Virus record (IMG/VR): IMGVR_UViG_3300028833_000093
Length of the DNA: 64,000 bases
DNA from: an uncultured virus (IMG/VR IMGVR_UViG_3300028833_000093)
Taxonomy: Duplodnaviria > Heunggongvirae > Uroviricota > Caudoviricetes
Strand: one strand, 5' to 3'
Shown piece by piece: positions 1-64,000 of this stretch (positions are counted from its first letter, which is position 1; each line of letters opens with the position of its first letter). The notes beneath the pieces are model-generated. The model was not told the origin of the DNA. It ran no database searches and was given only the letters and a program-made list of their open reading frames with translations. The position numbers and the translations under genes are program-made.

Positions 1-375
1 GCACCTAGCGTAGACTGTCGAATTACTTGGAAGAATTTCCCTGCTAAACAATTCGATATGTTAGAGATGATGGCAGTTGAACCGGAGAAGATTGCAGATT
101 ATTATTTATCTAATATTAACTTAGAATCGCTTCGAGATATTGTCAAGAGAGGAATTACGGATTATATTGACAAAATGCTTACTCCTCACGAAGTAAAGTT
201 AGAAATTCCTGAAGAAGAACCAGTATACCAAGGTGATCCTATCAGCTCTGGAGAAAAAGAGGCAACTCAACCTGCTAAAGAAGGAATTGCAACATCGGTT
301 AGGAAAACCGCTGTTAGGAAATCGAATAAACCTGCCTCGAAGTCAACAACCAAAAAGACAACTAAGAAGAAATGA
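1..375 (+). CDS. hypothetical protein, 5'-truncated by the window edge, Lys/Thr-rich C-terminus
   Basis: Frame is open from base 1 through the ORF-track ATG at 58; stop overlaps the next start (ATGA). Confidence 0.7.
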   Translation, partial: APSVDCRITWKNFPAKQFDMLEMMAVEPEKIADYYLSNINLESLRDIVKRGITDYIDKMLTPHEVKLEIPEEEPVYQGDPISSGEKEATQPAKEGIATSVRKTAVRKSNKPASKSTTKKTTKKK

Positions 376-947
376 AAAAAGAATTTGACCCTGAAGATTT
401 AGTAATTGACCCTACCATTGAAGGTCTTAGTGAAGAAATCAACGTAGAAGAGATTGAACAGGTGGCAAAAGAGGAGTCGTTTGCCATGTGTAAGAACTTG
501 AGAGATATCTATTTTGATGAGGAGTTCATGAAGAAAAATCCTAAGTTCAAAGAGCGCTTGGATATCGAACTTGAATCATTGCGTGTGTTGATTAAGATGA
601 GAAAATCTGATGAGATTGTACATGACTTGTGCTTAAAATCTGTTGGTATGAACCCTAATAACGGTTCATTATATAAAGCGTTAACTGGTATTCAAAAGTC
701 GATGCTGAATATTCAAATCCAAATGGACACAACGGTACGTAATATAAATAGCTTGTTGAAAAATGTTCAATTGGAATTTAATTTTGAAAATAATGGACAA
801 GAAGAAAACCAGCAAGAAATACCGCTTGATAAGAACACAACACGAGGGTCAAAGAAATTTATTGAACAGATGCGAGAAGAGATAGACAATCCAGACGAAA
901 TTACACCTCAGCAAATGTTTGAAGATGAAAAAGACGAGCAAGATTAA
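372..947 (+). CDS. hypothetical protein, possibly terminase small subunit (T4 gp16-like)
   Basis: 191-aa helical protein. The segments NPNNGSLYKALTGIQKSML and TRGSKKFIEQM loosely resemble gp16-family motifs; weak. Confidence 0.35.
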   Translation: MKKEFDPEDLVIDPTIEGLSEEINVEEIEQVAKEESFAMCKNLRDIYFDEEFMKKNPKFKERLDIELESLRVLIKMRKSDEIVHDLCLKSVGMNPNNGSLYKALTGIQKSMLNIQIQMDTTVRNINSLLKNVQLEFNFENNGQEENQQEIPLDKNTTRGSKKFIEQMREEIDNPDEITPQQMFEDEKDEQD

Positions 948-963
948 CTTGTTCGTCTTTTTT
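929..963. terminator. bidirectional intrinsic terminator
   Basis: AAAAGACGAGCAAG-ATTAA-CTTGTTCGTCTTTT between convergent genes. Confidence 0.75.
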
Positions 964-964
964 G

Positions 965-1189
965 TTAGAAGTTGTAAGGATTGTATCGGGGATTTACGAG
1001 TTCGTCCCATTTCTGGTCCAGTTCGGGTGTTCGTTCTATCCAGTTGATTTGACCACACACCGGGCAGACTATATAATAATAGTTCGGTTCATTGTGTGTC
1101 CAGTTCAAATCTTCAACCGACCACCGAAGTCTTGAATTGCATTTCGTGCAAGTCAGTTCATTCGTATTTCCTTTCTCCAATACTTCCAT
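965..1189 (-). CDS. small zinc-ribbon protein
   Basis: CTKC...CPVC. Confidence 0.7.
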   Translation of the reverse strand: MEVLEKGNTNELTCTKCNSRLRWSVEDLNWTHNEPNYYYIVCPVCGQINWIERTPELDQKWDELVNPRYNPYNF

Positions 1190-1190
1190 A

Positions 1191-2270
1191 TTAGAATAGT
1201 TCTCCTTTACCTATATTTTGTATCTCATCTTCGAGTGCTTTCTTTGCTTTCTCGATACGTGCTTTTGACTCTCGAATACTTTGCATACGCTCTTCAGTCC
1301 AGTAATCAGGGCAGCCTTTGCAATAGTTTTCGTAATTCATATAATTCTCTGCTCCATCAGTCAACTCATGTACATCGAGACTTTTCCAATACCACTTGGT
1401 GAAATACTCTTCGGGGATGTCATTGTCGATGTCATAGCGAATATTGTCCATAGAGACAAACATATCGCCAATCATTACGATGGTACCGATGTCATTACCT
1501 ACCCACATGTCAGGTTCATATGGCCATTCGTGTTTATCACAGAAAGCTTTTAGGTATTCATTGCATACATCATTCCACTGAGCAATACGAGCTTTGATTT
1601 CGGTATTTTTATCTACTACATCTTGTTCACGGAATTCTACCATCTGAATAGGTTTGTCTTTTTTCGGTTGTTCGGGAAGTTTATTCCAGTCTACTACCCA
1701 AGAAATCGCTCCGGTGTCGCTAATCTCTGCATGACCTGGGAGTATATCTTCATGGAAAGTAATTCGGTCATCGGTTTGTTTGCCAATCAATTTCTCAATC
1801 AGCTCTGAGTCGTTGGTAATGACATCTCCGAGCGCTGTCTCGATTTTTACTACCGGTTTTTCTTTTTCTTCCACTTTCTTCAAATCCTCCTCATAAAAAT
1901 GAACACCATCTATTCCTTTCAACCTATAGAATTCACCGTAAAAATAAGTGATTTCCATAATAGTATAGGTTTTATTCAAATCAATTTTATACCCATTCTC
2001 GATGAGCCATAGCTTTGCTTTCTCTGTGAGTATTACTTTATCACCAATTTTTAATTTAGAGTCATTAGAGTTAGCATCCTTATTCAATTCGTAAGAGTAG
2101 TATTCACCTAAAAACGATTTGTCATCCCACTTTACTGTATATTTGTATTTACCATTGTTGAAATAATGGAAAGATGTGATTGTACCTACACTGTTAATAC
2201 AGTTGTATACTCCTTTGTACTTTTCATTTATAACTACTCGGTCACCAATATTAAATTTACGTTTACTCAT
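1191..2270 (-). CDS. hypothetical protein with two N-terminal SH3/KOW-like repeats
   Basis: KFNIGDRVVI and KLKIGDKVIL segments; 359-aa ORF in a tight operon. Confidence 0.7.
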   Translation of the reverse strand: MSKRKFNIGDRVVINEKYKGVYNCINSVGTITSFHYFNNGKYKYTVKWDDKSFLGEYYSYELNKDANSNDSKLKIGDKVILTEKAKLWLIENGYKIDLNKTYTIMEITYFYGEFYRLKGIDGVHFYEEDLKKVEEKEKPVVKIETALGDVITNDSELIEKLIGKQTDDRITFHEDILPGHAEISDTGAISWVVDWNKLPEQPKKDKPIQMVEFREQDVVDKNTEIKARIAQWNDVCNEYLKAFCDKHEWPYEPDMWVGNDIGTIVMIGDMFVSMDNIRYDIDNDIPEEYFTKWYWKSLDVHELTDGAENYMNYENYCKGCPDYWTEERMQSIRESKARIEKAKKALEDEIQNIGKGELF

Positions 2271-2285
2271 ATGATTTTTTGATTT

Positions 2286-3101
2286 TTAATACATGTCTTT
2301 TAATGTGTATTTGGTCTTTTTGAGAATTTTGTCTAATGATTTCAACAATTTCTCTTTATTCGATGGACCAAATAAATAGTTTGTGTCTTTTCTGGGATAG
2401 TTTTCGCCATATCCCGGACTGTACCAGCTAATACTCTGTTTCGTAGTCTCGTTCTTGTCTAACGGCATCTTACGTTCGAATTTGTATGGGTGATTGAAGA
2501 ACAATCGAACACACATTAGATTGTCAATCTTATACAAGTCGATAAAAGCGTAATCGTGTTTTTGATTGACAAAGTAGTCAATTCGTTCACTTTTACCATT
2601 TTCTTTTTCTATCCACTTGAACCGCTCAATAGTAATCTCTTTGCCGACAGAAACAGTAATGATGTCATCAGTTTTGTGTCCCCAGCTAATTTCGGCATTG
2701 TGTTTTTCAGTGAGATCTTTCAATAAATCCAGTAATTCGTCTTTCGCATACAACAAATCTTCATCACAAGCTTTCTCTTCGATAGTCAATATGTGATGAT
2801 GAGCATATGTGTAATGCTCTGGGGTACGACAAATAAAATCATCATCTCTTTCCACCGAAGCAGGCACCAACACCGGATCAGCAATCAGTTCACAATAGCT
2901 GTTCAGACCATCGATTTTATAACTAGACTTTTCTGAGATAGCACTGCCAAAGTAATCCTTTTTACCAAGCAATCCAATCTCTTCATAAATACGATTTAAC
3001 GCTTCGTCTAACGTACGATAATGTGATACCCAATGTGCTTCGTCTTTCGAGTTTTTGTAGAACGAGTCTCCTTTGAGCAGTTTGCAAATAACTTTATACA
3101 T
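2286..3101 (-). CDS. hypothetical protein
   Basis: 271-aa ORF preceded by the TATATTnnnTTGTA motif. Confidence 0.75.
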   Translation of the reverse strand: MYKVICKLLKGDSFYKNSKDEAHWVSHYRTLDEALNRIYEEIGLLGKKDYFGSAISEKSSYKIDGLNSYCELIADPVLVPASVERDDDFICRTPEHYTYAHHHILTIEEKACDEDLLYAKDELLDLLKDLTEKHNAEISWGHKTDDIITVSVGKEITIERFKWIEKENGKSERIDYFVNQKHDYAFIDLYKIDNLMCVRLFFNHPYKFERKMPLDKNETTKQSISWYSPGYGENYPRKDTNYLFGPSNKEKLLKSLDKILKKTKYTLKDMY

Positions 3102-3116
3102 ATTCTTGTTTTTTAG

Positions 3117-3130
3117 TACAAGTTAATATA
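3117..3130 (-). promoter_or_regulatory. candidate early/middle promoter TATATTnnnTTGTA
   Basis: TATATT-AAC-TTGTA about 15 nt before the ATG at 3101; same motif at 4783, 30231, 44011 and 48445. Confidence 0.6.
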
Positions 3131-3135
3131 CTAAA

Positions 3136-3834
3136 TTATAAGAAAAAGTTAATCAGTTTTCGGCGAATTTTGATATATAACTTACCGAACCATGAAGCTT
3201 TTTTATACTCTTCCAATTCGATAAAGTTAAGTCCAGTTTTCTTTTGTTTCTCGATTTGTGCTTTGATAGTCTGATACTTCACAGGCATGTAATAGTTGAA
3301 GTCAACTCCTACATCGTACATCGTTGGAGTGCTCATCAATTTTACTCGTTTGTAATCACCCCCTTGATGATTTGCATGAGATGTGTGCACATGTCCGAAT
3401 AAATGCCAAATTCGTCCATTCAATTGACCACCGAAACACAAAAGTGGTTCGTGGTTCAGAATAATCGGCTGACCATCAATAGATATGAACATTTTTGCTG
3501 CAACTTTTACAAAGTAATCCTTGTAACGGTCACGCATGTTCTTATAATCGTGGTTGCCAAGTATCAAATACTTCTGACCATTCAGTTTTGGAATGATTTG
3601 GTCGAACAAACCAGCCCCGCCAAACGCAATATCTCCAAGAATAAAGATAATATCATCTTTCTTCACCAAAGTATTCCAACGTTTGATGATAAATTCATTC
3701 ATTTCATCAGTGTCCTTAAATGGTCTGTCACAATACTTCAGAATATTTTGATGACCAAAATGAGGATCTGAAATAAACCAAATATTTTTGGAAGACTGAA
3801 AAGCGTATTCCTTATTTCTTACATCGTTTTGCAT
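3136..3834 (-). CDS. calcineurin-like metallophosphoesterase
   Basis: SDPH, LGD, GNHD, NHEP and GHVH motifs. Confidence 0.9.
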   Translation of the reverse strand: MQNDVRNKEYAFQSSKNIWFISDPHFGHQNILKYCDRPFKDTDEMNEFIIKRWNTLVKKDDIIFILGDIAFGGAGLFDQIIPKLNGQKYLILGNHDYKNMRDRYKDYFVKVAAKMFISIDGQPIILNHEPLLCFGGQLNGRIWHLFGHVHTSHANHQGGDYKRVKLMSTPTMYDVGVDFNYYMPVKYQTIKAQIEKQKKTGLNFIELEEYKKASWFGKLYIKIRRKLINFFL

Positions 3835-4046
3835 TAGTCAAAAAGTCGAATAATAAATGTGATTAAATATAACAGTACAATTGCCAAGAACCAGACAAAC
3901 AAAAGTGCTGGAACTACAAATAATGGTGCAATTACCCACCACCAAGAGTATGTCATCACGCCACACAATTTTAAGATAAGTAGTATCAATGTGGCCAGTG
4001 TGAATGGTAGTGACGAAATAGTGCAGCCACGACGATAATTTTCCAT
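3834..4046 (-). CDS. small two-TM membrane protein
   Basis: Two hydrophobic segments flanking LKLCGVMTYSWWWVIAP. Confidence 0.75.
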   Translation of the reverse strand: MENYRRGCTISSLPFTLATLILLILKLCGVMTYSWWWVIAPLFVVPALLFVWFLAIVLLYLITFIIRLFD

Positions 4047-4132
4047 TTGCTAATAGTTTATATTATTTTAGTATTTACGTTCATTACGCGTCAAGTATAC
4101 CGCCTTACGCGTCATTTTTATTATACCTCTTA

Positions 4133-4489
4133 TTATATTCTATTTTCGAAGTTATGTAATAAATTTTCTATGTTCTCTTTCGCTACAGGATTTGCTGAAT
4201 GAACCGTCCAGTCAGGCAGTTCTTTATCATTATCCATACAATACTCAACTAACCATTTTGCACAATCATAACCTTCTCCGTAACCAATACCCAGATCATT
4301 GTCGAAAGAAATAAAGTCGGGAAGACCATTCTCTTTGATATAGTTTTCAAATTCTGATTGAGTTTTTACCCATACGACATTGGCATCACTTATATCAATA
4401 CCCAAGCATTTCAAACATACCCATTTAATGCTCACTTGGTGCTCTTTGAATGGATTTCGTAAGTCGTCTAACCAGAGTATTGTTTTCAT
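4133..4489 (-). CDS. cyclic-phosphate-processing receiver (cREC)-like domain protein
   Basis: LWLDDLR...ISFDNDLG...GYDCAKWL...VHSANP; start reassigned to the ATG at 4489 (MKTILWLDD). Confidence 0.8.
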   Translation of the reverse strand: MKTILWLDDLRNPFKEHQVSIKWVCLKCLGIDISDANVVWVKTQSEFENYIKENGLPDFISFDNDLGIGYGEGYDCAKWLVEYCMDNDKELPDWTVHSANPVAKENIENLLHNFENRI

Positions 4490-4502
4490 AACTTGTATAT
4501 TT

Positions 4503-4769
4503 TTATTGAGCGGGATACCATTTATCGTCTTTTGCTGTTTGTATCTGTTTCGTAACTGTTCCATCAAAATCTAGAATTCTCCAGAAGTTTCCGCGATAAA
4601 AAGCTTTTTCTCCGTTTATAACAACGTGTTGCGGCGTGTGTACAACACAATTATTTCCGATGTGAACACTGCCAAATGTCTTATTTATAAACAAATAGAC
4701 GATTTGATTTTTCAAAGGTTTGTTCTCGCCAAATAGATTGGCATTTTTCTTCATTTGACTTTTATTCAT
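4503..4769 (-). CDS. hypothetical protein
   Basis: 88-aa ORF preceded by TATATTnnnTTGTA. Confidence 0.6.
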   Translation of the reverse strand: MNKSQMKKNANLFGENKPLKNQIVYLFINKTFGSVHIGNNCVVHTPQHVVINGEKAFYRGNFWRILDFDGTVTKQIQTAKDDKWYPAQ

Positions 4770-4782
4770 AACTAAATAGGAT

Positions 4783-4796
4783 TACAATACAATATA
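4783..4796 (-). promoter_or_regulatory. candidate early/middle promoter TATATTnnnTTGTA
   Basis: TATATT-GTA-TTGTA just upstream of the ATG at 4769, downstream of a hairpin at about 4805-4827. Confidence 0.6.
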
Positions 4797-4853
4797 TAAA
4801 ATAAGCACCAGAAATTAATTCCGGTGCCCATTTATTTATCTACTAATTGTAAT

Positions 4854-7800
4854 TTATTCTTCTTCAATTATTGTCCATCCTTGTGGAATACCGTTTCCAC
4901 CATCCGGCCAATAAACATTTTTTCTTTTTACAAAGATACCTCCAGATGGAATATTATATGTCCACATTAATGTACTATTATCAATATCTATCCCATTCAC
5001 TGCTAAACATTTTATATATTTTAAGTTTGTACAATTTAAGAACATTTCATAATAACATTCGCTTACTAATGTTTGTGCAGGTAATACAGGAGCTTTAATT
5101 AAGTTTGTACAGCTCTCAAACATGCTAGCATAGCAATAGTATGCTAATTCAGTAGCAGGTAATTCAGTTGCAATTATTAAAGATGTACAACCATAAAACA
5201 TTCCCGCATAGCATTGATTTGATAATTGTGTAGCTGGTAATGCGGGTGGATATAATAAGCTTTTGCAATTTCTGAACATTCCGTTATAACAGCTTTCAGT
5301 CATTATTAGAGCTGGAAGCGCAGGAGGAATAACTAAACTATAACAATCTGTAAACATCCCGATATAACAACCTTCAGCTAATATAGTAGCAGGGAGTTCT
5401 GGAGCAATTATCAGACTAGAACATCCATTAAACATGTTATAATAACATTGTGGTGTTAGCGTTGTAGCAGGTAATTCTGGTGCTGAAGTTAAACCAGTAC
5501 AATTTTGGAACATAACACTATAACAGTTATCAGCTAATGCAGTCGCTGGCAGTTCAGGTGGGGCAATAAGAGCAGTACAGTTGTTAAATAATTCAGAAAA
5601 ACATCCATTATTTGGTATTGTTAAAGTATTACATGCTCCGTTATCTATCAATGACATTATATTTCCGGAAGCTTTTACTTTTCCTAATAATGTAAACCAC
5701 ACACGACGGTACCCACCAAAAAACCATCCACTAAGTCCTTCTGGATAATCTCCTTTTAGACACAATATTGTTCCTTTACTAAATGATATTGGACCTGTGT
5801 AATAATTCCAAGTTTCACCATCATCTAATGAATAGTAAAATTTATCTTCAAAACTCTCATCAGTACATGACCAATAAAATTCAGAATCTTCCACTGCTTC
5901 AAATTTAAGACCAGGATAATTCACTTGTTCAACTGTCCAACCTTCTGGAATACCATTTACTCCAGTCGGCCAATTCGCTTTGTAGTCTTTAATAAATGTA
6001 CCTGTTGCTGCTACTCCATCTACCCAATAATCTGTACTACTATTCGTATATATACCATTAACCGCAAGACATTTAATGTAATTTAAATTACTACAGCCTT
6101 GGAACATGTTAGTATAACACCAATCAACTAATGTTTTAGCAGGTAATACAGGTGCTGTTGTTAAACTACTACAGCCATAGAACATACCACTATAACAGCC
6201 ATTTGCTAATGTAGTCGCCGGTAATTCCGGTACTGTTGTTAAACTGCTACAACTATTGAACATACCCCAATAACAACCATCTGCTAATGTTTTAGCAGGT
6301 AATATTGATGGTGTTGTTGTCAAACTGCTACAATTTTTGAACATGTAATAATAACAATTATTTGCTAATGTAATAGCAGGTAATACAGGTGCTGTTGTTA
6401 GAGAACTGCATCCTAAAAACATTTGTGCATAACAACCATCTGATAATACAATAGCAGGTAATTCCGGTACTGTTGTTAAACTAGTACAGCCTTCAAACAT
6501 ACCATGATAACAACTATCTGCTAATGTAGTAGCAGGTAGTTCGGGAGCAATTATCAGACTAGAACATCCATTAAACATGTTATAATAACATTGGAGTGTT
6601 AGCGTTGTAGCAGGTAATAATTTTTCAGGGATTGAAGTTAAACCAGTACAACCATAAAACATACCATGATAACAATTTTGTGTTAAATATAATGCTGGTA
6701 ATAATTTTTCAGGGATTGAAGTTAAACCAGTACACCCCCAGAACATAGCACAATAACACCAATCTTTCAAACTATTAGAGGGTAATAAGTTTTCTGAAAT
6801 AGATTTAATTCCGGGGCAATCCATAAAACATCTGAAAAAACATCTATCATTAGGGATTGTTAAAGTATTACATGCCCCGTTATCTATCAATGACATTATA
6901 TTTCCTGATATCTCTATTTGTCCGGTTATATGAAAAAATGTATATTTATAAGCTGATAATGAAAATCCATTTGGGTTATCTCCTTTTAACAAAATTACAT
7001 CTCCTTGGTTTAATGATACTAAAGAAGTATGATAATCCCATTCGGTCCAACTTCCGCCATTGATAGCATACCATAAATCTGGAAAATTACTCCCTATATC
7101 ATATATTTCTATAACAGAGTTTTCTAGCGCAGTAAAAGTAAGACCCCTGTAATTATTTATAGTTGTCCACCCGGAAGGAATACCATTATTACCAGATGGC
7201 CATGATGCACTTGGAGATTTGATAAATTTTCCACTAGAAAAAACTCCTTGTACCCAATTAGTAGTGCTATAATGTTGGTTAATTCCTTGTGAGGCAAGAC
7301 ATTTTATATATTTTAACGATGAACATCCTTTGAACATCGCTTGATATACATTATATATCAATGTTCCGTTTCTATAATCTAAAACAGTTGATGGTAATTC
7401 GGGAGCTTTCACTAAACTGCTACAATTCTCGAACATCCCCATATAACATCCATCCGCTAAAGTTCTTGCTGGTAATTCAGGTGCTTCAACCAAACTGCTA
7501 CAACCCCGGAACATATATAGATAGCAGTTTTTTGCTATATCAACAGCTGGTAGTTTCGGAGCGACAGTTAATGAACTACATCCAGAAAACATACTTGTAT
7601 AACAGGCTTGGCTTATATTTTCTACGGATAATAGATCTTCTGGTACCGAAACTAAACCTTGACAATCTTGAAACATCCCACTGTAACTTCTTTCTCCTAG
7701 ATTAGTAGCAGGTAATAAATCATGAGGTAATGATGTTATACTATTACATCCACGAAACATATATTGATACCCGTTATATGGGGTTGTTAAAGCCGGCAAT

Positions 7801-9629
7801 TTTGGTAAATTCGTTATATTTGAGCAATTCTCAAACATTTGGTTATAACACCAATCTTTCAAATTAGTAGCAGGCAATAATTTTTCAGGAAGAGATGTTA
7901 ATCCAGTACATCCATAAAACATACTATTATAGCATCCCTCCGTTAAAGTTCTTGCTGGTAATAGTTTTTCTGGTAAAGATGTTAATCCAGTGCATTCATA
8001 AAACATTCTATAATAACAACCATTTTTTAGAACAGTTGCTGGAAGCAATGTATCAGATATAGATGTTATTCCAGAATGGCCCCCCTTAAAACAGTTTGCG
8101 AAACAATAACTGCATGGAATATCACTTTTATAGGCAACTAATGACATAATACTTCCCGAAACTTCGATAACTCCGGATACATTAAACTCGGTATAATTAT
8201 CGCTATAGTAGGATGAAAATCCATTTGGATTATTTCCTTTCACCCACATTACATCATCTTGGTAAAGGATCACTGAGTCATAATTATCTGACCAATGCAC
8301 CCAGTTTCCTCCATTGATAGCATACCACAAATCTGGGGTATTGTTGAAATTCGATATACCAATTGTACCTAATATACTAGTTGCGTCAATAACAGTAAAA
8401 GTAAGACCAGTGAATTCTTTTTGACTATCATCCCAGCCTGAAGGTATTCCATTCGTTCCCGTTGTCCAAGAAGAATCAGCATTACTTATAAATGTTCCAT
8501 TAGCAGATACACCTGATACCCAATAATATGTACTATTATTCGTATTTATACCATTCACGGCAAGACACTTAATGCGATTCAGATTAGTACATCCTCTAAA
8601 CATTTCAGAGTAACATGATGGTTTCAATTCTGTAGCAGGTAATTCTGGCACCGTAGTTAAACTTGTACAGCCTTCAAACATACTATTATAACAGCTTTCT
8701 GTTAATATTGTTGCTGGAAGTGAAGGAGCTGTTGTTAAACTACTACAATCATTGAACATACCAAAATAACATACTTCTGCTAATATTCTTGCTGGAAGTG
8801 AAGGAGCTGTTGTTAAACTACTACAACCAGAGAACATATGACTATAACAGCCTGTTTTTAATTCATTAGCATGTAACTCTGGTGCTGTTGTTAAACTTGT
8901 GCATACTCTAAACATATCAGCATAACAATGCTGTGCTAATTCAGTAGCGGGGAGCGATGGTGCTAAAGTTAAAGCGGTACATCCGTCAAACATTGCCGAA
9001 TAACATGCATAAGATAATATAGTTGCTGGTAATTCAGGTGCAGTTGTTAAACTTGTGCAAAAATAAAACATATATTGATAACAGTTACTACCTAATGTTG
9101 TTGCTGGTAATTCTGGACCGTGTATCAGATTGGTACAGCTAGAAAACATAGATTGATAACAAAAATCGCTTGCCGTTGTGCTTGGCAATAATAAATCACT
9201 TGCATCTGTTAATCCTGTACAGCCATTAAATAAATATCCCCCGCAATTACTTATTAATTGAGCTTCTAAATCTTTATAATTCCATAAAGCATTACAATTC
9301 CCACTTATAGAAACATCTCCAGTTATAGAAAATGTTGTATTATTCCATCCTGTTAAAATCCCAATCACATAAATTTCGTCATTGGCACTCATGTGGATTG
9401 ATGTACTGGTATCAAAAACATTCCAATCTTTTTGGTTGAAACTAAACCACAATTTTTGGTTATTGCTTAATTTAGATAATCCAATGGTTGAACTTTGATT
9501 TGCCTTAAACGTAACCCATTCTGTTGGCGGGTTATCAAGCAATGGAACTGTCCCTACAAATGCATTATTGGTAGTAAGTTCTTTACTACCATAATACGCT
9601 TTCTTAATATTTAATTTTCCTATCTTCAT
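4854..9629 (-). CDS. large LRR-like (BspA-like) repeat protein with four repeat modules; putative fibre/adhesin
   Basis: 26-aa repeat PELPATTLAxxCYxxMFxGCxSLTxA; each module ends YIKCLA...GIPxGW; N-terminal adaptor-like KIGKLNIKKAYYG. Confidence 0.85.
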   Translation of the reverse strand: MKIGKLNIKKAYYGSKELTTNNAFVGTVPLLDNPPTEWVTFKANQSSTIGLSKLSNNQKLWFSFNQKDWNVFDTSTSIHMSANDEIYVIGILTGWNNTTFSITGDVSISGNCNALWNYKDLEAQLISNCGGYLFNGCTGLTDASDLLLPSTTASDFCYQSMFSSCTNLIHGPELPATTLGSNCYQYMFYFCTSLTTAPELPATILSYACYSAMFDGCTALTLAPSLPATELAQHCYADMFRVCTSLTTAPELHANELKTGCYSHMFSGCSSLTTAPSLPARILAEVCYFGMFNDCSSLTTAPSLPATILTESCYNSMFEGCTSLTTVPELPATELKPSCYSEMFRGCTNLNRIKCLAVNGINTNNSTYYWVSGVSANGTFISNADSSWTTGTNGIPSGWDDSQKEFTGLTFTVIDATSILGTIGISNFNNTPDLWYAINGGNWVHWSDNYDSVILYQDDVMWVKGNNPNGFSSYYSDNYTEFNVSGVIEVSGSIMSLVAYKSDIPCSYCFANCFKGGHSGITSISDTLLPATVLKNGCYYRMFYECTGLTSLPEKLLPARTLTEGCYNSMFYGCTGLTSLPEKLLPATNLKDWCYNQMFENCSNITNLPKLPALTTPYNGYQYMFRGCNSITSLPHDLLPATNLGERSYSGMFQDCQGLVSVPEDLLSVENISQACYTSMFSGCSSLTVAPKLPAVDIAKNCYLYMFRGCSSLVEAPELPARTLADGCYMGMFENCSSLVKAPELPSTVLDYRNGTLIYNVYQAMFKGCSSLKYIKCLASQGINQHYSTTNWVQGVFSSGKFIKSPSASWPSGNNGIPSGWTTINNYRGLTFTALENSVIEIYDIGSNFPDLWYAINGGSWTEWDYHTSLVSLNQGDVILLKGDNPNGFSLSAYKYTFFHITGQIEISGNIMSLIDNGACNTLTIPNDRCFFRCFMDCPGIKSISENLLPSNSLKDWCYCAMFWGCTGLTSIPEKLLPALYLTQNCYHGMFYGCTGLTSIPEKLLPATTLTLQCYYNMFNGCSSLIIAPELPATTLADSCYHGMFEGCTSLTTVPELPAIVLSDGCYAQMFLGCSSLTTAPVLPAITLANNCYYYMFKNCSSLTTTPSILPAKTLADGCYWGMFNSCSSLTTVPELPATTLANGCYSGMFYGCSSLTTAPVLPAKTLVDWCYTNMFQGCSNLNYIKCLAVNGIYTNSSTDYWVDGVAATGTFIKDYKANWPTGVNGIPEGWTVEQVNYPGLKFEAVEDSEFYWSCTDESFEDKFYYSLDDGETWNYYTGPISFSKGTILCLKGDYPEGLSGWFFGGYRRVWFTLLGKVKASGNIMSLIDNGACNTLTIPNNGCFSELFNNCTALIAPPELPATALADNCYSVMFQNCTGLTSAPELPATTLTPQCYYNMFNGCSSLIIAPELPATILAEGCYIGMFTDCYSLVIPPALPALIMTESCYNGMFRNCKSLLYPPALPATQLSNQCYAGMFYGCTSLIIATELPATELAYYCYASMFESCTNLIKAPVLPAQTLVSECYYEMFLNCTNLKYIKCLAVNGIDIDNSTLMWTYNIPSGGIFVKRKNVYWPDGGNGIPQGWTIIEEE

Positions 9630-9632
9630 ACA

Positions 9633-10130
9633 TTAAATTGCATCTGTTATAATATACAATGTTGTTGGTTCAGGAGGATTTAATTGGTCATATTGAGCTT
9701 GTGTCAATTGAATGACTTTAGCGAATGCTGTTTGTACTGGAGTGACATTATCAGTTGTACTGCCATTATAACCCCCTACACCTAACATATACACCGCTCC
9801 TTCGTGCTCGTAACGGTTGCTATCACCATTATAAGTATATCCTTCGGCATTAATTTCCTGATTGCTGCCTATACTAATATTTTTTCCTGCTTTTAATGTA
9901 ACCCCCGGATCCTTAGCAGAAATCACATTACCCCGAATAGTGATATTCTTACCTGCTCTCAATTTATCTTGTTTTTTGTCTAATGCTCTTTGTAATGAGT
10001 CAATAGCAGGTTGAATAAGAGTCTCAATATTGTTCTTTATTGAAAGTGATGCGAACTGAATACGCGAATCCGCATACTCTTTAATATCTTTCCATTTCTT
10101 ATATATGTTATCAATCAATGTTAAACTCAT
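9633..10130 (-). CDS. fibre adaptor-like protein
   Basis: KQDKLRAGKNITI / LKAGKNISI repeats; C-terminal LTQAQYDQL...TLYII motif. Confidence 0.75.
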   Translation of the reverse strand: MSLTLIDNIYKKWKDIKEYADSRIQFASLSIKNNIETLIQPAIDSLQRALDKKQDKLRAGKNITIRGNVISAKDPGVTLKAGKNISIGSNQEINAEGYTYNGDSNRYEHEGAVYMLGVGGYNGSTTDNVTPVQTAFAKVIQLTQAQYDQLNPPEPTTLYIITDAI

Positions 10131-10142
10131 AGTATATATAGT

Positions 10143-10150
10143 TTATTATA
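10143..10150 (+). promoter_or_regulatory. candidate late promoter TTATTATA driving the antisense repeat RNA
   Basis: Matches the TTATTATW motif seen before structural genes; lies 4 nt before the first repeat. Confidence 0.5.
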
Positions 10151-10154
10151 TTCA

Positions 10155-10244
10155 TGTAAGCGTGTGGAAACTATGTTTCGCTTTTGTAACCGTTTGGAAA
10201 CTTTGTTTCGGCTTTGTAAGCGTTCGGAAACTATGTTTCGCAGT
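10155..10244 (+). repeat. 3 x 30-bp tandem repeat with internal palindrome
   Basis: TGTAAGCGTGTGGAAACTATGTTTCGCTTT / TGTAACCGTTTGGAAACTTTGTTTCGGCTT / TGTAAGCGTTCGGAAACTATGTTTCGCAGT. Confidence 0.95.
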
Positions 10245-10272
10245 GAGTGAGATTTTTCTTACTCACTTTTTT
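10155..10272 (+). ncRNA. putative structured small RNA: three bulged tri-loop hairpins plus terminator
   Basis: GCG...CGC changes to CCG...CGG in unit 2 (compensatory); followed by the GTGAGTGAGA...TCTTACTCAC hairpin and T6. Confidence 0.6.
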
Positions 10273-11026
10273 AATGTTTCAAAGAGAAGTGATAATATGC
10301 AGTTATTCTTTCACCACTACTCATAAAATATCTTCCATCAACTTGATATGGGCTTGTTAAACTACCGGATTTTTTATCAACCCCGCTTATTTGCCAAAGC
10401 ATATAATCAGATATCAGTTGTCCATCTCTTTTCACTGCTATACCTGCCCATCTATTGACAAAACTTGCATAGTTATTAGAAAAACTATCACCACACCATA
10501 CTTGATTACCAGTTCCTTCTGCGGTTCCTTTATTTTCATGAAAAAGAAAGCGCTGATATAAAAACTCATCTAACAACTCTTGCCATGTCACCTCATTTCC
10601 TTCTCGATTCTTGGGTAGTACTTCCCAGTAATCGTACAGTTCTGATGCAGCACTCTTCTCCTCTGCATAGACTTTGTACAGGTTTACATAGTTATATGGT
10701 TTAGGAATAATCCATCCACGTCTTTTCTTGACCAGTATTTTTACAGGTACTCCATGCTCATCAGTCTCACCTGTATAATGCCATGTAGGTGTAGCGGTAT
10801 TACGTGCGAACTGTAACTCATCAGTTTCAAGGATAGTACCTTTATAGCACTTGATATATAAATGAGCCTCGTCCGGTTCACCTTCTTCTTCAGTATAAAT
10901 CGTATCTACTTCAAGTTCACAAAACAACTGAGAACCTCCGCCACTCGGTTGAGAATGCTCATCTATATATTCTTTAATCAATCGGTCTCTGTAATCGAGT
11001 TGTTCTAAATCTACAATATTGTCCAT
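10271..11026 (-). CDS. hypothetical protein (paralog A): conserved N-terminal leader plus basic-patch domain
   Basis: N-terminus MDNIVDLEQLDYRDRLIKEYIDEHS nearly identical to that of 11152..11775; KKRRGW patch. Confidence 0.85.
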   Translation of the reverse strand: MDNIVDLEQLDYRDRLIKEYIDEHSQPSGGGSQLFCELEVDTIYTEEEGEPDEAHLYIKCYKGTILETDELQFARNTATPTWHYTGETDEHGVPVKILVKKRRGWIIPKPYNYVNLYKVYAEEKSAASELYDYWEVLPKNREGNEVTWQELLDEFLYQRFLFHENKGTAEGTGNQVWCGDSFSNNYASFVNRWAGIAVKRDGQLISDYMLWQISGVDKKSGSLTSPYQVDGRYFMSSGERITAYYHFSLKH

Positions 11027-11063
11027 TTTATATAATCTATTTTTGTATTTATTGTATATATAA

Positions 11064-11148
11064 GGGATTTAATCCCGGCTATGTGTGCCGATTTAATCGG
11101 ATACGCTATGCCAGCTCGTGGGTTGTTTAACACCTTCGAGCGTTTTTT
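11064..11148 (+). ncRNA. putative structured small RNA: three hairpins with UUA tri-loops, ending in a U-tract
   Basis: GGGAT-TTA-ATCCC; extended stem around CCGAT-TTA-ATCGG; GCTCG..GGTTGT-TTA-ACACC..CGAGC then GTTTTTT. G-U pairs favour the + strand; TTATTGTA at 11049. Confidence 0.6.
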
Positions 11149-11151
11149 ATT

Positions 11152-11775
11152 TTAATAGAGTTGTATTCTCCATTGTGATAAAGGTTCGCAATAGTCTGTT
11201 TGGAAACGAATATGTCCCGATACCGGTGTATCATTTTTTAGTACTATAATACCACCCCGTTTTTGTCGCATCATATCAGCAATTTCTACTCCTAGTATAT
11301 TATCGGCAAATCCTTGATTAATAAAGTCAAGCATATCATAATAATCACCTTCCCAATTACCTCCAATCTCATAATAATCATACCCATCTTTCGAAAAATT
11401 GGGTGTTGACTTATCTTTAAATCCAATTACGATAAGTGGTATTCTGTCTTTTGATGGTGCTTTCCATACCTGATGCAATCCTTTCCATTTATTCGCGCGC
11501 CCAGGTATCTCAGCACGTTTATTTCTCTGTCTGACTGTACCGCTACGCATATAAAGTAATGAATAATCGGTTATATCAGTACCTATAGGAAAACCAAGAT
11601 ATAAATGCTGTTCGTCCTGACCTGATGGCGAGACATCCTCGCGTTGTCGTGTTAAAACCATTCGTAAAGGCGAATAATCAGATGATCCGCCTCCTGAATG
11701 CGAATGCTCATCAATATATTCTTTTATGAGTTGGTCTCTATAATCGAGTTGTTCTAAATTTACTATATTTTCCAT
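11152..11775 (-). CDS. hypothetical protein (paralog B): conserved N-terminal leader plus basic-patch domain
   Basis: Start reassigned to MENIVNLEQLDYRD; shares DExHLY, LxY/FxR, YDYxE and RxxGIxV motifs with paralog A. Confidence 0.85.
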   Translation of the reverse strand: MENIVNLEQLDYRDQLIKEYIDEHSHSGGGSSDYSPLRMVLTRQREDVSPSGQDEQHLYLGFPIGTDITDYSLLYMRSGTVRQRNKRAEIPGRANKWKGLHQVWKAPSKDRIPLIVIGFKDKSTPNFSKDGYDYYEIGGNWEGDYYDMLDFINQGFADNILGVEIADMMRQKRGGIIVLKNDTPVSGHIRFQTDYCEPLSQWRIQLY

Positions 11776-11791
11776 ATTTTTATATTTGTAT

Positions 11792-14227
11792 TTATGCATT
11801 TTCTATTGTCCAACCAGAAGGTATACCATTCACTCCCGATGGCCATGATGCTGATGTGTCTTTCACAAACGTACCAGTACTTGCTATCTCCTTAACCCAA
11901 TTAGCTGTACTGTTATTCTGATTTATTCCATTAACAGCAAGACATTTGATGTAATTTAAACTTGTACACTTATAGAACATTTGTTGATAGCAACGATTTA
12001 CTAAGTTGATAGCATGAAGTATCGGAGCAGTAGTTAAGCTAATACAATTATAAAACATATAATTGTAACATGAAGATGCTAATGTAGTAGCGGGTAATTC
12101 ACGAACTGAAATTAAACCGGTACAATTCCAAAACATTTCACTATAACAATGATCTACTAATTCGGTTGCTGGTAGTTCAGGAGCTGAAGATAGACTAGTA
12201 CAGTCTTTAAACATGTCACTATAACAATATTTTGCTAATTCAGTAGCGGGCAGTTGAGGAGCAGTAACTAACGAGGAACATGCACTGAACATTCCACTAT
12301 AACAGCTATTTGCTAGTGTAGTAGCAGGGAGTGCAGGTGCTCCTGTAAGAGAGCTGCAACCAGCGAACATATAAGCATAGCAATAATCAGCTAATTCAGT
12401 AGCATGGAGTGCAGGTACTGTAGTCAAACTAGTACATCTGTAAAACATGTCACTATAACAATTTGTCGCTAGAACAGTAGCTGGTAGTTCTGGAGAATCC
12501 ATTAAATTATTACATGAACTAAAAAGACCAGTATAACCATAACAATATTCTGATAAGATGCTTGAGTATAATAATAGGTTTTGGGCATGCTGTAATTTTG
12601 TATAAACTCCTTCTTCGACAGCATTCCCAAATATTCCGCTAAATGCTGGTCTTATTATAGGTTCTCCTCCGGTATCTTCGTAAGATGGTTTTACAAACCA
12701 GCTAGATAAATCTTCTACTTTTCCTTCCGGACGAAGCAATGTGGTTATATCGCCAAACACATTCAATAGTGGTTCTTGTTCATAAACAAATCCTACCGTA
12801 TCTCGGTCACCATCAAAGTATTTATAAAATTGATTTCTATTATTTCCCCTAAAATAAATCTCAGAATGAATTTCTGACGGGGCTTCTGGCCAATATACTC
12901 CATCTTCTGAATGACTGTCTATAAGAGTTATCCAATTTATTTTATCATAAGAATATTCTATATTATAGCTATCTCCATCTACCTGGGTTGTTTGTTTTTC
13001 AACTCCTACAATGATGCTATAATCTGGGTTTTCTCCTACGAAAGAAAACCCAAGATATTTAATCTCATCATAATTATCAATCTCCCAATTGTATGGTATA
13101 CCACTAGGACCAGTACTGTAATCTACTGCTACTGGTTTAGAAAAAGTTCCTTCCTCAGCTACCCCTTGAAGCCAATTAGTAGTACAATTATCCGCTGATA
13201 TATCTACTGCACAACATTTGATGTAATTAAGATTCTCACAGCCTTGGAACATTTCACGATAACAACTAGGAGATAATATAGTTGCTATTAGCTCTGGAGC
13301 TGAGGTTAAACTACTACAACCAGCGAACATTTGAGCATAACAACTACTTGCCAATATTGTTGCTGGTAATTCGGGTGCTTCTGTAAGAGAGTTGCAGAAT
13401 ATAAACATTTCATAATAACACCAATGTGCTAATTTAGTTGCAGAAAGTTTTGGTGCCTTTGTAAGAGATCTGCACGAACTGAACATATTGCTGTAACAAT
13501 GATCTGATAACTGTTTCGCAGGCAATTCAACTGGTCCATCTATCAAATTATAACACTCTTCAAACATCCTGCTATAGCATGAAGGGGTTGTGTTAGATGG
13601 GAAAACCAACGCGGTTGCATCAGATATAGGAGTATAAGAGAATAATAATTCAAAGTTTGCTGTAAGAGGAAGAGTATCAGTGTGTCCTATTATATCAATT
13701 AGAGATGTTAGTTTCCCTGATAACAAAATGTCTTTATTGTCCCAGGAATCATTATCAAAGTCAAACCATCCGTGTTCATGAATATCTCCACTTGGATGAT
13801 ATCCAACTATTTTCAATTCATTCCCCGGTTGGATGGTATAAAACTCATTCAATTCTAGAGGGACTAACTCATCGTCATCAATGTAAAAGAAATGTGATTG
13901 AACTTCACTATCTTCACGGGATCTAAATTTGACTTTACAGTCTATAGATCCATGATTCGTGAAGGTTAAAGCATTCTGTTTAATCTCCTCTATGTCGTAG
14001 AAGATCTTTATAAAATGCAAATAATTATCTTCGCTTGATACCGGTTCTAATCCTTCTGCACCAGTGACAGGTACTAACTCATCAAACTTTACATCACCAT
14101 CCCATAACATCTTGATAATCTCATTCGGTACAGTCTCGTAGATTTCACCCGGTTTATATGTTTGTTCTTTATTATTTACCCAATCTCGAACGGCATCCAA
14201 TATATTTTTTATGGTTCCTTCTTTCAT
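11792..14227 (-). CDS. LRR-like repeat protein with two modules; putative fibre/adhesin
   Basis: Same 26-aa repeat and YIKC...GIPxxW caps. Confidence 0.85.
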   Translation of the reverse strand: MKEGTIKNILDAVRDWVNNKEQTYKPGEIYETVPNEIIKMLWDGDVKFDELVPVTGAEGLEPVSSEDNYLHFIKIFYDIEEIKQNALTFTNHGSIDCKVKFRSREDSEVQSHFFYIDDDELVPLELNEFYTIQPGNELKIVGYHPSGDIHEHGWFDFDNDSWDNKDILLSGKLTSLIDIIGHTDTLPLTANFELLFSYTPISDATALVFPSNTTPSCYSRMFEECYNLIDGPVELPAKQLSDHCYSNMFSSCRSLTKAPKLSATKLAHWCYYEMFIFCNSLTEAPELPATILASSCYAQMFAGCSSLTSAPELIATILSPSCYREMFQGCENLNYIKCCAVDISADNCTTNWLQGVAEEGTFSKPVAVDYSTGPSGIPYNWEIDNYDEIKYLGFSFVGENPDYSIIVGVEKQTTQVDGDSYNIEYSYDKINWITLIDSHSEDGVYWPEAPSEIHSEIYFRGNNRNQFYKYFDGDRDTVGFVYEQEPLLNVFGDITTLLRPEGKVEDLSSWFVKPSYEDTGGEPIIRPAFSGIFGNAVEEGVYTKLQHAQNLLLYSSILSEYCYGYTGLFSSCNNLMDSPELPATVLATNCYSDMFYRCTSLTTVPALHATELADYCYAYMFAGCSSLTGAPALPATTLANSCYSGMFSACSSLVTAPQLPATELAKYCYSDMFKDCTSLSSAPELPATELVDHCYSEMFWNCTGLISVRELPATTLASSCYNYMFYNCISLTTAPILHAINLVNRCYQQMFYKCTSLNYIKCLAVNGINQNNSTANWVKEIASTGTFVKDTSASWPSGVNGIPSGWTIENA

Positions 14228-14245
14228 AATATATTATTCTTTCTT

Positions 14246-14611
14246 TTATTCGTTATCAAATTCGCTCAATTCTTCATAGGCTTCTTCGTAAGAGACATAT
14301 TCAATATCTCCTCCACTGCCAATTTTCTTAATAGTACCGTCTCCTTGAATGACATATGCATCATAAATACCGGTTTCTTCATCATCTTCGCCAGTAGTCC
14401 CTGTTTTTACTCCGATAATTTGTCCCGCATAGGATTGTAAGTATAGATTACGTTCATCCGGAGTCCTCGCGCTGCCTTTCGCATAATTCTCCGCATCTTC
14501 GACACTTAAGAACAAAGCTGTGATGTCTAAAGGAAATGCATTGTTTCGTTTTGTTGCACCCGGTAATAGTACAGACGGTTTGAATGTATATTCGTCGTAT
14601 TCTTTTGCCAT
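14246..14611 (-). CDS. virion-associated adaptor-like protein; paralog of the N-terminus of 18567..20822
   Basis: About 95 shared residues, MAKxYxxYxFxPSVLLPG...YAGQIIGVK...IQGDGTxKKxG; late motif at 14639-14646. Confidence 0.8.
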   Translation of the reverse strand: MAKEYDEYTFKPSVLLPGATKRNNAFPLDITALFLSVEDAENYAKGSARTPDERNLYLQSYAGQIIGVKTGTTGEDDEETGIYDAYVIQGDGTIKKIGSGGDIEYVSYEEAYEELSEFDNE

Positions 14612-14873
14612 TGTTCAAAATAAATAATTACTTAATACAATAATAATCTGCTGACATGAAAAATGACACAAAAACATTGTGTCATTTTCTTGATTTTTAT
14701 CGTTTATATTAAAGAACCTTAATGATGTAGTTCAATGTAAAATATGGAATGTCAAAAAAGAACCTCATGGTTCTCTTTTTCTTAGGTTATATCGTAGTTC
14801 CAGATAGGATCTATTTGCTTGAATTTATACCCTTTACTGATATATAAGTTCTTAGTCTCTTCACTTAACAAAT

Positions 14874-14950
14874 CTATATTTCTAGCATATCTGCATCGAG
14901 TACATTCCATCCTAATGGTATACCACTTGATCCAGCGTTAGTATCATCAT
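14874..14950 (-). pseudogene. remnant of an LRR-module C-terminal cap
   Basis: Start-less frame translating as AGSSGIPLGWNVLD, matching the GIPxGW cap, inside a 400-bp intergenic gap. Confidence 0.4.
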
Positions 14951-14981
14951 ATTCAATAATAAGATAAAGAATATGATAAAT

Positions 14982-15010
14982 AAAGAGAGGAACTATTGAT
15001 CCTCTCTTTT
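14982..15010. terminator. intrinsic terminator
   Basis: AAAGAGAGGA-ACTATTGA-TCCTCTCTTT directly after the stop of 15010..15840. Confidence 0.7.
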
Positions 15011-15840
15011 TATGATTGTAGTGGTACGATTGTCCAGTTCGTTGGTATGCCTGATTCTCCTGATGACCATATAGATGAGTCTGGAGTCAAGAACGTACCT
15101 GTAGGAGATACTCCGCGTAGCCAATAAGTGGTAGAATTATTTACTCCTATTCCAGTGGAGGCAAGACATTTGATGTGATTGAGAGGGGTACAATTTTCAA
15201 ACATTCTATTGTAACATGCTGTGACTAATGAGTTTGCATTCAGATCAGGAGCATTTGTCAAAGATGAGCACCCCTCGAACATTGCTGCATAACAACCAAC
15301 GGCCAATGTTGTTGCAGGTAGTTCAGGCGCTGTTATTAGAGAACTACAACCTGAGAACATACTACCATAACAACTATATACAAGATTCATAGCTGGTAAT
15401 TCTGGTGCTGTTATTAGAGAACTACAACCTTCGAACATGTGATCTCCACAAAGTTCTTTTAACGGAGCATTTGGATTACTATAATTCCATAGATAATTGC
15501 AGTTACCAGATGCTGCGATTAAACCGGTCATTGTGAATCGGGTGTAATCAGTGGTAGTATTATTACCACTCAATACACCTCTAATATATACTTCATCATC
15601 TTGATCTAGATTAACAGTTACAGTAGTATCAAAAGTAGACCAATTGATTTTGTCTTGCGAATATTCTAAACTCTGATGAGAACTCAGTCTATTCAATCCA
15701 ATAGAACTACTATTTTGTAAAGCCTTAAATGTTACCCAAGGTTCAACAGGCCATACTTGTATATTACCCAAGTATGCTTTAGACACTTGAGTAGAACCAA
15801 GAAATATATTCGTTATACCGATATTTCCAATGTTTATCAT
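15010..15840 (-). CDS. LRR-like repeat protein, one module, with adaptor-binding N-terminus
   Basis: MINIGNIGITNIFLGSTQVSKAYLGNIQVWP followed by a repeat module. Confidence 0.85.
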   Translation of the reverse strand: MINIGNIGITNIFLGSTQVSKAYLGNIQVWPVEPWVTFKALQNSSSIGLNRLSSHQSLEYSQDKINWSTFDTTVTVNLDQDDEVYIRGVLSGNNTTTDYTRFTMTGLIAASGNCNYLWNYSNPNAPLKELCGDHMFEGCSSLITAPELPAMNLVYSCYGSMFSGCSSLITAPELPATTLAVGCYAAMFEGCSSLTNAPDLNANSLVTACYNRMFENCTPLNHIKCLASTGIGVNNSTTYWLRGVSPTGTFLTPDSSIWSSGESGIPTNWTIVPLQS

Positions 15841-16004
15841 TTAATGATATATAATATATTATCTGATTTTGTTGTTATTGCATCATACTCTGCCTGAGTT
15901 CCAGACCAGATAGTTTTAATAGTTTCAGATTCGACTTTTATTGCTACTTTATCATTCACCCAACGGCGAATACCGACAAGCATATTTTGTAAATTTCTAT
16001 TCAT
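15837..16004 (-). CDS. 55-aa fibre adaptor peptide (not in the ORF track)
   Basis: MNRNLQNMLVGIRRWVNDKVAIKVESETIKTIWSGTQAEYDAITTKSDNILYIIK; ATGA overlap with the next gene. Confidence 0.85.
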   Translation of the reverse strand: MNRNLQNMLVGIRRWVNDKVAIKVESETIKTIWSGTQAEYDAITTKSDNILYIIK

Positions 16005-16027
16005 AGTAAATTATTTTTTCATATTTT

Positions 16028-18370
16028 TTAAGTAGTTGGTATTGCTTGAATTCTTGAAGCATATGTTGACCAACCGGTTGTTGCTTTATATGTTTCTACA
16101 GATTCAGTTGGAACATATAGTGGACAGTTATTCGTATTGCTAAACATATAGCTTGCAACTCCACCAATCGTTGGTGGTGTTGTGCAATATAATGTAATAT
16201 AAGTTAATCCTGAGCAATCTTTGAATGCAGCATGATCTATAATCGTTACATTAGCAGGAATAATCACATGTGATAATGTGGTACATCCTTCAAATGTTTG
16301 TATATCTATTTTACTAACATCTGTACCTATTTCAACATATTCTAATGTTGAAAGATAAGGAGAAACACGTTCTGATTTTAATGTATTATATACATCTGCT
16401 TCTATCTCCACATCTGGATTACCATTATTCAAATGAAGTATTGTATGTGAAGGTGTTTCTGGAGAATTCAATATCTCAATTGTCTCTGCAGTAGTTATCA
16501 CAAAATCTGTTATATCAGCAATAACATGAGTGTGTGCAAAATCAGTAATCTCTGATTTAGTATGTGTGTGTCCAACATTGGATTTTCCATCTAATGCATT
16601 TTGTAATGCAATATCATCATAATGATTTACTACTGTCCAACCGGTCGGAATTCCTTCATAATAACTACTAGATGTACTCCAGTTTGTCATGTTTGCATCT
16701 TTTACAAATGTACCAGATGCTGCTACATTTTGTACCCAATATAATGTACAATATGTTGCAGATATATCAGTAGCAAGACATTTAATATAATTTAATGAAG
16801 TACAGCCCTTAAACATTTGATAGTAACACCGTTGTGCTAATGTTTTTGCTGGAAGTTCTGGAGCAGTAGTTAATGCAGTACAACCAAAAAACATACTACT
16901 ATAACATCCATATTCCAATGTAGTTGCAGGTAATATCGGGGTTTTTGTTAAAGCAATACAACCTTCAAACATACTATTATAACAATAAGTTGATAGTGTT
17001 TTTGCTGGAAGTTCTGGAGCAGTAGTTAATGCAGTACAACCTCGGAACATATTAGCATAGCATCTTTGTGCCAATATTGTTGCAGGTAATTCTGGTGCTG
17101 AAGTTAAACCGGTACATACATAGAACATACCTTCATAACAACTTTCTTTCATTATTGTTGCTGGTAACGCCGGTGCGGCAGTTAAACTGGTACATCCATT
17201 AAACATAGCACCATAACAACTCTTCGCTAATGTAGTTGCAGGAAGTTCGGGAGCAGCAGTTAAAGATGAACAGTTATGAAATGCTCGAATAAAACAATAA
17301 CTACATGGTATTGTATCAACTTCTTCTGTATAGTCAATGAGAGACATGATGTTTCCTGATGCAGCAATTATACCAGTAATCACAAATTCACTAAACATAC
17401 TATCCGACTTAGAAAAACCATTTGGATTCATACCCCTCATCAAAACGGTGTCATCAATATTGTTAAGTGTAATAGTCGAATAATCCCATATAGTCCATGT
17501 GCCCCCATTATTTGTACTAATTTCTATATTAGGAGCATTATCTCCAGTGTTAGTAATAGAAATTGTACTACCTGCTTGTTGAGCTGTAAAACAAAGTGGA
17601 GTAGGATAAATTTTATCTACTTTTTTATCAAGCAATGAATCAGTCTCAGTTTTTGTATAGTATTGAGACAAGTCAATACGTGTAGAACCAATTTTTTCCC
17701 ATTGACTGTTTACCCAAATATATTCGTCTTTAATGTCTTGAGAAGGATGTTGACGATATTCAAAAAATGCAGGGAATTCATCCACATCAATATAATCTTC
17801 TGTTGGTTCGGTTTGTTCGAATGTATAGATCTGTCCGATTATATCTCCGCCAACGCTTTCCGGAAGATCGTATATTCCATTTACCTGATAGAATGCATTT
17901 TGTTCATAGTCCTCTGTTGTAACTCCAAATAACTCTCCATCCAATTCAAGTTCTTCAAGATTGACTGCAGTAGCAAAAGTAAATTCTTCATCACTCTCTG
18001 GATCTGGATTTTCTCTAGTACATTTTATTACATCTCCGATAGAAAGTTTTGAACTGGGCTGAGGATTTGTCATATGTTGAGGATATGTCCCATCTGCATA
18101 AAGAATAGACATGTGTTCAATGCTTTCATCTAGTGCAGGTACTAAATAGATAGTGTTCTTTTTACCTCGTGATGGTAATTCATCTACTACCTGAATAGAA
18201 AAACCGAAGCGATTTACTAGCTCTACTATCTTTTGTGATGAGTATGTAGTATATAAACTCACATTCTCATCATCAATCACATCGGTCATTGCTTCTTTTA
18301 ACAGATTGAGCTTTTTCGCTAAGACTTTCGGAAAAGCAAGATCCACCTTATTGAAATCTATATCTATCAT
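16028..18370 (-). CDS. mosaic fibre protein with an LRR-like module, HTH-tripeptide fibre repeats and a C-terminal BspA-type LRR
   Basis: TTYSSQKI, VVDELP...TIYLV, EYIWVNSQWEKIG, HTHTKSEITDFAHTH, AFKDCSGLT...LYVPTESVETYK. Confidence 0.85.
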   Translation of the reverse strand: MIDIDFNKVDLAFPKVLAKKLNLLKEAMTDVIDDENVSLYTTYSSQKIVELVNRFGFSIQVVDELPSRGKKNTIYLVPALDESIEHMSILYADGTYPQHMTNPQPSSKLSIGDVIKCTRENPDPESDEEFTFATAVNLEELELDGELFGVTTEDYEQNAFYQVNGIYDLPESVGGDIIGQIYTFEQTEPTEDYIDVDEFPAFFEYRQHPSQDIKDEYIWVNSQWEKIGSTRIDLSQYYTKTETDSLLDKKVDKIYPTPLCFTAQQAGSTISITNTGDNAPNIEISTNNGGTWTIWDYSTITLNNIDDTVLMRGMNPNGFSKSDSMFSEFVITGIIAASGNIMSLIDYTEEVDTIPCSYCFIRAFHNCSSLTAAPELPATTLAKSCYGAMFNGCTSLTAAPALPATIMKESCYEGMFYVCTGLTSAPELPATILAQRCYANMFRGCTALTTAPELPAKTLSTYCYNSMFEGCIALTKTPILPATTLEYGCYSSMFFGCTALTTAPELPAKTLAQRCYYQMFKGCTSLNYIKCLATDISATYCTLYWVQNVAASGTFVKDANMTNWSTSSSYYEGIPTGWTVVNHYDDIALQNALDGKSNVGHTHTKSEITDFAHTHVIADITDFVITTAETIEILNSPETPSHTILHLNNGNPDVEIEADVYNTLKSERVSPYLSTLEYVEIGTDVSKIDIQTFEGCTTLSHVIIPANVTIIDHAAFKDCSGLTYITLYCTTPPTIGGVASYMFSNTNNCPLYVPTESVETYKATTGWSTYASRIQAIPTT

Positions 18371-18399
18371 TGTATATATGTGTGTATTTATGAATTTTC

Positions 18400-18542
18400 A
18401 AAAAAGCGTGACGGAGCTACCTGAATATCGAATTTTAACCCTTAGCACAGGGGGTTGGGCTGAAATAGTATTTAGTTATAACCACGAGATTATCGGGGTA
18501 ACCAAGGGCCGTAACATTATATATGCGCAACAACCCCGCCAC
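18400..18542 (-). ncRNA. putative ~140-nt structured RNA with long nested stems, downstream of gene 18567..20822
   Basis: On the minus strand CGTGGCGGGGTTGTT pairs with GGTAGCTCCGTCACG (15 bp, several G-U), AATGTT with GATATT, and GGCCCTTGGT with GCTAAGGGTT; ends in T6; GC-rich island in AT-rich DNA. Confidence 0.6.
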
Positions 18543-18556
18543 GTTTGTATCGTTAT

Positions 18557-18590
18557 TTTATTACTTTTACCAATTTATTACTTTTACCAA
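18557..18590. repeat. 17-bp perfect tandem duplication at the gene end
   Basis: TTTATTACTTTTACCAA x2. Confidence 0.9.
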
Positions 18591-20822
18591 TTTGTTAGTT
18601 AATACATATTCATCAGTAATTCCATTATTGGTCATTCTTGCATTAGCGAATATCTTATATGGTAATACTTCTGTACGTATTAAGTGTTCTGTGTCGTTGA
18701 TTTTGGTGTTTTTACAATATACTAAATTCATACCAATTATTGCACTTATGTTTTGCGTATATGCAGTTTGACCAGTAATCATCGGATCATACAATCCATA
18801 TAAAAGAAATTCTCTTTTCTTATCTCCAATGGTTAAACGGGTATACTTAATATTATTTTGTCTTGCTAAATTAGTTCTCGTACCATATTTCAATACCTCA
18901 TGTAATGTAATTGGGTCTTGTCCTGATATGGGTTTTATTCTAAAAAATCCATCCATCAAGTTTTTTACAGTAATCGGCATGATATAGGTACATCCATTTA
19001 ATGTTCTATCACAATATCTATTTGCAGCATCACTTGCATCGGAATATGAAGTATAAGGTGTTTCGTTATTCAGATATTCTAAACTATATTTTTGTTTATT
19101 GAAACTTTGTCCAGAATTATTGGTTATATTGTGATGTATTGCTCTCCATTTATTTGATGAACCGTGACTTCTACTGGTATATGAACGTTTTGCATAAAAC
19201 ACAATAGATAAGTATGGTTCATTTAATCGAACAAATTCCATATTATCACAATGTACACGAATACAAATCATTTTATCTCTTATACCATAGCTTTGATTTA
19301 TATCGTTATCCATTTGTTCACTATAAGAAGGAACTGTCTTTACTTCAAATGTAATATCGGTTTTCTTGAAAGTGGGTTTCCATTCTCTCCAGCTTTGTCC
19401 ATATATTTTCGTTCTTACATAATCTACATCTGAATTATACAAATGCTGAGTTGTTTTATTTCCTTCTTTTTTGATGGAGACATTGAATATAGTACAAATT
19501 CGTGATTCTTTATTGATAACTGGTAATGTATACTCCGCAGAAAGCACCAATGAATTCAGTACAGGTTCAACAGCACTTAATAATGGTATATATGCACCAC
19601 AATATAATGTAGTATTTGATGTATTGTTGTAATAAGTTATTCCATGAGTTGTGTTACAAAATACTTCCGGTAATCGTTTAGGCATATTCTGAGACAGCTC
19701 ATCTTCAGACAATAATACCATCACTCCTTCATTACCATCCCAAGTATATACATTTCCGTCATAGTCATTGATATAGAATATATTTTCTTGGAACTTATCT
19801 GTTTCATTGTATTCTTTATATACATTGTTTCCGGGTATTATATCTCCATCTAAATCGTCTAAGAAAAGTCTATAAACAGTATCTGGCTCTTGTGGGAAAT
19901 AGATTACTCGATTGTAAATTGGTGATGTTATCTGTACCCATTCACCACTATCATCTTCATAATCATATGTCCATTTATAAATAAGATATATATCATCACT
20001 ACTATATGCAATAAGAATTTTTCCTACCTCTCTTTGTGTAAGCTCTGGAAAACTTCCACTCTCGGGAGTATAATAATCAGCTCTCAAGAAGTGGACAGAA
20101 TTCGTTACAATACTACCATCGCCGTTATTTGTAGTGAATATCTCTTGTACAGGATCCCAATAATATAGTTCTGAAGTATTCGTAGACAAGTAGATTTTTT
20201 CAGTACTTGGCTCTCCTTGTTCCCATTGACCAGTAGTAGGATCTTGCTCGTCTTTCACATATACCCAAATCTCAGTCTTGTCTTGAGTAATAAATGGAAG
20301 TGATTTTGAAGCTAACAACCATTGATTTTCATACTCTGGTTCTTCTCCAGGCTCTGCAATATTCACTTTAGTGAGCACATAGAGTAATTGGTTTTCATTA
20401 TCATACCAGTAATCACCCAACATATAATCCTCTTCTTGGGGTTGCGTACTACTTACTATATTAGGTATTACTACATTGACTATACTGCTTTCAATTACTG
20501 CTTCCCCATCACTTGAGTTATCTAAAGTACCGAGTTTTTTGAGAGTTCCATCTCCTTGTATGATATATGCGTCATATAATCCTGTTTCATTATCTCCATT
20601 ACCTACAGTGCCTGCTTTGACACCAATAATCTGTCCCGCATATGCTTGAAGACCTAAGTATCGTTCATCTAAATCAGAGATGTCTCCTTTTGCATATTTG
20701 ATTGCATCATTTACAGATAGAAATAATGCACTCATATCTAAAGGCCATGCACCATTTCTCTTTAATGTCCCGGGTAATAAGACAGAAGGATTGAAATCAT
20801 ATGAATTATAATCTTTTGCCAT
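18567..20822 (-). CDS. multi-domain virion protein (paralog C): acidic N-terminal part, basic C-terminal domain
   Basis: N-terminus shared with 14246..14611; C-terminal SIVFYAKRS...NKWRAIHH resembles LLYMRS...NKWKGLH of paralog B. Confidence 0.85.
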   Translation of the reverse strand: MAKDYNSYDFNPSVLLPGTLKRNGAWPLDMSALFLSVNDAIKYAKGDISDLDERYLGLQAYAGQIIGVKAGTVGNGDNETGLYDAYIIQGDGTLKKLGTLDNSSDGEAVIESSIVNVVIPNIVSSTQPQEEDYMLGDYWYDNENQLLYVLTKVNIAEPGEEPEYENQWLLASKSLPFITQDKTEIWVYVKDEQDPTTGQWEQGEPSTEKIYLSTNTSELYYWDPVQEIFTTNNGDGSIVTNSVHFLRADYYTPESGSFPELTQREVGKILIAYSSDDIYLIYKWTYDYEDDSGEWVQITSPIYNRVIYFPQEPDTVYRLFLDDLDGDIIPGNNVYKEYNETDKFQENIFYINDYDGNVYTWDGNEGVMVLLSEDELSQNMPKRLPEVFCNTTHGITYYNNTSNTTLYCGAYIPLLSAVEPVLNSLVLSAEYTLPVINKESRICTIFNVSIKKEGNKTTQHLYNSDVDYVRTKIYGQSWREWKPTFKKTDITFEVKTVPSYSEQMDNDINQSYGIRDKMICIRVHCDNMEFVRLNEPYLSIVFYAKRSYTSRSHGSSNKWRAIHHNITNNSGQSFNKQKYSLEYLNNETPYTSYSDASDAANRYCDRTLNGCTYIMPITVKNLMDGFFRIKPISGQDPITLHEVLKYGTRTNLARQNNIKYTRLTIGDKKREFLLYGLYDPMITGQTAYTQNISAIIGMNLVYCKNTKINDTEHLIRTEVLPYKIFANARMTNNGITDEYVLTNKLVKVINW

Positions 20823-20845
20823 AAATAGTCATTTTTTATTCATTA

Positions 20846-23029
20846 TTAATGTGTAAAGAATGTTATATCGAATTTATTAGATGAATAAATTGCATCGGTA
20901 GTTAATCTTGGATATAAATACCAAATATAATAATCTACACCATCAATTACTACTCTAGATCTCCAATATGCGGTTTCTGATCCTACTTGACTTGTCCAAT
21001 CTCCCCAGTTTGGATCTTCTACCTTCAACCAATTATTATCTACAACTTGAGCGGTATTAAATGATGATTTAGGAGCGATAATAACCATTTGGCTTGGCTC
21101 TTGCAATTCAGCTGGGACTTGATGATCTGCCATTTGGAACTCAGACGAAGGAATAAATCGTTTTGTATAACCATCTACAATTCTATCTTCGCTATATCTT
21201 CTAAATGCAATAGTTGCATCGGATGGAATATCGGTTCCAACATATACATGGTCTGTTACAAATTGAGTAATATCATCATCCTCACTAAAATGTCTTGTAC
21301 TGCTTACTCCTATTGTACCAATATAGAATGGAACAATTGGCGCTTCTTTATATAGTAATCTTCTTAACACTTCATGTAATGTCATATTTGCAGGAACTTT
21401 ATCGCCGTAATCACTAAACAAATGTTCAGCTATTGCGCTATTTCCTAATAATGTACCGCCTAACGGAATATCGGATGCCACAAGTACATCCGTTGTATAG
21501 ACAGTTCCACCACCGCCGGTTCCTCCTTGAATACCGGAACCATCTATAGTGATTATTCTATCTCCATCTTCTTCACTTATGGTATTATCCACTTTAATAC
21601 CTCCTGCGCCTTGGAAAATCAATCTACCACCAAATGCAGTTTTACCGATAACAGGTGTAATACTCTTTAAGCTATATTGTTCTGTTTCTCTTGTGAAAAT
21701 CGGCATCCAAGTGTTTGCAGAGAACATTCTATTGTGTGTCCAAATAAAGCGTGCTCCGGGGGTGTATTCAGGATTGCTGAATGCTTGGGCATCTGTAAAT
21801 GTTTGCCAACCCATTGCAGTTTCTTTTCTTAAACTACCACATGTGATAAATACAATGGAATCCTCTGAAATAATATCTTTTGCCGAATCTTTAATCTTCA
21901 TGTAAGGTTCGTTTAATTTCGGTTCAAAATATTCTTGCAAGCATTCAATATAAACAAATTTCTTTGCTTCTGTGTCGTTTGGATCACTTTCATTTCTATC
22001 ATCATCTTCCGCATACCAATCTACACGGTCTGCATTACCTTTGTAATGAATAGTGATTACTTTATCATCAGCACAGTTAGCAGAGAAATTACCTTCTACC
22101 TCTATTGTATTGGGTTTAATTGAAGCGGTTCCGGTAATAGTGCTTTCAACTTCTTCTGTTTCTTGGTCATCTCTTGGTAGAGGATTATCTGTATGAACTT
22201 CCTCGTTCGGTGTTTCAATAGTCAACAATCCATCATAAATAGGTAATTCAGGTTGGTCGGGTGTGAAATTCAAATGCTCTTGGAAATACTCCAATGAATT
22301 TTCTTGGAAGTATTGCAATGAATGCTCTTGAATATATGGAAGCGCATCATCAATAGAAAAGTTGTATTTTACAGACAATTGCTTTAATGTTAAATCATAC
22401 TCTGATGAAACATTAGTATAATCACCACCTTTATAATTGATAGTAAATGGCTCCTGAGCATAAACTGGTTCATAATCATTCAACACATCGCTTCTTACAT
22501 CTAAGAACTCGGTTTCATTGGAAGGTTCTACATCACCGCTTCCTGAACCAGATCCTTCTTCATAGACAATCTTTGTATAAATATATTCTTGGTTCTCCTC
22601 ATCCAACTCTCTGAATACCGTTATTGTATACGTATCATAATCATAAGTATATTCGTCTCGGTTAATGAGTTCGTCCCAACCTCCGTAATCTATATCTAAT
22701 ACAGATTGACCATTCACATAAATCGGTCTCCATGTATTGGTATCGGTTGGTTCATCGCCTCCGTTCTCTGGACTGCCACACAAAGAAAACACATCATTTT
22801 GAGCTACGATAAATCGGTCGTTCTCTCTTATGAGGTGGTCGGTAATATATTTGCCGGCGTCTTCAGAGTCAGCTGTTAAAAAACAAATGGTGTTATGATT
22901 TATAAAATCTTCAGCGTGAGGGTTTTCAATAACATAATATGCTATTATTGTATCATCAACAGTTTTGTAATCTACAGAATATATATTATGCAAGCCTGCA
23001 ACCGCTGCAAACTTTTTAGCTTTTGCCAT
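20846..23029 (-). CDS. acidic putative virion structural protein
   Basis: 727 aa; N-terminal module resembles that of 24297..25490 and recurs internally; late motif at 23056-23063. Confidence 0.75.
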   Translation of the reverse strand: MAKAKKFAAVAGLHNIYSVDYKTVDDTIIAYYVIENPHAEDFINHNTICFLTADSEDAGKYITDHLIRENDRFIVAQNDVFSLCGSPENGGDEPTDTNTWRPIYVNGQSVLDIDYGGWDELINRDEYTYDYDTYTITVFRELDEENQEYIYTKIVYEEGSGSGSGDVEPSNETEFLDVRSDVLNDYEPVYAQEPFTINYKGGDYTNVSSEYDLTLKQLSVKYNFSIDDALPYIQEHSLQYFQENSLEYFQEHLNFTPDQPELPIYDGLLTIETPNEEVHTDNPLPRDDQETEEVESTITGTASIKPNTIEVEGNFSANCADDKVITIHYKGNADRVDWYAEDDDRNESDPNDTEAKKFVYIECLQEYFEPKLNEPYMKIKDSAKDIISEDSIVFITCGSLRKETAMGWQTFTDAQAFSNPEYTPGARFIWTHNRMFSANTWMPIFTRETEQYSLKSITPVIGKTAFGGRLIFQGAGGIKVDNTISEEDGDRIITIDGSGIQGGTGGGGTVYTTDVLVASDIPLGGTLLGNSAIAEHLFSDYGDKVPANMTLHEVLRRLLYKEAPIVPFYIGTIGVSSTRHFSEDDDITQFVTDHVYVGTDIPSDATIAFRRYSEDRIVDGYTKRFIPSSEFQMADHQVPAELQEPSQMVIIAPKSSFNTAQVVDNNWLKVEDPNWGDWTSQVGSETAYWRSRVVIDGVDYYIWYLYPRLTTDAIYSSNKFDITFFTH

Positions 23030-23136
23030 AAAATCTCTATATTTTTACTTATTCTAATAATAAAATAAATAGCTGTTCATTTACATAAAAATTGGGTAAT
23101 CATATTGACTACCCAGTTCCAATGTAATTTTGTTTG

Positions 23137-23304
23137 TTAAGCTAACTTTATTGCGTCTTGTGGACAGTTATCTAAACAGGTTCGACATTCTGTACACACA
23201 TCTGGATCAATTTGATAGATTTCTCCTTCAGTGATTGCTCCCATCGGACAGTTCTCAGCACATGTTCCACAAGCGACACAGTCTTTAGTAATTTTATATG
23301 CCAT
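23137..23304 (-). CDS. 2[4Fe-4S] ferredoxin, 55 aa (not in the ORF track)
   Basis: MAYKITKDCVACGTCAENCPMGAITEGEIYQIDPDVCTECRTCLDNCPQDAIKLA: two CxxCxxCxxxCP motifs. Confidence 0.95.
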   Translation of the reverse strand: MAYKITKDCVACGTCAENCPMGAITEGEIYQIDPDVCTECRTCLDNCPQDAIKLA

Positions 23305-23320
23305 ATCTATTCATTGTTTT

Positions 23321-23461
23321 TTATACTCTTCCTTGTCCACGATAAGCTTTCTTGTAGTTTTTAGATGATTTCAAACGAGATGTTTTCTTTTTTGAATGTA
23401 CACCAGGTCTTTTGATTGTCGGATGATCTACATAGCTTACACTTGCGATTGCCTTTGCCAT
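23321..23461 (-). CDS. 46-aa very basic protein ending YRGQGR (not in the ORF track)
   Basis: MAKAIASVSYVDHPTIKRPGVHSKKKTSRLKSSKNYKKAYRGQGRV; resembles small YRGQG proteins of T4-like phages. Confidence 0.8.
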   Translation of the reverse strand: MAKAIASVSYVDHPTIKRPGVHSKKKTSRLKSSKNYKKAYRGQGRV

Positions 23462-23487
23462 ATTATATCATTGTTTTTTTGTAATTA

Positions 23488-24279
23488 TCAAATTGCTGAT
23501 TCTAATACAGCAATTCTCGTTTCTAATTCTTGTATTCTTTGTTCTAATGCTTGTGTACTAGGAATATAGATGGTGGTAGAAACTCCATCAATAGTGATTG
23601 TACCTATATTAAAATCTGTTCCTTGATAATTTTGTGTATAAGTTACCATAGAACCGGTAACCCCTTGTGGACCAATTCCTCCATGTGGTCCTTCAGGTCC
23701 TCTCTCACCGGTAACACCTTGATAACCTTGTGGACCACGAACACCACCTCGTCCAGGTAGTCCAGTAACACCTTGAATACCAACGCCTGTAACACCTTGT
23801 GGACCTTTTATCTCGCCGGAATCATGAAATTCACGTGGACTAAGAGATTCAAGAATTTGTAAGTGCCCATTATCATCTATATAGCAATCACCGATATATG
23901 TACAGTCAGATTCCGTTGCTTTTATTGCTATCGATGTTCCCGCTTCTCCTTTAGGACCTGTCACCCCTTGAGGACCAATCTCACCGGTGATTCCTTGTGG
24001 TCCTGTTGCTCCGATAGCACCGGTAACACCTATAGCGCCTGTAGCACCAGTAGCACCGCATAAATCCTCTATAGAATAATCGCTTTCAACAACACCGCCA
24101 GTAGCCCCGGCTACAATTATTTTTCCAACCGTGACACCTGTAACACCGGTCTGTCTAAATAAATCTTCATTATTGACGACATCTTTCAATATCCCTTGTA
24201 ACTCATCTCCAGTGATGAGCTGTTGTGGATTAGTATATATTCTATCTTCAATCTCTTGTATGATTTCTTGTGTATTCAT
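23488..24279 (-). CDS. collagen-like fibre protein
   Basis: Gly-X-Y runs (GATGATGAIGVTG, GPQGVTG) and a C-terminal coiled coil. Confidence 0.85.
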   Translation of the reverse strand: MNTQEIIQEIEDRIYTNPQQLITGDELQGILKDVVNNEDLFRQTGVTGVTVGKIIVAGATGGVVESDYSIEDLCGATGATGAIGVTGAIGATGPQGITGEIGPQGVTGPKGEAGTSIAIKATESDCTYIGDCYIDDNGHLQILESLSPREFHDSGEIKGPQGVTGVGIQGVTGLPGRGGVRGPQGYQGVTGERGPEGPHGGIGPQGVTGSMVTYTQNYQGTDFNIGTITIDGVSTTIYIPSTQALEQRIQELETRIAVLESAI

Positions 24280-24296
24280 TCTTAATCAATATATTT

Positions 24297-25490
24297 TTAT
24301 TCTCCTGGACCTGAACCTTGTTCCTCAATACAATATGTCCAGTATGCCTCGCCGGTTACAGGATATGTCTGATAAGCATTTATTAAATAATTACTTGGAT
24401 TACTACCTATTGGATAAGTGTTTTGGGAATATAATTCGGTATATTCCTGTTCTGCATAAGATAAATTACCATCTAATATAATTGGTTCATCATCTATATA
24501 AACTTCAGCAGGAGGTAATGGAGTGATATCTTCATCAATATCGAAAGAAGGATTATAGCTATTATCGTAACTGCTATATCTATCTCCAACAAAGCACCAG
24601 TCTTCATTCAAAACAGAGTGAATATCAGATAGCTTATAATCTGGATTTGATTTATCAGGTCCACAAACAACATCTGTCAAAGCATACACTTTTCCATCAT
24701 AACCAATAGTAAATATGTTTTTTCTATTGTTATCATCATTACCATTACCGATAATAAAAATCGCACTGGTATCTAACGCAGCAAATTTTCCTTGAACGTG
24801 TTGATTGTTTGCTGATGAGAAATTCCCAGTTCCTTCAACATGTGAATTTGTTACACCATAATTCGCATAGTTTTCATCGGGGTTCTCAATAAAGTTTTTA
24901 TCGCTATCAATAGACAATCCTTTTAATTTAATCGTTGGAATATCATCTTCAGATTCGATTACAATTGGATATTCTGCACCGTAACCCAATCCAGATTCTC
25001 CCGGTTCAATTGTTTGTTTTGAACCATCGCTGTATGTAATGATAAATTCTCTGTTTTGAGTGAATTCAATTTCAGTCACCGAATTGGTAGGCGTAACACA
25101 ATATAAATTGCCTCTACTCCATATCATCGTATCACCTTCTTTTATACGATGACGTTTTTGTATCTCTTCTGGAACCTCTTCCTCGGCATCTTCGTATTCA
25201 TATTCATCTGAACTTGAATCCGAATCTTCATCTTGTTCCAAGACCCCGATATTTACATATCTATATCCTTCCTCTTCTGTTCCTTCGTCTTCCTTGCTGG
25301 CAATAATAAATAGAATGGTATGTTCATCAATATTTTTAATACCAATACTTTCTAAATCTTCAGCAGGTTCCAAACCAGATGTTGTGGTATTATAAACTTT
25401 TATAGTATCGGTTTCTATATTGAGATCTTCTAATTGGAATACCCCATTTAACCCGTTTAACTTATAAAATTTTCTTGTAGTTAAAGACAT
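24297..25490 (-). CDS. putative virion fibre/structural protein with a YadA-head-like segment
   Basis: SHVEGTGNFSSANNQHVQGKF...IFIIGNG...RKNIF; late motif at 25516-25523. Confidence 0.7.
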   Translation of the reverse strand: MSLTTRKFYKLNGLNGVFQLEDLNIETDTIKVYNTTTSGLEPAEDLESIGIKNIDEHTILFIIASKEDEGTEEEGYRYVNIGVLEQDEDSDSSSDEYEYEDAEEEVPEEIQKRHRIKEGDTMIWSRGNLYCVTPTNSVTEIEFTQNREFIITYSDGSKQTIEPGESGLGYGAEYPIVIESEDDIPTIKLKGLSIDSDKNFIENPDENYANYGVTNSHVEGTGNFSSANNQHVQGKFAALDTSAIFIIGNGNDDNNRKNIFTIGYDGKVYALTDVVCGPDKSNPDYKLSDIHSVLNEDWCFVGDRYSSYDNSYNPSFDIDEDITPLPPAEVYIDDEPIILDGNLSYAEQEYTELYSQNTYPIGSNPSNYLINAYQTYPVTGEAYWTYCIEEQGSGPGE

Positions 25491-25584
25491 AAGTTTCTAC
25501 TAATTTACTTATTTCAATAATAAAAATCGAAGGAACAAAATTTATATCTATTTAAGTTTTGATAAAATAGAGTGGTTTGATTAT

Positions 25585-25592
25585 TTATTATT
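25585..25592 (+). promoter_or_regulatory. candidate late promoter TTATTATT
   Basis: 28 nt before the ATG at 25621; similar spacing before many structural genes. Confidence 0.5.
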
Positions 25593-25620
25593 ATTACAAA
25601 TTAAGTTAAAATATAAGAAA

Positions 25621-27213
25621 ATGGCACAAGGTAAATGTAGTCTTTTGAAACCTGTTGATAGTTTGACTGGAACATTTTTTGTGTTTTCCCAATATGCTCA
25701 AGATTTGACAAAACAATACTCAAATCCTGATAGTTACCGATGTGTACCAAGCAAATTCGTAGCAATGAACTTGGATTACACCCCAGTTTCTACAGGACAA
25801 GACGAGATTGATACAGCAGAATCCGCAGCAGTGTTAGGAGAGATATTCCAAAACTATTTTGAGAATGCTTGTACCTACTTAAGAGGCAAGTATTTCGATA
25901 GTGAAAATCAAACTGACAGCTGGAACCCTGAATATACAAGAACTTTATTATTCCAAACCTTAGAAAAATATCAGCTTTTAACTCACGAATCTACGATTGC
26001 CGACGTATCTGCCACAACGAATGGTTCAGAATCTGCTACCTATGGTGATGTGTCAGCTATTTCTAAGAATATTCAATACATTGGTGATATCAATATATAT
26101 TCATATGATGACACCGTAGGTGGAGTTGGTTATAACGAAATATATTGTTATATTCCGAATGAAGCTAAATGTATAGACTATCAATTACATGCCGTTCCTT
26201 TTGAACAAGCATATACCTATCCGTTTAGTTATATTTGTGGATATGAAGGACAAACATCTTATAACCATCTTACCTGGCTAGTTGATGATGTCTCTTCAAA
26301 TAAACCACCATATATTGATAAAGATGGAGCGATTAATTGTTACGGTATAGGCAAATACACTGGCGAATCATATAATGTCGCAACTCTTGTTCCTCTTTGT
26401 TTGGAAGACGATAATTCAGATGATAAACCTAGAAAAATCAATACTGGAACAGAAGAAGAACCGGTATATGTAGATGTAGATAAATTCGATGTAAATACAA
26501 TCCTTGTTTTGTATGATATCGTCCGTAAAGATGATAACGGTGGACAAATTACTATATATAAAAATGTTCCGTTAGGCATTTACTTCACAGGATCCTTGGA
26601 TGAAAATCTTGTAATGAGCAATACGGTTGTTAAGTATGTAAACTCAGAACAGATATATAATCAAGGTACTTCATATGGTTTGCGAGTTTGTACTCGTTTC
26701 TTGAGCACACCGAATTCTACCGAACCTATTGAAGTAACCGCCACAGGCTCATCTAATGTATCAATGATGGCTCCGGTTCTCGAGAAAATGGGCGAGACCT
26801 TGATGGCAGTAGAAGATATATTAGATGACAAAGATGCAATGTATCAAATGATTAAAGATCATTTGGCACAATTCAAAAACAATAAGGTAAATGTTCCTTA
26901 TGTGCGTCAGCTTGGAAACAAAAAATACTGGTTTGTCAATGGTAAGAATACGGGGGCAATCGCTCAATATGAATATTCAGACCCCGAAGATATTGTTGCA
27001 AGAGCCATCCAAGAAATATTAGCAAATGTGTATACTAAGAACCAAATTGTTGACATTATGAGAAACTATGTAACAATAAACGAGTTCAATGATGCACTAC
27101 AGAACTTTACTACCGTATCCTATGTAGACCAACAAATCGCTGCTCTAGAAAAGAAACTGTTAATCTACTTACAAGGAGTTGAGGAGTCAGAAGATTCCGG
27201 AACAGGCGAATAA
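25621..27213 (+). CDS. hypothetical protein, probably structural
   Basis: 530-aa ORF with the late motif and a downstream terminator. Confidence 0.75.
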   Translation: MAQGKCSLLKPVDSLTGTFFVFSQYAQDLTKQYSNPDSYRCVPSKFVAMNLDYTPVSTGQDEIDTAESAAVLGEIFQNYFENACTYLRGKYFDSENQTDSWNPEYTRTLLFQTLEKYQLLTHESTIADVSATTNGSESATYGDVSAISKNIQYIGDINIYSYDDTVGGVGYNEIYCYIPNEAKCIDYQLHAVPFEQAYTYPFSYICGYEGQTSYNHLTWLVDDVSSNKPPYIDKDGAINCYGIGKYTGESYNVATLVPLCLEDDNSDDKPRKINTGTEEEPVYVDVDKFDVNTILVLYDIVRKDDNGGQITIYKNVPLGIYFTGSLDENLVMSNTVVKYVNSEQIYNQGTSYGLRVCTRFLSTPNSTEPIEVTATGSSNVSMMAPVLEKMGETLMAVEDILDDKDAMYQMIKDHLAQFKNNKVNVPYVRQLGNKKYWFVNGKNTGAIAQYEYSDPEDIVARAIQEILANVYTKNQIVDIMRNYVTINEFNDALQNFTTVSYVDQQIAALEKKLLIYLQGVEESEDSGTGE

Positions 27214-27230
27214 AAATAGATACCAAATAA

Positions 27231-27260
27231 AAAAGAGACACAAGAAATTGTGTCTCTTTT
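27231..27260. terminator. bidirectional intrinsic terminator
   Basis: AAAAGAGACACAA-GAAA-TTGTGTCTCTTTT. Confidence 0.8.
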
Positions 27261-27264
27261 GTTT

Positions 27265-28371
27265 TTAGAATGGCATATTGTCTACGCCTTCAAATATATC
27301 TTCAACATTTTGCTGTTCTAATGGATGTTTACAAAGCATCCGATAATTGCTCTTGATATATGATAAGTCGTAGTCTTTATATTCGACTTCATTCATCTTA
27401 TCTTTTATCTCTGGAGGAATTACATTATCATTCAGCCAAACCATAATACGGTTGTAATCGAACATTTCACGTGCGTGCGATATATTAATATTGTGTTTAG
27501 CGTATTTGCCATATTTAGCAATAGACTCACATATCATATCACGCTTGTTAAAGAAATCGTCTAATGATTCGATATCCAGTCCTGCTTTTACTTTATGCCA
27601 ATCTGCTTCAGATACACGATATGTTTTCTCCTTCTGTTCAATGCGGATTATAGATTTGATATTATCTCCTTTATCACCACATATTATTTTATCTTCAACA
27701 ATATCAGCAGGGTCAATATAGGTAACAGCTTTCGCTAATGCACGAATATCATCTAATGTCTTATTCGATTTGTCTAATTGCATAAACATATCAATATCAT
27801 CAATCGGTGTATCATCTAAGTCTTTGTGCAATACAAGACCCGGTAGACCACCTTTCTGAGACTCGTTCAACCAAGCAGTAAAAGCACCACCTTGTACTTG
27901 TACGAGTTGTTTCAAGTCCGCATCCGAAGACCAAATAATACAATTGATACCTTGATTATTCAATTTTCTAGACCAATGCTGGATCCAATCATCACCTTCC
28001 ACTCCGTATGCTTTACAAGCAGTGATACCGAGGGAGTTTGCCATTTCGAGTATATCTTCTAATGCCTGATATACATAATTCCAGTCAACTTCAGAGTCCT
28101 TGATACGATTACCTTTATAAACCTCATAGAAGAATTTTGGTTTTTCAACACCTTTTCTCCAAGAACCTCCATCAGCAACCAGTATGATATTATTTACTAT
28201 ACCATCATACTTATTGATAATGAGATTGATAGAACGACAAAGCAAGTCCTCTAGCTCTGCTGTTCCGTTCTGTTTCTCTTCGTCATCGTTCTGGACATTG
28301 AAATACGACTTTACTGCAAAAAGTCTGCTCATTAGCAGCCAGTTGCCATCAATTAAAAGTGTAGTATTCAT
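27265..28371 (-). CDS. rnh: T4 RNase H-like 5'-3' exonuclease (FEN family)
   Basis: LIDGN, DGGSWR, YKGNR, EGDD, SSDADLKQL and GDKGDNI motifs. Confidence 0.9.
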   Translation of the reverse strand: MNTTLLIDGNWLLMSRLFAVKSYFNVQNDDEEKQNGTAELEDLLCRSINLIINKYDGIVNNIILVADGGSWRKGVEKPKFFYEVYKGNRIKDSEVDWNYVYQALEDILEMANSLGITACKAYGVEGDDWIQHWSRKLNNQGINCIIWSSDADLKQLVQVQGGAFTAWLNESQKGGLPGLVLHKDLDDTPIDDIDMFMQLDKSNKTLDDIRALAKAVTYIDPADIVEDKIICGDKGDNIKSIIRIEQKEKTYRVSEADWHKVKAGLDIESLDDFFNKRDMICESIAKYGKYAKHNINISHAREMFDYNRIMVWLNDNVIPPEIKDKMNEVEYKDYDLSYIKSNYRMLCKHPLEQQNVEDIFEGVDNMPF

Positions 28372-28471
28372 AGTGCATAAATATAGCAAAAATATTTAAG
28401 AATTTAACCATTTAAAAATGTTTTGCTGGGGGATTTATTATTTAATGGAATTGAAATAACGATAAAATAAT

Positions 28472-29044
28472 ATGGCATTACCACACATAACTAACTCAGA
28501 GGCAGGTCGCAACCTTTACGATCCTTACCATAATTGTCTATTCGAGGTATATTTCACATTACCTCAATTATTGCGTGCGCAATTTGGACAAGACGAAGCA
28601 CTTTTAACAGAGCATGTTGTTAAAGTTGATGGAATTGATGCATTGGATAGAGGTCCAGATACACTTACTCAACAGTATCAAGGGACAACACGTACATACG
28701 TGAAACCTAAGATTGACGATACATCTGCCGAAATTACCGTGGAATTCAACTTAAACCTCCGTAATGGAACGGATAACTATATTTACAAACTTTTCAAAGC
28801 ATGGAAGAACTTGAACTATGACTTGGAAACTGGTACTATCGTTCTTAAGAAAGATTATGTAGCAGAATGGTTAAGAGTTTGTATCGCTAACCGTGCTGGA
28901 GATGTTATCAAGGAAGTTGTATTCAAAGATGTAATGTTAAAAGGTAGTGTAGAAGGTCTTGGTAGTTTGGATTACTCTTCTACCGATGCAGTAAATCTTA
29001 CCGTTCACTTTGTAAGTGATTGGTGGAGAGAGACCGTTGCTTAA
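28472..29044 (+). CDS. tail tube protein (T4 gp19-like)
   Basis: 190 aa; FEVYF...IYKLFKAW...LDYS...VHFVSDWW pattern; late motif at 28435-28442. Confidence 0.75.
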   Translation: MALPHITNSEAGRNLYDPYHNCLFEVYFTLPQLLRAQFGQDEALLTEHVVKVDGIDALDRGPDTLTQQYQGTTRTYVKPKIDDTSAEITVEFNLNLRNGTDNYIYKLFKAWKNLNYDLETGTIVLKKDYVAEWLRVCIANRAGDVIKEVVFKDVMLKGSVEGLGSLDYSSTDAVNLTVHFVSDWWRETVA

Positions 29045-29062
29045 TTTTAACAGATTACTAAC

Positions 29063-29098
29063 AAAAAAGAGGAACGATTTATTTCGCTCCTCTTTTTT
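29063..29098. terminator. bidirectional intrinsic terminator
   Basis: AAAAAAGAGGA...TCCTCTTTTTT between convergent genes. Confidence 0.75.
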
Positions 29099-29116
29099 AT
29101 TTGGTTAAGTATTTAA

Positions 29117-29722
29117 TTACTCTTTTACTGACTTAACAGGGTCAATCAAATCACGACGTTTGATAATTGCATCGTGTTTTTGTGCAATAGCAATGTGACG
29201 AGTAGTGTCTTTTGCATATTGTTCATGAAGTGCTTTCATGTACTCATTGACAATTAAGATATCTCTCCATTCAGTCATACCTTGGAACTTGCATTGGTCG
29301 AGTAAACGAAGTGTACTGTCTAATGCGCCAAAGGTAATTTCAGTGAATGTAGGAGATTTCCACAATTTACAAAGCTCGTACAAACCAAGAACATATTGCC
29401 ATGTTTGTTCAATCTTAGAAATGAAATAGATAATTTTTCCAGCAACGTCAGCTTTGGTGAATTCTTTGCCTTCAAAAGTTGTGGACTCAGGAAGTGGATA
29501 ACGAACATCTTTGATATAAGCTTCGTATTCATCATATTCTTTCATCATGTCTTTCTCAAGCTCATCCAACTTCTCTTGTGAATCAATAGCTGAAACCATT
29601 TCCTTATATGCATCAACCTCTTTTTGAAGACGTTCCGCCATTTCTTGAGCTGTTTCTTCTTTTTGTTTTTCAGAAGCTGTATTTGCACCTTCCTCAACAG
29701 AATTTAATTTAGTAATTGCCAT
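29117..29722 (-). CDS. hypothetical protein
   Basis: 201-aa helical ORF. Confidence 0.75.
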   Translation of the reverse strand: MAITKLNSVEEGANTASEKQKEETAQEMAERLQKEVDAYKEMVSAIDSQEKLDELEKDMMKEYDEYEAYIKDVRYPLPESTTFEGKEFTKADVAGKIIYFISKIEQTWQYVLGLYELCKLWKSPTFTEITFGALDSTLRLLDQCKFQGMTEWRDILIVNEYMKALHEQYAKDTTRHIAIAQKHDAIIKRRDLIDPVKSVKE

Positions 29723-29746
29723 AATATAATCAATTGATTTTTTTAT

Positions 29747-30211
29747 TTACAAAAGTATAATTAAAAGTGCTATTGCAATAACCAATAAAGCTAATGTAAT
29801 ACCACCGACTATTTTTGTAGATTTCCAAAAATCAGGCCATCCGATAGGAGTTAACGTGAAAAGGAAATTATAGTCATCGTCTAATTGTTCTAGATTATAG
29901 ATTAAAATATCAAATAACTCGTGATTTTTTACAAAATTATCTGCAGCAATCATATGTTCAATAATCCACTTATTGACAAATGACTTGATATTGGTTCCGT
30001 CTGTGTCATATTCAAATATACGGGCTTGTGGATCTTGTGCGATCGGATTGAGCACTGCATAAATCCGGCCAATCCAGTCTTGTTTGAAATGCACCGAATA
30101 ATTAGGTGTGCTGAATAATTGGGATAAATTATTAAGCAGGTCTTCCTCCTTAATCACTTTATCAATTATTCGTTTTATCTTGATATAATCTATCAAATTA
30201 CGTATAAACAT
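29747..30211 (-). CDS. hypothetical protein with a C-terminal TM anchor
   Basis: Ends IVGGITLALLVIAIALLIILL; TATATTnnnTTGTA at 30231-30244. Confidence 0.75.
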   Translation of the reverse strand: MFIRNLIDYIKIKRIIDKVIKEEDLLNNLSQLFSTPNYSVHFKQDWIGRIYAVLNPIAQDPQARIFEYDTDGTNIKSFVNKWIIEHMIAADNFVKNHELFDILIYNLEQLDDDYNFLFTLTPIGWPDFWKSTKIVGGITLALLVIAIALLIILL

Positions 30212-30360
30212 AATCGAGTATATGTATTTTTACAATATAATATATGAAATGTGGTCGATTATTTTAAGTTTTTTCATTTTTTCTGCATTTGAAATTCTTT
30301 TAGTTTTGCTTTTTGTAGAATTATTATTAAAATAAGTTTATTAACAAGAAAAAGTACAAT

Positions 30361-31770
30361 ATGAAAGTATTCTCAAAAATATTAGTGGAAAATGCGGGCG
30401 AAACCTTTGCTATTACATTAGATGAATTTGACCGCTATGCTAAAGTGATTGAAAAAACAAAACGCTCGAAAGACTTCATTTCTTTATTGTGGTTAGTAGG
30501 TCAATATGAGATTTTATTCAATCAAGAAACCATGGAAAATGTGTTGAAAGGTAAATTCTTCAACTCAGAGATATTACCAATAGATACACAAAAAGATATA
30601 TATAAACTTGCTAAAAAGATAAAAGATGAGGTGCGATTATTGCCTCAATTATTATCAGCTTCACAAAGAGAAGCAGTTATCAATAAGAAAGTAGATCCAA
30701 ACGATTTGACATTAGACCTTGAAACTGATAAAGGTCGTAATGAAATCGCAAAGAAATATATGCCGTTAGTTCAAAAATTAGTAAAACAATACGAAAACGG
30801 TAGTGCATTATCAAAAGAAGATTTATTAAGTGCTGCGTTGGAAGGTTTGACTAATGCAATGAACGAATACAAAAATCCGGAAGAGCTTGAGAAATTAGGA
30901 AAGTCCGGTGATATGTCATTCACAGGTTATGCTGCATATCGTATCAAACAAGCTATTCTAAAGGAGATGACTGATAACAGTCGAAATGTGAAAATTTCCA
31001 ATTATTATCAAGACAAATTAAAAGATGCCGGTGAAGATACAACTCGCGAATTCTCAATAGATAGGATGTTCGCTTCTTCTGATGATGAAGAACCCATGAG
31101 TATTGACCGTTTCTTCGGTTTATCAGATGAAGATAATATACTTTCAATGAAAGAGAAAGAAGAAATCTATCAAAAAATCTTCAAACGCATCGAGTCCAAG
31201 TTCAGTTCACGTGATTGTACTATTCTTTATAAAGTTTGGGGAGTAAATGGTTATAAACGTGAAAAGGTAAAAGATATTGCTAAAGAACTTGGCATTTCAT
31301 CACCTGCTGTGGTTCAAGCTTGTGGACGAATTATTAAGTTCGTAGCAAGTGATAAGTACTGTCAAGAAATTTACAGTGCTTATGAATCACTCGCAGATGA
31401 TTATGTTGTTGGCAAATTATTAGAAGTATACAAAGAAGATAAAAAGACAATCGTCGAAAGCTTGATTTATGATGATTTGTATATTCTTCTTGAAAACTTG
31501 AGAAAGTGGAATAACAAAGATAAATTCCAAAAAACAGTCAATAAGGCCACTGATGAATTGAATGTGGACGATGCATTATTTATTTACAGAATCCTTCAAA
31601 ACAAAGAATTGTTGGATGCGAAAAACGTAAAGAAATATAAAGATGCAATTGTTCGTTTCTTGGAAAATCTTTATCCTGACCGATCATTCAAAAAAGCAAA
31701 GATTGAAGAGCTTGGTGCTGAATTGAATGACTTGAGAACAATTTCATTAAAATTTGCTATTGCATGGTAA
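30361..31770 (+). CDS. sigma-70-family RNA polymerase sigma factor with N- and C-terminal extensions
   Basis: Region 2: RNEIAKKYMPLVQKLVKQY...EDLLSAALEGL...SFTGYAAYRIKQAI; region 4 HTH: KDIAKELGISSPAVVQ. Confidence 0.85.
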   Translation: MKVFSKILVENAGETFAITLDEFDRYAKVIEKTKRSKDFISLLWLVGQYEILFNQETMENVLKGKFFNSEILPIDTQKDIYKLAKKIKDEVRLLPQLLSASQREAVINKKVDPNDLTLDLETDKGRNEIAKKYMPLVQKLVKQYENGSALSKEDLLSAALEGLTNAMNEYKNPEELEKLGKSGDMSFTGYAAYRIKQAILKEMTDNSRNVKISNYYQDKLKDAGEDTTREFSIDRMFASSDDEEPMSIDRFFGLSDEDNILSMKEKEEIYQKIFKRIESKFSSRDCTILYKVWGVNGYKREKVKDIAKELGISSPAVVQACGRIIKFVASDKYCQEIYSAYESLADDYVVGKLLEVYKEDKKTIVESLIYDDLYILLENLRKWNNKDKFQKTVNKATDELNVDDALFIYRILQNKELLDAKNVKKYKDAIVRFLENLYPDRSFKKAKIEELGAELNDLRTISLKFAIAW

Positions 31771-31793
31771 GAAAATAAAAAACATCATATATT

Positions 31794-32363
31794 ATGACAA
31801 ATTTAGTAGAATACATAAATGAGTCAATAATCGAAGAGAGTATTATTGATAAATGTAAGGCACTAACTAAATCAGCCTATGAGAAAATACTTAGAAAAAT
31901 AAATGATCTTGAAAATCCTTGCATAATGGTTGATTTAGGATTAAATTCTATGTATCTATATACTTGGGACCAGAGCGAATTGCAAAATGTAGAATTTGCA
32001 GTTGCTGATATTAAGGTCGTTATAGATAAACTAAATAAGTATATTCTTGATAACGTAAAATCAGCTAAAGAGTTATACGCTGGTCCCGATGCAGATATAC
32101 ATTTGTATGAATTAGTTGGTTATACGACAGATGATGCAATAAAACTATATAATACATTATCTGACATGTTCGTAAAAGAAATGAAGAAAATAGGCGTTGA
32201 AAAAATAAAAGATCGTGATGATGTTCGAGGTTCAGGTCTTAAAAAATTCAATCACCTAGAAACTGATGCTGAGTTTAAGATGGAAAGAACTCTCGATAAT
32301 GAACATGATAGACGTCCTGAACGTGTTTATATTTATCCAGCGGTACGATTAGAATATATTTAA
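31794..32363 (+). CDS. putative internal head protein
   Basis: Leader MTNLVEYINES. Confidence 0.65.
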   Translation: MTNLVEYINESIIEESIIDKCKALTKSAYEKILRKINDLENPCIMVDLGLNSMYLYTWDQSELQNVEFAVADIKVVIDKLNKYILDNVKSAKELYAGPDADIHLYELVGYTTDDAIKLYNTLSDMFVKEMKKIGVEKIKDRDDVRGSGLKKFNHLETDAEFKMERTLDNEHDRRPERVYIYPAVRLEYI

Positions 32364-32507
32364 TTGCACAAATAACAATTAAAAGGCATTCTATAGCCAG
32401 GATATGATGGCGATTTGAATGAAAATAGAAGACGTAGATACAGATAATATTGCTAAAGAGGCTAAAGAATGGAGTGATTCTTACGATAAATAAAAAACTA
32501 TTATATT

Positions 32508-32789
32508 ATGACAAGTTTAGTAGAATTCATGAATGAAAGTCTTAAAGACGAATTAAATATCGAAAAAGTAAATGAGCAAAATGTAAATGAAGGTGAAATC
32601 AAAAGTGAAAAAGATTTCCGTGATTATGCTCATGCAAAATTGAAAGAAGCTTTTGGTGATGATTATGATGAAGCAAAAGCTAACGAAATGATAGACGGTA
32701 TCCTCAAAGACAACAAAGAATTGGTAGATAAAGAAGATTGGGGTGCTCTTATCGGTGTACTTAACAAAGGTATGGTAAAAGAAGACTAA
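32508..32789 (+). CDS. putative internal head protein
   Basis: Leader MTSLVEFMNES and repeated VNE sites. Confidence 0.65.
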   Translation: MTSLVEFMNESLKDELNIEKVNEQNVNEGEIKSEKDFRDYAHAKLKEAFGDDYDEAKANEMIDGILKDNKELVDKEDWGALIGVLNKGMVKED

Positions 32790-32808
32790 TAAATCAAATT
32801 ATTAAAGT

Positions 32809-33303
32809 ATGTTAACATTCAGTGATTTAATCAAGAAAGGTATTGCTCCATCGCCCTACAAAAAAGATGTAATTACCACAGATTCTGATAGATTTATTAT
32901 CAATTATAACAATATCTGGGGAATTATATCTGATACTCATATGGGTAAAGGTGAAGATGGAAATTACTATATCACAGGACAATTATTCAGAGACAAAGCA
33001 AAAACAGAGAATTTTGTACATGCGTGGACTTGGGGTGGTTATTGCTTCAAAGATTCCTCATTAAAGTGTACATCTTTGTTCACCTATTGTCAATCTAATT
33101 ACAAAACAATAGAGCATTCTGTTGTCAATGGTGATGATGTGCTTGTACTTAAAGAATTCACTGACGAGCAAAAAGAATACTATGATAAATATTATGGTGT
33201 AAATGCTCAAATCGGTAACGAAGTGAGCGCTGATTGGCAAAAACGTGAAAAAGACGCACAGAAAACAGCAGATATTGCTCGTTCATTAAATTTTGTATAC
33301 TAA
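32809..33303 (+). CDS. hypothetical protein
   Basis: 164-aa ORF within the operon. Confidence 0.7.
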   Translation: MLTFSDLIKKGIAPSPYKKDVITTDSDRFIINYNNIWGIISDTHMGKGEDGNYYITGQLFRDKAKTENFVHAWTWGGYCFKDSSLKCTSLFTYCQSNYKTIEHSVVNGDDVLVLKEFTDEQKEYYDKYYGVNAQIGNEVSADWQKREKDAQKTADIARSLNFVY

Positions 33304-33304
33304 T

Positions 33305-33661
33305 ATGATATCATTAAAAGAAAGTATATTATCAAGTACAGGCTCCGGTCGAAATGCAGTTGGTATTGGAGAGTATAAAATAGGTATGATTATGTCAGCA
33401 CCTTTTATGTACTCTTCAAGACACAACTATTGGTACGAGATTGTAGGAGTAAAGGGAAAAGCTACCGTTATAGTACGTGAGCTAATGCAAAGAATTGTAT
33501 CAAGTGACGGTTATAATCAAAATGGTTATTCAGAACCTATACTCGGTAAATACGCTGGTGAACCGTTCAATGCTCGAATTGATAAAAGAGGGCATTTGAA
33601 GATTGAAGGTAGATGGGCGAGTGAATGGGATGGTGAACCTGAACAATTTTATACTGATTAA
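33305..33661 (+). CDS. putative internal head protein, SILxSTxSG family
   Basis: Start reassigned to MISLKESILSSTGSG. Confidence 0.7.
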   Translation: MISLKESILSSTGSGRNAVGIGEYKIGMIMSAPFMYSSRHNYWYEIVGVKGKATVIVRELMQRIVSSDGYNQNGYSEPILGKYAGEPFNARIDKRGHLKIEGRWASEWDGEPEQFYTD

Positions 33662-33663
33662 TT

Positions 33664-34083
33664 ATGCCTGCAACAAGTAAAAAACAAGCAACTGCTATGA
33701 GAATGGCACTTGCCGCTAGAAAAGGAGATTTAGAAGTGTCAAAACTCAAAGGTGCAGCGTTGGAGATATACAAATCTGATATGTCCAACAAAGAAATAGA
33801 GGATTTTACTGTTTTGAAGGAAAATGTTGGTATAATTGAATATATTAAGAGTGAAATGAAAGGATTATCACAATATATTACAGAATCAAAAACCACTTAT
33901 TATATCTGGCAAGAAGATGGTGATTGGTTTGGTACTGACGAAGAAAACAAAAAAGCATGGATTAAAAATGCTCGTGCAATTATGTCATTCCAAGGCTTTG
34001 AAACCGAAGAAGAAGTAAGAGAATATATCAAGAAGTGGTTCAAAGGTGTAGATGACATTGTAACATTAGATAAAAGACCTTAA
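33664..34083 (+). CDS. protein with a DUF3008-like N-terminus
   Basis: MPATSKKQ...ALAARKG...SKLKGAA...MSNKEIEDF. Confidence 0.6.
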   Translation: MPATSKKQATAMRMALAARKGDLEVSKLKGAALEIYKSDMSNKEIEDFTVLKENVGIIEYIKSEMKGLSQYITESKTTYYIWQEDGDWFGTDEENKKAWIKNARAIMSFQGFETEEEVREYIKKWFKGVDDIVTLDKRP

Positions 34084-34089
34084 TAAATT

Positions 34090-34236
34090 ATGACAGCGAA
34101 TTATACATTAAAAAACGGTGATAATATATATTTGAATGAAAATCAAATATGTACTGCGACAGAAGAAAATGAAGAAGGATATACTACTTTTGTAATGTCC
34201 AATGGTAGTGTAATTGTCGCTAAACCAAAAAGCTGA
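34090..34236 (+). CDS. 48-aa hypothetical protein; in-frame SG-repeat tail continues past the TGA to 34272
   Basis: MTANYTLKNGDNIYLNENQICTATEENEEGYTTFVMSNGSVIVAKPKS*SGSGSGSGNGN*. Confidence 0.6.
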   Translation: MTANYTLKNGDNIYLNENQICTATEENEEGYTTFVMSNGSVIVAKPKS

Positions 34237-34292
34237 AGCGGTTCTGGTAGCGGAAGTGGAAATGGAAATTAATAAAACAAAGTAACAAATAT

Positions 34293-34895
34293 ATGAAAGC
34301 AAAAAATATTGAAGAGTTTTTCGGCACATTGCAGCAAGCCACAGTTGAAGCTTGGAAATCTCACTTAAAAACCGACAAATATAGCAAACATATTGCACTC
34401 AATGAATTCTATGAAGATATTGTAGAATTAGTAGATACGTTAATTGAAGATTATCAAGGTTTATACGGTAAAGTAGAAGACTATGTAAATCTTATGTCTA
34501 CTGATAAAATTGGTGCTATTGACTACTTAACCGAATTACATGATTTAGTAAAAGCGGGTCGTAAAGATTTATTCAAAGAAGATGACACTGAACTCGCTTC
34601 AGATATTGATGCTATTCTTTCTTTAATTGATAGTACTTTGTATAAGTTAAAAGAATTGAAAGAAAGCGGGATCTCTTTGAAAAACTACTTAAACGAAAGT
34701 CTCGATATAAACGAAGCACGTGAAGAAATTTATAGTGTTGCATTTATCGGTTTAGATGATAAAGACGGTCTTCCTTTAACCGTACAAGTACATGTTCCTA
34801 ACGAATATGCTAAAGATTTTGAAAAATATCTCAAGAAAGAAGCAGATAATTCTATCGCTCATGCAGATGGTTTAACAAATAATTTTGAATTATAA
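34293..34895 (+). CDS. ferritin/Dps-like four-helix protein (DUF5856-like)
   Basis: HLKT...HIALNEFYEDIVELVDTLIEDYQG...DIDAILSLIDSTLYKL. Confidence 0.7.
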   Translation: MKAKNIEEFFGTLQQATVEAWKSHLKTDKYSKHIALNEFYEDIVELVDTLIEDYQGLYGKVEDYVNLMSTDKIGAIDYLTELHDLVKAGRKDLFKEDDTELASDIDAILSLIDSTLYKLKELKESGISLKNYLNESLDINEAREEIYSVAFIGLDDKDGLPLTVQVHVPNEYAKDFEKYLKKEADNSIAHADGLTNNFEL

Positions 34896-34909
34896 TTATA
34901 TAGTGAGAT

Positions 34910-35230
34910 ATGAAAAACTTAACAGATTCCATACAAGAACAATTAGTTAACGAGACAGCTTCACAATGGAATACAAATGTTCCAGGTTCTGAAGTAACGA
35001 AAGGTGTAGACTCATTAAATTGTGAGTTCAGAGGCAAGAAAAAATATGGATTTTTATCTTGGCTTATTAATGAAGAAACTGTTTGTCTAACTGCAGTAGA
35101 TAGTCCAGAGGATTTTGCGGAAGCTTTTGATACAGAAGTTGAATATTGTAAAGATATGTTTGATTTGAAACCAGGCGAATCCACAAACGTAAATAAGCTG
35201 GGTGCACAATATACAATGAGAATCTGGTAA
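34910..35230 (+). CDS. putative internal head protein
   Basis: Leader MKNLTDSIQEQLVNE. Confidence 0.65.
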   Translation: MKNLTDSIQEQLVNETASQWNTNVPGSEVTKGVDSLNCEFRGKKKYGFLSWLINEETVCLTAVDSPEDFAEAFDTEVEYCKDMFDLKPGESTNVNKLGAQYTMRIW

Positions 35231-35260
35231 TTACCCGGTTTTCTTTGTGTATAACAACAC

Positions 35261-35300
35261 AAAACCGCTTACTAGTGTAAATCATTAGCAAGCGGTTTTT
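35261..35300. terminator. bidirectional terminator
   Basis: AAAACCGCTT...AAGCGGTTTT between convergent genes. Confidence 0.65.
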
Positions 35301-35307
35301 AATGCGC

Positions 35308-35757
35308 TTATAAGCGATTTATTGTCTTTTCAGTGAGTATACAGAACTGATAACCTTTGTCTTCACATAATCGTTTTATCTCTCTCCATTTCGCTGAATT
35401 GATAGCGAATGTTCTCGATGCCCAAGAATTTTCAGCGTCGGGTGGTTTGGTTTGATTCTCAGGTTTGATTTCCACTATCAGTACTTTACCATCTTGCATT
35501 TCAACTACAAAATCAGGGTAATATCGGTGTGATTTTTGGTCTACTGGATTGTAGTATTTGATACAAGTACACTCCGAACCCCAACGCTTTACTTTAGAAC
35601 AACTTTCGCACCAAAAAATGAATTTCTTTTCCCATGAAGAACGATAAATAATCGGTTGTCTCTTAACACTTTCAAAGAGTTTTTTGCAAGCGTTAGGATC
35701 GATATAACCTTGAGAAAATCGTCCGTTCTTTTTTGGTTTTAAGCTTTTGATGTCCAT
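35308..35757 (-). CDS. head completion nuclease (T4 gp4 / TnsA-like)
   Basis: YRSSWE, WGSE, HRYYPDF and VEIKP motifs. Confidence 0.9.
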   Translation of the reverse strand: MDIKSLKPKKNGRFSQGYIDPNACKKLFESVKRQPIIYRSSWEKKFIFWCESCSKVKRWGSECTCIKYYNPVDQKSHRYYPDFVVEMQDGKVLIVEIKPENQTKPPDAENSWASRTFAINSAKWREIKRLCEDKGYQFCILTEKTINRL

Positions 35758-35758
35758 A

Positions 35759-36520
35759 TTATACTAAATACCAATGTTGTGTTTTTGGATTATGTTCAAG
35801 CATTGTTCTATCGCTCAAATAGATAAATCGTAAACCCGGCCAGTCTTTTTCTGTAAAGATTTCATTAAGATAATCTTCATATGGTGGCACTCTATCAGTA
35901 ACACCTTGATATAATCCTTCTTTTGCTGCTTTCTTATCTAATTTCTTTACTGTCTTGTGTAATTCTTTTGCCGCTGGAGTTTTCTTGATATATAAATCTC
36001 TAATTTCTCCAGTTACATGAATATTTTTTAAGTCATCTAATTCAATTTGTGATAAATCTAAATTGATGATCGGTTTATGATTTCCACCGTTTGTAGAATG
36101 ACATTCAATATAAATCGGTTCAATATGCTTTAATTGTTGTGGGTATTCATTGATATACAAACCATGTGTGCATTCCATCTTAAAAGAAGGAATTGTCTCC
36201 GTTTGTCCACTGATATACAACAGTTCAACTTTCGGAGGTAATTGCTCTTGCGTCATATATTTCAGTGCCGACCCTGCATAAAAATTCTCAGTTATCTCGC
36301 CGAATTTTACATAATCAGGTACCTTAGAATTCACATTTTTCAGGTTTATATTAAGTTTTGGTGCGTTCGTTACCTTGCCATCGCTTTGAATAACAAAATC
36401 ATTGGCTTTCATTGGTCCAGAAATCCTCCAAAAATTAAGGTTTTCCTCGCACCATTTCTTAATCATCATCTGAGCACCGGATTTGGTGCTTCCTAATATA
36501 GACTCATATAAACTTATCAT
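35759..36520 (-). CDS. putative internal head protein, SILxSTxSG family
   Basis: Leader MISLYESILGSTKSG. Confidence 0.7.
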   Translation of the reverse strand: MISLYESILGSTKSGAQMMIKKWCEENLNFWRISGPMKANDFVIQSDGKVTNAPKLNINLKNVNSKVPDYVKFGEITENFYAGSALKYMTQEQLPPKVELLYISGQTETIPSFKMECTHGLYINEYPQQLKHIEPIYIECHSTNGGNHKPIINLDLSQIELDDLKNIHVTGEIRDLYIKKTPAAKELHKTVKKLDKKAAKEGLYQGVTDRVPPYEDYLNEIFTEKDWPGLRFIYLSDRTMLEHNPKTQHWYLV

Positions 36521-37122
36521 ATCTTTTCGTATTCTATATAATCACAAATTGCTGCAATATGTAAATCGGTTATTTGTTGTAATCCTTTTTCTGACATCAT
36601 CAACTCAAAATCCTCTTTACAGTCATAAAAGAAGTTCTCAGTCAATACACACGGACATGAGCATTTATATATCAATGTGAAGTTCTTTTCCTTGTGCCCC
36701 CTAAGTTTTTTATCAGGGAAGATGATTGGAAAATGTTTGCACATCAACTTAGCAAACTCATCCGATTTGGTTGTTCCTTCAGTAGTCCATACCTCCCATC
36801 CTGTTGCTTTTGTCCATTGTCCATTAGAGCTTGCCGCATTACCGTGAAGCGAAATCATTAAACAAGAATTTCCTTGTTCGCTCTCTTTACGTACGAGTTT
36901 ATTTATATTGTTCGCACGTGCAGATAGTCCAGGATCAGTATTATCTGTATTCGCTTGTATGCACTTGATACCGAGCTGGTCGCAAGTGAGTTTAATTCTT
37001 TTTGACAATTCTCTGGTGAACTTCCATTCGAATAACTGTCTTCCATCAGCAGTTTTAGGAGAACGCTTACCCGGTGTGCTTTCTCCATGTCCTGCATCTA
37101 ATATTATTGTAATTTTCTTCAT
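36517..37122 (-). CDS. N-acetylmuramoyl-L-alanine amidase (Amidase_3), probable endolysin
   Basis: LDAGHG..TPGKRSP, E, SLHGNA and VLTENFF motifs. Confidence 0.92.
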   Translation of the reverse strand: MKKITIILDAGHGESTPGKRSPKTADGRQLFEWKFTRELSKRIKLTCDQLGIKCIQANTDNTDPGLSARANNINKLVRKESEQGNSCLMISLHGNAASSNGQWTKATGWEVWTTEGTTKSDEFAKLMCKHFPIIFPDKKLRGHKEKNFTLIYKCSCPCVLTENFFYDCKEDFELMMSEKGLQQITDLHIAAICDYIEYEKI

Positions 37123-37142
37123 ACCTATATAATAATTATCAA

Positions 37143-40100
37143 TTAGTATCTAGAAGTAAAGTTTTCGGTATTTTCTCTTACACCTCTCAATACATTTGTG
37201 ATTTCTTCTAGTGCATTCTTAATATCTTTTAAGTTCTTTTCTTGTTGTTTTTGTTTGTCGTCTTTAGCTTTATCGGCTTCAGCGGGTGTTCCGTTTTCGC
37301 CGGTAGCAGGAGTTTCGACGGTTCCGCCTTCTCCTCCAGGTTCGCCGTTATTCATACCTTCAAGAGTACCGTGTAATTTCTCTAGTATAACAACTAATTT
37401 TTCAGAAAGTACATCAGCTAACTTATCAAAATCGCCTTGTACTGATTTACTGAATTCCGCGATTTGCTCGAACATATCTCGTATTGATGTAATCTTTTCA
37501 ACATCAACAGAATTTGCTTTATCAATAAATCTTATAAAGTTATCAGTGTTCTTTTGAAGTACTCCTGTATTTATTTTAGACAATCTCTCTTGTTGAGCAA
37601 TAATAAATTTCAATTGTCCGTTTTGTCTTGGTACATCGCCTCCAACTTTGATACCGCCGTTACCGTTTTCATCTCCATACAATGCGCTAATATAGTTTTT
37701 AATTACATCGGCTATTATTGTCGGATTGCATTCTTGAGCGGTTCCGGATAAAGTTTTTAAGTTTTCTATAATCGGGGTTGTTGAGTTAATAGATTCAACG
37801 ATAGACTCTAATCCTTTCTTTGCTGCTTTAAGTTCTTTTTCAGTAACCTCTGGCTCTTTTATAATTTCAATAGAAGGATAAGGTATATTCAACCAACCTT
37901 TTTTCCAAACAAATTGGGATTCACCAACAAACAAATCATTCAATACCTTAAGATATGCTGTAATGGCTGTATGTATAGATCCAATTCCTTGAGCAATAAC
38001 TTTCTCATCCATTTCAGAACCCGTCTTTATAGCGTCCATTAAATCTTTAACCCCGCTCATCGAATCCATTATAGTAGCGAAATTATCTACCGCTCTTCCT
38101 TTCATTTTGGCAAGAGATTTCGCTAATTCTGGACTTGAGATAGCAGATAAAACCTCAGTCATCAAAGCAATGGTATTCGCTATTGCTGCTTTTCTTTCAT
38201 CATCTGTGATGGATCTAAAAGCAATAGGTTTACCTTCTTTATCCCAAGCGGTAGGAATATTCATTTGAGCCATCATCTGAACTACAGTAACAAGATTACT
38301 TAATTTTCCTATTACATCAAATACGATTGCCATTTTTGCAATAGCTTTCATACTTAAATCTTCTATTGCTTCCGCTACTGTTTGTCCTCCGAGCGCGCTA
38401 GATTTATATTCAGTCAAACCCCAGAGTAATGTAATTGCGATAATAGCAATATTCTCAGAAGCTGTAATAAAATCATCAGGAGTCATTTTTCTCCATCCGA
38501 GTGGTTTACCTTCTTGGTCAAATCCTTTTTCTTCATCCGGAACAATCAATGATGCCAAGTTCGCTAATGTACCAGCCATATTTCCAATAGCTTGTACTAC
38601 TACGCTTAATAACATCATCTTTATCATGGTTTGTCCCGTGATATTCTCTAAGGCAGCTTGTGTAATAGGAGCAATCTTTATTTTTTTACCTCCTACTGTA
38701 ACAGTGAATGCGGTTTCTCCAAACAAATTAGCTAATATAGATGTCATTGCTGCTGCATTGGCTGCTGCTTCAACGAAATCCTCGGTTGTCATTTTTTGGA
38801 ATGCTGTTGCTTTACCATCTTTATCAAATTCAGTAGGAATAGTCAGACTTGCAATTTGTTGAATTACCGAAGCAATAACTCCGAGAGCAATTACAACAGG
38901 TAATAACATCATCACTTTTGTAATAGCCATTCCTATTTTTATCATTCCTTTTAATCCAAACGAATCATTGATAGCATCAACAATCCATTTTGCAGCAAGA
39001 ATTGGAAGCTTAACCTCTTCTTCTGTAACATTGATTGATTGGAATACTTTCAACGCTAAAGCATAGATAAGCATAGCAGGACTGAACACAAGTAATGCTG
39101 CGCCTAAGATAATCAAGGCAGCTGATCCGAGAGCAATGAATACAGATGCTAGACCCATGAGAGTCATTACTTCAACCAATGCTAAGAACAAGTTCTTCAT
39201 ATTTGAAACTGTTTCTTCATTAAACAATTTCATTGCTAATGCAAATACTAAGAACGATGCAGAAACAATCAACAATGCAATAGCAATACCTTTTAATATC
39301 GCTATACCAGGTTCAATAAATGCGGCAGCAAATGTCAAAGCTGCACATATACCGATTACAATTGCAATAAATATACCAACAAGTAGTATTGCTAACCAGT
39401 TATCTTGTAATACTTTACCTGCTGCCGCCATTATGAATATATCTAAAGACAATACACCTAATGCTACCGCTAATAAAAGAACTTGTTTTCCTCCTTCTTG
39501 GATAGATTTTCCAGCTTTACCTAATACGAACATCAGACCAATTGCTAATCCAACAAATACTCCAACAAGAAGTATATATGCCCATTCTTCGGTAATCAAT
39601 TCTCCCATCAAAGCCCAAAGAAGTACGGTAAGCGATAACATTATAAGGGTCAATGACATTTTCAGCATGGATTTATTACCTCCATCGATAAATTTCATTG
39701 CCCATCCCAGAAGAGTAAATACACCAATTGCTAAAATTACAAATGCAACTGTAACAAGTATGCTTTTCCATTCTTCTATAATAAGGTCTCCCATGAGTGC
39801 CCATAGTAGAACAGTCAATGATAGCATCAATAAAGTCATTGAAATTTGTTTTACAGAAACCTGACCAACTTTTATCAATCCTATCATCTCACCCAAGAAA
39901 GTAAATACAAGTATCGCTAACATTACAAATCCTATTGTAATCAATATTTCTTTCCAGGATTCGATTATCAATTGACCCATAAGTGCCCACATGAGAACCG
40001 TCAAAGAAAGTATTATAATTGTTTTCGCCATTGCTGCTATCGTTACATCAGCAACCATTATCTTCATCTGGGTTTTTGGTCCAAACAATTTCAAGAATAT

Positions 40101-40751
40101 CCAAACGAAAGTCTTTAATGCTAATAATGATACAATTGCTGTTAATGGAACTAATCCACCGAGAGTAGCGAGAACAAATACTAATAATCCCTTAGCCATG
40201 ATACCTAACATTTGTCCCATAATTGCAGCTCCAACAGAACCAGCAACACCAATAGTACCAATTGTATTTAACTTGATACTTAATTGTATCATCATAGTTA
40301 TAATCTTATTGATAATTGGTTTTATGAGAAGTATTATTGGTCCAGATGCGGCTATCGTTCTCATATCAGCCGTCATCTCAGCTAAGCTTTTAACGATAGT
40401 TTTCAATACAAGAATAGATTTCGCTGACTTTGGATCTACCCAAATATTTCCTAATCTAAGCGAAATATATTGGATATTATCAACGAGCGAACGTACTGCA
40501 AACCTAAATTTCAATGTTGCAATAGGTCCGCCGATTTTCAGCATGCTCATCTCTTTAGTAATGGTATTTAATGCTTTAATCGTTTCCGAAATTGGTTTAA
40601 CCGTATCTACAACATTCTTCAACATCGCTTGGTCGACTTTACCTTTTACGATAACGTCATTGATATTCTTGATAGCTTCAATTTGAGCTTCAAGAATCTC
40701 TGCAATATTTGTAGATGACAATTTGTTATTACCTTTACCGGCTAAACCCAT
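37143..40751 (-). CDS. probable tape measure protein
   Basis: 1202 aa, helical, with hydrophobic repeats (LSLTVLxWALMG x3) and three PxxxDxxGK repeats; late motif at 40776-40783. Confidence 0.65.
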   Translation of the reverse strand: MGLAGKGNNKLSSTNIAEILEAQIEAIKNINDVIVKGKVDQAMLKNVVDTVKPISETIKALNTITKEMSMLKIGGPIATLKFRFAVRSLVDNIQYISLRLGNIWVDPKSAKSILVLKTIVKSLAEMTADMRTIAASGPIILLIKPIINKIITMMIQLSIKLNTIGTIGVAGSVGAAIMGQMLGIMAKGLLVFVLATLGGLVPLTAIVSLLALKTFVWIFLKLFGPKTQMKIMVADVTIAAMAKTIIILSLTVLMWALMGQLIIESWKEILITIGFVMLAILVFTFLGEMIGLIKVGQVSVKQISMTLLMLSLTVLLWALMGDLIIEEWKSILVTVAFVILAIGVFTLLGWAMKFIDGGNKSMLKMSLTLIMLSLTVLLWALMGELITEEWAYILLVGVFVGLAIGLMFVLGKAGKSIQEGGKQVLLLAVALGVLSLDIFIMAAAGKVLQDNWLAILLVGIFIAIVIGICAALTFAAAFIEPGIAILKGIAIALLIVSASFLVFALAMKLFNEETVSNMKNLFLALVEVMTLMGLASVFIALGSAALIILGAALLVFSPAMLIYALALKVFQSINVTEEEVKLPILAAKWIVDAINDSFGLKGMIKIGMAITKVMMLLPVVIALGVIASVIQQIASLTIPTEFDKDGKATAFQKMTTEDFVEAAANAAAMTSILANLFGETAFTVTVGGKKIKIAPITQAALENITGQTMIKMMLLSVVVQAIGNMAGTLANLASLIVPDEEKGFDQEGKPLGWRKMTPDDFITASENIAIIAITLLWGLTEYKSSALGGQTVAEAIEDLSMKAIAKMAIVFDVIGKLSNLVTVVQMMAQMNIPTAWDKEGKPIAFRSITDDERKAAIANTIALMTEVLSAISSPELAKSLAKMKGRAVDNFATIMDSMSGVKDLMDAIKTGSEMDEKVIAQGIGSIHTAITAYLKVLNDLFVGESQFVWKKGWLNIPYPSIEIIKEPEVTEKELKAAKKGLESIVESINSTTPIIENLKTLSGTAQECNPTIIADVIKNYISALYGDENGNGGIKVGGDVPRQNGQLKFIIAQQERLSKINTGVLQKNTDNFIRFIDKANSVDVEKITSIRDMFEQIAEFSKSVQGDFDKLADVLSEKLVVILEKLHGTLEGMNNGEPGGEGGTVETPATGENGTPAEADKAKDDKQKQQEKNLKDIKNALEEITNVLRGVRENTENFTSRY

Positions 40752-40843
40752 TACTAACCCTTTATATTTATGATAAATAATAAAACTATTAGCAATCTTT
40801 ATTTATTATTATGTATGTAGTAAATTAAAATAAGAGAATAATT

Positions 40844-42763
40844 ATGTTTGGATTTTTAGCACTTGGATTTTTCTCAGCAATGGCCTTGAAAAGTCATCAA
40901 AGTGGTGGCGGTTCAGGTGGAGGCTTGCTTGCAGGAATAGTTGCAGCATTGGCTTCTATAAAAATGATTAAACAATACTTAAAAGACCTAGGCTGGGCCA
41001 AAGATAAAGATAAAGATAAAAAAGAAGACGATAAATCTGATTATAGCGGTATAGACGGAGGTGATTACGAAAAAGATTTCGGTATCACTGGACTTGATAC
41101 AGGTAAAGACGAAGAAGTAGATCCTGTAACCCTTAATAAGAACCGTAGTTTAGCTATGATGCAAAGAGCTGTTGAAAATGCCCCTGATGAAGAGAAAGAA
41201 AAAACTCAAAAAGCATACGACGCTTATGTAAAATGTATGTATAATGATGACGGGACAGAGAAAACTGAGGAAGAAATGAACGCAGCGCTTCAGGATTTAA
41301 AAACGAATAATAAAGATTTATACGATTCAATAACAGATAGTGTTAAAACGCTTTCTGAAGATCCTAAGGCAATGGATGAATATGTAGAAGAAGTAAAAAA
41401 TATAAATCCTAATCAAGCTGCCGCTGCAGCAGAACAAGCTCAAGCAGACAGAATACGAATCCGTATGAGAGAACAAACTGAAGAGACTGATAAAGAGATT
41501 GCTAAATTAGAAACAAATACTCCTGATGCAGATAAAGAGAAAGATGAATATAAAAATAAATTAAAAGACCTTAAAGAAAGAAAGAAAGCTATTGAAACTC
41601 AAGGAAAATCAGAAATAAAGGAGCATGAGGATAAAGCTAAATCTTTGAAAAACAAACCTTATGAAGGAGCACAAACTGCTCGTGAAAATGAAGAAATCGC
41701 ACAGGGATTAGATGAATTAAAAGAGAATCGAGATCTTCGTAAAGAACTTGGAGGTAAAGACGGGGTTGCAAAAATGACTGCTGAATATGAACAATACAGC
41801 AGTGGTATTGAGGGATTTACAATTAATCAAATCACAAGCGGAGAATTATCTGAAGACGAAGAACGACAAATAAATGATTTTTGTAAAGAAAATGATATTG
41901 ATAGAGGAACATTAGAAGCTTATTACGATTATCAACAATGCGATCCCAAAGATAAAGATAAAAAGAAAAAAGCATTTGAAGATAAGGTTAAAAAACAAAT
42001 AAGTAAACGATGCGATGCATTGGATAAAGAGTATGAGCAAAAACGTAAATCTTTACAAGAAAAAGTAAACAAGCACAACGAATCAATAAATAAAAATAAA
42101 ACTCCACAAGGGGAAACAGGCTCAGGTAACGGTTCTGGTTCAGATAATGGTTCTGGTTCAGATAATGGTTCTGGTTCAGATAATGGTTCTGGTTCAGGTA
42201 ACGGAACAGCTCAACAAACAAATAGCAAAAATGATATAAATAAAAAGTTTGAGCTAACAAACAAGGAAGGAAAAAAATTAGAGGTTAAAAAAGTAAAACA
42301 AAAAGATGGTTCCGTTAAGTACTTTACAAAAGATGGTGATAAAGAAAAAGAGATAAGCGAAGAAGCTTTCAAAAAAGCTCAAGAAAAATTCAAAAAGAAT
42401 GCAGAAAAACAAGTAGAAAAACTACAAAAAGAGCTAAAAGGACTTGATGAAGAAAATGATAAAGACAGAATTAAAGAGATACAAGACGAACTAAAATCCC
42501 AAGCTAAATCAATAGGAAAGAAAGACAGCTCTTTCTTGCCAAAAGAAGAGGAACACGGAGATAAAAAATATAAAACCATGATTGGTCCAAGAAAAGGTAA
42601 GTATTATAAAGTGAATTCCGGATCTGGATGGGGACCTTGGAATAATTATACCGGAAAACATCCTTGGGAGTCTGCAATATCAGATTACTTAAAAGATAAA
42701 CTCATTGTAGAACATTTTAACCCAAAGAATGATATTTCAGAATACCTAAAATCTTGCTTCTAA
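40844..42763 (+). CDS. charged coiled-coil protein with a hydrophobic N-terminus; possible ejected virion protein
   Basis: 639 aa; GSGSDN repeats; C-terminal GPRKGKYY; late motif at 40803-40810. Confidence 0.7.
   Translation: MFGFLALGFFSAMALKSHQSGGGSGGGLLAGIVAALASIKMIKQYLKDLGWAKDKDKDKKEDDKSDYSGIDGGDYEKDFGITGLDTGKDEEVDPVTLNKNRSLAMMQRAVENAPDEEKEKTQKAYDAYVKCMYNDDGTEKTEEEMNAALQDLKTNNKDLYDSITDSVKTLSEDPKAMDEYVEEVKNINPNQAAAAAEQAQADRIRIRMREQTEETDKEIAKLETNTPDADKEKDEYKNKLKDLKERKKAIETQGKSEIKEHEDKAKSLKNKPYEGAQTARENEEIAQGLDELKENRDLRKELGGKDGVAKMTAEYEQYSSGIEGFTINQITSGELSEDEERQINDFCKENDIDRGTLEAYYDYQQCDPKDKDKKKKAFEDKVKKQISKRCDALDKEYEQKRKSLQEKVNKHNESINKNKTPQGETGSGNGSGSDNGSGSDNGSGSDNGSGSGNGTAQQTNSKNDINKKFELTNKEGKKLEVKKVKQKDGSVKYFTKDGDKEKEISEEAFKKAQEKFKKNAEKQVEKLQKELKGLDEENDKDRIKEIQDELKSQAKSIGKKDSSFLPKEEEHGDKKYKTMIGPRKGKYYKVNSGSGWGPWNNYTGKHPWESAISDYLKDKLIVEHFNPKNDISEYLKSCF
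42131..42202 (+). repeat. 4 x 18-bp coding tandem repeat (GSGSDN)
   Basis: GGTTCTGGTTCAGATAAT x3 plus one variant copy. Confidence 0.95.
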
Positions 42764-42858
42764 AAATCCAAAATACCAATTTGAAGAGAGACAGTAAAAA
42801 CTGCCTCTCTTTTTTATATCTTTATACGATTATCAACTTAAAATTTTTATTTATAAAT

Positions 42859-43218
42859 ATGGATTTATTTAACAAAAAGAAAATCGCAGCACTGCAAGAT
42901 GAGCTAACTCTTGTATCTGCAAATCTTGAAGCAACAACTAAAGAATTAGATGACCTCAAGAACAAAGTATTAAAATCGTATGATGAACTGACAGATTATT
43001 TCGCACCAAAGTATTTAAAAAAGTACTTCAAAATGAATTATGCGGACAAAGAAGTATATTTCCGCTGTGACCATTTGAAATATGATGGAGGAATTATTTT
43101 GATGGATGTATTATTGTCTGGCGATGAAGGATTATCTGAGCTAACATTGTCTGTTTCAGAATTAAAACAACTAAAAATTACAACAAAACAAGAGTATTTG
43201 AAAGGAGGAAATAAATAA
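42859..43218 (+). CDS. hypothetical protein
   Basis: Start reassigned to the ATG at 42859, downstream of a terminator at about 42784-42815. Confidence 0.7.
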   Translation: MDLFNKKKIAALQDELTLVSANLEATTKELDDLKNKVLKSYDELTDYFAPKYLKKYFKMNYADKEVYFRCDHLKYDGGIILMDVLLSGDEGLSELTLSVSELKQLKITTKQEYLKGGNK

Positions 43219-43844
43219 TGGTAAGAGAAGAATGGTTGAGGAAGGCAGTTGAAATGCTTGACTCTGAAGTATTTAAAGGCGGTTTGGATGTATTGAATAA
43301 TAATTATCAAATTGCATGTGGTTGGACAAGACGTGGTAAAACATCAGAGGTTATATTTCCTTATGATGGTGCTGACGTACAATTGGACGATTTGTTCCCA
43401 AACACAATTCACGTAAGCGTAACATGCTCAGATCCTATTGAGATGCTGACTAATCTTGCTTACTCCTGTATTCAATGCTTTTATGGAATTCGTTCTACTA
43501 CAAATAGAAAGTTCAAGACATTAGCCGAGAGTTTTTATTTCGATGCCCCGTATAATAAGTGTACTCCTTCATCATATCTTCTTGATTTGATTAAGAATGT
43601 ATATGAAAAGATGGTAGCACGATATGGCGAATTCCCAGGTAAAGCGATCGTAATTCGTAAACGTGAAAAAGGACAAGGTTCCAAGAATACTGTAAAGATG
43701 TTCTGTCCAGCGTGTGGATATGAGATGAAAACAACTCGTAAGATGTTTGAGAAACACGGAAGCAAATTACCTACGTGTGTTTGTGGTACTAAAATGGCGT
43801 TGGATTTAGAAGATGAAGAAGACGAGACAAAATTAGAAGAGTAA
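43218..43844 (+). CDS. SprT-like protein with a degenerate HExxH and a C-terminal zinc ribbon
   Basis: REEWL...IACGW...DPIEMLTNLAYSCIQ...CPACGY...PTCVCG. Confidence 0.6.
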   Translation: MVREEWLRKAVEMLDSEVFKGGLDVLNNNYQIACGWTRRGKTSEVIFPYDGADVQLDDLFPNTIHVSVTCSDPIEMLTNLAYSCIQCFYGIRSTTNRKFKTLAESFYFDAPYNKCTPSSYLLDLIKNVYEKMVARYGEFPGKAIVIRKREKGQGSKNTVKMFCPACGYEMKTTRKMFEKHGSKLPTCVCGTKMALDLEDEEDETKLEE

Positions 43845-43847
43845 TGA

Positions 43848-43991
43848 ATGCGTTCACCTAAAATCAAAATACCACAGATAGATTTATCAACATTTGCCGC
43901 AGAAAATCTCAGTATTGACCCATTTTGGGACGATCTGATAGCAAATGGAGATAAATCATATAAGGAACACAAAAAACGAAGAGCACAATAA
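43848..43991 (+). CDS. 47-aa hypothetical protein
   Basis: MRSPKIKIPQIDLSTFAAENLSIDPFWDDLIANGDKSYKEHKKRRAQ; followed by a terminator. Confidence 0.5.
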   Translation: MRSPKIKIPQIDLSTFAAENLSIDPFWDDLIANGDKSYKEHKKRRAQ

Positions 43992-44010
43992 AAAGTTGTG
44001 CTCTTTTTTA

Positions 44011-44024
44011 TATATTTATTTGTA
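44011..44024 (+). promoter_or_regulatory. candidate early/middle promoter TATATTnnnTTGTA
   Basis: TATATT-TAT-TTGTA immediately after a terminator, heading the gp47 operon. Confidence 0.6.
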
Positions 44025-44142
44025 ATATATTAGGAGCATGATAGTAAAAACAGATGCACTACAAATTGAAGGTTATTGTCCTTTAATTCATGTAGAGAAA
44101 GCATGGATGGGTATTTTAAATAATAGAAAAAAGTAATAAATC

Positions 44143-44295
44143 ATGACAAAAAGAGAAATAATTATGCAAGAACAAATTAGTGATTATTGTAATAATTGTA
44201 AAAGAAGACTTGACTTTACCTGTTTAGGCAGGTCAGTAAGCTGTTATGAGTATGATCCAATCATACCTAATAAATATGGACATAAACAAAAATGA
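44143..44295 (+). CDS. 50-aa Cys-rich protein
   Basis: MTKREIIMQEQISDYCNNCKRRLDFTCLGRSVSCYEYDPIIPNKYGHKQK; ATGA overlap with the next gene. Confidence 0.55.
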   Translation: MTKREIIMQEQISDYCNNCKRRLDFTCLGRSVSCYEYDPIIPNKYGHKQK

Positions 44296-45266
44296 AAACA
44301 ATAATCTTATCAGATACCCATTATGGTATAAAGCAAAATTCAATTACCTGGATGAACTCCCAAGTAGATTTCTTGTACAAAGAATTTCTTCCATTTGTCA
44401 AACACTTAAAACAAGAAGGTCCGATACAAGTAGTTCATTGTGGCGATGTGTTCGACAGTCGTAGTTCAATCAACCCGCTTATTGCAAGTAATATTCGTAA
44501 AGCATTCAAAGAAATTGCCAAAGAATGTAATTTTTATATTGTGGCAGGCAATCACGACTTCTATTCTCCTAATGAAGACGACATTTCTGCATTGGATTTA
44601 ACTTTACAACACATACCTAATTTATATATCGTGCGTGATAAGATAGAATGTGTTGGGGATTCTTTGTTGGTTCCATGGTATGAGTTTAACAAAAAAGAAG
44701 AACTTGGGAAAGTCATTCAAGAACATAAACCAAAACACATATTTTGTCATACCGACTTAACCCGGCTTTCACCAGAATATAAAGCATTACTAAGAGGAAT
44801 TCATTGTTATTCTGGACATATTCACTCACCACAGAAAGATGGAAACCTTGTTACTCTCGGCAGTACATATCCATTAACTTTCGCAGATAGCAATTCAGAA
44901 CGTGGATTTTATATACTCAATAACGATACAGAAGAATTGTTATTTGTCAAAGCAAAAAATGTGATTAAGTTCTGGCGGTTCTATAATAAAGAGATATTCG
45001 ATATTGATGTAACAAAAGTTAAAAATGACTATATCGAGCTGTATATCAATAAGTTAAATCTAATGAATGAAGAATATACAGAGCGCATCTCATTCTTGAC
45101 TTCAAAAATACACAATATTGTCGTAGTGCCAAATTCCGAAGTCGAGCACAAAGAAGAGGAAGTAGAGTTCACTAATTACAATATCGAGGAGATTTGTAAA
45201 GCAAACATCCCTGATGAATTAAAAGAAAAATTCAAAGAAATATCTGAAAAAGATTTACAAAACTAA
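44292..45266 (+). CDS. recombination nuclease subunit (T4 gp47 / Mre11 / SbcD family)
   Basis: SDTHYG, GDVFD, GNHD, SGHIH and GS.Y..TFAD....RGF motifs. Confidence 0.9.
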   Translation: MKTIILSDTHYGIKQNSITWMNSQVDFLYKEFLPFVKHLKQEGPIQVVHCGDVFDSRSSINPLIASNIRKAFKEIAKECNFYIVAGNHDFYSPNEDDISALDLTLQHIPNLYIVRDKIECVGDSLLVPWYEFNKKEELGKVIQEHKPKHIFCHTDLTRLSPEYKALLRGIHCYSGHIHSPQKDGNLVTLGSTYPLTFADSNSERGFYILNNDTEELLFVKAKNVIKFWRFYNKEIFDIDVTKVKNDYIELYINKLNLMNEEYTERISFLTSKIHNIVVVPNSEVEHKEEEVEFTNYNIEEICKANIPDELKEKFKEISEKDLQN

Positions 45267-45311
45267 ATCAATCACTTTATAATTGTGTAAAATATAATAA
45301 AGCTTTAATAT

Positions 45312-46382
45312 ATGACAAATGATGAAATGCTAGAAAATCAAATTGGTAATCTCGGTGGTGAAGAACACAAAGAGGAAAACAGTTTGATAGGAAAGAAATT
45401 GAAACATGTGCCGGGTCAGAAAGACAATTTATCTGAAAACGAGAATGAAGACATGGAAGAATTCCTTAGTCGTTCAAGAAGTAGAAGTAAGATTGTGAAA
45501 GAACCGGGTGCAGATGAAGGAGAAAATAGGTTCCCTAGAATTTCAGAAGGATGGAACCAAATTGACCGTGCTGAATTAGGCATTCGTTCACAATTCTATC
45601 CGGACGATTGGACATTCTATATTCGTCCTGCTACCGTAGAAGCAATTAAGAACTGGAGCGCTATTGATGAAGAGCGTTTAGATGTGTTGAATGGTGTATT
45701 TAATGACATTGTTCGTTCTTGTGTAAGCATTAAAGCAGCAAGTGGTAGTATTCCTTGGAACCGTATCAATAGCTGGGACCGTTTCTGGTTTATTTTGAAA
45801 GTTCGTGAGCTAACATTTAAGTCGGGTGAAGCAAAGATTGAATTTACCGATACCTGTCCTGAATGTGAACAAGAATTGGTATACAAGTTAGAACCAAGTG
45901 CTCTTTTCTATGAATTCCCTGATGAAGATATTGTATCGAAACACTGGAATGCATACGAGCGTGTTTGGTATATCGATCCACACGATTATGATTTGGACAG
46001 AGCACCAGTAAAATTGTATATTCCAACACTTGAGAAAGACCAAGCAATTCTCGATTGGGGTATTGCAAGAGCACGTGCAAGTAAGAAATTAGACCAAACC
46101 TTCTTGAAATTCTTGCCTTGGATGCTGTCTAAAGCTCCGAAAGATGCAAATGTGCTTGATAAATTCATTATGGAATGTTATCAAGTATATAAGAGCTGGG
46201 ATGTAGATATGTTTGAATTTATGGACGATGTAGTTCGTAATATCACTATCAATCCTTCAGAGAACTTGAAACAAGTATGTCCTCATTGCGGCGAGGAGGT
46301 CGTATCCAATGTTCGATTTCCAAACGGGGTTCGAGCTCTATTCAAGACTGAAGCTAAGCATGCTAAGTTCGGATCTCGTTAA
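45312..46382 (+). CDS. baseplate hub / tail assembly protein (T4 gp26-like)
   Basis: IRPATVE, DRFWFILKVRELTF, CPEC and CPHC. Confidence 0.65.
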   Translation: MTNDEMLENQIGNLGGEEHKEENSLIGKKLKHVPGQKDNLSENENEDMEEFLSRSRSRSKIVKEPGADEGENRFPRISEGWNQIDRAELGIRSQFYPDDWTFYIRPATVEAIKNWSAIDEERLDVLNGVFNDIVRSCVSIKAASGSIPWNRINSWDRFWFILKVRELTFKSGEAKIEFTDTCPECEQELVYKLEPSALFYEFPDEDIVSKHWNAYERVWYIDPHDYDLDRAPVKLYIPTLEKDQAILDWGIARARASKKLDQTFLKFLPWMLSKAPKDANVLDKFIMECYQVYKSWDVDMFEFMDDVVRNITINPSENLKQVCPHCGEEVVSNVRFPNGVRALFKTEAKHAKFGSR

Positions 46383-46752
46383 TTATGACGAGGAAGAACT
46401 TAAAAAAGAGTTTTTGAGGAGAATTGACCCATCGCATCCGGTATTAGAATTCAGTGTAATAAAATTATTCCAGATAAGACTATTAAACTTGATTAAAAAC
46501 AAGGTAGGTCTAGCTAAAAACTTTTATATTGCACCTTCTGAGATTGACCGAATGTATTATTGGGAGTATGAATACATGCTTGATGAAGTTAATAATAATA
46601 TCAAGACAGAAAACGAAAGACAAGAGAAAGAGAATGCAAAATATGGTGATATGAGTCCAAGATCTATGATGCGAGAAGCAAGAAGTTCCATGCCTCATAT
46701 GCCTAAATCGCCTTCGTTTAGTATGCCAAGTGTACCTTCATTTAAGCACTAA
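46309..46752 (+). CDS. baseplate hub assembly chaperone (T4 gp51-like); start uncertain
   Basis: PSEIDRMYYWEYEYMLDEV...KTENE pattern, directly after the gp26-like gene. Confidence 0.6.
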   Translation: MFDFQTGFELYSRLKLSMLSSDLVNYDEEELKKEFLRRIDPSHPVLEFSVIKLFQIRLLNLIKNKVGLAKNFYIAPSEIDRMYYWEYEYMLDEVNNNIKTENERQEKENAKYGDMSPRSMMREARSSMPHMPKSPSFSMPSVPSFKH

Positions 46753-46756
46753 AAAG

Positions 46757-46788
46757 AGCCAGTGAGATTAATTTCTCACTGGTTTTTT
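46757..46788 (+). terminator. intrinsic terminator
   Basis: GCCAGTGAGA-TTAATT-TCTCACTGGT followed by a T-tract. Confidence 0.8.
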
Positions 46789-46839
46789 GTATGTTATCTT
46801 GTAATCATTTATTGTCTAACTTCTAAAACTCTTACTGAA

Positions 46840-47847
46840 ATGACCTACTCAATCGACCTCGCCACCATCGCAAAAAACTTCGGTAATGAAGGCAATATCA
46901 TCGGCTACGCCAACAAGTTCTACACACTCTGGTCTTATAAAATCACTGAGAACGTCGAGACTCACGAGCTCACCTTTGACGCTTACTTCATCAAGAACCT
47001 TGGTCTGGTTAACCGCTTCGCTGCGATTTACCCGTTCGACGAAGGTCTGAAAGGCAAAGAAATACATATTACTTCCGGTCGAGAAGGCACCGGTCTCCAA
47101 CTGACCAAGCTGGAGTTGAAGGCTCTGAAGTTCTCGCACTCTCCTTACCGTGGCGCTGTTATCGCTGAGTTCAACGATCTTGGAACTCTTTGTTGGAAGT
47201 TCAACTGCTGCATCGTCAAAAGAGGTATTGACGAAGCACAACGCAAAGCTGAATTGACCAATATGGTCAACCGGGCGATTGAACTCGGTGCCACCTACTA
47301 CGAAGACCGTCTCTATACACCCGAAGAGGTTGATACTACTCACTTCTCTTATAACCCCGACCGCAACACCGAAATCAACTGGTGCAACGACTGCAATCTG
47401 CTTTGCTGGAAATATAATAACAAAGACCGCTCTGTAAATACCGCTCGTCCGCAATTTGTAATTGACGGCGAACTGGCCAACATCAAAACTCGCGCTATTG
47501 AACTTGGCGCTGTTGAATACAACGGTCGTCTCTACTCGCCGGACAAACAGAAAGAAGACTGGTTCAAGACGATGATTTCCATCTCTTCAATGGTTGAGAA
47601 GAACGAACCTATCGTCACCACTCCGAACCGTAACATCTCTCCCGACGGCTACCTTTATCTCAACGGGATTTACTTCTACTTCGAGCACAAATACTACCCA
47701 GCTACCTATTACGGACCGGAACACTCCTTCCCGATTGATGAAAAGGGTAAAGCAAAACAGATCAAGAACCACTCCATTGAAATCACCAGCTACGAGAAGA
47801 CCAAAGATGATGAATACAAAGTACTAACCTGGAAATTTGTAAAATAA
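46840..47847 (+). CDS. hypothetical protein with an internal duplication and atypical codon usage
   Basis: LCWKxN...ELxNxxxRAIELGAxxYxxRLYxP occurs twice; start reassigned to the ATG at 46840. Confidence 0.8.
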   Translation: MTYSIDLATIAKNFGNEGNIIGYANKFYTLWSYKITENVETHELTFDAYFIKNLGLVNRFAAIYPFDEGLKGKEIHITSGREGTGLQLTKLELKALKFSHSPYRGAVIAEFNDLGTLCWKFNCCIVKRGIDEAQRKAELTNMVNRAIELGATYYEDRLYTPEEVDTTHFSYNPDRNTEINWCNDCNLLCWKYNNKDRSVNTARPQFVIDGELANIKTRAIELGAVEYNGRLYSPDKQKEDWFKTMISISSMVEKNEPIVTTPNRNISPDGYLYLNGIYFYFEHKYYPATYYGPEHSFPIDEKGKAKQIKNHSIEITSYEKTKDDEYKVLTWKFVK

Positions 47848-47852
47848 CCGAT

Positions 47853-48173
47853 ATGATTTTACCTGAAACTAACAAATATCTCGAAAAAGATAAATTCATT
47901 CAAGAACGATATGGTGAAAAAATATATAATTGTATAGAGGAAGTATGCAAATCTATAAATATGGATGCACAGATGCATCAGTGTATATGCTGTAAAGACA
48001 ACCGATATGAAGATTTGTACGAGATGTTTATTGAGAAGATTGAAACGTTCTTTCCTATTGGTGAAGATGTGCATGATCCGATGTTTTCATTATATAATGT
48101 AATGCATAGAACAGATTTTTATGAGATTTGGACAAACGATTTAATTAAACAATTAATACAACAAGAGCAATGA
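47853..48173 (+). CDS. hypothetical protein
   Basis: 106-aa ORF; ATGA overlap with the next gene. Confidence 0.65.
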   Translation: MILPETNKYLEKDKFIQERYGEKIYNCIEEVCKSINMDAQMHQCICCKDNRYEDLYEMFIEKIETFFPIGEDVHDPMFSLYNVMHRTDFYEIWTNDLIKQLIQQEQ

Positions 48174-48439
48174 AACTAGAAGGACTTACCGCATCAATCA
48201 CATTCGACCAGTTCTGTGGAACGGCGATGTGTGATTTGACCAACAAACAAAAAGTAGAGCTCGCCAAACGATGTGCATGTTATGGTAAGCTATTGGATAT
48301 GGGCTATGTAGAAGACTTGCTTGTGATGGCGGCAAAACTACGTCTTAAAGCAATCAAAAAGGACAGAGCATTGTATAACCGAAATCGTCCGTATTTCAAA
48401 GCACTAAAAACGATAGCGAAAGTAAAATGTGCAGAATGA
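48170..48439 (+). CDS. hypothetical protein
   Basis: 89-aa ORF. Confidence 0.65.
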   Translation: MKLEGLTASITFDQFCGTAMCDLTNKQKVELAKRCACYGKLLDMGYVEDLLVMAAKLRLKAIKKDRALYNRNRPYFKALKTIAKVKCAE

Positions 48440-48475
48440 TTTTATATATTGAATTGTAAAAAATGTAAGATCATT

Positions 48476-49042
48476 ATGCATCACACGTTAAAAGTATGGA
48501 AAGAAGAGTTAGATAAAGCTCTTGCAAAATTTTATTACACCCCCACTTGTGATTTCTGTCACAATAAGCTTTTTATGAGTTTAGATGAAGCAGAAATTGT
48601 TTTATTTGAGCCTAAAGAAGTAGAGTGTGAACATTATGAATTTGAACGCGATGATGAAGGAAATGTAAAGTCAGCAAAGATTGTAAAAGCAAAAGAAGTT
48701 CGTTCTTCAGATCCTAATAAAGATATTTTCAAATTTAAGTGTCCTTATTGTGGACACATTCAAGAGATTACTCGTAAAGAATTGTATGATTTGCGAGTGT
48801 CTTATTATGGAGATAACAATATAAGGTTCGCTCTTGATGACGTAGAAACCGAAAGAGCGCTGGCATTTATGAAAAAACATGCTCATAAAGAAGAATTAAA
48901 ATCACAAGGAAAACTTGCATTTACCACATTAGGTCAACAATTTACTTACGAGTTCACTCCAGGTGGGCTTGGTAGTGGGGTTGTGATTAAATGTAATATA
49001 TGTGGTGAAAGCGAGAATATTACAAATATAGATAATTGGTAG
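48476..49042 (+). CDS. zinc-finger protein
   Basis: CDFC, CPYC and CNIC; start reassigned to 48476, downstream of the promoter motif at 48445-48458. Confidence 0.7.
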   Translation: MHHTLKVWKEELDKALAKFYYTPTCDFCHNKLFMSLDEAEIVLFEPKEVECEHYEFERDDEGNVKSAKIVKAKEVRSSDPNKDIFKFKCPYCGHIQEITRKELYDLRVSYYGDNNIRFALDDVETERALAFMKKHAHKEELKSQGKLAFTTLGQQFTYEFTPGGLGSGVVIKCNICGESENITNIDNW

Positions 49043-49049
49043 TAAAAAT

Positions 49050-50150
49050 ATGAATATAATGTTAAGTTTAGACGAGATTGGTTTGTTGCCATCATCAAAA
49101 CCAACAAATATTGACACTAGGTCAAAAACAAATCCATTTATTAGTGATCCAACGAATGTACAATTTGAAAGCGATAGCAAACTGCCGGTATTTGTTTCAC
49201 CGATGACAAGCGTTCTGAATAAAGATAATTTGGAATACTTTGAGAAAGAAGGGTTCACTCCGATTATGCCACGAATTGGCAGCTTTGAGGATCGATTGGA
49301 ACTGTGCAAAACAAAATGGGTAGCATTCTCATTACAAGAGTTTATAGATATATGCGAGAGAGATTTAGCAAGTGAGCAAGAACATATGTATATTTTGGTA
49401 GATATTGCTAATGGTCATATCGGTAAATTATATACATACGCGCGTGAACTTAAACAAAAACACCCTGATACAGTCACATTGATGGTAGGCAATATTGCTC
49501 ATCCTTCATTGTATAAAGACTGCTGTGAAGCAGGTATTGACTATGTTCGTGTGGGTATTGGAGGCGGTTCTGTTTGTTCTACTTCTGTGCAATGTGGTGT
49601 TCATGCTTCGTTAGTTTGGATGATAGAAGAAATAAACAAACTTAAAAAGATAATTCCTAATCCACATACCAAAGTGATTGCTGATGGCGGTATTAACACA
49701 CTCGACCGGGCTATTAAATGCTTGGCACTTGGTTTCGATTATGTGATGATTGGACGTTTATTTGCTCAGGCAGCAGAAGCATGCGGCGAAGTACGTACAC
49801 ATATAAAAACACATAATGGAGAAGATATTTATGTGAATTACGATATTATCAATGTATATAAAGATTCAAGAATTTCGGGTGATTTCAAAGAGGCATACTT
49901 AGAGCGTAAGTATTATGGAATGGCATCCGAACAAGGTCAGGTAGATATCTCTGGTGGAGCCAATAAAAACCCAGAAGGTATCGAAACGTGGGTGAAGATT
50001 GAGTATCGCTTGGAAGAGTTCAAAAAGAAATTTGAGGCAGCACTTCGTAGTACAATGTCGTATGTAAACGCACATACATTAAAAGAATTACAAACTAATA
50101 CTGAATATGTTCCTATGAGCATATCAGAATTCAAATCATACTACAAATAA
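49050..50150 (+). CDS. IMP dehydrogenase / GMP reductase family protein
   Basis: SPM, DIANGH, VGIGGGSVCST, IADGGI, YYGMAS and LRSTMSY; no CBS insert. Confidence 0.88.
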   Translation: MNIMLSLDEIGLLPSSKPTNIDTRSKTNPFISDPTNVQFESDSKLPVFVSPMTSVLNKDNLEYFEKEGFTPIMPRIGSFEDRLELCKTKWVAFSLQEFIDICERDLASEQEHMYILVDIANGHIGKLYTYARELKQKHPDTVTLMVGNIAHPSLYKDCCEAGIDYVRVGIGGGSVCSTSVQCGVHASLVWMIEEINKLKKIIPNPHTKVIADGGINTLDRAIKCLALGFDYVMIGRLFAQAAEACGEVRTHIKTHNGEDIYVNYDIINVYKDSRISGDFKEAYLERKYYGMASEQGQVDISGGANKNPEGIETWVKIEYRLEEFKKKFEAALRSTMSYVNAHTLKELQTNTEYVPMSISEFKSYYK

Positions 50151-50152
50151 AT

Positions 50153-51235
50153 ATGAAAGAAGGAGTTATTTCAATCGGTTTGAAAGCACCGATGATTAGA
50201 CAGGGAGATGACCTTGTAAAGATTGTTGTAGATACCGTATTAGGTTATACAAAAAATCTTAAGAATAAAGATGTAATTGGTATTACCGAGTCTATTGTGG
50301 CTCGTGCTCAAGGCAATTATGTGACAATGAACGATATTGCACAATTCTTAGAAGAGCACAACTATGCGAAAATACTTAATTTGTACAATCCATTGATGTC
50401 ACGTAATCGTTTCTCGCTTATTCTTAAAGGTATTGCTCGTTATGCAGATGAGATTACGATTTGGTTTAATGGTGAAACTGATGACCAAGGTAATCCTAAT
50501 TATGGTATCAATCAATTCACTGGAGTAGATATTCAAGAGTATTATACTGAAATATGTGAGAAAGAGAATTGCAAACTCGAATTTAAGGACATTACAAAAC
50601 ATGGTATGTTTGTGATGGAAGCAAATAACCGGAAGCGTTATATTGATTGCTCAGTACGACCAAAGCGTGATGAGATAAATAATTCAACTCTCGCTGATAT
50701 ACTTTGTCGTCCTGTCACCCGAGAGGATGGAACACAGTCTGGTTATAACTCTCTTTGGGGTGTACTCGGTTCGAATAAGGCCGATGAAGAATTGTTGAAG
50801 CTATTCCCAAAACCGATAGAGTCAACTAATTTGGTATATGATATTCAAAGAGAGATTTTAGTACGTACTGGTAAAACTGTAGAAGTGATGATTTATGGAG
50901 ATGGTTGCTTCAAAGATCCGGTGGGTGGTATTTGGGAGTTCGCTGATCCAGAGACCGCTCCTGCATACACAGCCGGTCTAGAAGGATTACCTAATGAAAT
51001 CAAGATTAAGTATTTTGCGGATAGTAAATACAAAGATTTGTCTGGTGAAGCATTAGAAAAAGCAATTGATAAAGAGATTGCTCTTCATAAAAACAAGGAT
51101 TTGGTTGGTTCGATGGTATCACAAGGCACAACACCAAGACGATATATTGATTTGCTTGCTAGTTTAATGGATTTAACAACCGGATCTGGCAGTCGTAAAA
51201 CCCCTATTGTTCTCGTACGAAATTACTTCGACTAA
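50153..51235 (+). CDS. CofE-like (F420-0:gamma-glutamyl ligase family) protein
   Basis: APMIRQGDDL, DVIGITESIVARAQGN, YGDGCFKDP, GTTPR and DLTTGSG..TPIV. Confidence 0.8.
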   Translation: MKEGVISIGLKAPMIRQGDDLVKIVVDTVLGYTKNLKNKDVIGITESIVARAQGNYVTMNDIAQFLEEHNYAKILNLYNPLMSRNRFSLILKGIARYADEITIWFNGETDDQGNPNYGINQFTGVDIQEYYTEICEKENCKLEFKDITKHGMFVMEANNRKRYIDCSVRPKRDEINNSTLADILCRPVTREDGTQSGYNSLWGVLGSNKADEELLKLFPKPIESTNLVYDIQREILVRTGKTVEVMIYGDGCFKDPVGGIWEFADPETAPAYTAGLEGLPNEIKIKYFADSKYKDLSGEALEKAIDKEIALHKNKDLVGSMVSQGTTPRRYIDLLASLMDLTTGSGSRKTPIVLVRNYFD

Positions 51236-51236
51236 T

Positions 51237-51824
51237 ATGGCAAAACTATATTTCAGATACGGAACAATGAATTCCGGAAAATCAACACAGCTTATTGCAT
51301 TTGCCCATAATTTACAGGTACAAGGTATTCGTTATCATGTAATGAAGAGCGCAATAGACACAAGAGAGGGAGAACCTGTTATTTTTAGTCGTCCTATTGG
51401 CAAAATACCTTGCGAGTGGATCGCTCCTGATGATTTGGTTATTTTCGACCCAGATGCACTAGATGGAGCACCCATCCAATGGTTGCTTGTTGATGAAGCC
51501 CAGTTCTTAACATCTGAACAGGTGGACAGACTTGCTGAATTGGTTGATATGCATGACATCAATGTGATATGTTTTGGCTTACGTAACGATTTCAGAACCA
51601 AATTATTTGAAGGGTCAAAACGTCTTTTTGAGATAGCTGACTCTATCGCTGAAATCAAGTCTATATGTAAGTGCGGACGCAAGAACATTATTAACGCACG
51701 TATAGACAAGAACGGGAAAGCAATTCTAACAGGTCCAAAACTTCTTGTTGGAGCAGAAGATATTTATGCTGCGAAGTGTCGAAAATGTTATTATGAAGAT
51801 ATTGGAAAATATCCAAAATCATAA
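51237..51824 (+). CDS. tdk: thymidine kinase
   Basis: YGTMNSGKST, VDEAQF, GLRNDFR..LFEGS and Zn-binding CKCG...CRKC. Confidence 0.95.
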   Translation: MAKLYFRYGTMNSGKSTQLIAFAHNLQVQGIRYHVMKSAIDTREGEPVIFSRPIGKIPCEWIAPDDLVIFDPDALDGAPIQWLLVDEAQFLTSEQVDRLAELVDMHDINVICFGLRNDFRTKLFEGSKRLFEIADSIAEIKSICKCGRKNIINARIDKNGKAILTGPKLLVGAEDIYAAKCRKCYYEDIGKYPKS

Positions 51825-51921
51825 AATATATTGACAGTTCTATAGGTCAAAATAATAGTCGTACTTTTAATTTCAATTATTGGTACGATTATTATTTTTT
51901 TAAGTAATATAGTATATTTAT

Positions 51922-53820
51922 ATGGCACAAACAGATGGTGTTACAGGAATAACAAGACAAGAATCAAGTAGTATGCTCATCGGAGAAGGACACGACTTGT
52001 ATGAGGGTGCTTTACAAGATTATGGTCAACAGATTCCAGGTTTCAAACAAACGACAAATTTCAAACCAAAATACGCATCAGAACAACCAAAGAAAAAGAA
52101 AGGTTTAATTGCAAAGATATTCTCTAACTTATCTCGTTGGGGAATGGACTATGATGATGATATTGTAAAGAACCTGCGTGCAATTCCAGCAGATAAAAAC
52201 TTATTACCAAAACCGTTTCAGTTGGAAAACCAGGATTTATTCTCACAACTATCATCAAACTGGAAGGTAAAGCAGAACTCGGATAAGAATTTCTTCGAGA
52301 AAGACTTTCCAATCAAGCGTACTGCATTAAGAAATCTAGCAATACAACCTGAGTTAGAGGATATTCTCGACACTATGACCAACGAGTGTATCGTGTATGA
52401 CCCTAACTATGTATATATTGCAGAACCGTATATTGAACAAACAGATTTAGACGATTTTACAAAAGAAGTACAAGATAAAATCAATCGTTATGTAAATCAA
52501 GATTTTAAGAAATTATATCGTATGCTCAAATGGAGAACCAATGCATGGGATGATTTCAAACGCTTCTTGATTGAAGGAATTTTATCTTGGGAAATTGTAT
52601 TCGACTCTTTGGAAAAACCAACAAAGATTATCGGTTTAGTTCCAATCGACCCTGCTACGTTGACTAAGAAATATGATAATGGTAAATGGTATTGGGTACA
52701 GTATAAAGGTGTACAAGGAAAGGAACGTACACTATTAGATTCTCAAGTTGTATATATTGCTTTCCAAGAGACTAATGTTATACAGCGTCTTTCTTATTTG
52801 GAAAGATTGGTTCGTCCATTCAATATCTATCGTATTATTGAGCAAGCACAAATTATATGGACTGTAACTAACGCCCAATACAAAATGAAGTTCACTATTC
52901 CTACAAAGAATATGAACCGTGTATTGGCTCAACAAACTTTGATGTCGGCTATGAACCGATACAAAGAAGATATCAAATTTATTTCTGATACTGGTGAGCT
53001 TACTATCAATGGTCAAGTGAACATGCCATTCAATAAAGAGTATTGGATGCCGGATAATGAGAATGGTACACCAGAGATTGAGACAGTAAGTGGGGACGGT
53101 CCAGAGTTAAACGATAATGACCAATTGAAGTTCTTTAAGAATATTCTCTATAAGATTTCAAAAATTCCTTTGAACCGTTTTGACCAAGAATCTGGAGAGG
53201 CATGGTTCGGTACTGACGCATCCAGTTATGCTCGTTCAGAGATTGATTTTGGACGTTATGTAAACCGTTTACGTAACCCATTCTCACAAATTATATTGAA
53301 ACCATTACAAATCCAATTATGCCTAGATATGCCGGAGTTGGCAGATCAGAAAGAATTCTTGGATTGCATCCAATTACACTACAAATCATACAATCTATTT
53401 GAAGAGCTCATGGAAATGGAGCTTATGCAAAAACGAGTTGATTTTATTCGTGAGATGAAGGATGGTATGGTTGATATGGACCAAGAAGGTAATGAAATTA
53501 AATTCTGGTCATCTGAATTCTTGGTAAAGAAATACTTGCACTTATCAGACGCAGACCTTGCATTGAACAAAAAATTGAAACAAGAGGAGATTAAAGACCT
53601 TAATCTTGCTGGTGCAGATAACGGTGGTGAAGATGGTGGTATGGGTGGTTTTGAATCGTTGAGACCTGAAGATAGAAAGATGTTGTTAGAAATGCTTGAG
53701 TATGCGAAAAAACGCGCACAGGTGAACGAAGCAGAGGAAGATAAAGATAAAAAGAAAAAGAAGAAAACCAAGAAAGACGAAGAACAAGGTGAAGATACAA
53801 AACCAAAAGAGGAGGAATAA
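51922..53820 (+). CDS. portal protein (T4 gp20-like)
   Basis: R.LA..PE.E..LD...NE.IV, SYLERLVRPFN..RIIE, EYWMP....GTPEIET, KIPLNRF and RSEIDF motifs; late motif at 51889-51896. Confidence 0.9.
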   Translation: MAQTDGVTGITRQESSSMLIGEGHDLYEGALQDYGQQIPGFKQTTNFKPKYASEQPKKKKGLIAKIFSNLSRWGMDYDDDIVKNLRAIPADKNLLPKPFQLENQDLFSQLSSNWKVKQNSDKNFFEKDFPIKRTALRNLAIQPELEDILDTMTNECIVYDPNYVYIAEPYIEQTDLDDFTKEVQDKINRYVNQDFKKLYRMLKWRTNAWDDFKRFLIEGILSWEIVFDSLEKPTKIIGLVPIDPATLTKKYDNGKWYWVQYKGVQGKERTLLDSQVVYIAFQETNVIQRLSYLERLVRPFNIYRIIEQAQIIWTVTNAQYKMKFTIPTKNMNRVLAQQTLMSAMNRYKEDIKFISDTGELTINGQVNMPFNKEYWMPDNENGTPEIETVSGDGPELNDNDQLKFFKNILYKISKIPLNRFDQESGEAWFGTDASSYARSEIDFGRYVNRLRNPFSQIILKPLQIQLCLDMPELADQKEFLDCIQLHYKSYNLFEELMEMELMQKRVDFIREMKDGMVDMDQEGNEIKFWSSEFLVKKYLHLSDADLALNKKLKQEEIKDLNLAGADNGGEDGGMGGFESLRPEDRKMLLEMLEYAKKRAQVNEAEEDKDKKKKKKTKKDEEQGEDTKPKEEE

Positions 53821-53823
53821 AAA

Positions 53824-54807
53824 ATGATTTCACTTAGAGACAAAATAGTAAATGAAGGTATACTTGATAGTACAAGTTCAGGTAAAGCAGGATTAAAAAA
53901 GCAAGTAGAAAAATGGATTGCTGATAACGATATAAAAGGTGCAGTTATCAATCCAGACTGTTCTATCACAGTGGGTGGTGTACGAAATGGTCGTAATGTA
54001 GTAAAAGGAGCAATACCAGACTATATTGTAATCAATGATATTGACTATTTAATTGTTACAGAAACGGATTCTTTGAAAAATCTACCTAAACGTGCAATCA
54101 TGTTAAGCATTACCAATTCAACAATAAAGAATTTCAAAGAGGTAGATATAGATTCTTGTAAAATTTTTGAAGTTTCAAATTGTGATATAAAATCATTAGT
54201 CGGTCTTCCAGAGTGTGATGTATTATATATCGGTAATAACAAACAACATTTTTCCAAGAAAGAAGTAAGAAAGTTTGTTAAGACAAATCCAAATAACATA
54301 CACACATTAGGGTATTACAGTCTAACATATTACCACCCATTATTAGGTACAAATGATGCAGATTATTGTAAAGATGAACTTAATGAATTAGAGAAATTGT
54401 ATTTCAAAGCGATACCTGAATTAGATCATATAATATTCAGGGGAGCGAGTGTAGATAATTCAGCTATTTATATCACATTAGATTTCTTACCTTCATCCCA
54501 ACATTTTAATGGTATTGCTGAAAACAGTATATATCTCACTTTCGCATATGATATTGAAGACAGTTCACTAGAATATAGAAATTGCGGGCATCTCAATTTA
54601 ACCGAGAAAGATAAGGCAGGTAAATATAAATACTATGCTCTCAAAGGATTTACTGCTCCATACTATGATGCTGGTGGTAAGAAATTCCGTAAAACAAGAA
54701 TTGATGATTTTACAGCTGAAGCTGTTTATTCAAAGACAATAGATTGGATTAGAGCAGTAGTTGACGCAGCGCTCGAAGACCAAGGTGGAGTATTGAAAAG
54801 AAGATAA
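53824..54807 (+). CDS. putative internal head protein, SILxSTxSG family, with a short LRR-like stretch
   Basis: Leader MISLRDKIVNEGILDSTSSG. Confidence 0.7.
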   Translation: MISLRDKIVNEGILDSTSSGKAGLKKQVEKWIADNDIKGAVINPDCSITVGGVRNGRNVVKGAIPDYIVINDIDYLIVTETDSLKNLPKRAIMLSITNSTIKNFKEVDIDSCKIFEVSNCDIKSLVGLPECDVLYIGNNKQHFSKKEVRKFVKTNPNNIHTLGYYSLTYYHPLLGTNDADYCKDELNELEKLYFKAIPELDHIIFRGASVDNSAIYITLDFLPSSQHFNGIAENSIYLTFAYDIEDSSLEYRNCGHLNLTEKDKAGKYKYYALKGFTAPYYDAGGKKFRKTRIDDFTAEAVYSKTIDWIRAVVDAALEDQGGVLKRR

Positions 54808-54812
54808 AAACA

Positions 54813-55253
54813 ATGAAAAACCTTGCACAACAGATAATAGAGAATTATATGAGTACTAACCTGAATGTAAAGGTAAATTCTGAGGAAGACCCATTGAAAG
54901 CATATTATGAAAAATATGGTGAAAAATGGAATGAAACCCATGACCTTGATAATGAGATAGAAAGTTTATTGGATAAATCCAGAAAAACCTCAAATATAGG
55001 TCTTGCTGATGCCTGGGTTGTTACCGACGACCAAGGGGTTCCACCTAATTCTTATTATATCATAAAGTTGCACGGTGGATTAAATGGGTCCGGAAATTGG
55101 CGCAATTATTTGAAAGATATACAGAGTATTATTTCTTATTTTGATAAATTAAATCCCACTCATACAAGAGGAGCATATATAATCAAATTAGATGTTGATG
55201 TTCCGGACGATGTATGGACATTATATATAGGAATAAACCCTGAAAGTAAATGA
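54813..55253 (+). CDS. putative internal head protein
   Basis: Leader MKNLAQQIIEN. Confidence 0.65.
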   Translation: MKNLAQQIIENYMSTNLNVKVNSEEDPLKAYYEKYGEKWNETHDLDNEIESLLDKSRKTSNIGLADAWVVTDDQGVPPNSYYIIKLHGGLNGSGNWRNYLKDIQSIISYFDKLNPTHTRGAYIIKLDVDVPDDVWTLYIGINPESK

Positions 55254-55771
55254 TAAGTTTAGTTGAAAGCATATTGTCCAGTACTGGTTCGGGTAAGAAA
55301 GCAGCGATTTATAAAAGTCTTGCTAAATTACTAAAAGAGTACAAAGATGAAGGTAGTTTTGTATCTTCTTCCGATAAACAGGTAGTTTGTATTCCTAAAG
55401 AAGGTATGCCATATTTAGATGGTGTATTTCGTTTTCACTTCTACATGTACAACGATAAAGCACTAAAAAAGTGGTTAAAAAGCAACGGTTATAAATCAGC
55501 GATAAAAACTGATTTGAATTATGGAGTTGACTTATTTGGATTAGAAGACAACAAATACTATCAACCGGCCGAAGAGCATTTGAATATTTGGTATTTCATG
55601 TATATATTTAAGGTAGACAATACTGCCGTGTTTATTGAAAATGTAAAAGGTAAAGCAGGATTTTCTGAAGTATATGTGTTCGCTAAAGAAATCAATCCAA
55701 ACTCTACTTATGTAGAAGATTGGAAGACCGACAAGACATTTGTAAACATAGTAAAAAATGAATTAGGATAG
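55250..55771 (+). CDS. putative internal head protein, SILxSTxSG family
   Basis: Leader MISLVESILSSTGSG. Confidence 0.7.
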   Translation: MISLVESILSSTGSGKKAAIYKSLAKLLKEYKDEGSFVSSSDKQVVCIPKEGMPYLDGVFRFHFYMYNDKALKKWLKSNGYKSAIKTDLNYGVDLFGLEDNKYYQPAEEHLNIWYFMYIFKVDNTAVFIENVKGKAGFSEVYVFAKEINPNSTYVEDWKTDKTFVNIVKNELG

Positions 55772-55799
55772 GTTATTATTTATTAAAAAATAGTAAGAA

Positions 55800-56177
55800 A
55801 TGAAAGACTTAAGTGTACATATTAGTGAAGCTTTGTTAGTAGAAGCATTAAAATTTGATGTGGTTGCTGATGTTGAAACCAAAGACACAGATTATATAAA
55901 GGTCGATGCAATTGATAAAAACTACGATTTGATTGATGAAGTAGGTTTTGTTGCCATTAAAGACCTTGGTAATAAATTAGGTGATGAGAAAACATGGTTG
56001 CCTGATTTGGGTAAATATATCGGTAAAAATCATCATTTATCTAACACAGATCTTGTATCTGTACAATATTTTGATGAGAACGAAGGTGAGTGGATCCAAT
56101 TTGCAGGAGTTCGTCCAAATGGTAAAATTGAACTTTGGGATCCTGATGCATTAGAAGTAGAAAATCCTTTTAAGTAA
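55800..56177 (+). CDS. putative internal head protein
   Basis: Leader MKDLSVHISEALLVE; late motif at 55773-55780. Confidence 0.65.
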   Translation: MKDLSVHISEALLVEALKFDVVADVETKDTDYIKVDAIDKNYDLIDEVGFVAIKDLGNKLGDEKTWLPDLGKYIGKNHHLSNTDLVSVQYFDENEGEWIQFAGVRPNGKIELWDPDALEVENPFK

Positions 56178-56178
56178 T

Positions 56179-56589
56179 ATGAAAAATCTAGCAGAGTATA
56201 TTATTACAGAACAAGAGAATAAAAAGGAGTTCATGATTATCAAACCCGAATTTCTTGAGTATAGAAACGAAATTCTCGATTTCTTGAAAGATAATAAAAT
56301 TATACCTATACGAGAACTTCGCAAAACTCTCTCTTTATCTGAGGCAAAGAAGATATACAAAGTACATTCAAAAGAAGATTTTTACGAAGATTTGTGTAAA
56401 TATATGTCTTCCGGCGATTCAATCGGTTTTGTTCTTTGTAATTATGGCGACAAAGATATGTTGAAATTGAAAGATAAAATTCGAGAGAAGTACGGCAAAG
56501 ATGAAATGAGAAACGCAATACATTCATCAGACTCCGGGTTGAACGTGTATAGAGAATCAAAAATATACTTTGCGACCCCTACTATATAA
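56179..56589 (+). CDS. ndk: nucleoside diphosphate kinase
   Basis: MIIKP, H...DFYEDL..YMSSG, IR..YG and RNAIHSSDS; carries the leader MKNLAEYIITE. Confidence 0.9.
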   Translation: MKNLAEYIITEQENKKEFMIIKPEFLEYRNEILDFLKDNKIIPIRELRKTLSLSEAKKIYKVHSKEDFYEDLCKYMSSGDSIGFVLCNYGDKDMLKLKDKIREKYGKDEMRNAIHSSDSGLNVYRESKIYFATPTI

Positions 56590-56687
56590 AACTACGTATA
56601 ACCAAGTTTATTTGACGTATACTAAAATAAAATGCGCTGCTTAATAAAACTATTAGCAACGCATTTTTTATGTGTTAAAATCAATTT

Positions 56688-57746
56688 TTATCTAACTCCT
56701 AAATCTTCTGATTTAATATGAATAACTCTTGAGTCATCGGAAGCAGTAAAGTTGTTATTGTCGTAGATTACCCAAATCATATGTTTAATCATTCTTGGTT
56801 TTTTTGGACGTGAGTTGGTGTAACCGTCAGTGAACCACATCACTAATTCCGGTTTTTTGTGGCTCTTCTTTAACATGGCTTCCAATTCTCGCATAACAAC
56901 ATCTTCAGCATTACCGCCACGACCATGAATATCAGCAATAGGTTTTGCATTACCAGCTTTTATTCTGGAAACCATAGATGGATCGAGAACGCCATCCGAT
57001 TTAATCATATCATTAGTCTCCATTTGTCGAATACCATCATCGTAATAGCAATAGGTAACCTTGGAAATGTTTTTGCGTTTACAAATAGTCCAGCATTCGG
57101 AAATGATGTTTTGTAACAGTTTATCTGATACAGAACCTGAACAGTCAATTAAGAAAATGACAGAATCAATTGCATTTTCACTCGGTTTATCGTATTTTTT
57201 GATTTCGTCTTGAGCTAACCACTTTTTCTTACCCAATTTTGTCTCGTTATCAACATTAGATAATGCTCTACCTACATATTTTCTCAAATCGCCTTTCCAA
57301 TCATGTGAAGTCATGTAATAATCTTTGAAACGAGACACGATGTTACCTTTTCCAGGTGAATTATTCTTACTACATGACTCGATTGCTGCTTCTTTCCAGT
57401 CGTTGGAGAGTGATGCTGCGCTTTTTACATTACAATCTTCCTCACTATATCCTTCTGAACGAGCTATCTCTGCTCCTGCTTCCTGTGAAATCACCCCACC
57501 AGCAGAGCTACATGACTGGGCTGCTTCTTTACGGGATTTCTCACTGGCTTGAGAATTACCTGAACCTTTGTTTGCATTCTTATCCGCTTTCTTTTGGTCT
57601 TGTGGATTTAATTGTGGCATTTCTCTACCATCTCCGGTTCCTGCTCCGCCGGCTTGAGAATTTTGATTATTATTTCCAGCAATCATATCTTTGAGTGCTT
57701 TAATCGCTGCCTCGTAACCTTCTTTATATTCTTTAGATTTTGCCAT
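56688..57746 (-). CDS. VWA-like domain protein (DUF2201 C-terminal type)
   Basis: DWK..LR, MIDAS motif IDCSGS, GRGG, FTDGY and WVI. Confidence 0.85.
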   Translation of the reverse strand: MAKSKEYKEGYEAAIKALKDMIAGNNNQNSQAGGAGTGDGREMPQLNPQDQKKADKNANKGSGNSQASEKSRKEAAQSCSSAGGVISQEAGAEIARSEGYSEEDCNVKSAASLSNDWKEAAIESCSKNNSPGKGNIVSRFKDYYMTSHDWKGDLRKYVGRALSNVDNETKLGKKKWLAQDEIKKYDKPSENAIDSVIFLIDCSGSVSDKLLQNIISECWTICKRKNISKVTYCYYDDGIRQMETNDMIKSDGVLDPSMVSRIKAGNAKPIADIHGRGGNAEDVVMRELEAMLKKSHKKPELVMWFTDGYTNSRPKKPRMIKHMIWVIYDNNNFTASDDSRVIHIKSEDLGVR

Positions 57747-57751
57747 AAAAA

Positions 57752-58393
57752 TTACAATTTAATTTTACCATTACGATAATCTTCAAGTGCTTTATTCCAG
57801 CCTTCAATGAAATCCGGTGATTTTGGGGTGTTATCTGAACCATTACCACCTTGTCCTGGTTGACTTTCCCCTTCTCCACTTTCACCAGATCCTTCTTGAC
57901 CGCCTTTCTGTGTTTGTGGAGCGGCGGGTCCAGATGGGTGTAATGCATAAATATGCTCGTAAGACATACCTTGATATTTCTCACTAAATAAATATGGAGC
58001 CAAATCAGATTTTGATACCACACCATCCGCTTCCAACAAACCATTTACCTCATAATCTGCTGCAATATTAGAAAGATTACGGTCATGATTTTTACCTCTG
58101 GCCATGTGATCTAGCGCGCAATGCATTACCTCGTGCATCATAACAAATGCCTTCATCCGGATAGATAATTCGGATGTAAACTCAGGATTAACTAACAAAC
58201 GTACACCGTCGGTGGCTTGAGTAGGAACCTGGAAAGTATAAATCCATTTGAGATTTCTAAGAAGTGATGAGAAAAATGGGAAACTGGAATCTATATAAAC
58301 CATTGCTAATCGTTGGTCAATTAGCAATTGTTTCATATCAATTTTATGTCCTGTGTTGGGATTAATACACCAATCCTGATCTTCGAGTTTCAT
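57752..58393 (-). CDS. metallopeptidase-like protein (DUF2201 N-terminal type)
   Basis: PFF..L, VPTQATDG..L.VNPEF, HEVMH..LDH..R and NIAADYEVN. Confidence 0.85.
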   Translation of the reverse strand: MKLEDQDWCINPNTGHKIDMKQLLIDQRLAMVYIDSSFPFFSSLLRNLKWIYTFQVPTQATDGVRLLVNPEFTSELSIRMKAFVMMHEVMHCALDHMARGKNHDRNLSNIAADYEVNGLLEADGVVSKSDLAPYLFSEKYQGMSYEHIYALHPSGPAAPQTQKGGQEGSGESGEGESQPGQGGNGSDNTPKSPDFIEGWNKALEDYRNGKIKL

Positions 58394-58397
58394 ATAA

Positions 58398-58691
58398 TTA
58401 TATTAAGCTTAATTCCGAACCGGTAAGAACATCAATATTAGTACCACTAGCAGGACCCACAGCGCATGAGGCAGTAACAATACCATTGATTGTACCAACT
58501 ACTTGTGCTTGAGAAACAAAGTTTAATACTGCATCGGCAATAGCCGGGGCTCCTTTTTGTGCGAATTTCATAGCAATATTATCACCTTCATCGCCACCGC
58601 CATAAATAAAGGTAGCTTTATAGGCATCGTAAAGAGCCTTTTGTATATCCGATTGTAATTTTGCTTTCGCAGCATTTAATCCTATTCCCAT
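58398..58691 (-). CDS. hypothetical protein
   Basis: 97-aa ORF in the minus-strand operon. Confidence 0.7.
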   Translation of the reverse strand: MGIGLNAAKAKLQSDIQKALYDAYKATFIYGGGDEGDNIAMKFAQKGAPAIADAVLNFVSQAQVVGTINGIVTASCAVGPASGTNIDVLTGSELSLI

Positions 58692-58692
58692 A

Positions 58693-59016
58693 TCAGTCTA
58701 ACCGTAAATTATTTGTTTTGTCTATTATATTTAATATATCAATATCATTGCAAAAATTAACATTGTTGAATACAGTTGTTTCATCAAAATATTTCTCCAT
58801 CTCATCTACAAATTTATCGTAACTTGAATTGCAATTTATAACAACTCGATGAGTGTTATTGATGAAATAATTCTTCAATATAACGTTATCGAATATTACA
58901 TACTTATCGTTTATACAGTAATAAAGCAGATCGTCGACATCACTAAATGTATAAAGATGAATAACGTTCTGCTTTAACCGGTCTTTCAAACTATTTGTAT
59001 CTAAATTATCTAACAT
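58693..59016 (-). CDS. hypothetical protein
   Basis: Start reassigned to MLDNLD to reduce overlap with the upstream gene. Confidence 0.6.
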   Translation of the reverse strand: MLDNLDTNSLKDRLKQNVIHLYTFSDVDDLLYYCINDKYVIFDNVILKNYFINNTHRVVINCNSSYDKFVDEMEKYFDETTVFNNVNFCNDIDILNIIDKTNNLRLD

Positions 59017-59341
59017 CTTCCAAAAATTCAATGCTGAATATCTTTGAACCCTCTGGAATATCACACATTCGGCTGTATACATTACCGAGAATGAATTTAC
59101 CTTCTGTGATACGTACTGCTTGAGAATTTTGGTTCATCTCTTTAATGAGTTGGTCCATTGTATCAAATGTTTTCATCTCAACAAAATACCCGGATGATAA
59201 CTCATAGGTATTGTTATTGTTAATTCCGAAAACACCATCTTGAATTTGATAGTTTTCTAAAATTTTGGTTATATCGTTAGCAAATTTAGCTCTTTCTTGA
59301 ATGCTCTCTACTTGCAACTGAATATATGATTTAGTCCACAT
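59006..59341 (-). CDS. hypothetical protein
   Basis: 111-aa ORF. Confidence 0.65.
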   Translation of the reverse strand: MWTKSYIQLQVESIQERAKFANDITKILENYQIQDGVFGINNNNTYELSSGYFVEMKTFDTMDQLIKEMNQNSQAVRITEGKFILGNVYSRMCDIPEGSKIFSIEFLEDVR

Positions 59342-59353
59342 TATCCCTATATG

Positions 59354-60067
59354 TTATTTTTTAAAAATATTTTCAATTTCACGTTGGCACTTATATACTT
59401 CGGTGATGCTAATTGCATTTTTCTTACAATTAACAAACACCAATGTGCCTACAATTATACCACTGTCGTTAGCGATATTTATAAGAGCACAAGATTTTGC
59501 GTCTAAGTAAAGAAGTTGTTGCTCTAAATATCGATCTACATGTTTTACTTCATCTATTTCGTAATAGAAAGCTCTAGCGGAGCTTTCAAAGTTTGGATCT
59601 AATAAAATATCGTATCTTGCAACAATGTCGTCTTTGAATTTCTCACTTGGTACATAAGGTACATTGTCCTTTGCTACCTCAAGAGTCAAATCGAAACGAC
59701 AGAATTGAATACCTGACATTACATTTTCTACACCATTGTGAAATTCAAATAAGAATATATAATCGGAACCGGTTGTTTCTAGGTATTCTTTCAGAGTGTT
59801 TTTTGCAAGAGCGTATGTTTGTTTTGCGCGTTCAAATTGGAGTTTATGTTCTTCTTTGATTTGTTTATCTCTTTCGTCTAATGATTGTACAACTGCTTCA
59901 GAAGTATTTTGTTTGTTGATTGTGCTATATACGATTGGCCCAATAATTGGTGCCACCATCAGATATACGATTAGAATTACAGCCAATACCTGAAACCAGG
60001 TTTTATCCGCCCAATTTTCAAATGCTTTTGCTATAATCGTATCCCTTGTGTTTGAGGTCTCAGCCAT
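59354..60067 (-). CDS. putative holin (T4 gpT-like: single TM plus GAF-like periplasmic domain)
   Basis: One N-terminal TM; L...GSDYIFLFEFHNG and GIIVGTLVF patterns. Confidence 0.55.
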   Translation of the reverse strand: MAETSNTRDTIIAKAFENWADKTWFQVLAVILIVYLMVAPIIGPIVYSTINKQNTSEAVVQSLDERDKQIKEEHKLQFERAKQTYALAKNTLKEYLETTGSDYIFLFEFHNGVENVMSGIQFCRFDLTLEVAKDNVPYVPSEKFKDDIVARYDILLDPNFESSARAFYYEIDEVKHVDRYLEQQLLYLDAKSCALINIANDSGIIVGTLVFVNCKKNAISITEVYKCQREIENIFKK

Positions 60068-60120
60068 TTATTTATACTTGTTTAATTTGCTGATATAATA
60101 AAGATAATTGAGATAAGTTT

Positions 60121-60711
60121 TTAATCCGATTTTGCCTTGTAGTAATTGCTCAAGAAGTAGGCGTCAGCTAAATCGTCGATTTTTATATCTTTTATCTCTT
60201 TCAAGTGTTTTTCAATCATCAACCAAGAGAATATCATATGTTCTTTATCTGCATTACCTAATCCAGTAGCGAACTTCTTGTTTTGTGATGGCGAGACAAT
60301 GGTAAACTTCACACCCAATTCAATCAGTATATTGCGAATAGCGAAGTTCAACCCAGAAAGGTCTACTAATGCAGCAGAACCGAGTGAACCATACGATACA
60401 CCTTCCATAAACACTTCACAATTATTTATATTATCTCCTCCATACCATTCTAAACTCGCTTTTATAATCTGCTTTACACGTACGCATATATTATATATAT
60501 TGTATGCTTTGTTGAATTCCACTTGTGCATATTCATTCAATTTCTTGTTGGTGTCTTCTTTCTCATACGGTAAGTATTGTATATAATCATTCTTAAATGC
60601 ACTCATCTTCTTGGTCATTTTTGAAGTGATAATATAGTATTTGCACTTACCATCTACATTGACACATATACCTGTAGAATTCAAAGATGGATCAATTCCT
60701 ATATAAACCAT
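60121..60711 (-). CDS. ruvC: RuvC-like Holliday junction resolvase
   Basis: IGIDPSLNSTG, FMEG, PSQNKKFATGLGNADK and DDLADAY. Confidence 0.9.
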   Translation of the reverse strand: MVYIGIDPSLNSTGICVNVDGKCKYYIITSKMTKKMSAFKNDYIQYLPYEKEDTNKKLNEYAQVEFNKAYNIYNICVRVKQIIKASLEWYGGDNINNCEVFMEGVSYGSLGSAALVDLSGLNFAIRNILIELGVKFTIVSPSQNKKFATGLGNADKEHMIFSWLMIEKHLKEIKDIKIDDLADAYFLSNYYKAKSD

Positions 60712-60763
60712 GTTAACTTTTGACTTTTATTTAATATATTAAATTACAAACAATAATTCATAA

Positions 60764-61384
60764 ATGTCAATATTAAAATCTACCACATCAGGACGATACA
60801 AAGTAATCTCTGATTATCTAAAAAAGAAATACTCGGAGATAGATCTTTGGGATGGTAGACCTAAAGTAGAATATGACATTATAGAAGGTAGAGATAATTA
60901 TACTGTTCTATTAAAACCTAAAGTACAGGGAACAATAGTAAACGTAAATGGAAATGAATTTCCTTGTAAGATGATATTCGACAATAAACCATACGTAGTA
61001 TTTGAGTGGTTCAATAATCCTAAACAATTTGATTTGATAGATAGACATTTTTATATAAATTGTAGTCATTATATATTTAGAATGTGTACTATTAAAGAGA
61101 GCCAAGAAAAATTTTTATCACATAACTACAAACACATAACCTGGTCAGATATTTTTGTCGATGAAAATTTCTTTACGGAAATATTACCGAAGTACAATAT
61201 AATATTATCTGATTTTATTGACCACATGATTGAAAATAATAATACACTGTGGATTAAAGAATATGTGGAGAGTAAAGAATATAATTTTGCTTCTCCCGTA
61301 TTTCCAAGAACTTTCACATATACGAAGATAGACAATGAAGAACTAAAAAATATAAAACCGTATATACAAGATTTTATGCACTAA
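60764..61384 (+). CDS. hypothetical protein, SILxSTxSG family without the pro-leader
   Basis: Begins MSILKSTTSG. Confidence 0.7.
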   Translation: MSILKSTTSGRYKVISDYLKKKYSEIDLWDGRPKVEYDIIEGRDNYTVLLKPKVQGTIVNVNGNEFPCKMIFDNKPYVVFEWFNNPKQFDLIDRHFYINCSHYIFRMCTIKESQEKFLSHNYKHITWSDIFVDENFFTEILPKYNIILSDFIDHMIENNNTLWIKEYVESKEYNFASPVFPRTFTYTKIDNEELKNIKPYIQDFMH

Positions 61385-61453
61385 AATTACTTTTCTTTTT
61401 CATTTGAATAGTTTTATTATTTAGTAAAGCAAAAAAATAATAGCGCTATTTAT

Positions 61454-63085
61454 ATGAAAACATTAAAAGAACAATTTGAAGGAAATGAATTGTCTTCATA
61501 TTTGAACTCAAAAACTGTAAATGAAGGTACAGTTGGCGATTTCTTGAAAAAGACCTGGGATTATCTAAAAGGAAAAATTGCTCAAATCGGAGATTGGTTT
61601 GTAAGTGTAATCGGTGAAAAAGTATTACCTGTAATGCTTCCTATCACATCACAAATCGCATTAAAGAGCAAACCAGTTGCTGGTGTACATTGGTTAGGTA
61701 ATTCTGAAGATAAGAAATTCTCAGGAGTAAATACAAATCCAGAGGCAATTTTGAAGACAAGACCTTCTACTTTGCAAGTTTGGCAAGAAGCAGCAAAAAG
61801 AAAAGTTGTAGAAGCAAAAGAAAGTAAAACCTTTAATCAAATTTTAGAAGTGTTAAAATTAGCATCAGACGACAATCAAATCCGTAACATTGACGGAGCA
61901 GAGTTAGAAAGACTCATTGAAATGGTATTAAGAAAAGGTTCAGAAGCAAGACCATTACTTGTATGGGGTGCTCCTGGTATCGGTAAAACTGCTATTATCA
62001 ATGCTGTATTGAAGAAAGTAAAAGGTACAGATTCTCGTTTGTTAGACTTCCAATTGTCTATGAAAGAGCATGATGACTTCTTCTTACCTTCATACAATGT
62101 GAATAAGACAAAAGCAGTTGACCTTCCAAAATCTTATTTGCCTGTTTGGGAAGATCTAGACTCAATGACCGATGAAGAACGTAAGAAAGCTGATGAAGAT
62201 TGTGGTAGAGGATTAATTTTCTTGGATGAGTTGTCTCGTGCAAAACCGCAAGTACAAGACGTTTGTTTGAAACTTGTAGATGAAAGAAAACTTGGTGAAA
62301 AATATAAATTAGGTTCAGGTTGGTCAGTAATTGCAGCATCTAACCGTATGGAAGACGATATGGACACTCAACACGATTTGTCATTAGCTCTTGCAAACCG
62401 TTTCCGTCAAGTCAACTATTCACCGACTTGTAAATCTTGGAGAAAATGGGCAGATAAACAAGGTTATATGAACAAACACGTTCTTGACTGGTTGGAGCAA
62501 AACGAAAAATACTTCTACTACCAAGACAATGACGATACAAAGATTTATGCAACACCTCGTGCATGGGAAGGTGCATGTAAAGCTCTTGCTGATATGAGTT
62601 ATACGGCAGACGAGGAAGGATTCGATTTGTTAGCATTACCAGATGACGTGATAATGGGAGAAGTTCAAGACTACGTAGGTTTAACAGCAGCACGTGCATT
62701 TATGGATTATGTAAAACTTATGCGTACTATTGATATGGAACAATTGAAATTAGTTCTTACTGATCCGGACAAAGCTCCGCTTCCAAAGAAAGAAGGTAGT
62801 ACATATAAATTGGATATCATCTATATTATCACTACTACTATCGTTTCATTCTTAAAAACACAACCAGATCCAAAAACATTTGAAAATATCTGTAAGTATT
62901 ATGCAAGAATGAAAGATGAAAGTGCTGCTGGTAAGATGTTCTCAATGATTACTCATAAATTTGAAGAAATTAATAAAGGATTTGGAGAAAGTAATGAACC
63001 CGGCTGGAATGCTGATTACAAACCTGCATTGGATATCTTAATTGCTGCTTATCCTGAGTGGGAAAACGCTAATTTCGATGCATAA
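61454..63085 (+). CDS. MoxR-like AAA+ ATPase with an N-terminal extension
   Basis: Walker A GAPGIGKT, Walker B IFLDE, ASNR, LANRF and TPRAWE; late motif at 61414-61421. Confidence 0.9.
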   Translation: MKTLKEQFEGNELSSYLNSKTVNEGTVGDFLKKTWDYLKGKIAQIGDWFVSVIGEKVLPVMLPITSQIALKSKPVAGVHWLGNSEDKKFSGVNTNPEAILKTRPSTLQVWQEAAKRKVVEAKESKTFNQILEVLKLASDDNQIRNIDGAELERLIEMVLRKGSEARPLLVWGAPGIGKTAIINAVLKKVKGTDSRLLDFQLSMKEHDDFFLPSYNVNKTKAVDLPKSYLPVWEDLDSMTDEERKKADEDCGRGLIFLDELSRAKPQVQDVCLKLVDERKLGEKYKLGSGWSVIAASNRMEDDMDTQHDLSLALANRFRQVNYSPTCKSWRKWADKQGYMNKHVLDWLEQNEKYFYYQDNDDTKIYATPRAWEGACKALADMSYTADEEGFDLLALPDDVIMGEVQDYVGLTAARAFMDYVKLMRTIDMEQLKLVLTDPDKAPLPKKEGSTYKLDIIYIITTTIVSFLKTQPDPKTFENICKYYARMKDESAAGKMFSMITHKFEEINKGFGESNEPGWNADYKPALDILIAAYPEWENANFDA

Positions 63086-63113
63086 ATAAAGCATTTTATT
63101 GAAAATGTTACAG

Positions 63114-63150
63114 AAAATGAGACAGAAAGTTAATTTTCTGTCTCATTTTT
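63114..63150 (+). terminator. intrinsic terminator
   Basis: AAAATGAGACAGAAA-GTTAAT-TTTCTGTCTCATTTTT. Confidence 0.8.
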
Positions 63151-63185
63151 ATATGTTTATGCGATGAAAAAACTAAAATTGAATA

Positions 63186-63380
63186 ATGACAGACCTATTA
63201 CACTCCCTAAGGATAGGTGATGAACTATATAGTCCACTTTGTGGTGATTGCAAAGTAGTTGTCCTTGATAGTGAGGAAATTTTTTGTATAACAGTTCGTA
63301 CTCCTTATGGGACAGATTTTGATTTCGACCGTTTTGGCAGGTATGCAGTAGGGGGTGCACCATTGCTATTTAGAAAGTAA
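63186..63380 (+). CDS. hypothetical protein
   Basis: IGDELYSPLCG...FDRFGRY...LF. Confidence 0.6.
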   Translation: MTDLLHSLRIGDELYSPLCGDCKVVVLDSEEIFCITVRTPYGTDFDFDRFGRYAVGGAPLLFRK

Positions 63381-63470
63381 AAATCAAAATAACTACTATT
63401 GATTATGAAGCTCGGCATGTAAATTGTTGAGCTTTATTTTTTTATTATATACACAAATTAGTATAATAGT

Positions 63471-64000
63471 GTGGGTTGTATTATAAAAAGAATATTACAA
63501 TTTCAGGATTCAGTAGTTTTTGGTCCCGTTAAAATCATAGATAACACCGGAGCTGATGTAACAAATACATGTTTATTCAGTTGGTCTGATGATATGGTAT
63601 GCTGGACAAATTGGGTGAACTACAAAACATACTTGAATTTAGCTAAAAACCTCGAAAGTGATTTCTTCTTAAGAGTATTGGTTATCACAACAGTAAATAG
63701 GGTTTTCATCAATAATATGGAAACCAATTGTTACAGTCTTTGTCTGTATAATCCAAATCCTTTTTTAGAAGATTTATGTAATCAAACACTATTCAATCCT
63801 TATGCCGGTCTGGATTGCGCTTTGCTTTTACAGAACCAACTAGCGAACAGCGTAATCTGTATGCTGGGAATTCCAATCTATTATTTCCGAGTACTTCCAC
63901 AGAAAGATACAGCAGATTACACTTTCAAGGAGTATATCATGCATAATGTTGAAAGCGTAAAGCAGATGAAGATGATGATCCAAGATGGAACAATGCCTTC
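63471..64000 (+). CDS. probable neck protein (T4 gp14-like), 3'-truncated
   Basis: Frame open from GTG at 63471 to the window end; LANSVICMLGIPIYYFRV...DYTFKEY resembles gp14; TTATTATA at about 63442. Confidence 0.55.
   Translation, partial: MGCIIKRILQFQDSVVFGPVKIIDNTGADVTNTCLFSWSDDMVCWTNWVNYKTYLNLAKNLESDFFLRVLVITTVNRVFINNMETNCYSLCLYNPNPFLEDLCNQTLFNPYAGLDCALLLQNQLANSVICMLGIPIYYFRVLPQKDTADYTFKEYIMHNVESVKQMKMMIQDGTMP

What the first reader, a model, noticed from the sequence alone, without database searches (positions are those of the whole stretch)
10143..20822. Three related basic-domain virion genes, each paired with its own structured RNA: candidate undescribed ribonucleoprotein module
Seen: genes 10271..11026 and 11152..11775 are clear paralogs. 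They share a ~25-aa leader, then DExHLY, LxF/YxR, a basic patch (KKRRGW / RQRNKR...NKWKGLH), YDYxE and RxxGIxV. The C-terminal ~250 aa of 18567..20822 looks like a remote third member (FYAKRS...NKWRAIHH; TVKNLMDGFF vs TWQELLDEFL). Each of these three genes is followed within about 25 nt of its stop by an 85-140-nt GC-enriched multi-stem element; I saw only simple terminators or no gap after the other genes in the cluster. The three elements differ in sequence, as do the protein domains. Inference: each protein binds its own cognate small RNA and the pairs diversify together. Because they sit among fibre/adhesin genes and carry adaptor-like N-termini, they may form RNA-containing virion appendages or receptor-binding tips. 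I do not recognise this as a named system.
Basis: partly seen in the sequence, partly recalled or inferred. Interest (0 to 1): 0.92.

Follow-up and report, generated by a model that had tools for sequence, protein, structure and literature searches.

The report
Phage tail protein with partner RNA
Two neighbouring tail-region genes of a rumen giant phage each face a small three-hairpin RNA gene on the opposite strand, a pairing kept in distant phage relatives, which suggests an undescribed protein-RNA partnership in building or tipping the virus particle, though binding is untested.

Summary
Two of the three genes hold up. 10271..11026 (A) and 11152..11775 (B) belong to an unnamed phage tail-module family: Ig-like fold, basic insert, no convincing match in four family libraries or the PDB. 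The third gene (18567..20822) failed every homology test, and its downstream element differs.

Main correction: the RNAs most likely run on the opposite strand, towards the stop codon. In 24 of 25 prophage/virome homolog loci a full Bacteroidetes promoter lies antisense, 77-129 nt from the stop (control: 2 of 206 other ORFs). In the window and one rumen contig a phage promoter-like motif takes that place. Each unit is 80-130 nt, mostly three hairpins. Stems covary (12 of 17 pairs), loops repeat within one RNA, and loop type follows the protein clade.

Best reading: a cognate RNA-protein pair in which three hairpins engage three subunits of a fibre-tip protein, as assembly cofactor or cap (about 0.5). 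No transcript, binding or trimer is shown. No Rfam match or paper was found. This scan noted similar triple-hairpin elements on other DNA three times, read there as parts of the message.

The parts
10271..11026 (-). Gene A, 251 aa: helical leader, Gly linker, family domain (A-like clade)
11152..11775 (-). Gene B, 207 aa: same leader and domain (B-like clade); model is an Ig-like beta-sandwich with a basic insert at about residues 71-101
10142..10150 (+). Phage promoter-like motif TTTATTATA pointing into RNA A
   Evidence: same motif lies 33-42 nt before 8 gene starts in the window; role as promoter inferred
10155..10244 (+). RNA A body: three 30-nt units, each with apex GAAAC-NNN-GTTTC
   Evidence: 0 of 100 shuffles reach three copies; each unit only about -3 to -4 kcal/mol
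10242..10272 (+). RNA A terminator hairpin and T-run ending on the stop codon of gene A
   Evidence: -15.6 kcal/mol on +, -11.0 on -
11048..11056 (+). One-mismatch copy of the promoter-like motif pointing into RNA B
   Evidence: exact motif at the same place in homolog locus L033
11062..11150 (+). RNA B: hairpins 11064-11076 and 11085-11104 (apex GATTTAATC) and 11114-11141 (terminator-like, T-run follows)
18567..20822 (-). Gene C, 751-aa fibre-like protein; C-terminal ~260 aa resemble the family by eye only; membership not supported
18400..18543 (-). GC-richer element after gene C: 15-bp closing stem (with G-U) and T-run on the gene strand; other architecture, unexplained
   Evidence: no Rfam match

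Best explanation
Each A/B-type gene and the unit behind it form a two-part module. The protein is a tail-module (fibre-tip or side-fibre) subunit: an N-terminal docking helix or fibre shaft ending in an Ig-like domain with a long basic insert. Facing it, a separate promoter makes an 80-130-nt RNA of about three hairpins that ends at the gene's stop codon. The hairpins show the same apex on unrelated stems, so they are equivalent binding sites. Most likely three subunits each grip one hairpin with the basic insert, so the RNA acts like a tail-fibre assembly chaperone or cap made of RNA and may stay on the particle. Shown from sequence: paralogy of A and B, the family, linkage of element to gene, antisense promoter and T-run, stem covariation, repeated loops, basic insert. 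Inferred: that the RNA is made (about 0.85), that it binds the adjacent protein (about 0.6), that the protein is a trimer and the complex acts in or on the virion (about 0.4).
For: Linkage: element present at 28 of 28 family loci with downstream DNA (24 MAG loci, 1 IMG/VR locus, 1 rumen contig, window A and B). Own promoter: strict TTTG-N19-21-TAnnTTTG antisense in 24 of 25 prophage/virome loci, one with TTGG; control 12 of 12 family genes versus 2 of 206 other ORFs; consensus as in PMC7366714 (passage). The T4-like phages use a different motif at the same place and strand. Among 23 non-redundant elements: T-run of 4 or more at the antisense 3' end in 21, lower energy antisense in 20, G-U pairs 96 versus 29. 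Covariation in 9 B-clade RNAs: 94.8% of cells paired versus 70.6% shuffled, 12 of 17 pairs with two-sided changes, slid controls 25-44%; 42 of 44 flanking pairs around 22 apices versus 19.7 shuffled. A 9-mer in three copies in 13 of 24 elements. Loop type follows the protein tree. An RNA model found 5 matches in 150 genomes, all 5 at a family gene. Insert K+R fraction 0.26 versus 0.10 elsewhere, higher in 51 of 53 sequences parsed out of 63. Genes sit among tail, fibre and lysis genes; one member shares its leader with 3 non-family fibre-like ORFs.
Against: No transcript evidence. Co-variation of loop and protein is also what plain linkage gives. Folding z-scores do not pick the strand: sense better in 9 of 17, antisense in 7, one tie. 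11 of 24 elements, window B among them, lack a significant triple repeat, some have four or five hairpins (L028-L031, L072), and 2 of 23 lack the T-run. Fibre-repeat matches in fused members are below Pfam's cut-offs (YadA_head 18.7 of 25 bits, PTR 26.6 of 27). In prophages the promoter is the host housekeeping type, so the RNA may be made in lysogens, which an assembly factor would not need. The structure was drawn from the same sequences. The MAG loci come from one family and are not independent draws; an order-wide sample added no true member in 400 further genomes.
Confidence: 0.5

Rival explanations
1. Gene regulation. The convergent promoter and its RNA damp or time the late operon by antisense pairing or polymerase collision at this junction, and the adjacent protein binds the loops as a feedback regulator.
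For: The unit is antisense to any read-through message, and its promoter overlaps the 5' region of the next gene. A housekeeping promoter in prophages suits silencing of leaky late genes.
Against: The RNA ends at the stop codon and does not overlap coding sequence. Antisense action needs neither three equal loops nor clade-specific loops. The domain is fused to long fibre-like shafts in some members (P0032, P0042, L027, L068, L072).
Confidence: 0.2
2. Toxin-antitoxin or defence pair: the protein is harmful to the cell or to competing phages and the repeated RNA holds it inactive, as in type III systems.
For: Protein plus repeated structured RNA with own promoter and terminator, pair-specific sequences, prophage location.
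Against: Type III systems have the RNA upstream in the same operon and usually a ribonuclease toxin (PMC12283969, passages); here it is downstream and opposite. No PADLOC family matches more than 1 of 55 members, best E 0.005. Invariant positions are Gly, Pro and aromatic, with no clear catalytic set.
Confidence: 0.12
3. The hairpins work on the gene strand as a stabilising 3' tail or processing signal of the message, or as DNA operator palindromes; no separate RNA exists.
For: Hairpins fold on both strands, and z-scores favour the sense strand in 9 of 17. Earlier notes of this scan read similar elements this way. Weak fold neighbours include DNA-binding IPT/TIG domains, Z about 4.
Against: It does not explain the antisense promoter in 24 of 25 loci versus 2 of 206 controls, the switch to a phage motif on the same strand, or the G-U bias of 96 to 29. 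Variable but paired stems argue against double-stranded operators.
Confidence: 0.1
4. The RNA is a sponge for a host RNA-binding protein, in the manner of CsrB/RsmZ (recalled), and merely travels with the gene.
For: Several equal hairpin loops in one small RNA with its own promoter.
Against: Loops differ between loci in the same host genus, even within one genome (G308, G921), and between A and B in one phage; no orphan RNA copy in 150 genomes (29 candidates scored per genome).
Confidence: 0.08

Closest known systems
Tail-fibre assembly chaperones and caps (Tfa of phage Mu; Alteromonas A5 gp9, V22 gp27; PMC10579305, passages read)
   Same: A cognate partner encoded right behind a fibre gene, proposed to act at the fibre tip and in some cases to stay bound.
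   Different: The partner here is an RNA on the opposite strand with its own promoter, not a co-transcribed protein.
Type III toxin-antitoxin systems (toxIN, cptIN, tenpIN; PMC12283969, passages read)
   Same: A protein paired with a repeated structured RNA; pair-specific sequences.
   Different: RNA is downstream and convergent, simple hairpins, no Rfam match; protein is tail-module-like with no toxin family match.
CsrB/RsmY/RsmZ sponge RNAs (recalled, not from a call)
   Same: Several hairpins presenting one loop motif on unrelated stems.
   Different: The loop is not fixed across the family but changes with the adjacent phage protein.
phi29 prohead RNA (recalled, not from a call)
   Same: A phage small RNA that serves in particle assembly with a cognate protein.
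   Different: Belongs to the packaging motor; no Rfam match here; this unit lies in tail and fibre modules.

Membership tests
Type III toxin-antitoxin | RNA repeats and terminator upstream of the toxin gene in one operon | tested here: not met
   unit is downstream and on the opposite strand
Type III toxin-antitoxin | Toxin of the ToxN, CptN or TenpN families | tested here: not met
   no such match for 45-55 members in Pfam, PADLOC, PHROGs, NCBIfam
Type III toxin-antitoxin | Toxicity neutralised by the RNA | not testable with these tools
   needs expression tests
Tfa-type fibre chaperone | Chaperone is a protein encoded after the fibre gene | tested here: not met
   the 80-130-nt unit is a covarying hairpin array
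Tfa-type fibre chaperone | Needed for folding or capping of the fibre tip | not testable with these tools
   needs co-expression tests
Any Rfam RNA family | Match at gathering score | tested here: not met
   0 in the window; only chance-level hits at E up to 10; only a tRNA in 14 homolog loci
Diversity-generating retroelement accessory hairpin | Reverse transcriptase and template repeat in the locus | tested here: not met
   RT-like ORF in 3 of 14 fetched regions (3 of 12 family genes; several contigs short) and none in the window by motif scan
A/B domain family (this work), for gene C | Profile-level homology | tested here: not met
A/B domain family (this work), for gene C | Same fold | tested here: inconclusive
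   model of C failed, pLDDT 31 on 8 close sequences
Known Ig-like domain families (IPT/TIG, FN3, TcpF C-domain) | Fold match above common-arrangement level | tested here: inconclusive
   best Z 5.0, rmsd 4.0, 108 aligned

The most novel reading that the evidence does not exclude
These phages build ribonucleoprotein fibre tips: a trimeric tail protein carries a three-hairpin RNA on the mature virion, where it caps the tip or takes part in host recognition, and protein and RNA diversify as matched pairs (two pairs side by side in this phage).
Probability: 0.3. Interest if true: 0.95.

Novelty: categorically new. Interest (0 to 1): 0.8.

Why it matters
To my knowledge (recalled) tailed-phage fibres and their chaperones are made of protein only. 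A small RNA bound to a tail-module protein, in siphovirus-like prophages and T4-like jumbo phages alike, would add a new role for RNA in virion assembly or host recognition. The family also offers natural protein-hairpin pairs with different loops, so specificity can be tested by simple swaps. Even under the regulatory reading, it is an uncatalogued phage small-RNA family tied to an unnamed protein family.

Tried and rejected
No whole genome is held for the window. IMG/VR scans with A, B, C and alignment A2 found no confirmed relative; INPHARED tblastn with three members found none. ESM Atlas gave no usable hit for B or C. PDB sequence search: best E 0.04; Foldseek against BFVD and PDB: none at E 0.001. 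Trimer prediction of B gave no verdict (score 0.01); it is not used either way. Contigs of two RNA-labelled sheep-gut runs of one sample and two DNA runs cover scattered pieces of the region and cannot show start, strand or level of an 80-130-nt RNA. One search repeated the genome sample; one search added no new locus. Rows dropped before counting: L007 (E 0.054); L036 (455-aa membrane-like protein, partial match, no promoter); L003 and L005 (match to the search motif only); L034 (leader only, no downstream DNA); P0058 (repeat protein, left out of alignments); 5 near-duplicate loci left out of the 23. Pattern scans were mostly chance: 1 true locus of 27 in IMG/VR, 4 of 13 in GTDB. Literature searches (listings only) showed no description. 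PMC10690425: passages and 6 of 9 supplementary files searched for the loop motifs, none found; the three unread files may hold its RNA lists. bioRxiv 10.64898/2026.09.22.753630: abstract and passages, concerns other systems; supplements not seen.

Full report
Setting. The window is part of a T4-like jumbo phage: portal, tail tube, baseplate hub and head-closure matches. The best-holding runs are sheep gut metagenomes, possibly the source. The finding lies in a minus-strand block of fibre-like genes with BspA-type, collagen and phage-tail repeats.

Proteins A and B. They align at 36% with a shared 25-residue leader. B finds 20 relatives, A-like ones among them; a profile of these finds 44 cluster representatives at E 0.001 or better among 1.84 billion. 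Most are 170-300 aa; in some the domain ends a long fibre-like protein (P0032, P0042). No member has a convincing match in Pfam, PHROGs, PADLOC or NCBIfam. The model of B is confident (pLDDT 85.6): an N-terminal helix, a loose linker and a mainly beta domain. Its best fold match is Z 5.0, followed by IPT/TIG and FN3 domains at Z 4-4.5, which says Ig-like arrangement and no more. The stretch between the conserved Arg and the GW motif, strands 71-83 and 95-101 in the model, is basic across the family: K+R 0.26 against 0.10 (53 of 63 sequences parsed).

Protein C. It has 4 full-length hits including itself and fragments, all 70% identical or more. A very remote relation is not excluded; it is not supported. 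The element behind C has a 15-bp closing stem and T-run on the gene strand, no repeated apex and no folding excess.

Homolog loci. A motif scan of GTDB gave 4 true loci among 13, in Paludibacteraceae and Bacteroidales MAGs. Profile searches gave 10 more in 401 genomes of that family and 10 more in 261 genomes of one genus; IMG/VR gave one and JGI/metagenome contigs one usable locus, L033. The longer contexts show prophage tail, fibre and lysis genes. All 28 family loci with downstream DNA, A and B included, have a hairpin cluster that begins at the stop codon.

Strand. Behind the hairpins, on the opposite strand, 24 of 25 prophage or virome loci carry the full Bacteroidetes promoter TTTG-N19-21-TAnnTTTG, 77-129 nt from the stop; L071 has TTGG (consensus in PMC7366714, passage). 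In 206 kb around 12 of these genes, 12 of 12 family genes and 2 of 206 other ORFs show this. In the window, the motif TTTATTAT(T/A) occurs 20 times, 13 of them intergenic, 8 at 33-42 nt before a gene start (no shuffle control, AT-rich gaps). One copy points into element A, a one-mismatch copy into element B, and an exact copy into the element of L033. Two different promoter types thus sit at the same place and strand. The antisense strand ends in a hairpin and T-run in 21 of 23 non-redundant elements, folds lower in 20, and holds 96 G-U pairs against 29. Folding z-scores alone do not favour it.

RNA build. Units are 77-129 nt. A 9-mer occurs three times in 13 of 24 elements, each reached by at most 1 of 100 shuffles; the other 11, window B among them, have mixed apices. 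Most apices read GA...TC. Stems around equal apices differ in sequence but stay paired: 42 of 44 positions; on an alignment of 9 B-clade RNAs, 94.8% of cells pair and 12 of 17 pairs change on both sides (structure drawn by me from these sequences). Loop type follows the protein tree: B, L033 and L017 share GATTTAATC, six prophage relatives GATNCTATC, and A-like clades have their own (A and B are long branches). Element A's apex resembles that of L026 by eye only. A covariance model found 5 matches in 150 genomes, all at family genes, and picked the unrelated-clade element of L068 on the antisense strand at E 0.0014.

Mechanism. Equal apices on free stems mean repeated binding sites for one partner. 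Apices that change with the neighbouring protein, differ between two tandem paralogs, and are not found apart from the gene point to that protein as partner; its basic insert is the likely grip. Fibre-type leaders, fusions to fibre-like shafts and gene position suggest a virion protein, and phage fibres are usually trimers (established knowledge), which matches three hairpins. The nearest working analogy is the fibre chaperone or cap encoded behind a fibre gene (PMC10579305, passages). These last steps are inference: no transcript, binding, oligomer or virion evidence is in hand. Regulation of the late operon, a toxin-antitoxin-like pair, a sense-strand tail and a host-protein sponge remain open, in that order.

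Prior knowledge. No Rfam family matches, and ten paper searches, one of them for the promoter consensus only, showed no description. This scan has three notes on triple-hairpin elements beside fibre or tail genes on other DNA; sequence look-ups found no look-alike, so I cannot tell whether they are this family. They read the element as part of the message; the antisense promoter found here argues otherwise for this family.

Verdict. Two real, cognate-looking gene-RNA pairs; third gene unsupported. Uncatalogued protein family and RNA family in a layout unlike the known kinds tested. Interest 0.8.

Noticed in passing
window 23137-23304 (-): Short ORF for a 55-aa protein with two CxxCxxCxxxCP motifs, a 2[4Fe-4S] ferredoxin by motif, inside the fibre gene block.
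   Followed up: no
window 23321-23461 (-): 46-aa very basic ORF next to the ferredoxin-like gene.
   Followed up: no
window 18400-18543: GC-richer element after gene C with a long closing stem and T-run on the gene strand and recurring GGTT(A/G) words; may be another structured RNA; no homolog DNA available.
   Followed up: partly
window, e.g. 23064, 25524, 25584, 28434, 40784, 40802, 60102, 61413: Motif TTTATTAT(T/A) 33-42 nt before the first genes of divergent blocks: candidate late promoter of this phage.
   Followed up: partly
L016 6862-10263, L008 6909-10266: DGR-like cassette (target gene, accessory gene, template repeat, reverse transcriptase, read by eye) two genes after the family gene in three related prophages.
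   Followed up: partly
window 14246-14611 and 20500-20822: A 121-aa ORF repeats the N-terminal ~100 residues of gene C as a stand-alone gene.
   Followed up: no
window 4854-9629, 11792-14227, 15010-15840, 16028-18370: Four genes with long cysteine-rich BspA-like repeat arrays among the fibre genes.
   Followed up: no
window 18557-18590: Exact 17-nt direct repeat spanning the stop codon of gene C.
   Followed up: no

Follow-up and report, generated by a model that had tools for sequence, protein, structure and literature searches.

What does the short gap behind a gene of a phage tail region encode, when a threefold repeat fills it between a promoter-like motif and the stop codon of the converging gene? 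The locus lies in a window of 64,000 nucleotides from an uncultured virus (GC content 34.7%), to which all positions refer. The window belongs to a large tailed phage; PHROG matches identify a tail tube, head closure, and a collagen-like tail fibre, and profile searches find encoded BspA-type LRR proteins. A jumbo genome is likely for this phage, judging from the 473-kb contig that carries a relative, 48% identical, of the protein encoded at 10271..11026. Two sheep-gut metagenome runs contain this DNA and may be where it comes from. This gene and its neighbour at 11152..11799, both of one family, lie among the tail genes. Elsewhere, a minus-strand gene cluster (4854-23029) encodes 26-aa BspA-like leucine-rich repeats (78-nt DNA period) with fibre-like N-termini, which are probably arrayed, exchangeable adhesins. 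By eye, the gap in the ORF map at 23030-23487 appears to contain short genes on the minus strand; one has a CxxCxxC pattern of the ferredoxin type, and another resembles ribosomal protein S21.

The first cassette (10142-10272, plus strand) begins with a late-promoter-like motif, WTTATTAT(A), at 10142..10150 (TTATTATA at 10143-10150), which points into the repeats and has no plus-strand gene downstream. A preliminary description of this DNA had taken TTATTATA for a candidate late promoter, and this agrees with the position of the motif 33-42 nt before many genes of the phage, where it would act as a promoter. The three tandem 30-mers reported there are real and start at 10155: TRF found a period of 30 over 10155-10241 (2.9 copies, 84% matches, score 132), and GGAAACNNNGTTTCG occurs three times in the window, all within this array, with 0.21 expected and three copies reached in 1/100 shuffles. 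Unit 1 (10155..10184) carries the tip hairpin GAAAC-TAT-GTTTC at 10167-10179, unit 2 (10185..10214) at 10197-10209, and unit 3 (10215..10241) at 10227-10239, the last with a tip pairing probability of 0.67. The earlier notation counted the C of GTTTC twice; with a tip of 5 bp the outer stem has 2 bp, and with a tip of 4 bp it has 3. The array is followed by an intrinsic terminator (10242..10272), as also described before, with an 11-bp hairpin (10242-10267) containing one plus-strand G-U pair and a T6 run (10267-10272) reaching into the stop codon of 10271..11026, the converging gene. A 73-aa plus-strand ORF spanning the repeats (10105..10326) overlaps both neighbouring genes and was judged a chance frame.

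The preliminary description had read a compensatory base change in unit 2 as a sign of selection on pairing. The double change, from G10160:C10181 to C10190:G10211, is present in the sequence. However, it affects a single base pair, whose predicted pairing probability is 0.01-0.025 in each of the three units, and the free-RNA minimum joins unit 1 with unit 2 (-33.0 kcal/mol, against -22.2 to -17.6 kcal/mol for imposed three-hairpin forms). Single units fold at -2.6 to -3.7 kcal/mol with z-scores of -0.94 to 0.02, and the repeat array alone has a z-score of 0.19, so that the change is weak evidence for selection and the z-score of -3.28 for the whole element is the contribution of the terminator. 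The window cassette is also an exception to the covariation described below, as its own arms were better in 0/3 units. The homologous cassettes, and not the window's own copy, show selection on pairing. By its sequence, the element is a gene for a putative RNA of ~115 nt; the 33-42-nt spacing would place the transcript start near 10152-10156, at the first repeat. The contigs of two RNA and two DNA runs (4 of the 14 listed) do not span 10122-10382 and are silent on expression.

A second cassette (11048..11148, plus strand) lies behind the paralog gene 11152..11799. It starts with the motif TTTATTGT (11048-11055), continues with two hairpins with GATTTAATC tips (11066-11074 and 11090-11098), and ends in a third hairpin that is also the terminator (11114-11141), followed by T6 (11143-11148). 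Its folding z-score is -4.28, with 0/200 shuffles as good, and the test for a 9-mer in three copies was marginal (2/20 shuffles). The motif itself is overrepresented: 18 intergenic WTTATTAT copies occur in the window, against 5.6 ± 2.4 expected (0/500 shuffles), and 13 of them precede a same-strand ATG by 33-42 nt, from which WTTATTAT is the probable late promoter of this phage. The late motif of T4 is TATAAATA, which WTTATTAT does not resemble. Copies stand before starts in the structural region, for example at 14647(-), 23064(-), 25524(-), 25584(+), 28434(+), 30320(+), 40784(-), 40802(+), 51888(+), 60102(-), and 61413(+). Two other intergenic copies, at 4117(+) and 45301(-), point away from nearby genes of their own strand and might serve further antisense RNAs; an inverted repeat also lies within 4047-4132.

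The cognate gene (10271..11026, minus strand) encodes a 251-aa protein with an N-terminal helix, a Gly linker, and an Ig-like β-sandwich bearing a basic β-hairpin (R75-G104). The paralog (11152..11799, minus strand; 207 aa from the second ATG) is 49% identical over the first 79 aa and alignable over the full length. The family domain of ~190 aa, an Ig-like sandwich with the basic hairpin, occurs alone, preceded by a short helix and a Gly linker, or at the C-terminus of fibre-like proteins. Word-index searches found 22 and 20 relatives, and a profile search of 1.84 billion representatives found 54 at E up to 0.001; the relatives P0001-P0015 are 70-89% identical. Residues R75, G104, P108, and G195 are conserved at ≥90% in 65 sequences. 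The R75-G104 segment, a long strand pair in the predicted model, is net positive in 64/65 proteins (mean +5.0), whereas the rest of the protein is net positive in only 6/65 (mean -6.5).

Two AlphaFold2 models (pLDDT 81.3 and 87.4) are β-rich, and their nearest solved folds are weak Ig-like matches (best Z 5.2, rmsd 3.9, 89 aligned; Z 4.9, rmsd 3.5, 103 aligned). Foldseek against PDB and BFVD gave no match at E 0.001 or better, a PDB sequence search reached E 0.24 at best, and the ESM Atlas returned leads at 0.80-0.81 or nothing. A three-copy prediction of the 251-aa protein (65-row alignment) scored 0.13 and 0.10 against a mark of 0.42, in a case that lies outside the calibration of the tool. 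The family has no name in Pfam (45 members), PHROG, NCBIfam, or PADLOC (65 members); in PADLOC, the 65 members gave three single weak matches to other families (E 0.005-0.009). In addition, tblastn with five family members found no match in GenBank phages, and in IMG/VR there was no close protein relative of the window protein or of the members A1, A2, and A6, and one of A7.

Long fibre-like proteins that end in the domain include P0056 (1684 aa), P0080, P0085, P0043, L017, L031, L032, and L033. A PHROG search of 15 fusion proteins and neighbours gave matches in 6 and none in 9: L032 matched a minor tail protein PHROG (8e-05) and neighbours at L013 and L024 matched tail fibre families, while P0069, P0080, P0083, P0085, P0059, P0061, L017, and L033 were among those without a PHROG match. 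The domain is thus found C-terminally on fibre-like proteins in tail gene clusters, with weak profile matches for the shafts. In P0069, the domain is fused behind a region that by eye resembles an N-terminal-nucleophile hydrolase.

We found the family in metagenome-assembled genomes titled Paludibacteraceae or Bacteroidales, in phage-like gene contexts: in 21/267 genomes of the genus, 12/401 of the family sample, and 1/401 of the order sample. In the order-level genome samples, either profile occurred only in the centre genome. At one metagenome locus, L001 (51% identical), three opposite-strand stem-loops stand directly behind the stop codon; they share their loop, and each has a different, paired stem. 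T7 follows the third stem-loop, and the next gene is again a paralog. Two candidate loci were rejected as false matches, namely L006 (E 3e-4 over 33 residues) and L022 (a 64-aa fragment without a cassette).

For the promoter count we used 30 rows, leaving out L002-L005 and L007 as duplicates of L008-L012, as well as L006 and 23 repeat loci without a gene. The pattern was TT[TG]G-N17-23-TAnnTTTG, in which we take TTTG as the -33 site. In 26/27 prophage-type rows the opposite strand has it no more than 190 nt from the stop codon, the miss being L022, and it stands behind only 1/111 other ORF ends of the same loci. The 26 positive rows represent 22 distinct RNAs, because five rows share one RNA. 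The -7 consensus of the Bacteroidetes promoter is given as TANNTTTGY in the accessible text of PMC12632263. The large-phage-type rows (both window copies and L001) are without a Bacteroidetes promoter and have TTTATT-type motifs in its place.

The cassettes are 77-128 nt long, and each lies downstream of and convergent with the protein gene in all 25 distinct cases. A U-tract ends 23/25 of them and overlaps the stop codon in 16/25. The predicted RNA stops at that codon and leaves the coding sequence uncovered; a same-strand ORF follows beyond the cassette in 23/25 loci. In most loci hairpin 3 also serves as terminator; a separate terminator is present in the window cassette and in L019-L021. 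Every paralog comes with a cassette and a tip of its own, as seen in the window, at two loci in G705, and at three in G980.

In an unbiased search, a thrice-repeated 9-mer beats all 20 shuffles in 18/25 cassettes. The test was marginal or failed in WIN2 (2/20), L020 and L021 (1), L032 (3), and L015, L018, and L025 (11-18), and marginal values carry little meaning because the non-member L022 scored 1/20. The chosen cores each occur three times and are mostly of the form GA...TC. Core matches in five loci number 17, of which 14 are at cassette positions, with at most one elsewhere per locus. The homologous cassettes repeat only the tip; they have no whole-unit tandem repeat, and their stems are unlike yet paired.

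The arms were compared in 19/25 cassettes with a core chosen by eye, the other six having no shared core that we could see. A unit's own arms beat those of its sister units in 49/57 units (mean -7.5 vs -3.0 kcal/mol; 15, 16, and 18 of 19 for units 1, 2, and 3). The counts from all these loci are neither independent nor to be read as probabilities, because the loci are related and most come from one bacterial genus. In the GATnCyATC group (23 units, 8 loci), the two positions under the tip are paired in 21/23 units, where 13.9 and 10.3 were expected, and show 5 and 6 types of pair; deeper positions are paired in 12-17/23, and two of these did not exceed shuffles. In 20/25 cassettes the promoter strand folds more stably than its complement, and in 4 less stably; it has 87 G-U pairs against 24, terminators included. 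Tips are shared within protein clades, as expected from linkage alone, and differ strongly between lineages and paralogs. These loci strongly support the earlier proposal that the element is a self-contained RNA gene on the opposite strand and that its three hairpins are equivalent.

The cassettes of L018 and L033 are longer, at 127-128 nt; they contain four or five hairpins, and their threefold repeat is less clear, possibly a variant architecture. L025 has the same flanking genes as L008 and L010 and a different family member with different tips, one of them GATTTAATC as in the second cassette of the window; here gene and RNA appear to have been swapped together. In three prophages, a set resembling a diversity-generating retroelement by eye (target, accessory gene, template repeat, and reverse transcriptase) lies two genes downstream of the cassette (L002:5210-8569, L003:5215-8572, and L004:5189-8355), where L005 and L007 have other genes. 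The repeat pattern of the window had no match in IMG/VR. A scan of IMG/VR for three GATAGHATC cores gave 24 loci, 23 of which are plain tandem repeats without the gene; the remaining one, L048, is a true cassette adjoining a homolog.

By comparison of the loci, the protein family is linked to an opposite-strand putative promoter, usually three predicted constant-tip hairpins with paired stems, and a U-tract: a real, conserved, and apparently undescribed gene-RNA module in phages of rumen bacteria. Its setting suggests that the RNA helps to build, caps, or forms part of the fibre tip. Tail fibres are usually homotrimers, often with a chaperone gene directly behind the fibre gene, and for this reason we favour an RNA that gathers or masks the protein within the cell. 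At a probability of about 0.45, we propose that each of the three hairpins of a small RNA binds one subunit of a trimeric fibre-tip domain, and that the RNA acts as an assembly scaffold or a removable cap. The RNA would be made from the opposite-strand promoter, of the host housekeeping type in prophages and a late-type motif in the large phage, and the conserved basic β-hairpin of the cognate protein would bind each hairpin tip. Should the protein form the tip of a tail fibre with three subunits, the hairpins of one RNA molecule could engage all three. Acting inside the cell, the RNA would gather and register the three monomers and keep their basic, sticky surface masked up to the release of the virion. 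The homotrimeric fibre partner proposed in the preliminary description gains from the fusion of the adjacent gene's family to fibre-like C-termini and from the conserved basic hairpin, while the trimer itself is something we infer. More widely framed, a ribonucleoprotein tail-fibre tip in which one RNA clamps three subunits, as the first RNA chaperone of a fibre or as a permanent host-recognition part, on a cassette exchanged between prophages and a large lytic phage, is in our judgement an even bet.

Some observations weigh against the scaffold or cap. The window's units fail the arm-swap comparison and the three-hairpin form is not its free-energy minimum, the test for a 9-mer in three copies was failed or only just passed by 7 of the 25 distinct cassettes, and the fibre annotation of the fusion partners consists of weak profile matches and context. 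Furthermore, a housekeeping promoter would make the RNA in lysogeny, when there is no fibre, which fits an antisense RNA or a decoy at least as well. A cis-antisense RNA would be complementary to the intergenic part of a late-operon mRNA, given the same-strand ORF beyond nearly all cassettes, and would silence or cleave the read-through transcript, or its promoter would interfere with read-through, perhaps with the protein involved; the housekeeping promoter would act in the lysogen. However, a perfectly complementary RNA would not require lineage-specific tips in three copies or stems that co-vary, the cassette goes with a single protein family rather than with the other operon genes (1/111), and the RNA would halt at the stop codon before any coding sequence; we regard this account as rather improbable. 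Antisense action in trans on other phage mRNAs was rejected, as the longest complementary match elsewhere in the 64-kb window is one 12-mer; the five places with complementary 10-mers or longer lie inside genes. As for a decoy, the RNA might neutralise a harmful protein that binds or cleaves nucleic acids, or soak up the protein of a superinfecting relative. The one-to-one pairing of gene and RNA, the repeats, the basic protein surface, and the constitutive prophage promoter suit this idea, but no toxin or defence family was found among the 45-65 members, and the fusion to fibre-like shafts and the location among tail genes point elsewhere. The convergent downstream layout also differs from the antitoxin-terminator-toxin operon described in the accessible part of PMC5086642, and we give an antitoxin or sponge little credence.

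The linkage, the threefold repeat, and the fibre fusions would equally fit an RNA that remains with the finished virion, where it would give a ribonucleoprotein fibre tip its structure or recognise the host and where variable tips would diversify receptor contact. The late-type motif in the large phage, the strong differences between the tips of lineages and paralogs, and the presence of the family in unrelated phage types, with its prophage members concentrated in one host lineage, agree with such a part. An exposed RNA would nevertheless have to survive rumen nucleases, tips bound to protein would not be free for receptor binding, and nothing positively separates this from an intracellular role; a lasting place on the virion seems unlikely to us. 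A DNA operator array, or a neutral tandem repeat beside an ordinary terminator, is suggested by the window copy, in which a genuine tandem repeat has cores that are palindromic and outer stems that are weak, and by the DNA-binding Ig-like domains among the weak fold neighbours (NF-kB p65, Z 4.7, rmsd 3.5, 93 aligned). It is very improbable and already largely refuted by the homologous cassettes, in which only the tip is repeated and differing stems still pair, a promoter and a U-tract bracket the cassette on one strand, G-U pairs are biased (87 vs 24), and cores are not dispersed (14/17 matches at cassette positions).

Tail fibres decide the host range of a phage, and to our knowledge their tips and the factors that assemble them are considered to consist of protein alone. 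A dedicated RNA that offers each subunit one hairpin would make a new kind of ribonucleoprotein in phages, either a part of the virion or a chaperone or cap. The family supplies ~25 natural protein-RNA pairs with different tips, so that a binding code could be tested in vitro without culturing the phage, and such pairs could give orthogonal RNA-protein tags. Even an antisense RNA or a decoy would represent an undescribed and tightly conserved gene-RNA module.

Among known systems, type III toxin-antitoxin loci (ToxIN, CptIN, TenpIN, and AbiQ) share with the cassettes a protein gene, a short repeated RNA, and a terminator. In these loci, according to the accessible part of PMC5086642, the repeats precede the toxin gene in the same operon and are separated from it by a terminator, the units are pseudoknotted, and triangular 3:3 complexes are known for ToxIN. 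In contrast, the putative RNA described here follows the gene in convergent orientation in all 25 distinct cassettes and has a putative promoter to itself, its units are predicted to be plain hairpins (in folding without pseudoknot models) with unlike stems in most loci, and the family protein has no toxin profile and ends fibre-like proteins. The sequence families ToxN, CptN, TenpN, and AbiQ were absent among 45 members searched in Pfam and 65 in PADLOC and NCBIfam. No type III toxin fold appeared among the matches listed in two fold searches, where the neighbours were weak Ig-like folds and a toxin of an unlisted family could still be represented. Layout and sequence families thus speak against a type III system and against the antitoxin mimic raised in the preliminary description; an antitoxin-like working keeps the small probability given above. 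Rfam 15 gave no gathering-level match in the window and no relevant match at E up to 10 in 9900-11400 or at E up to 1 in 20 loci, so that the antitoxin RNA families named in that description found no counterpart here or in the homologous loci.

STAXI and pan RNA motifs have two- or threefold repeated modules proposed to bind multimeric proteins, as stated in the accessible text of PMC2864571. STAXI is a pseudoknot near DNA-manipulation genes and pan a 5' UTR element according to the same text, while the cassettes have no Rfam match. The accessible parts of PMC2864571 and PMC5737381 contain nothing resembling the cassettes. At the level of titles and abstracts, in a search that covered subscription literature thinly, we found no published RNA tied to tail fibres or acting as a fibre chaperone.

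CRISPR arrays consist of identical direct repeats separated by unique spacers. The window units are head-to-tail without a spacer, no CRISPR repeat family was found in Rfam, and the homologous cassettes have no whole-unit repeats; a CRISPR mini-array and a solitary repeat RNA were accordingly rejected. TIGR-Tas systems have an adjacent Nop-domain protein, and they were set aside, as no Nop Pfam match was found in 45 members and the protein models are β-rich. In protein-sponge small RNAs of the CsrB/RsmY type, a short transcript bears a number of equivalent hairpins and has a promoter and a terminator to itself, much as proposed for the cassettes, but the cassettes have a fixed number of three, locus-specific tips, and a tie to one adjacent phage gene instead of a global regulator. 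Tail-fibre assembly chaperones behind fibre genes include lambda Tfa and T4 gp38, besides intramolecular chaperones. The cassette likewise stands directly behind the fibre or tip gene, one per fibre gene, and we propose for it trimer assembly and masking; the known chaperones are proteins, whereas the cassette is an RNA gene. In the case of phi29, several pRNA molecules form a ring on the packaging motor. As proposed here, both would be small phage RNAs that partner a virion assembly protein in matching symmetry, but the cassette RNA would be one molecule with three sites, and its partner is a tail-region protein.
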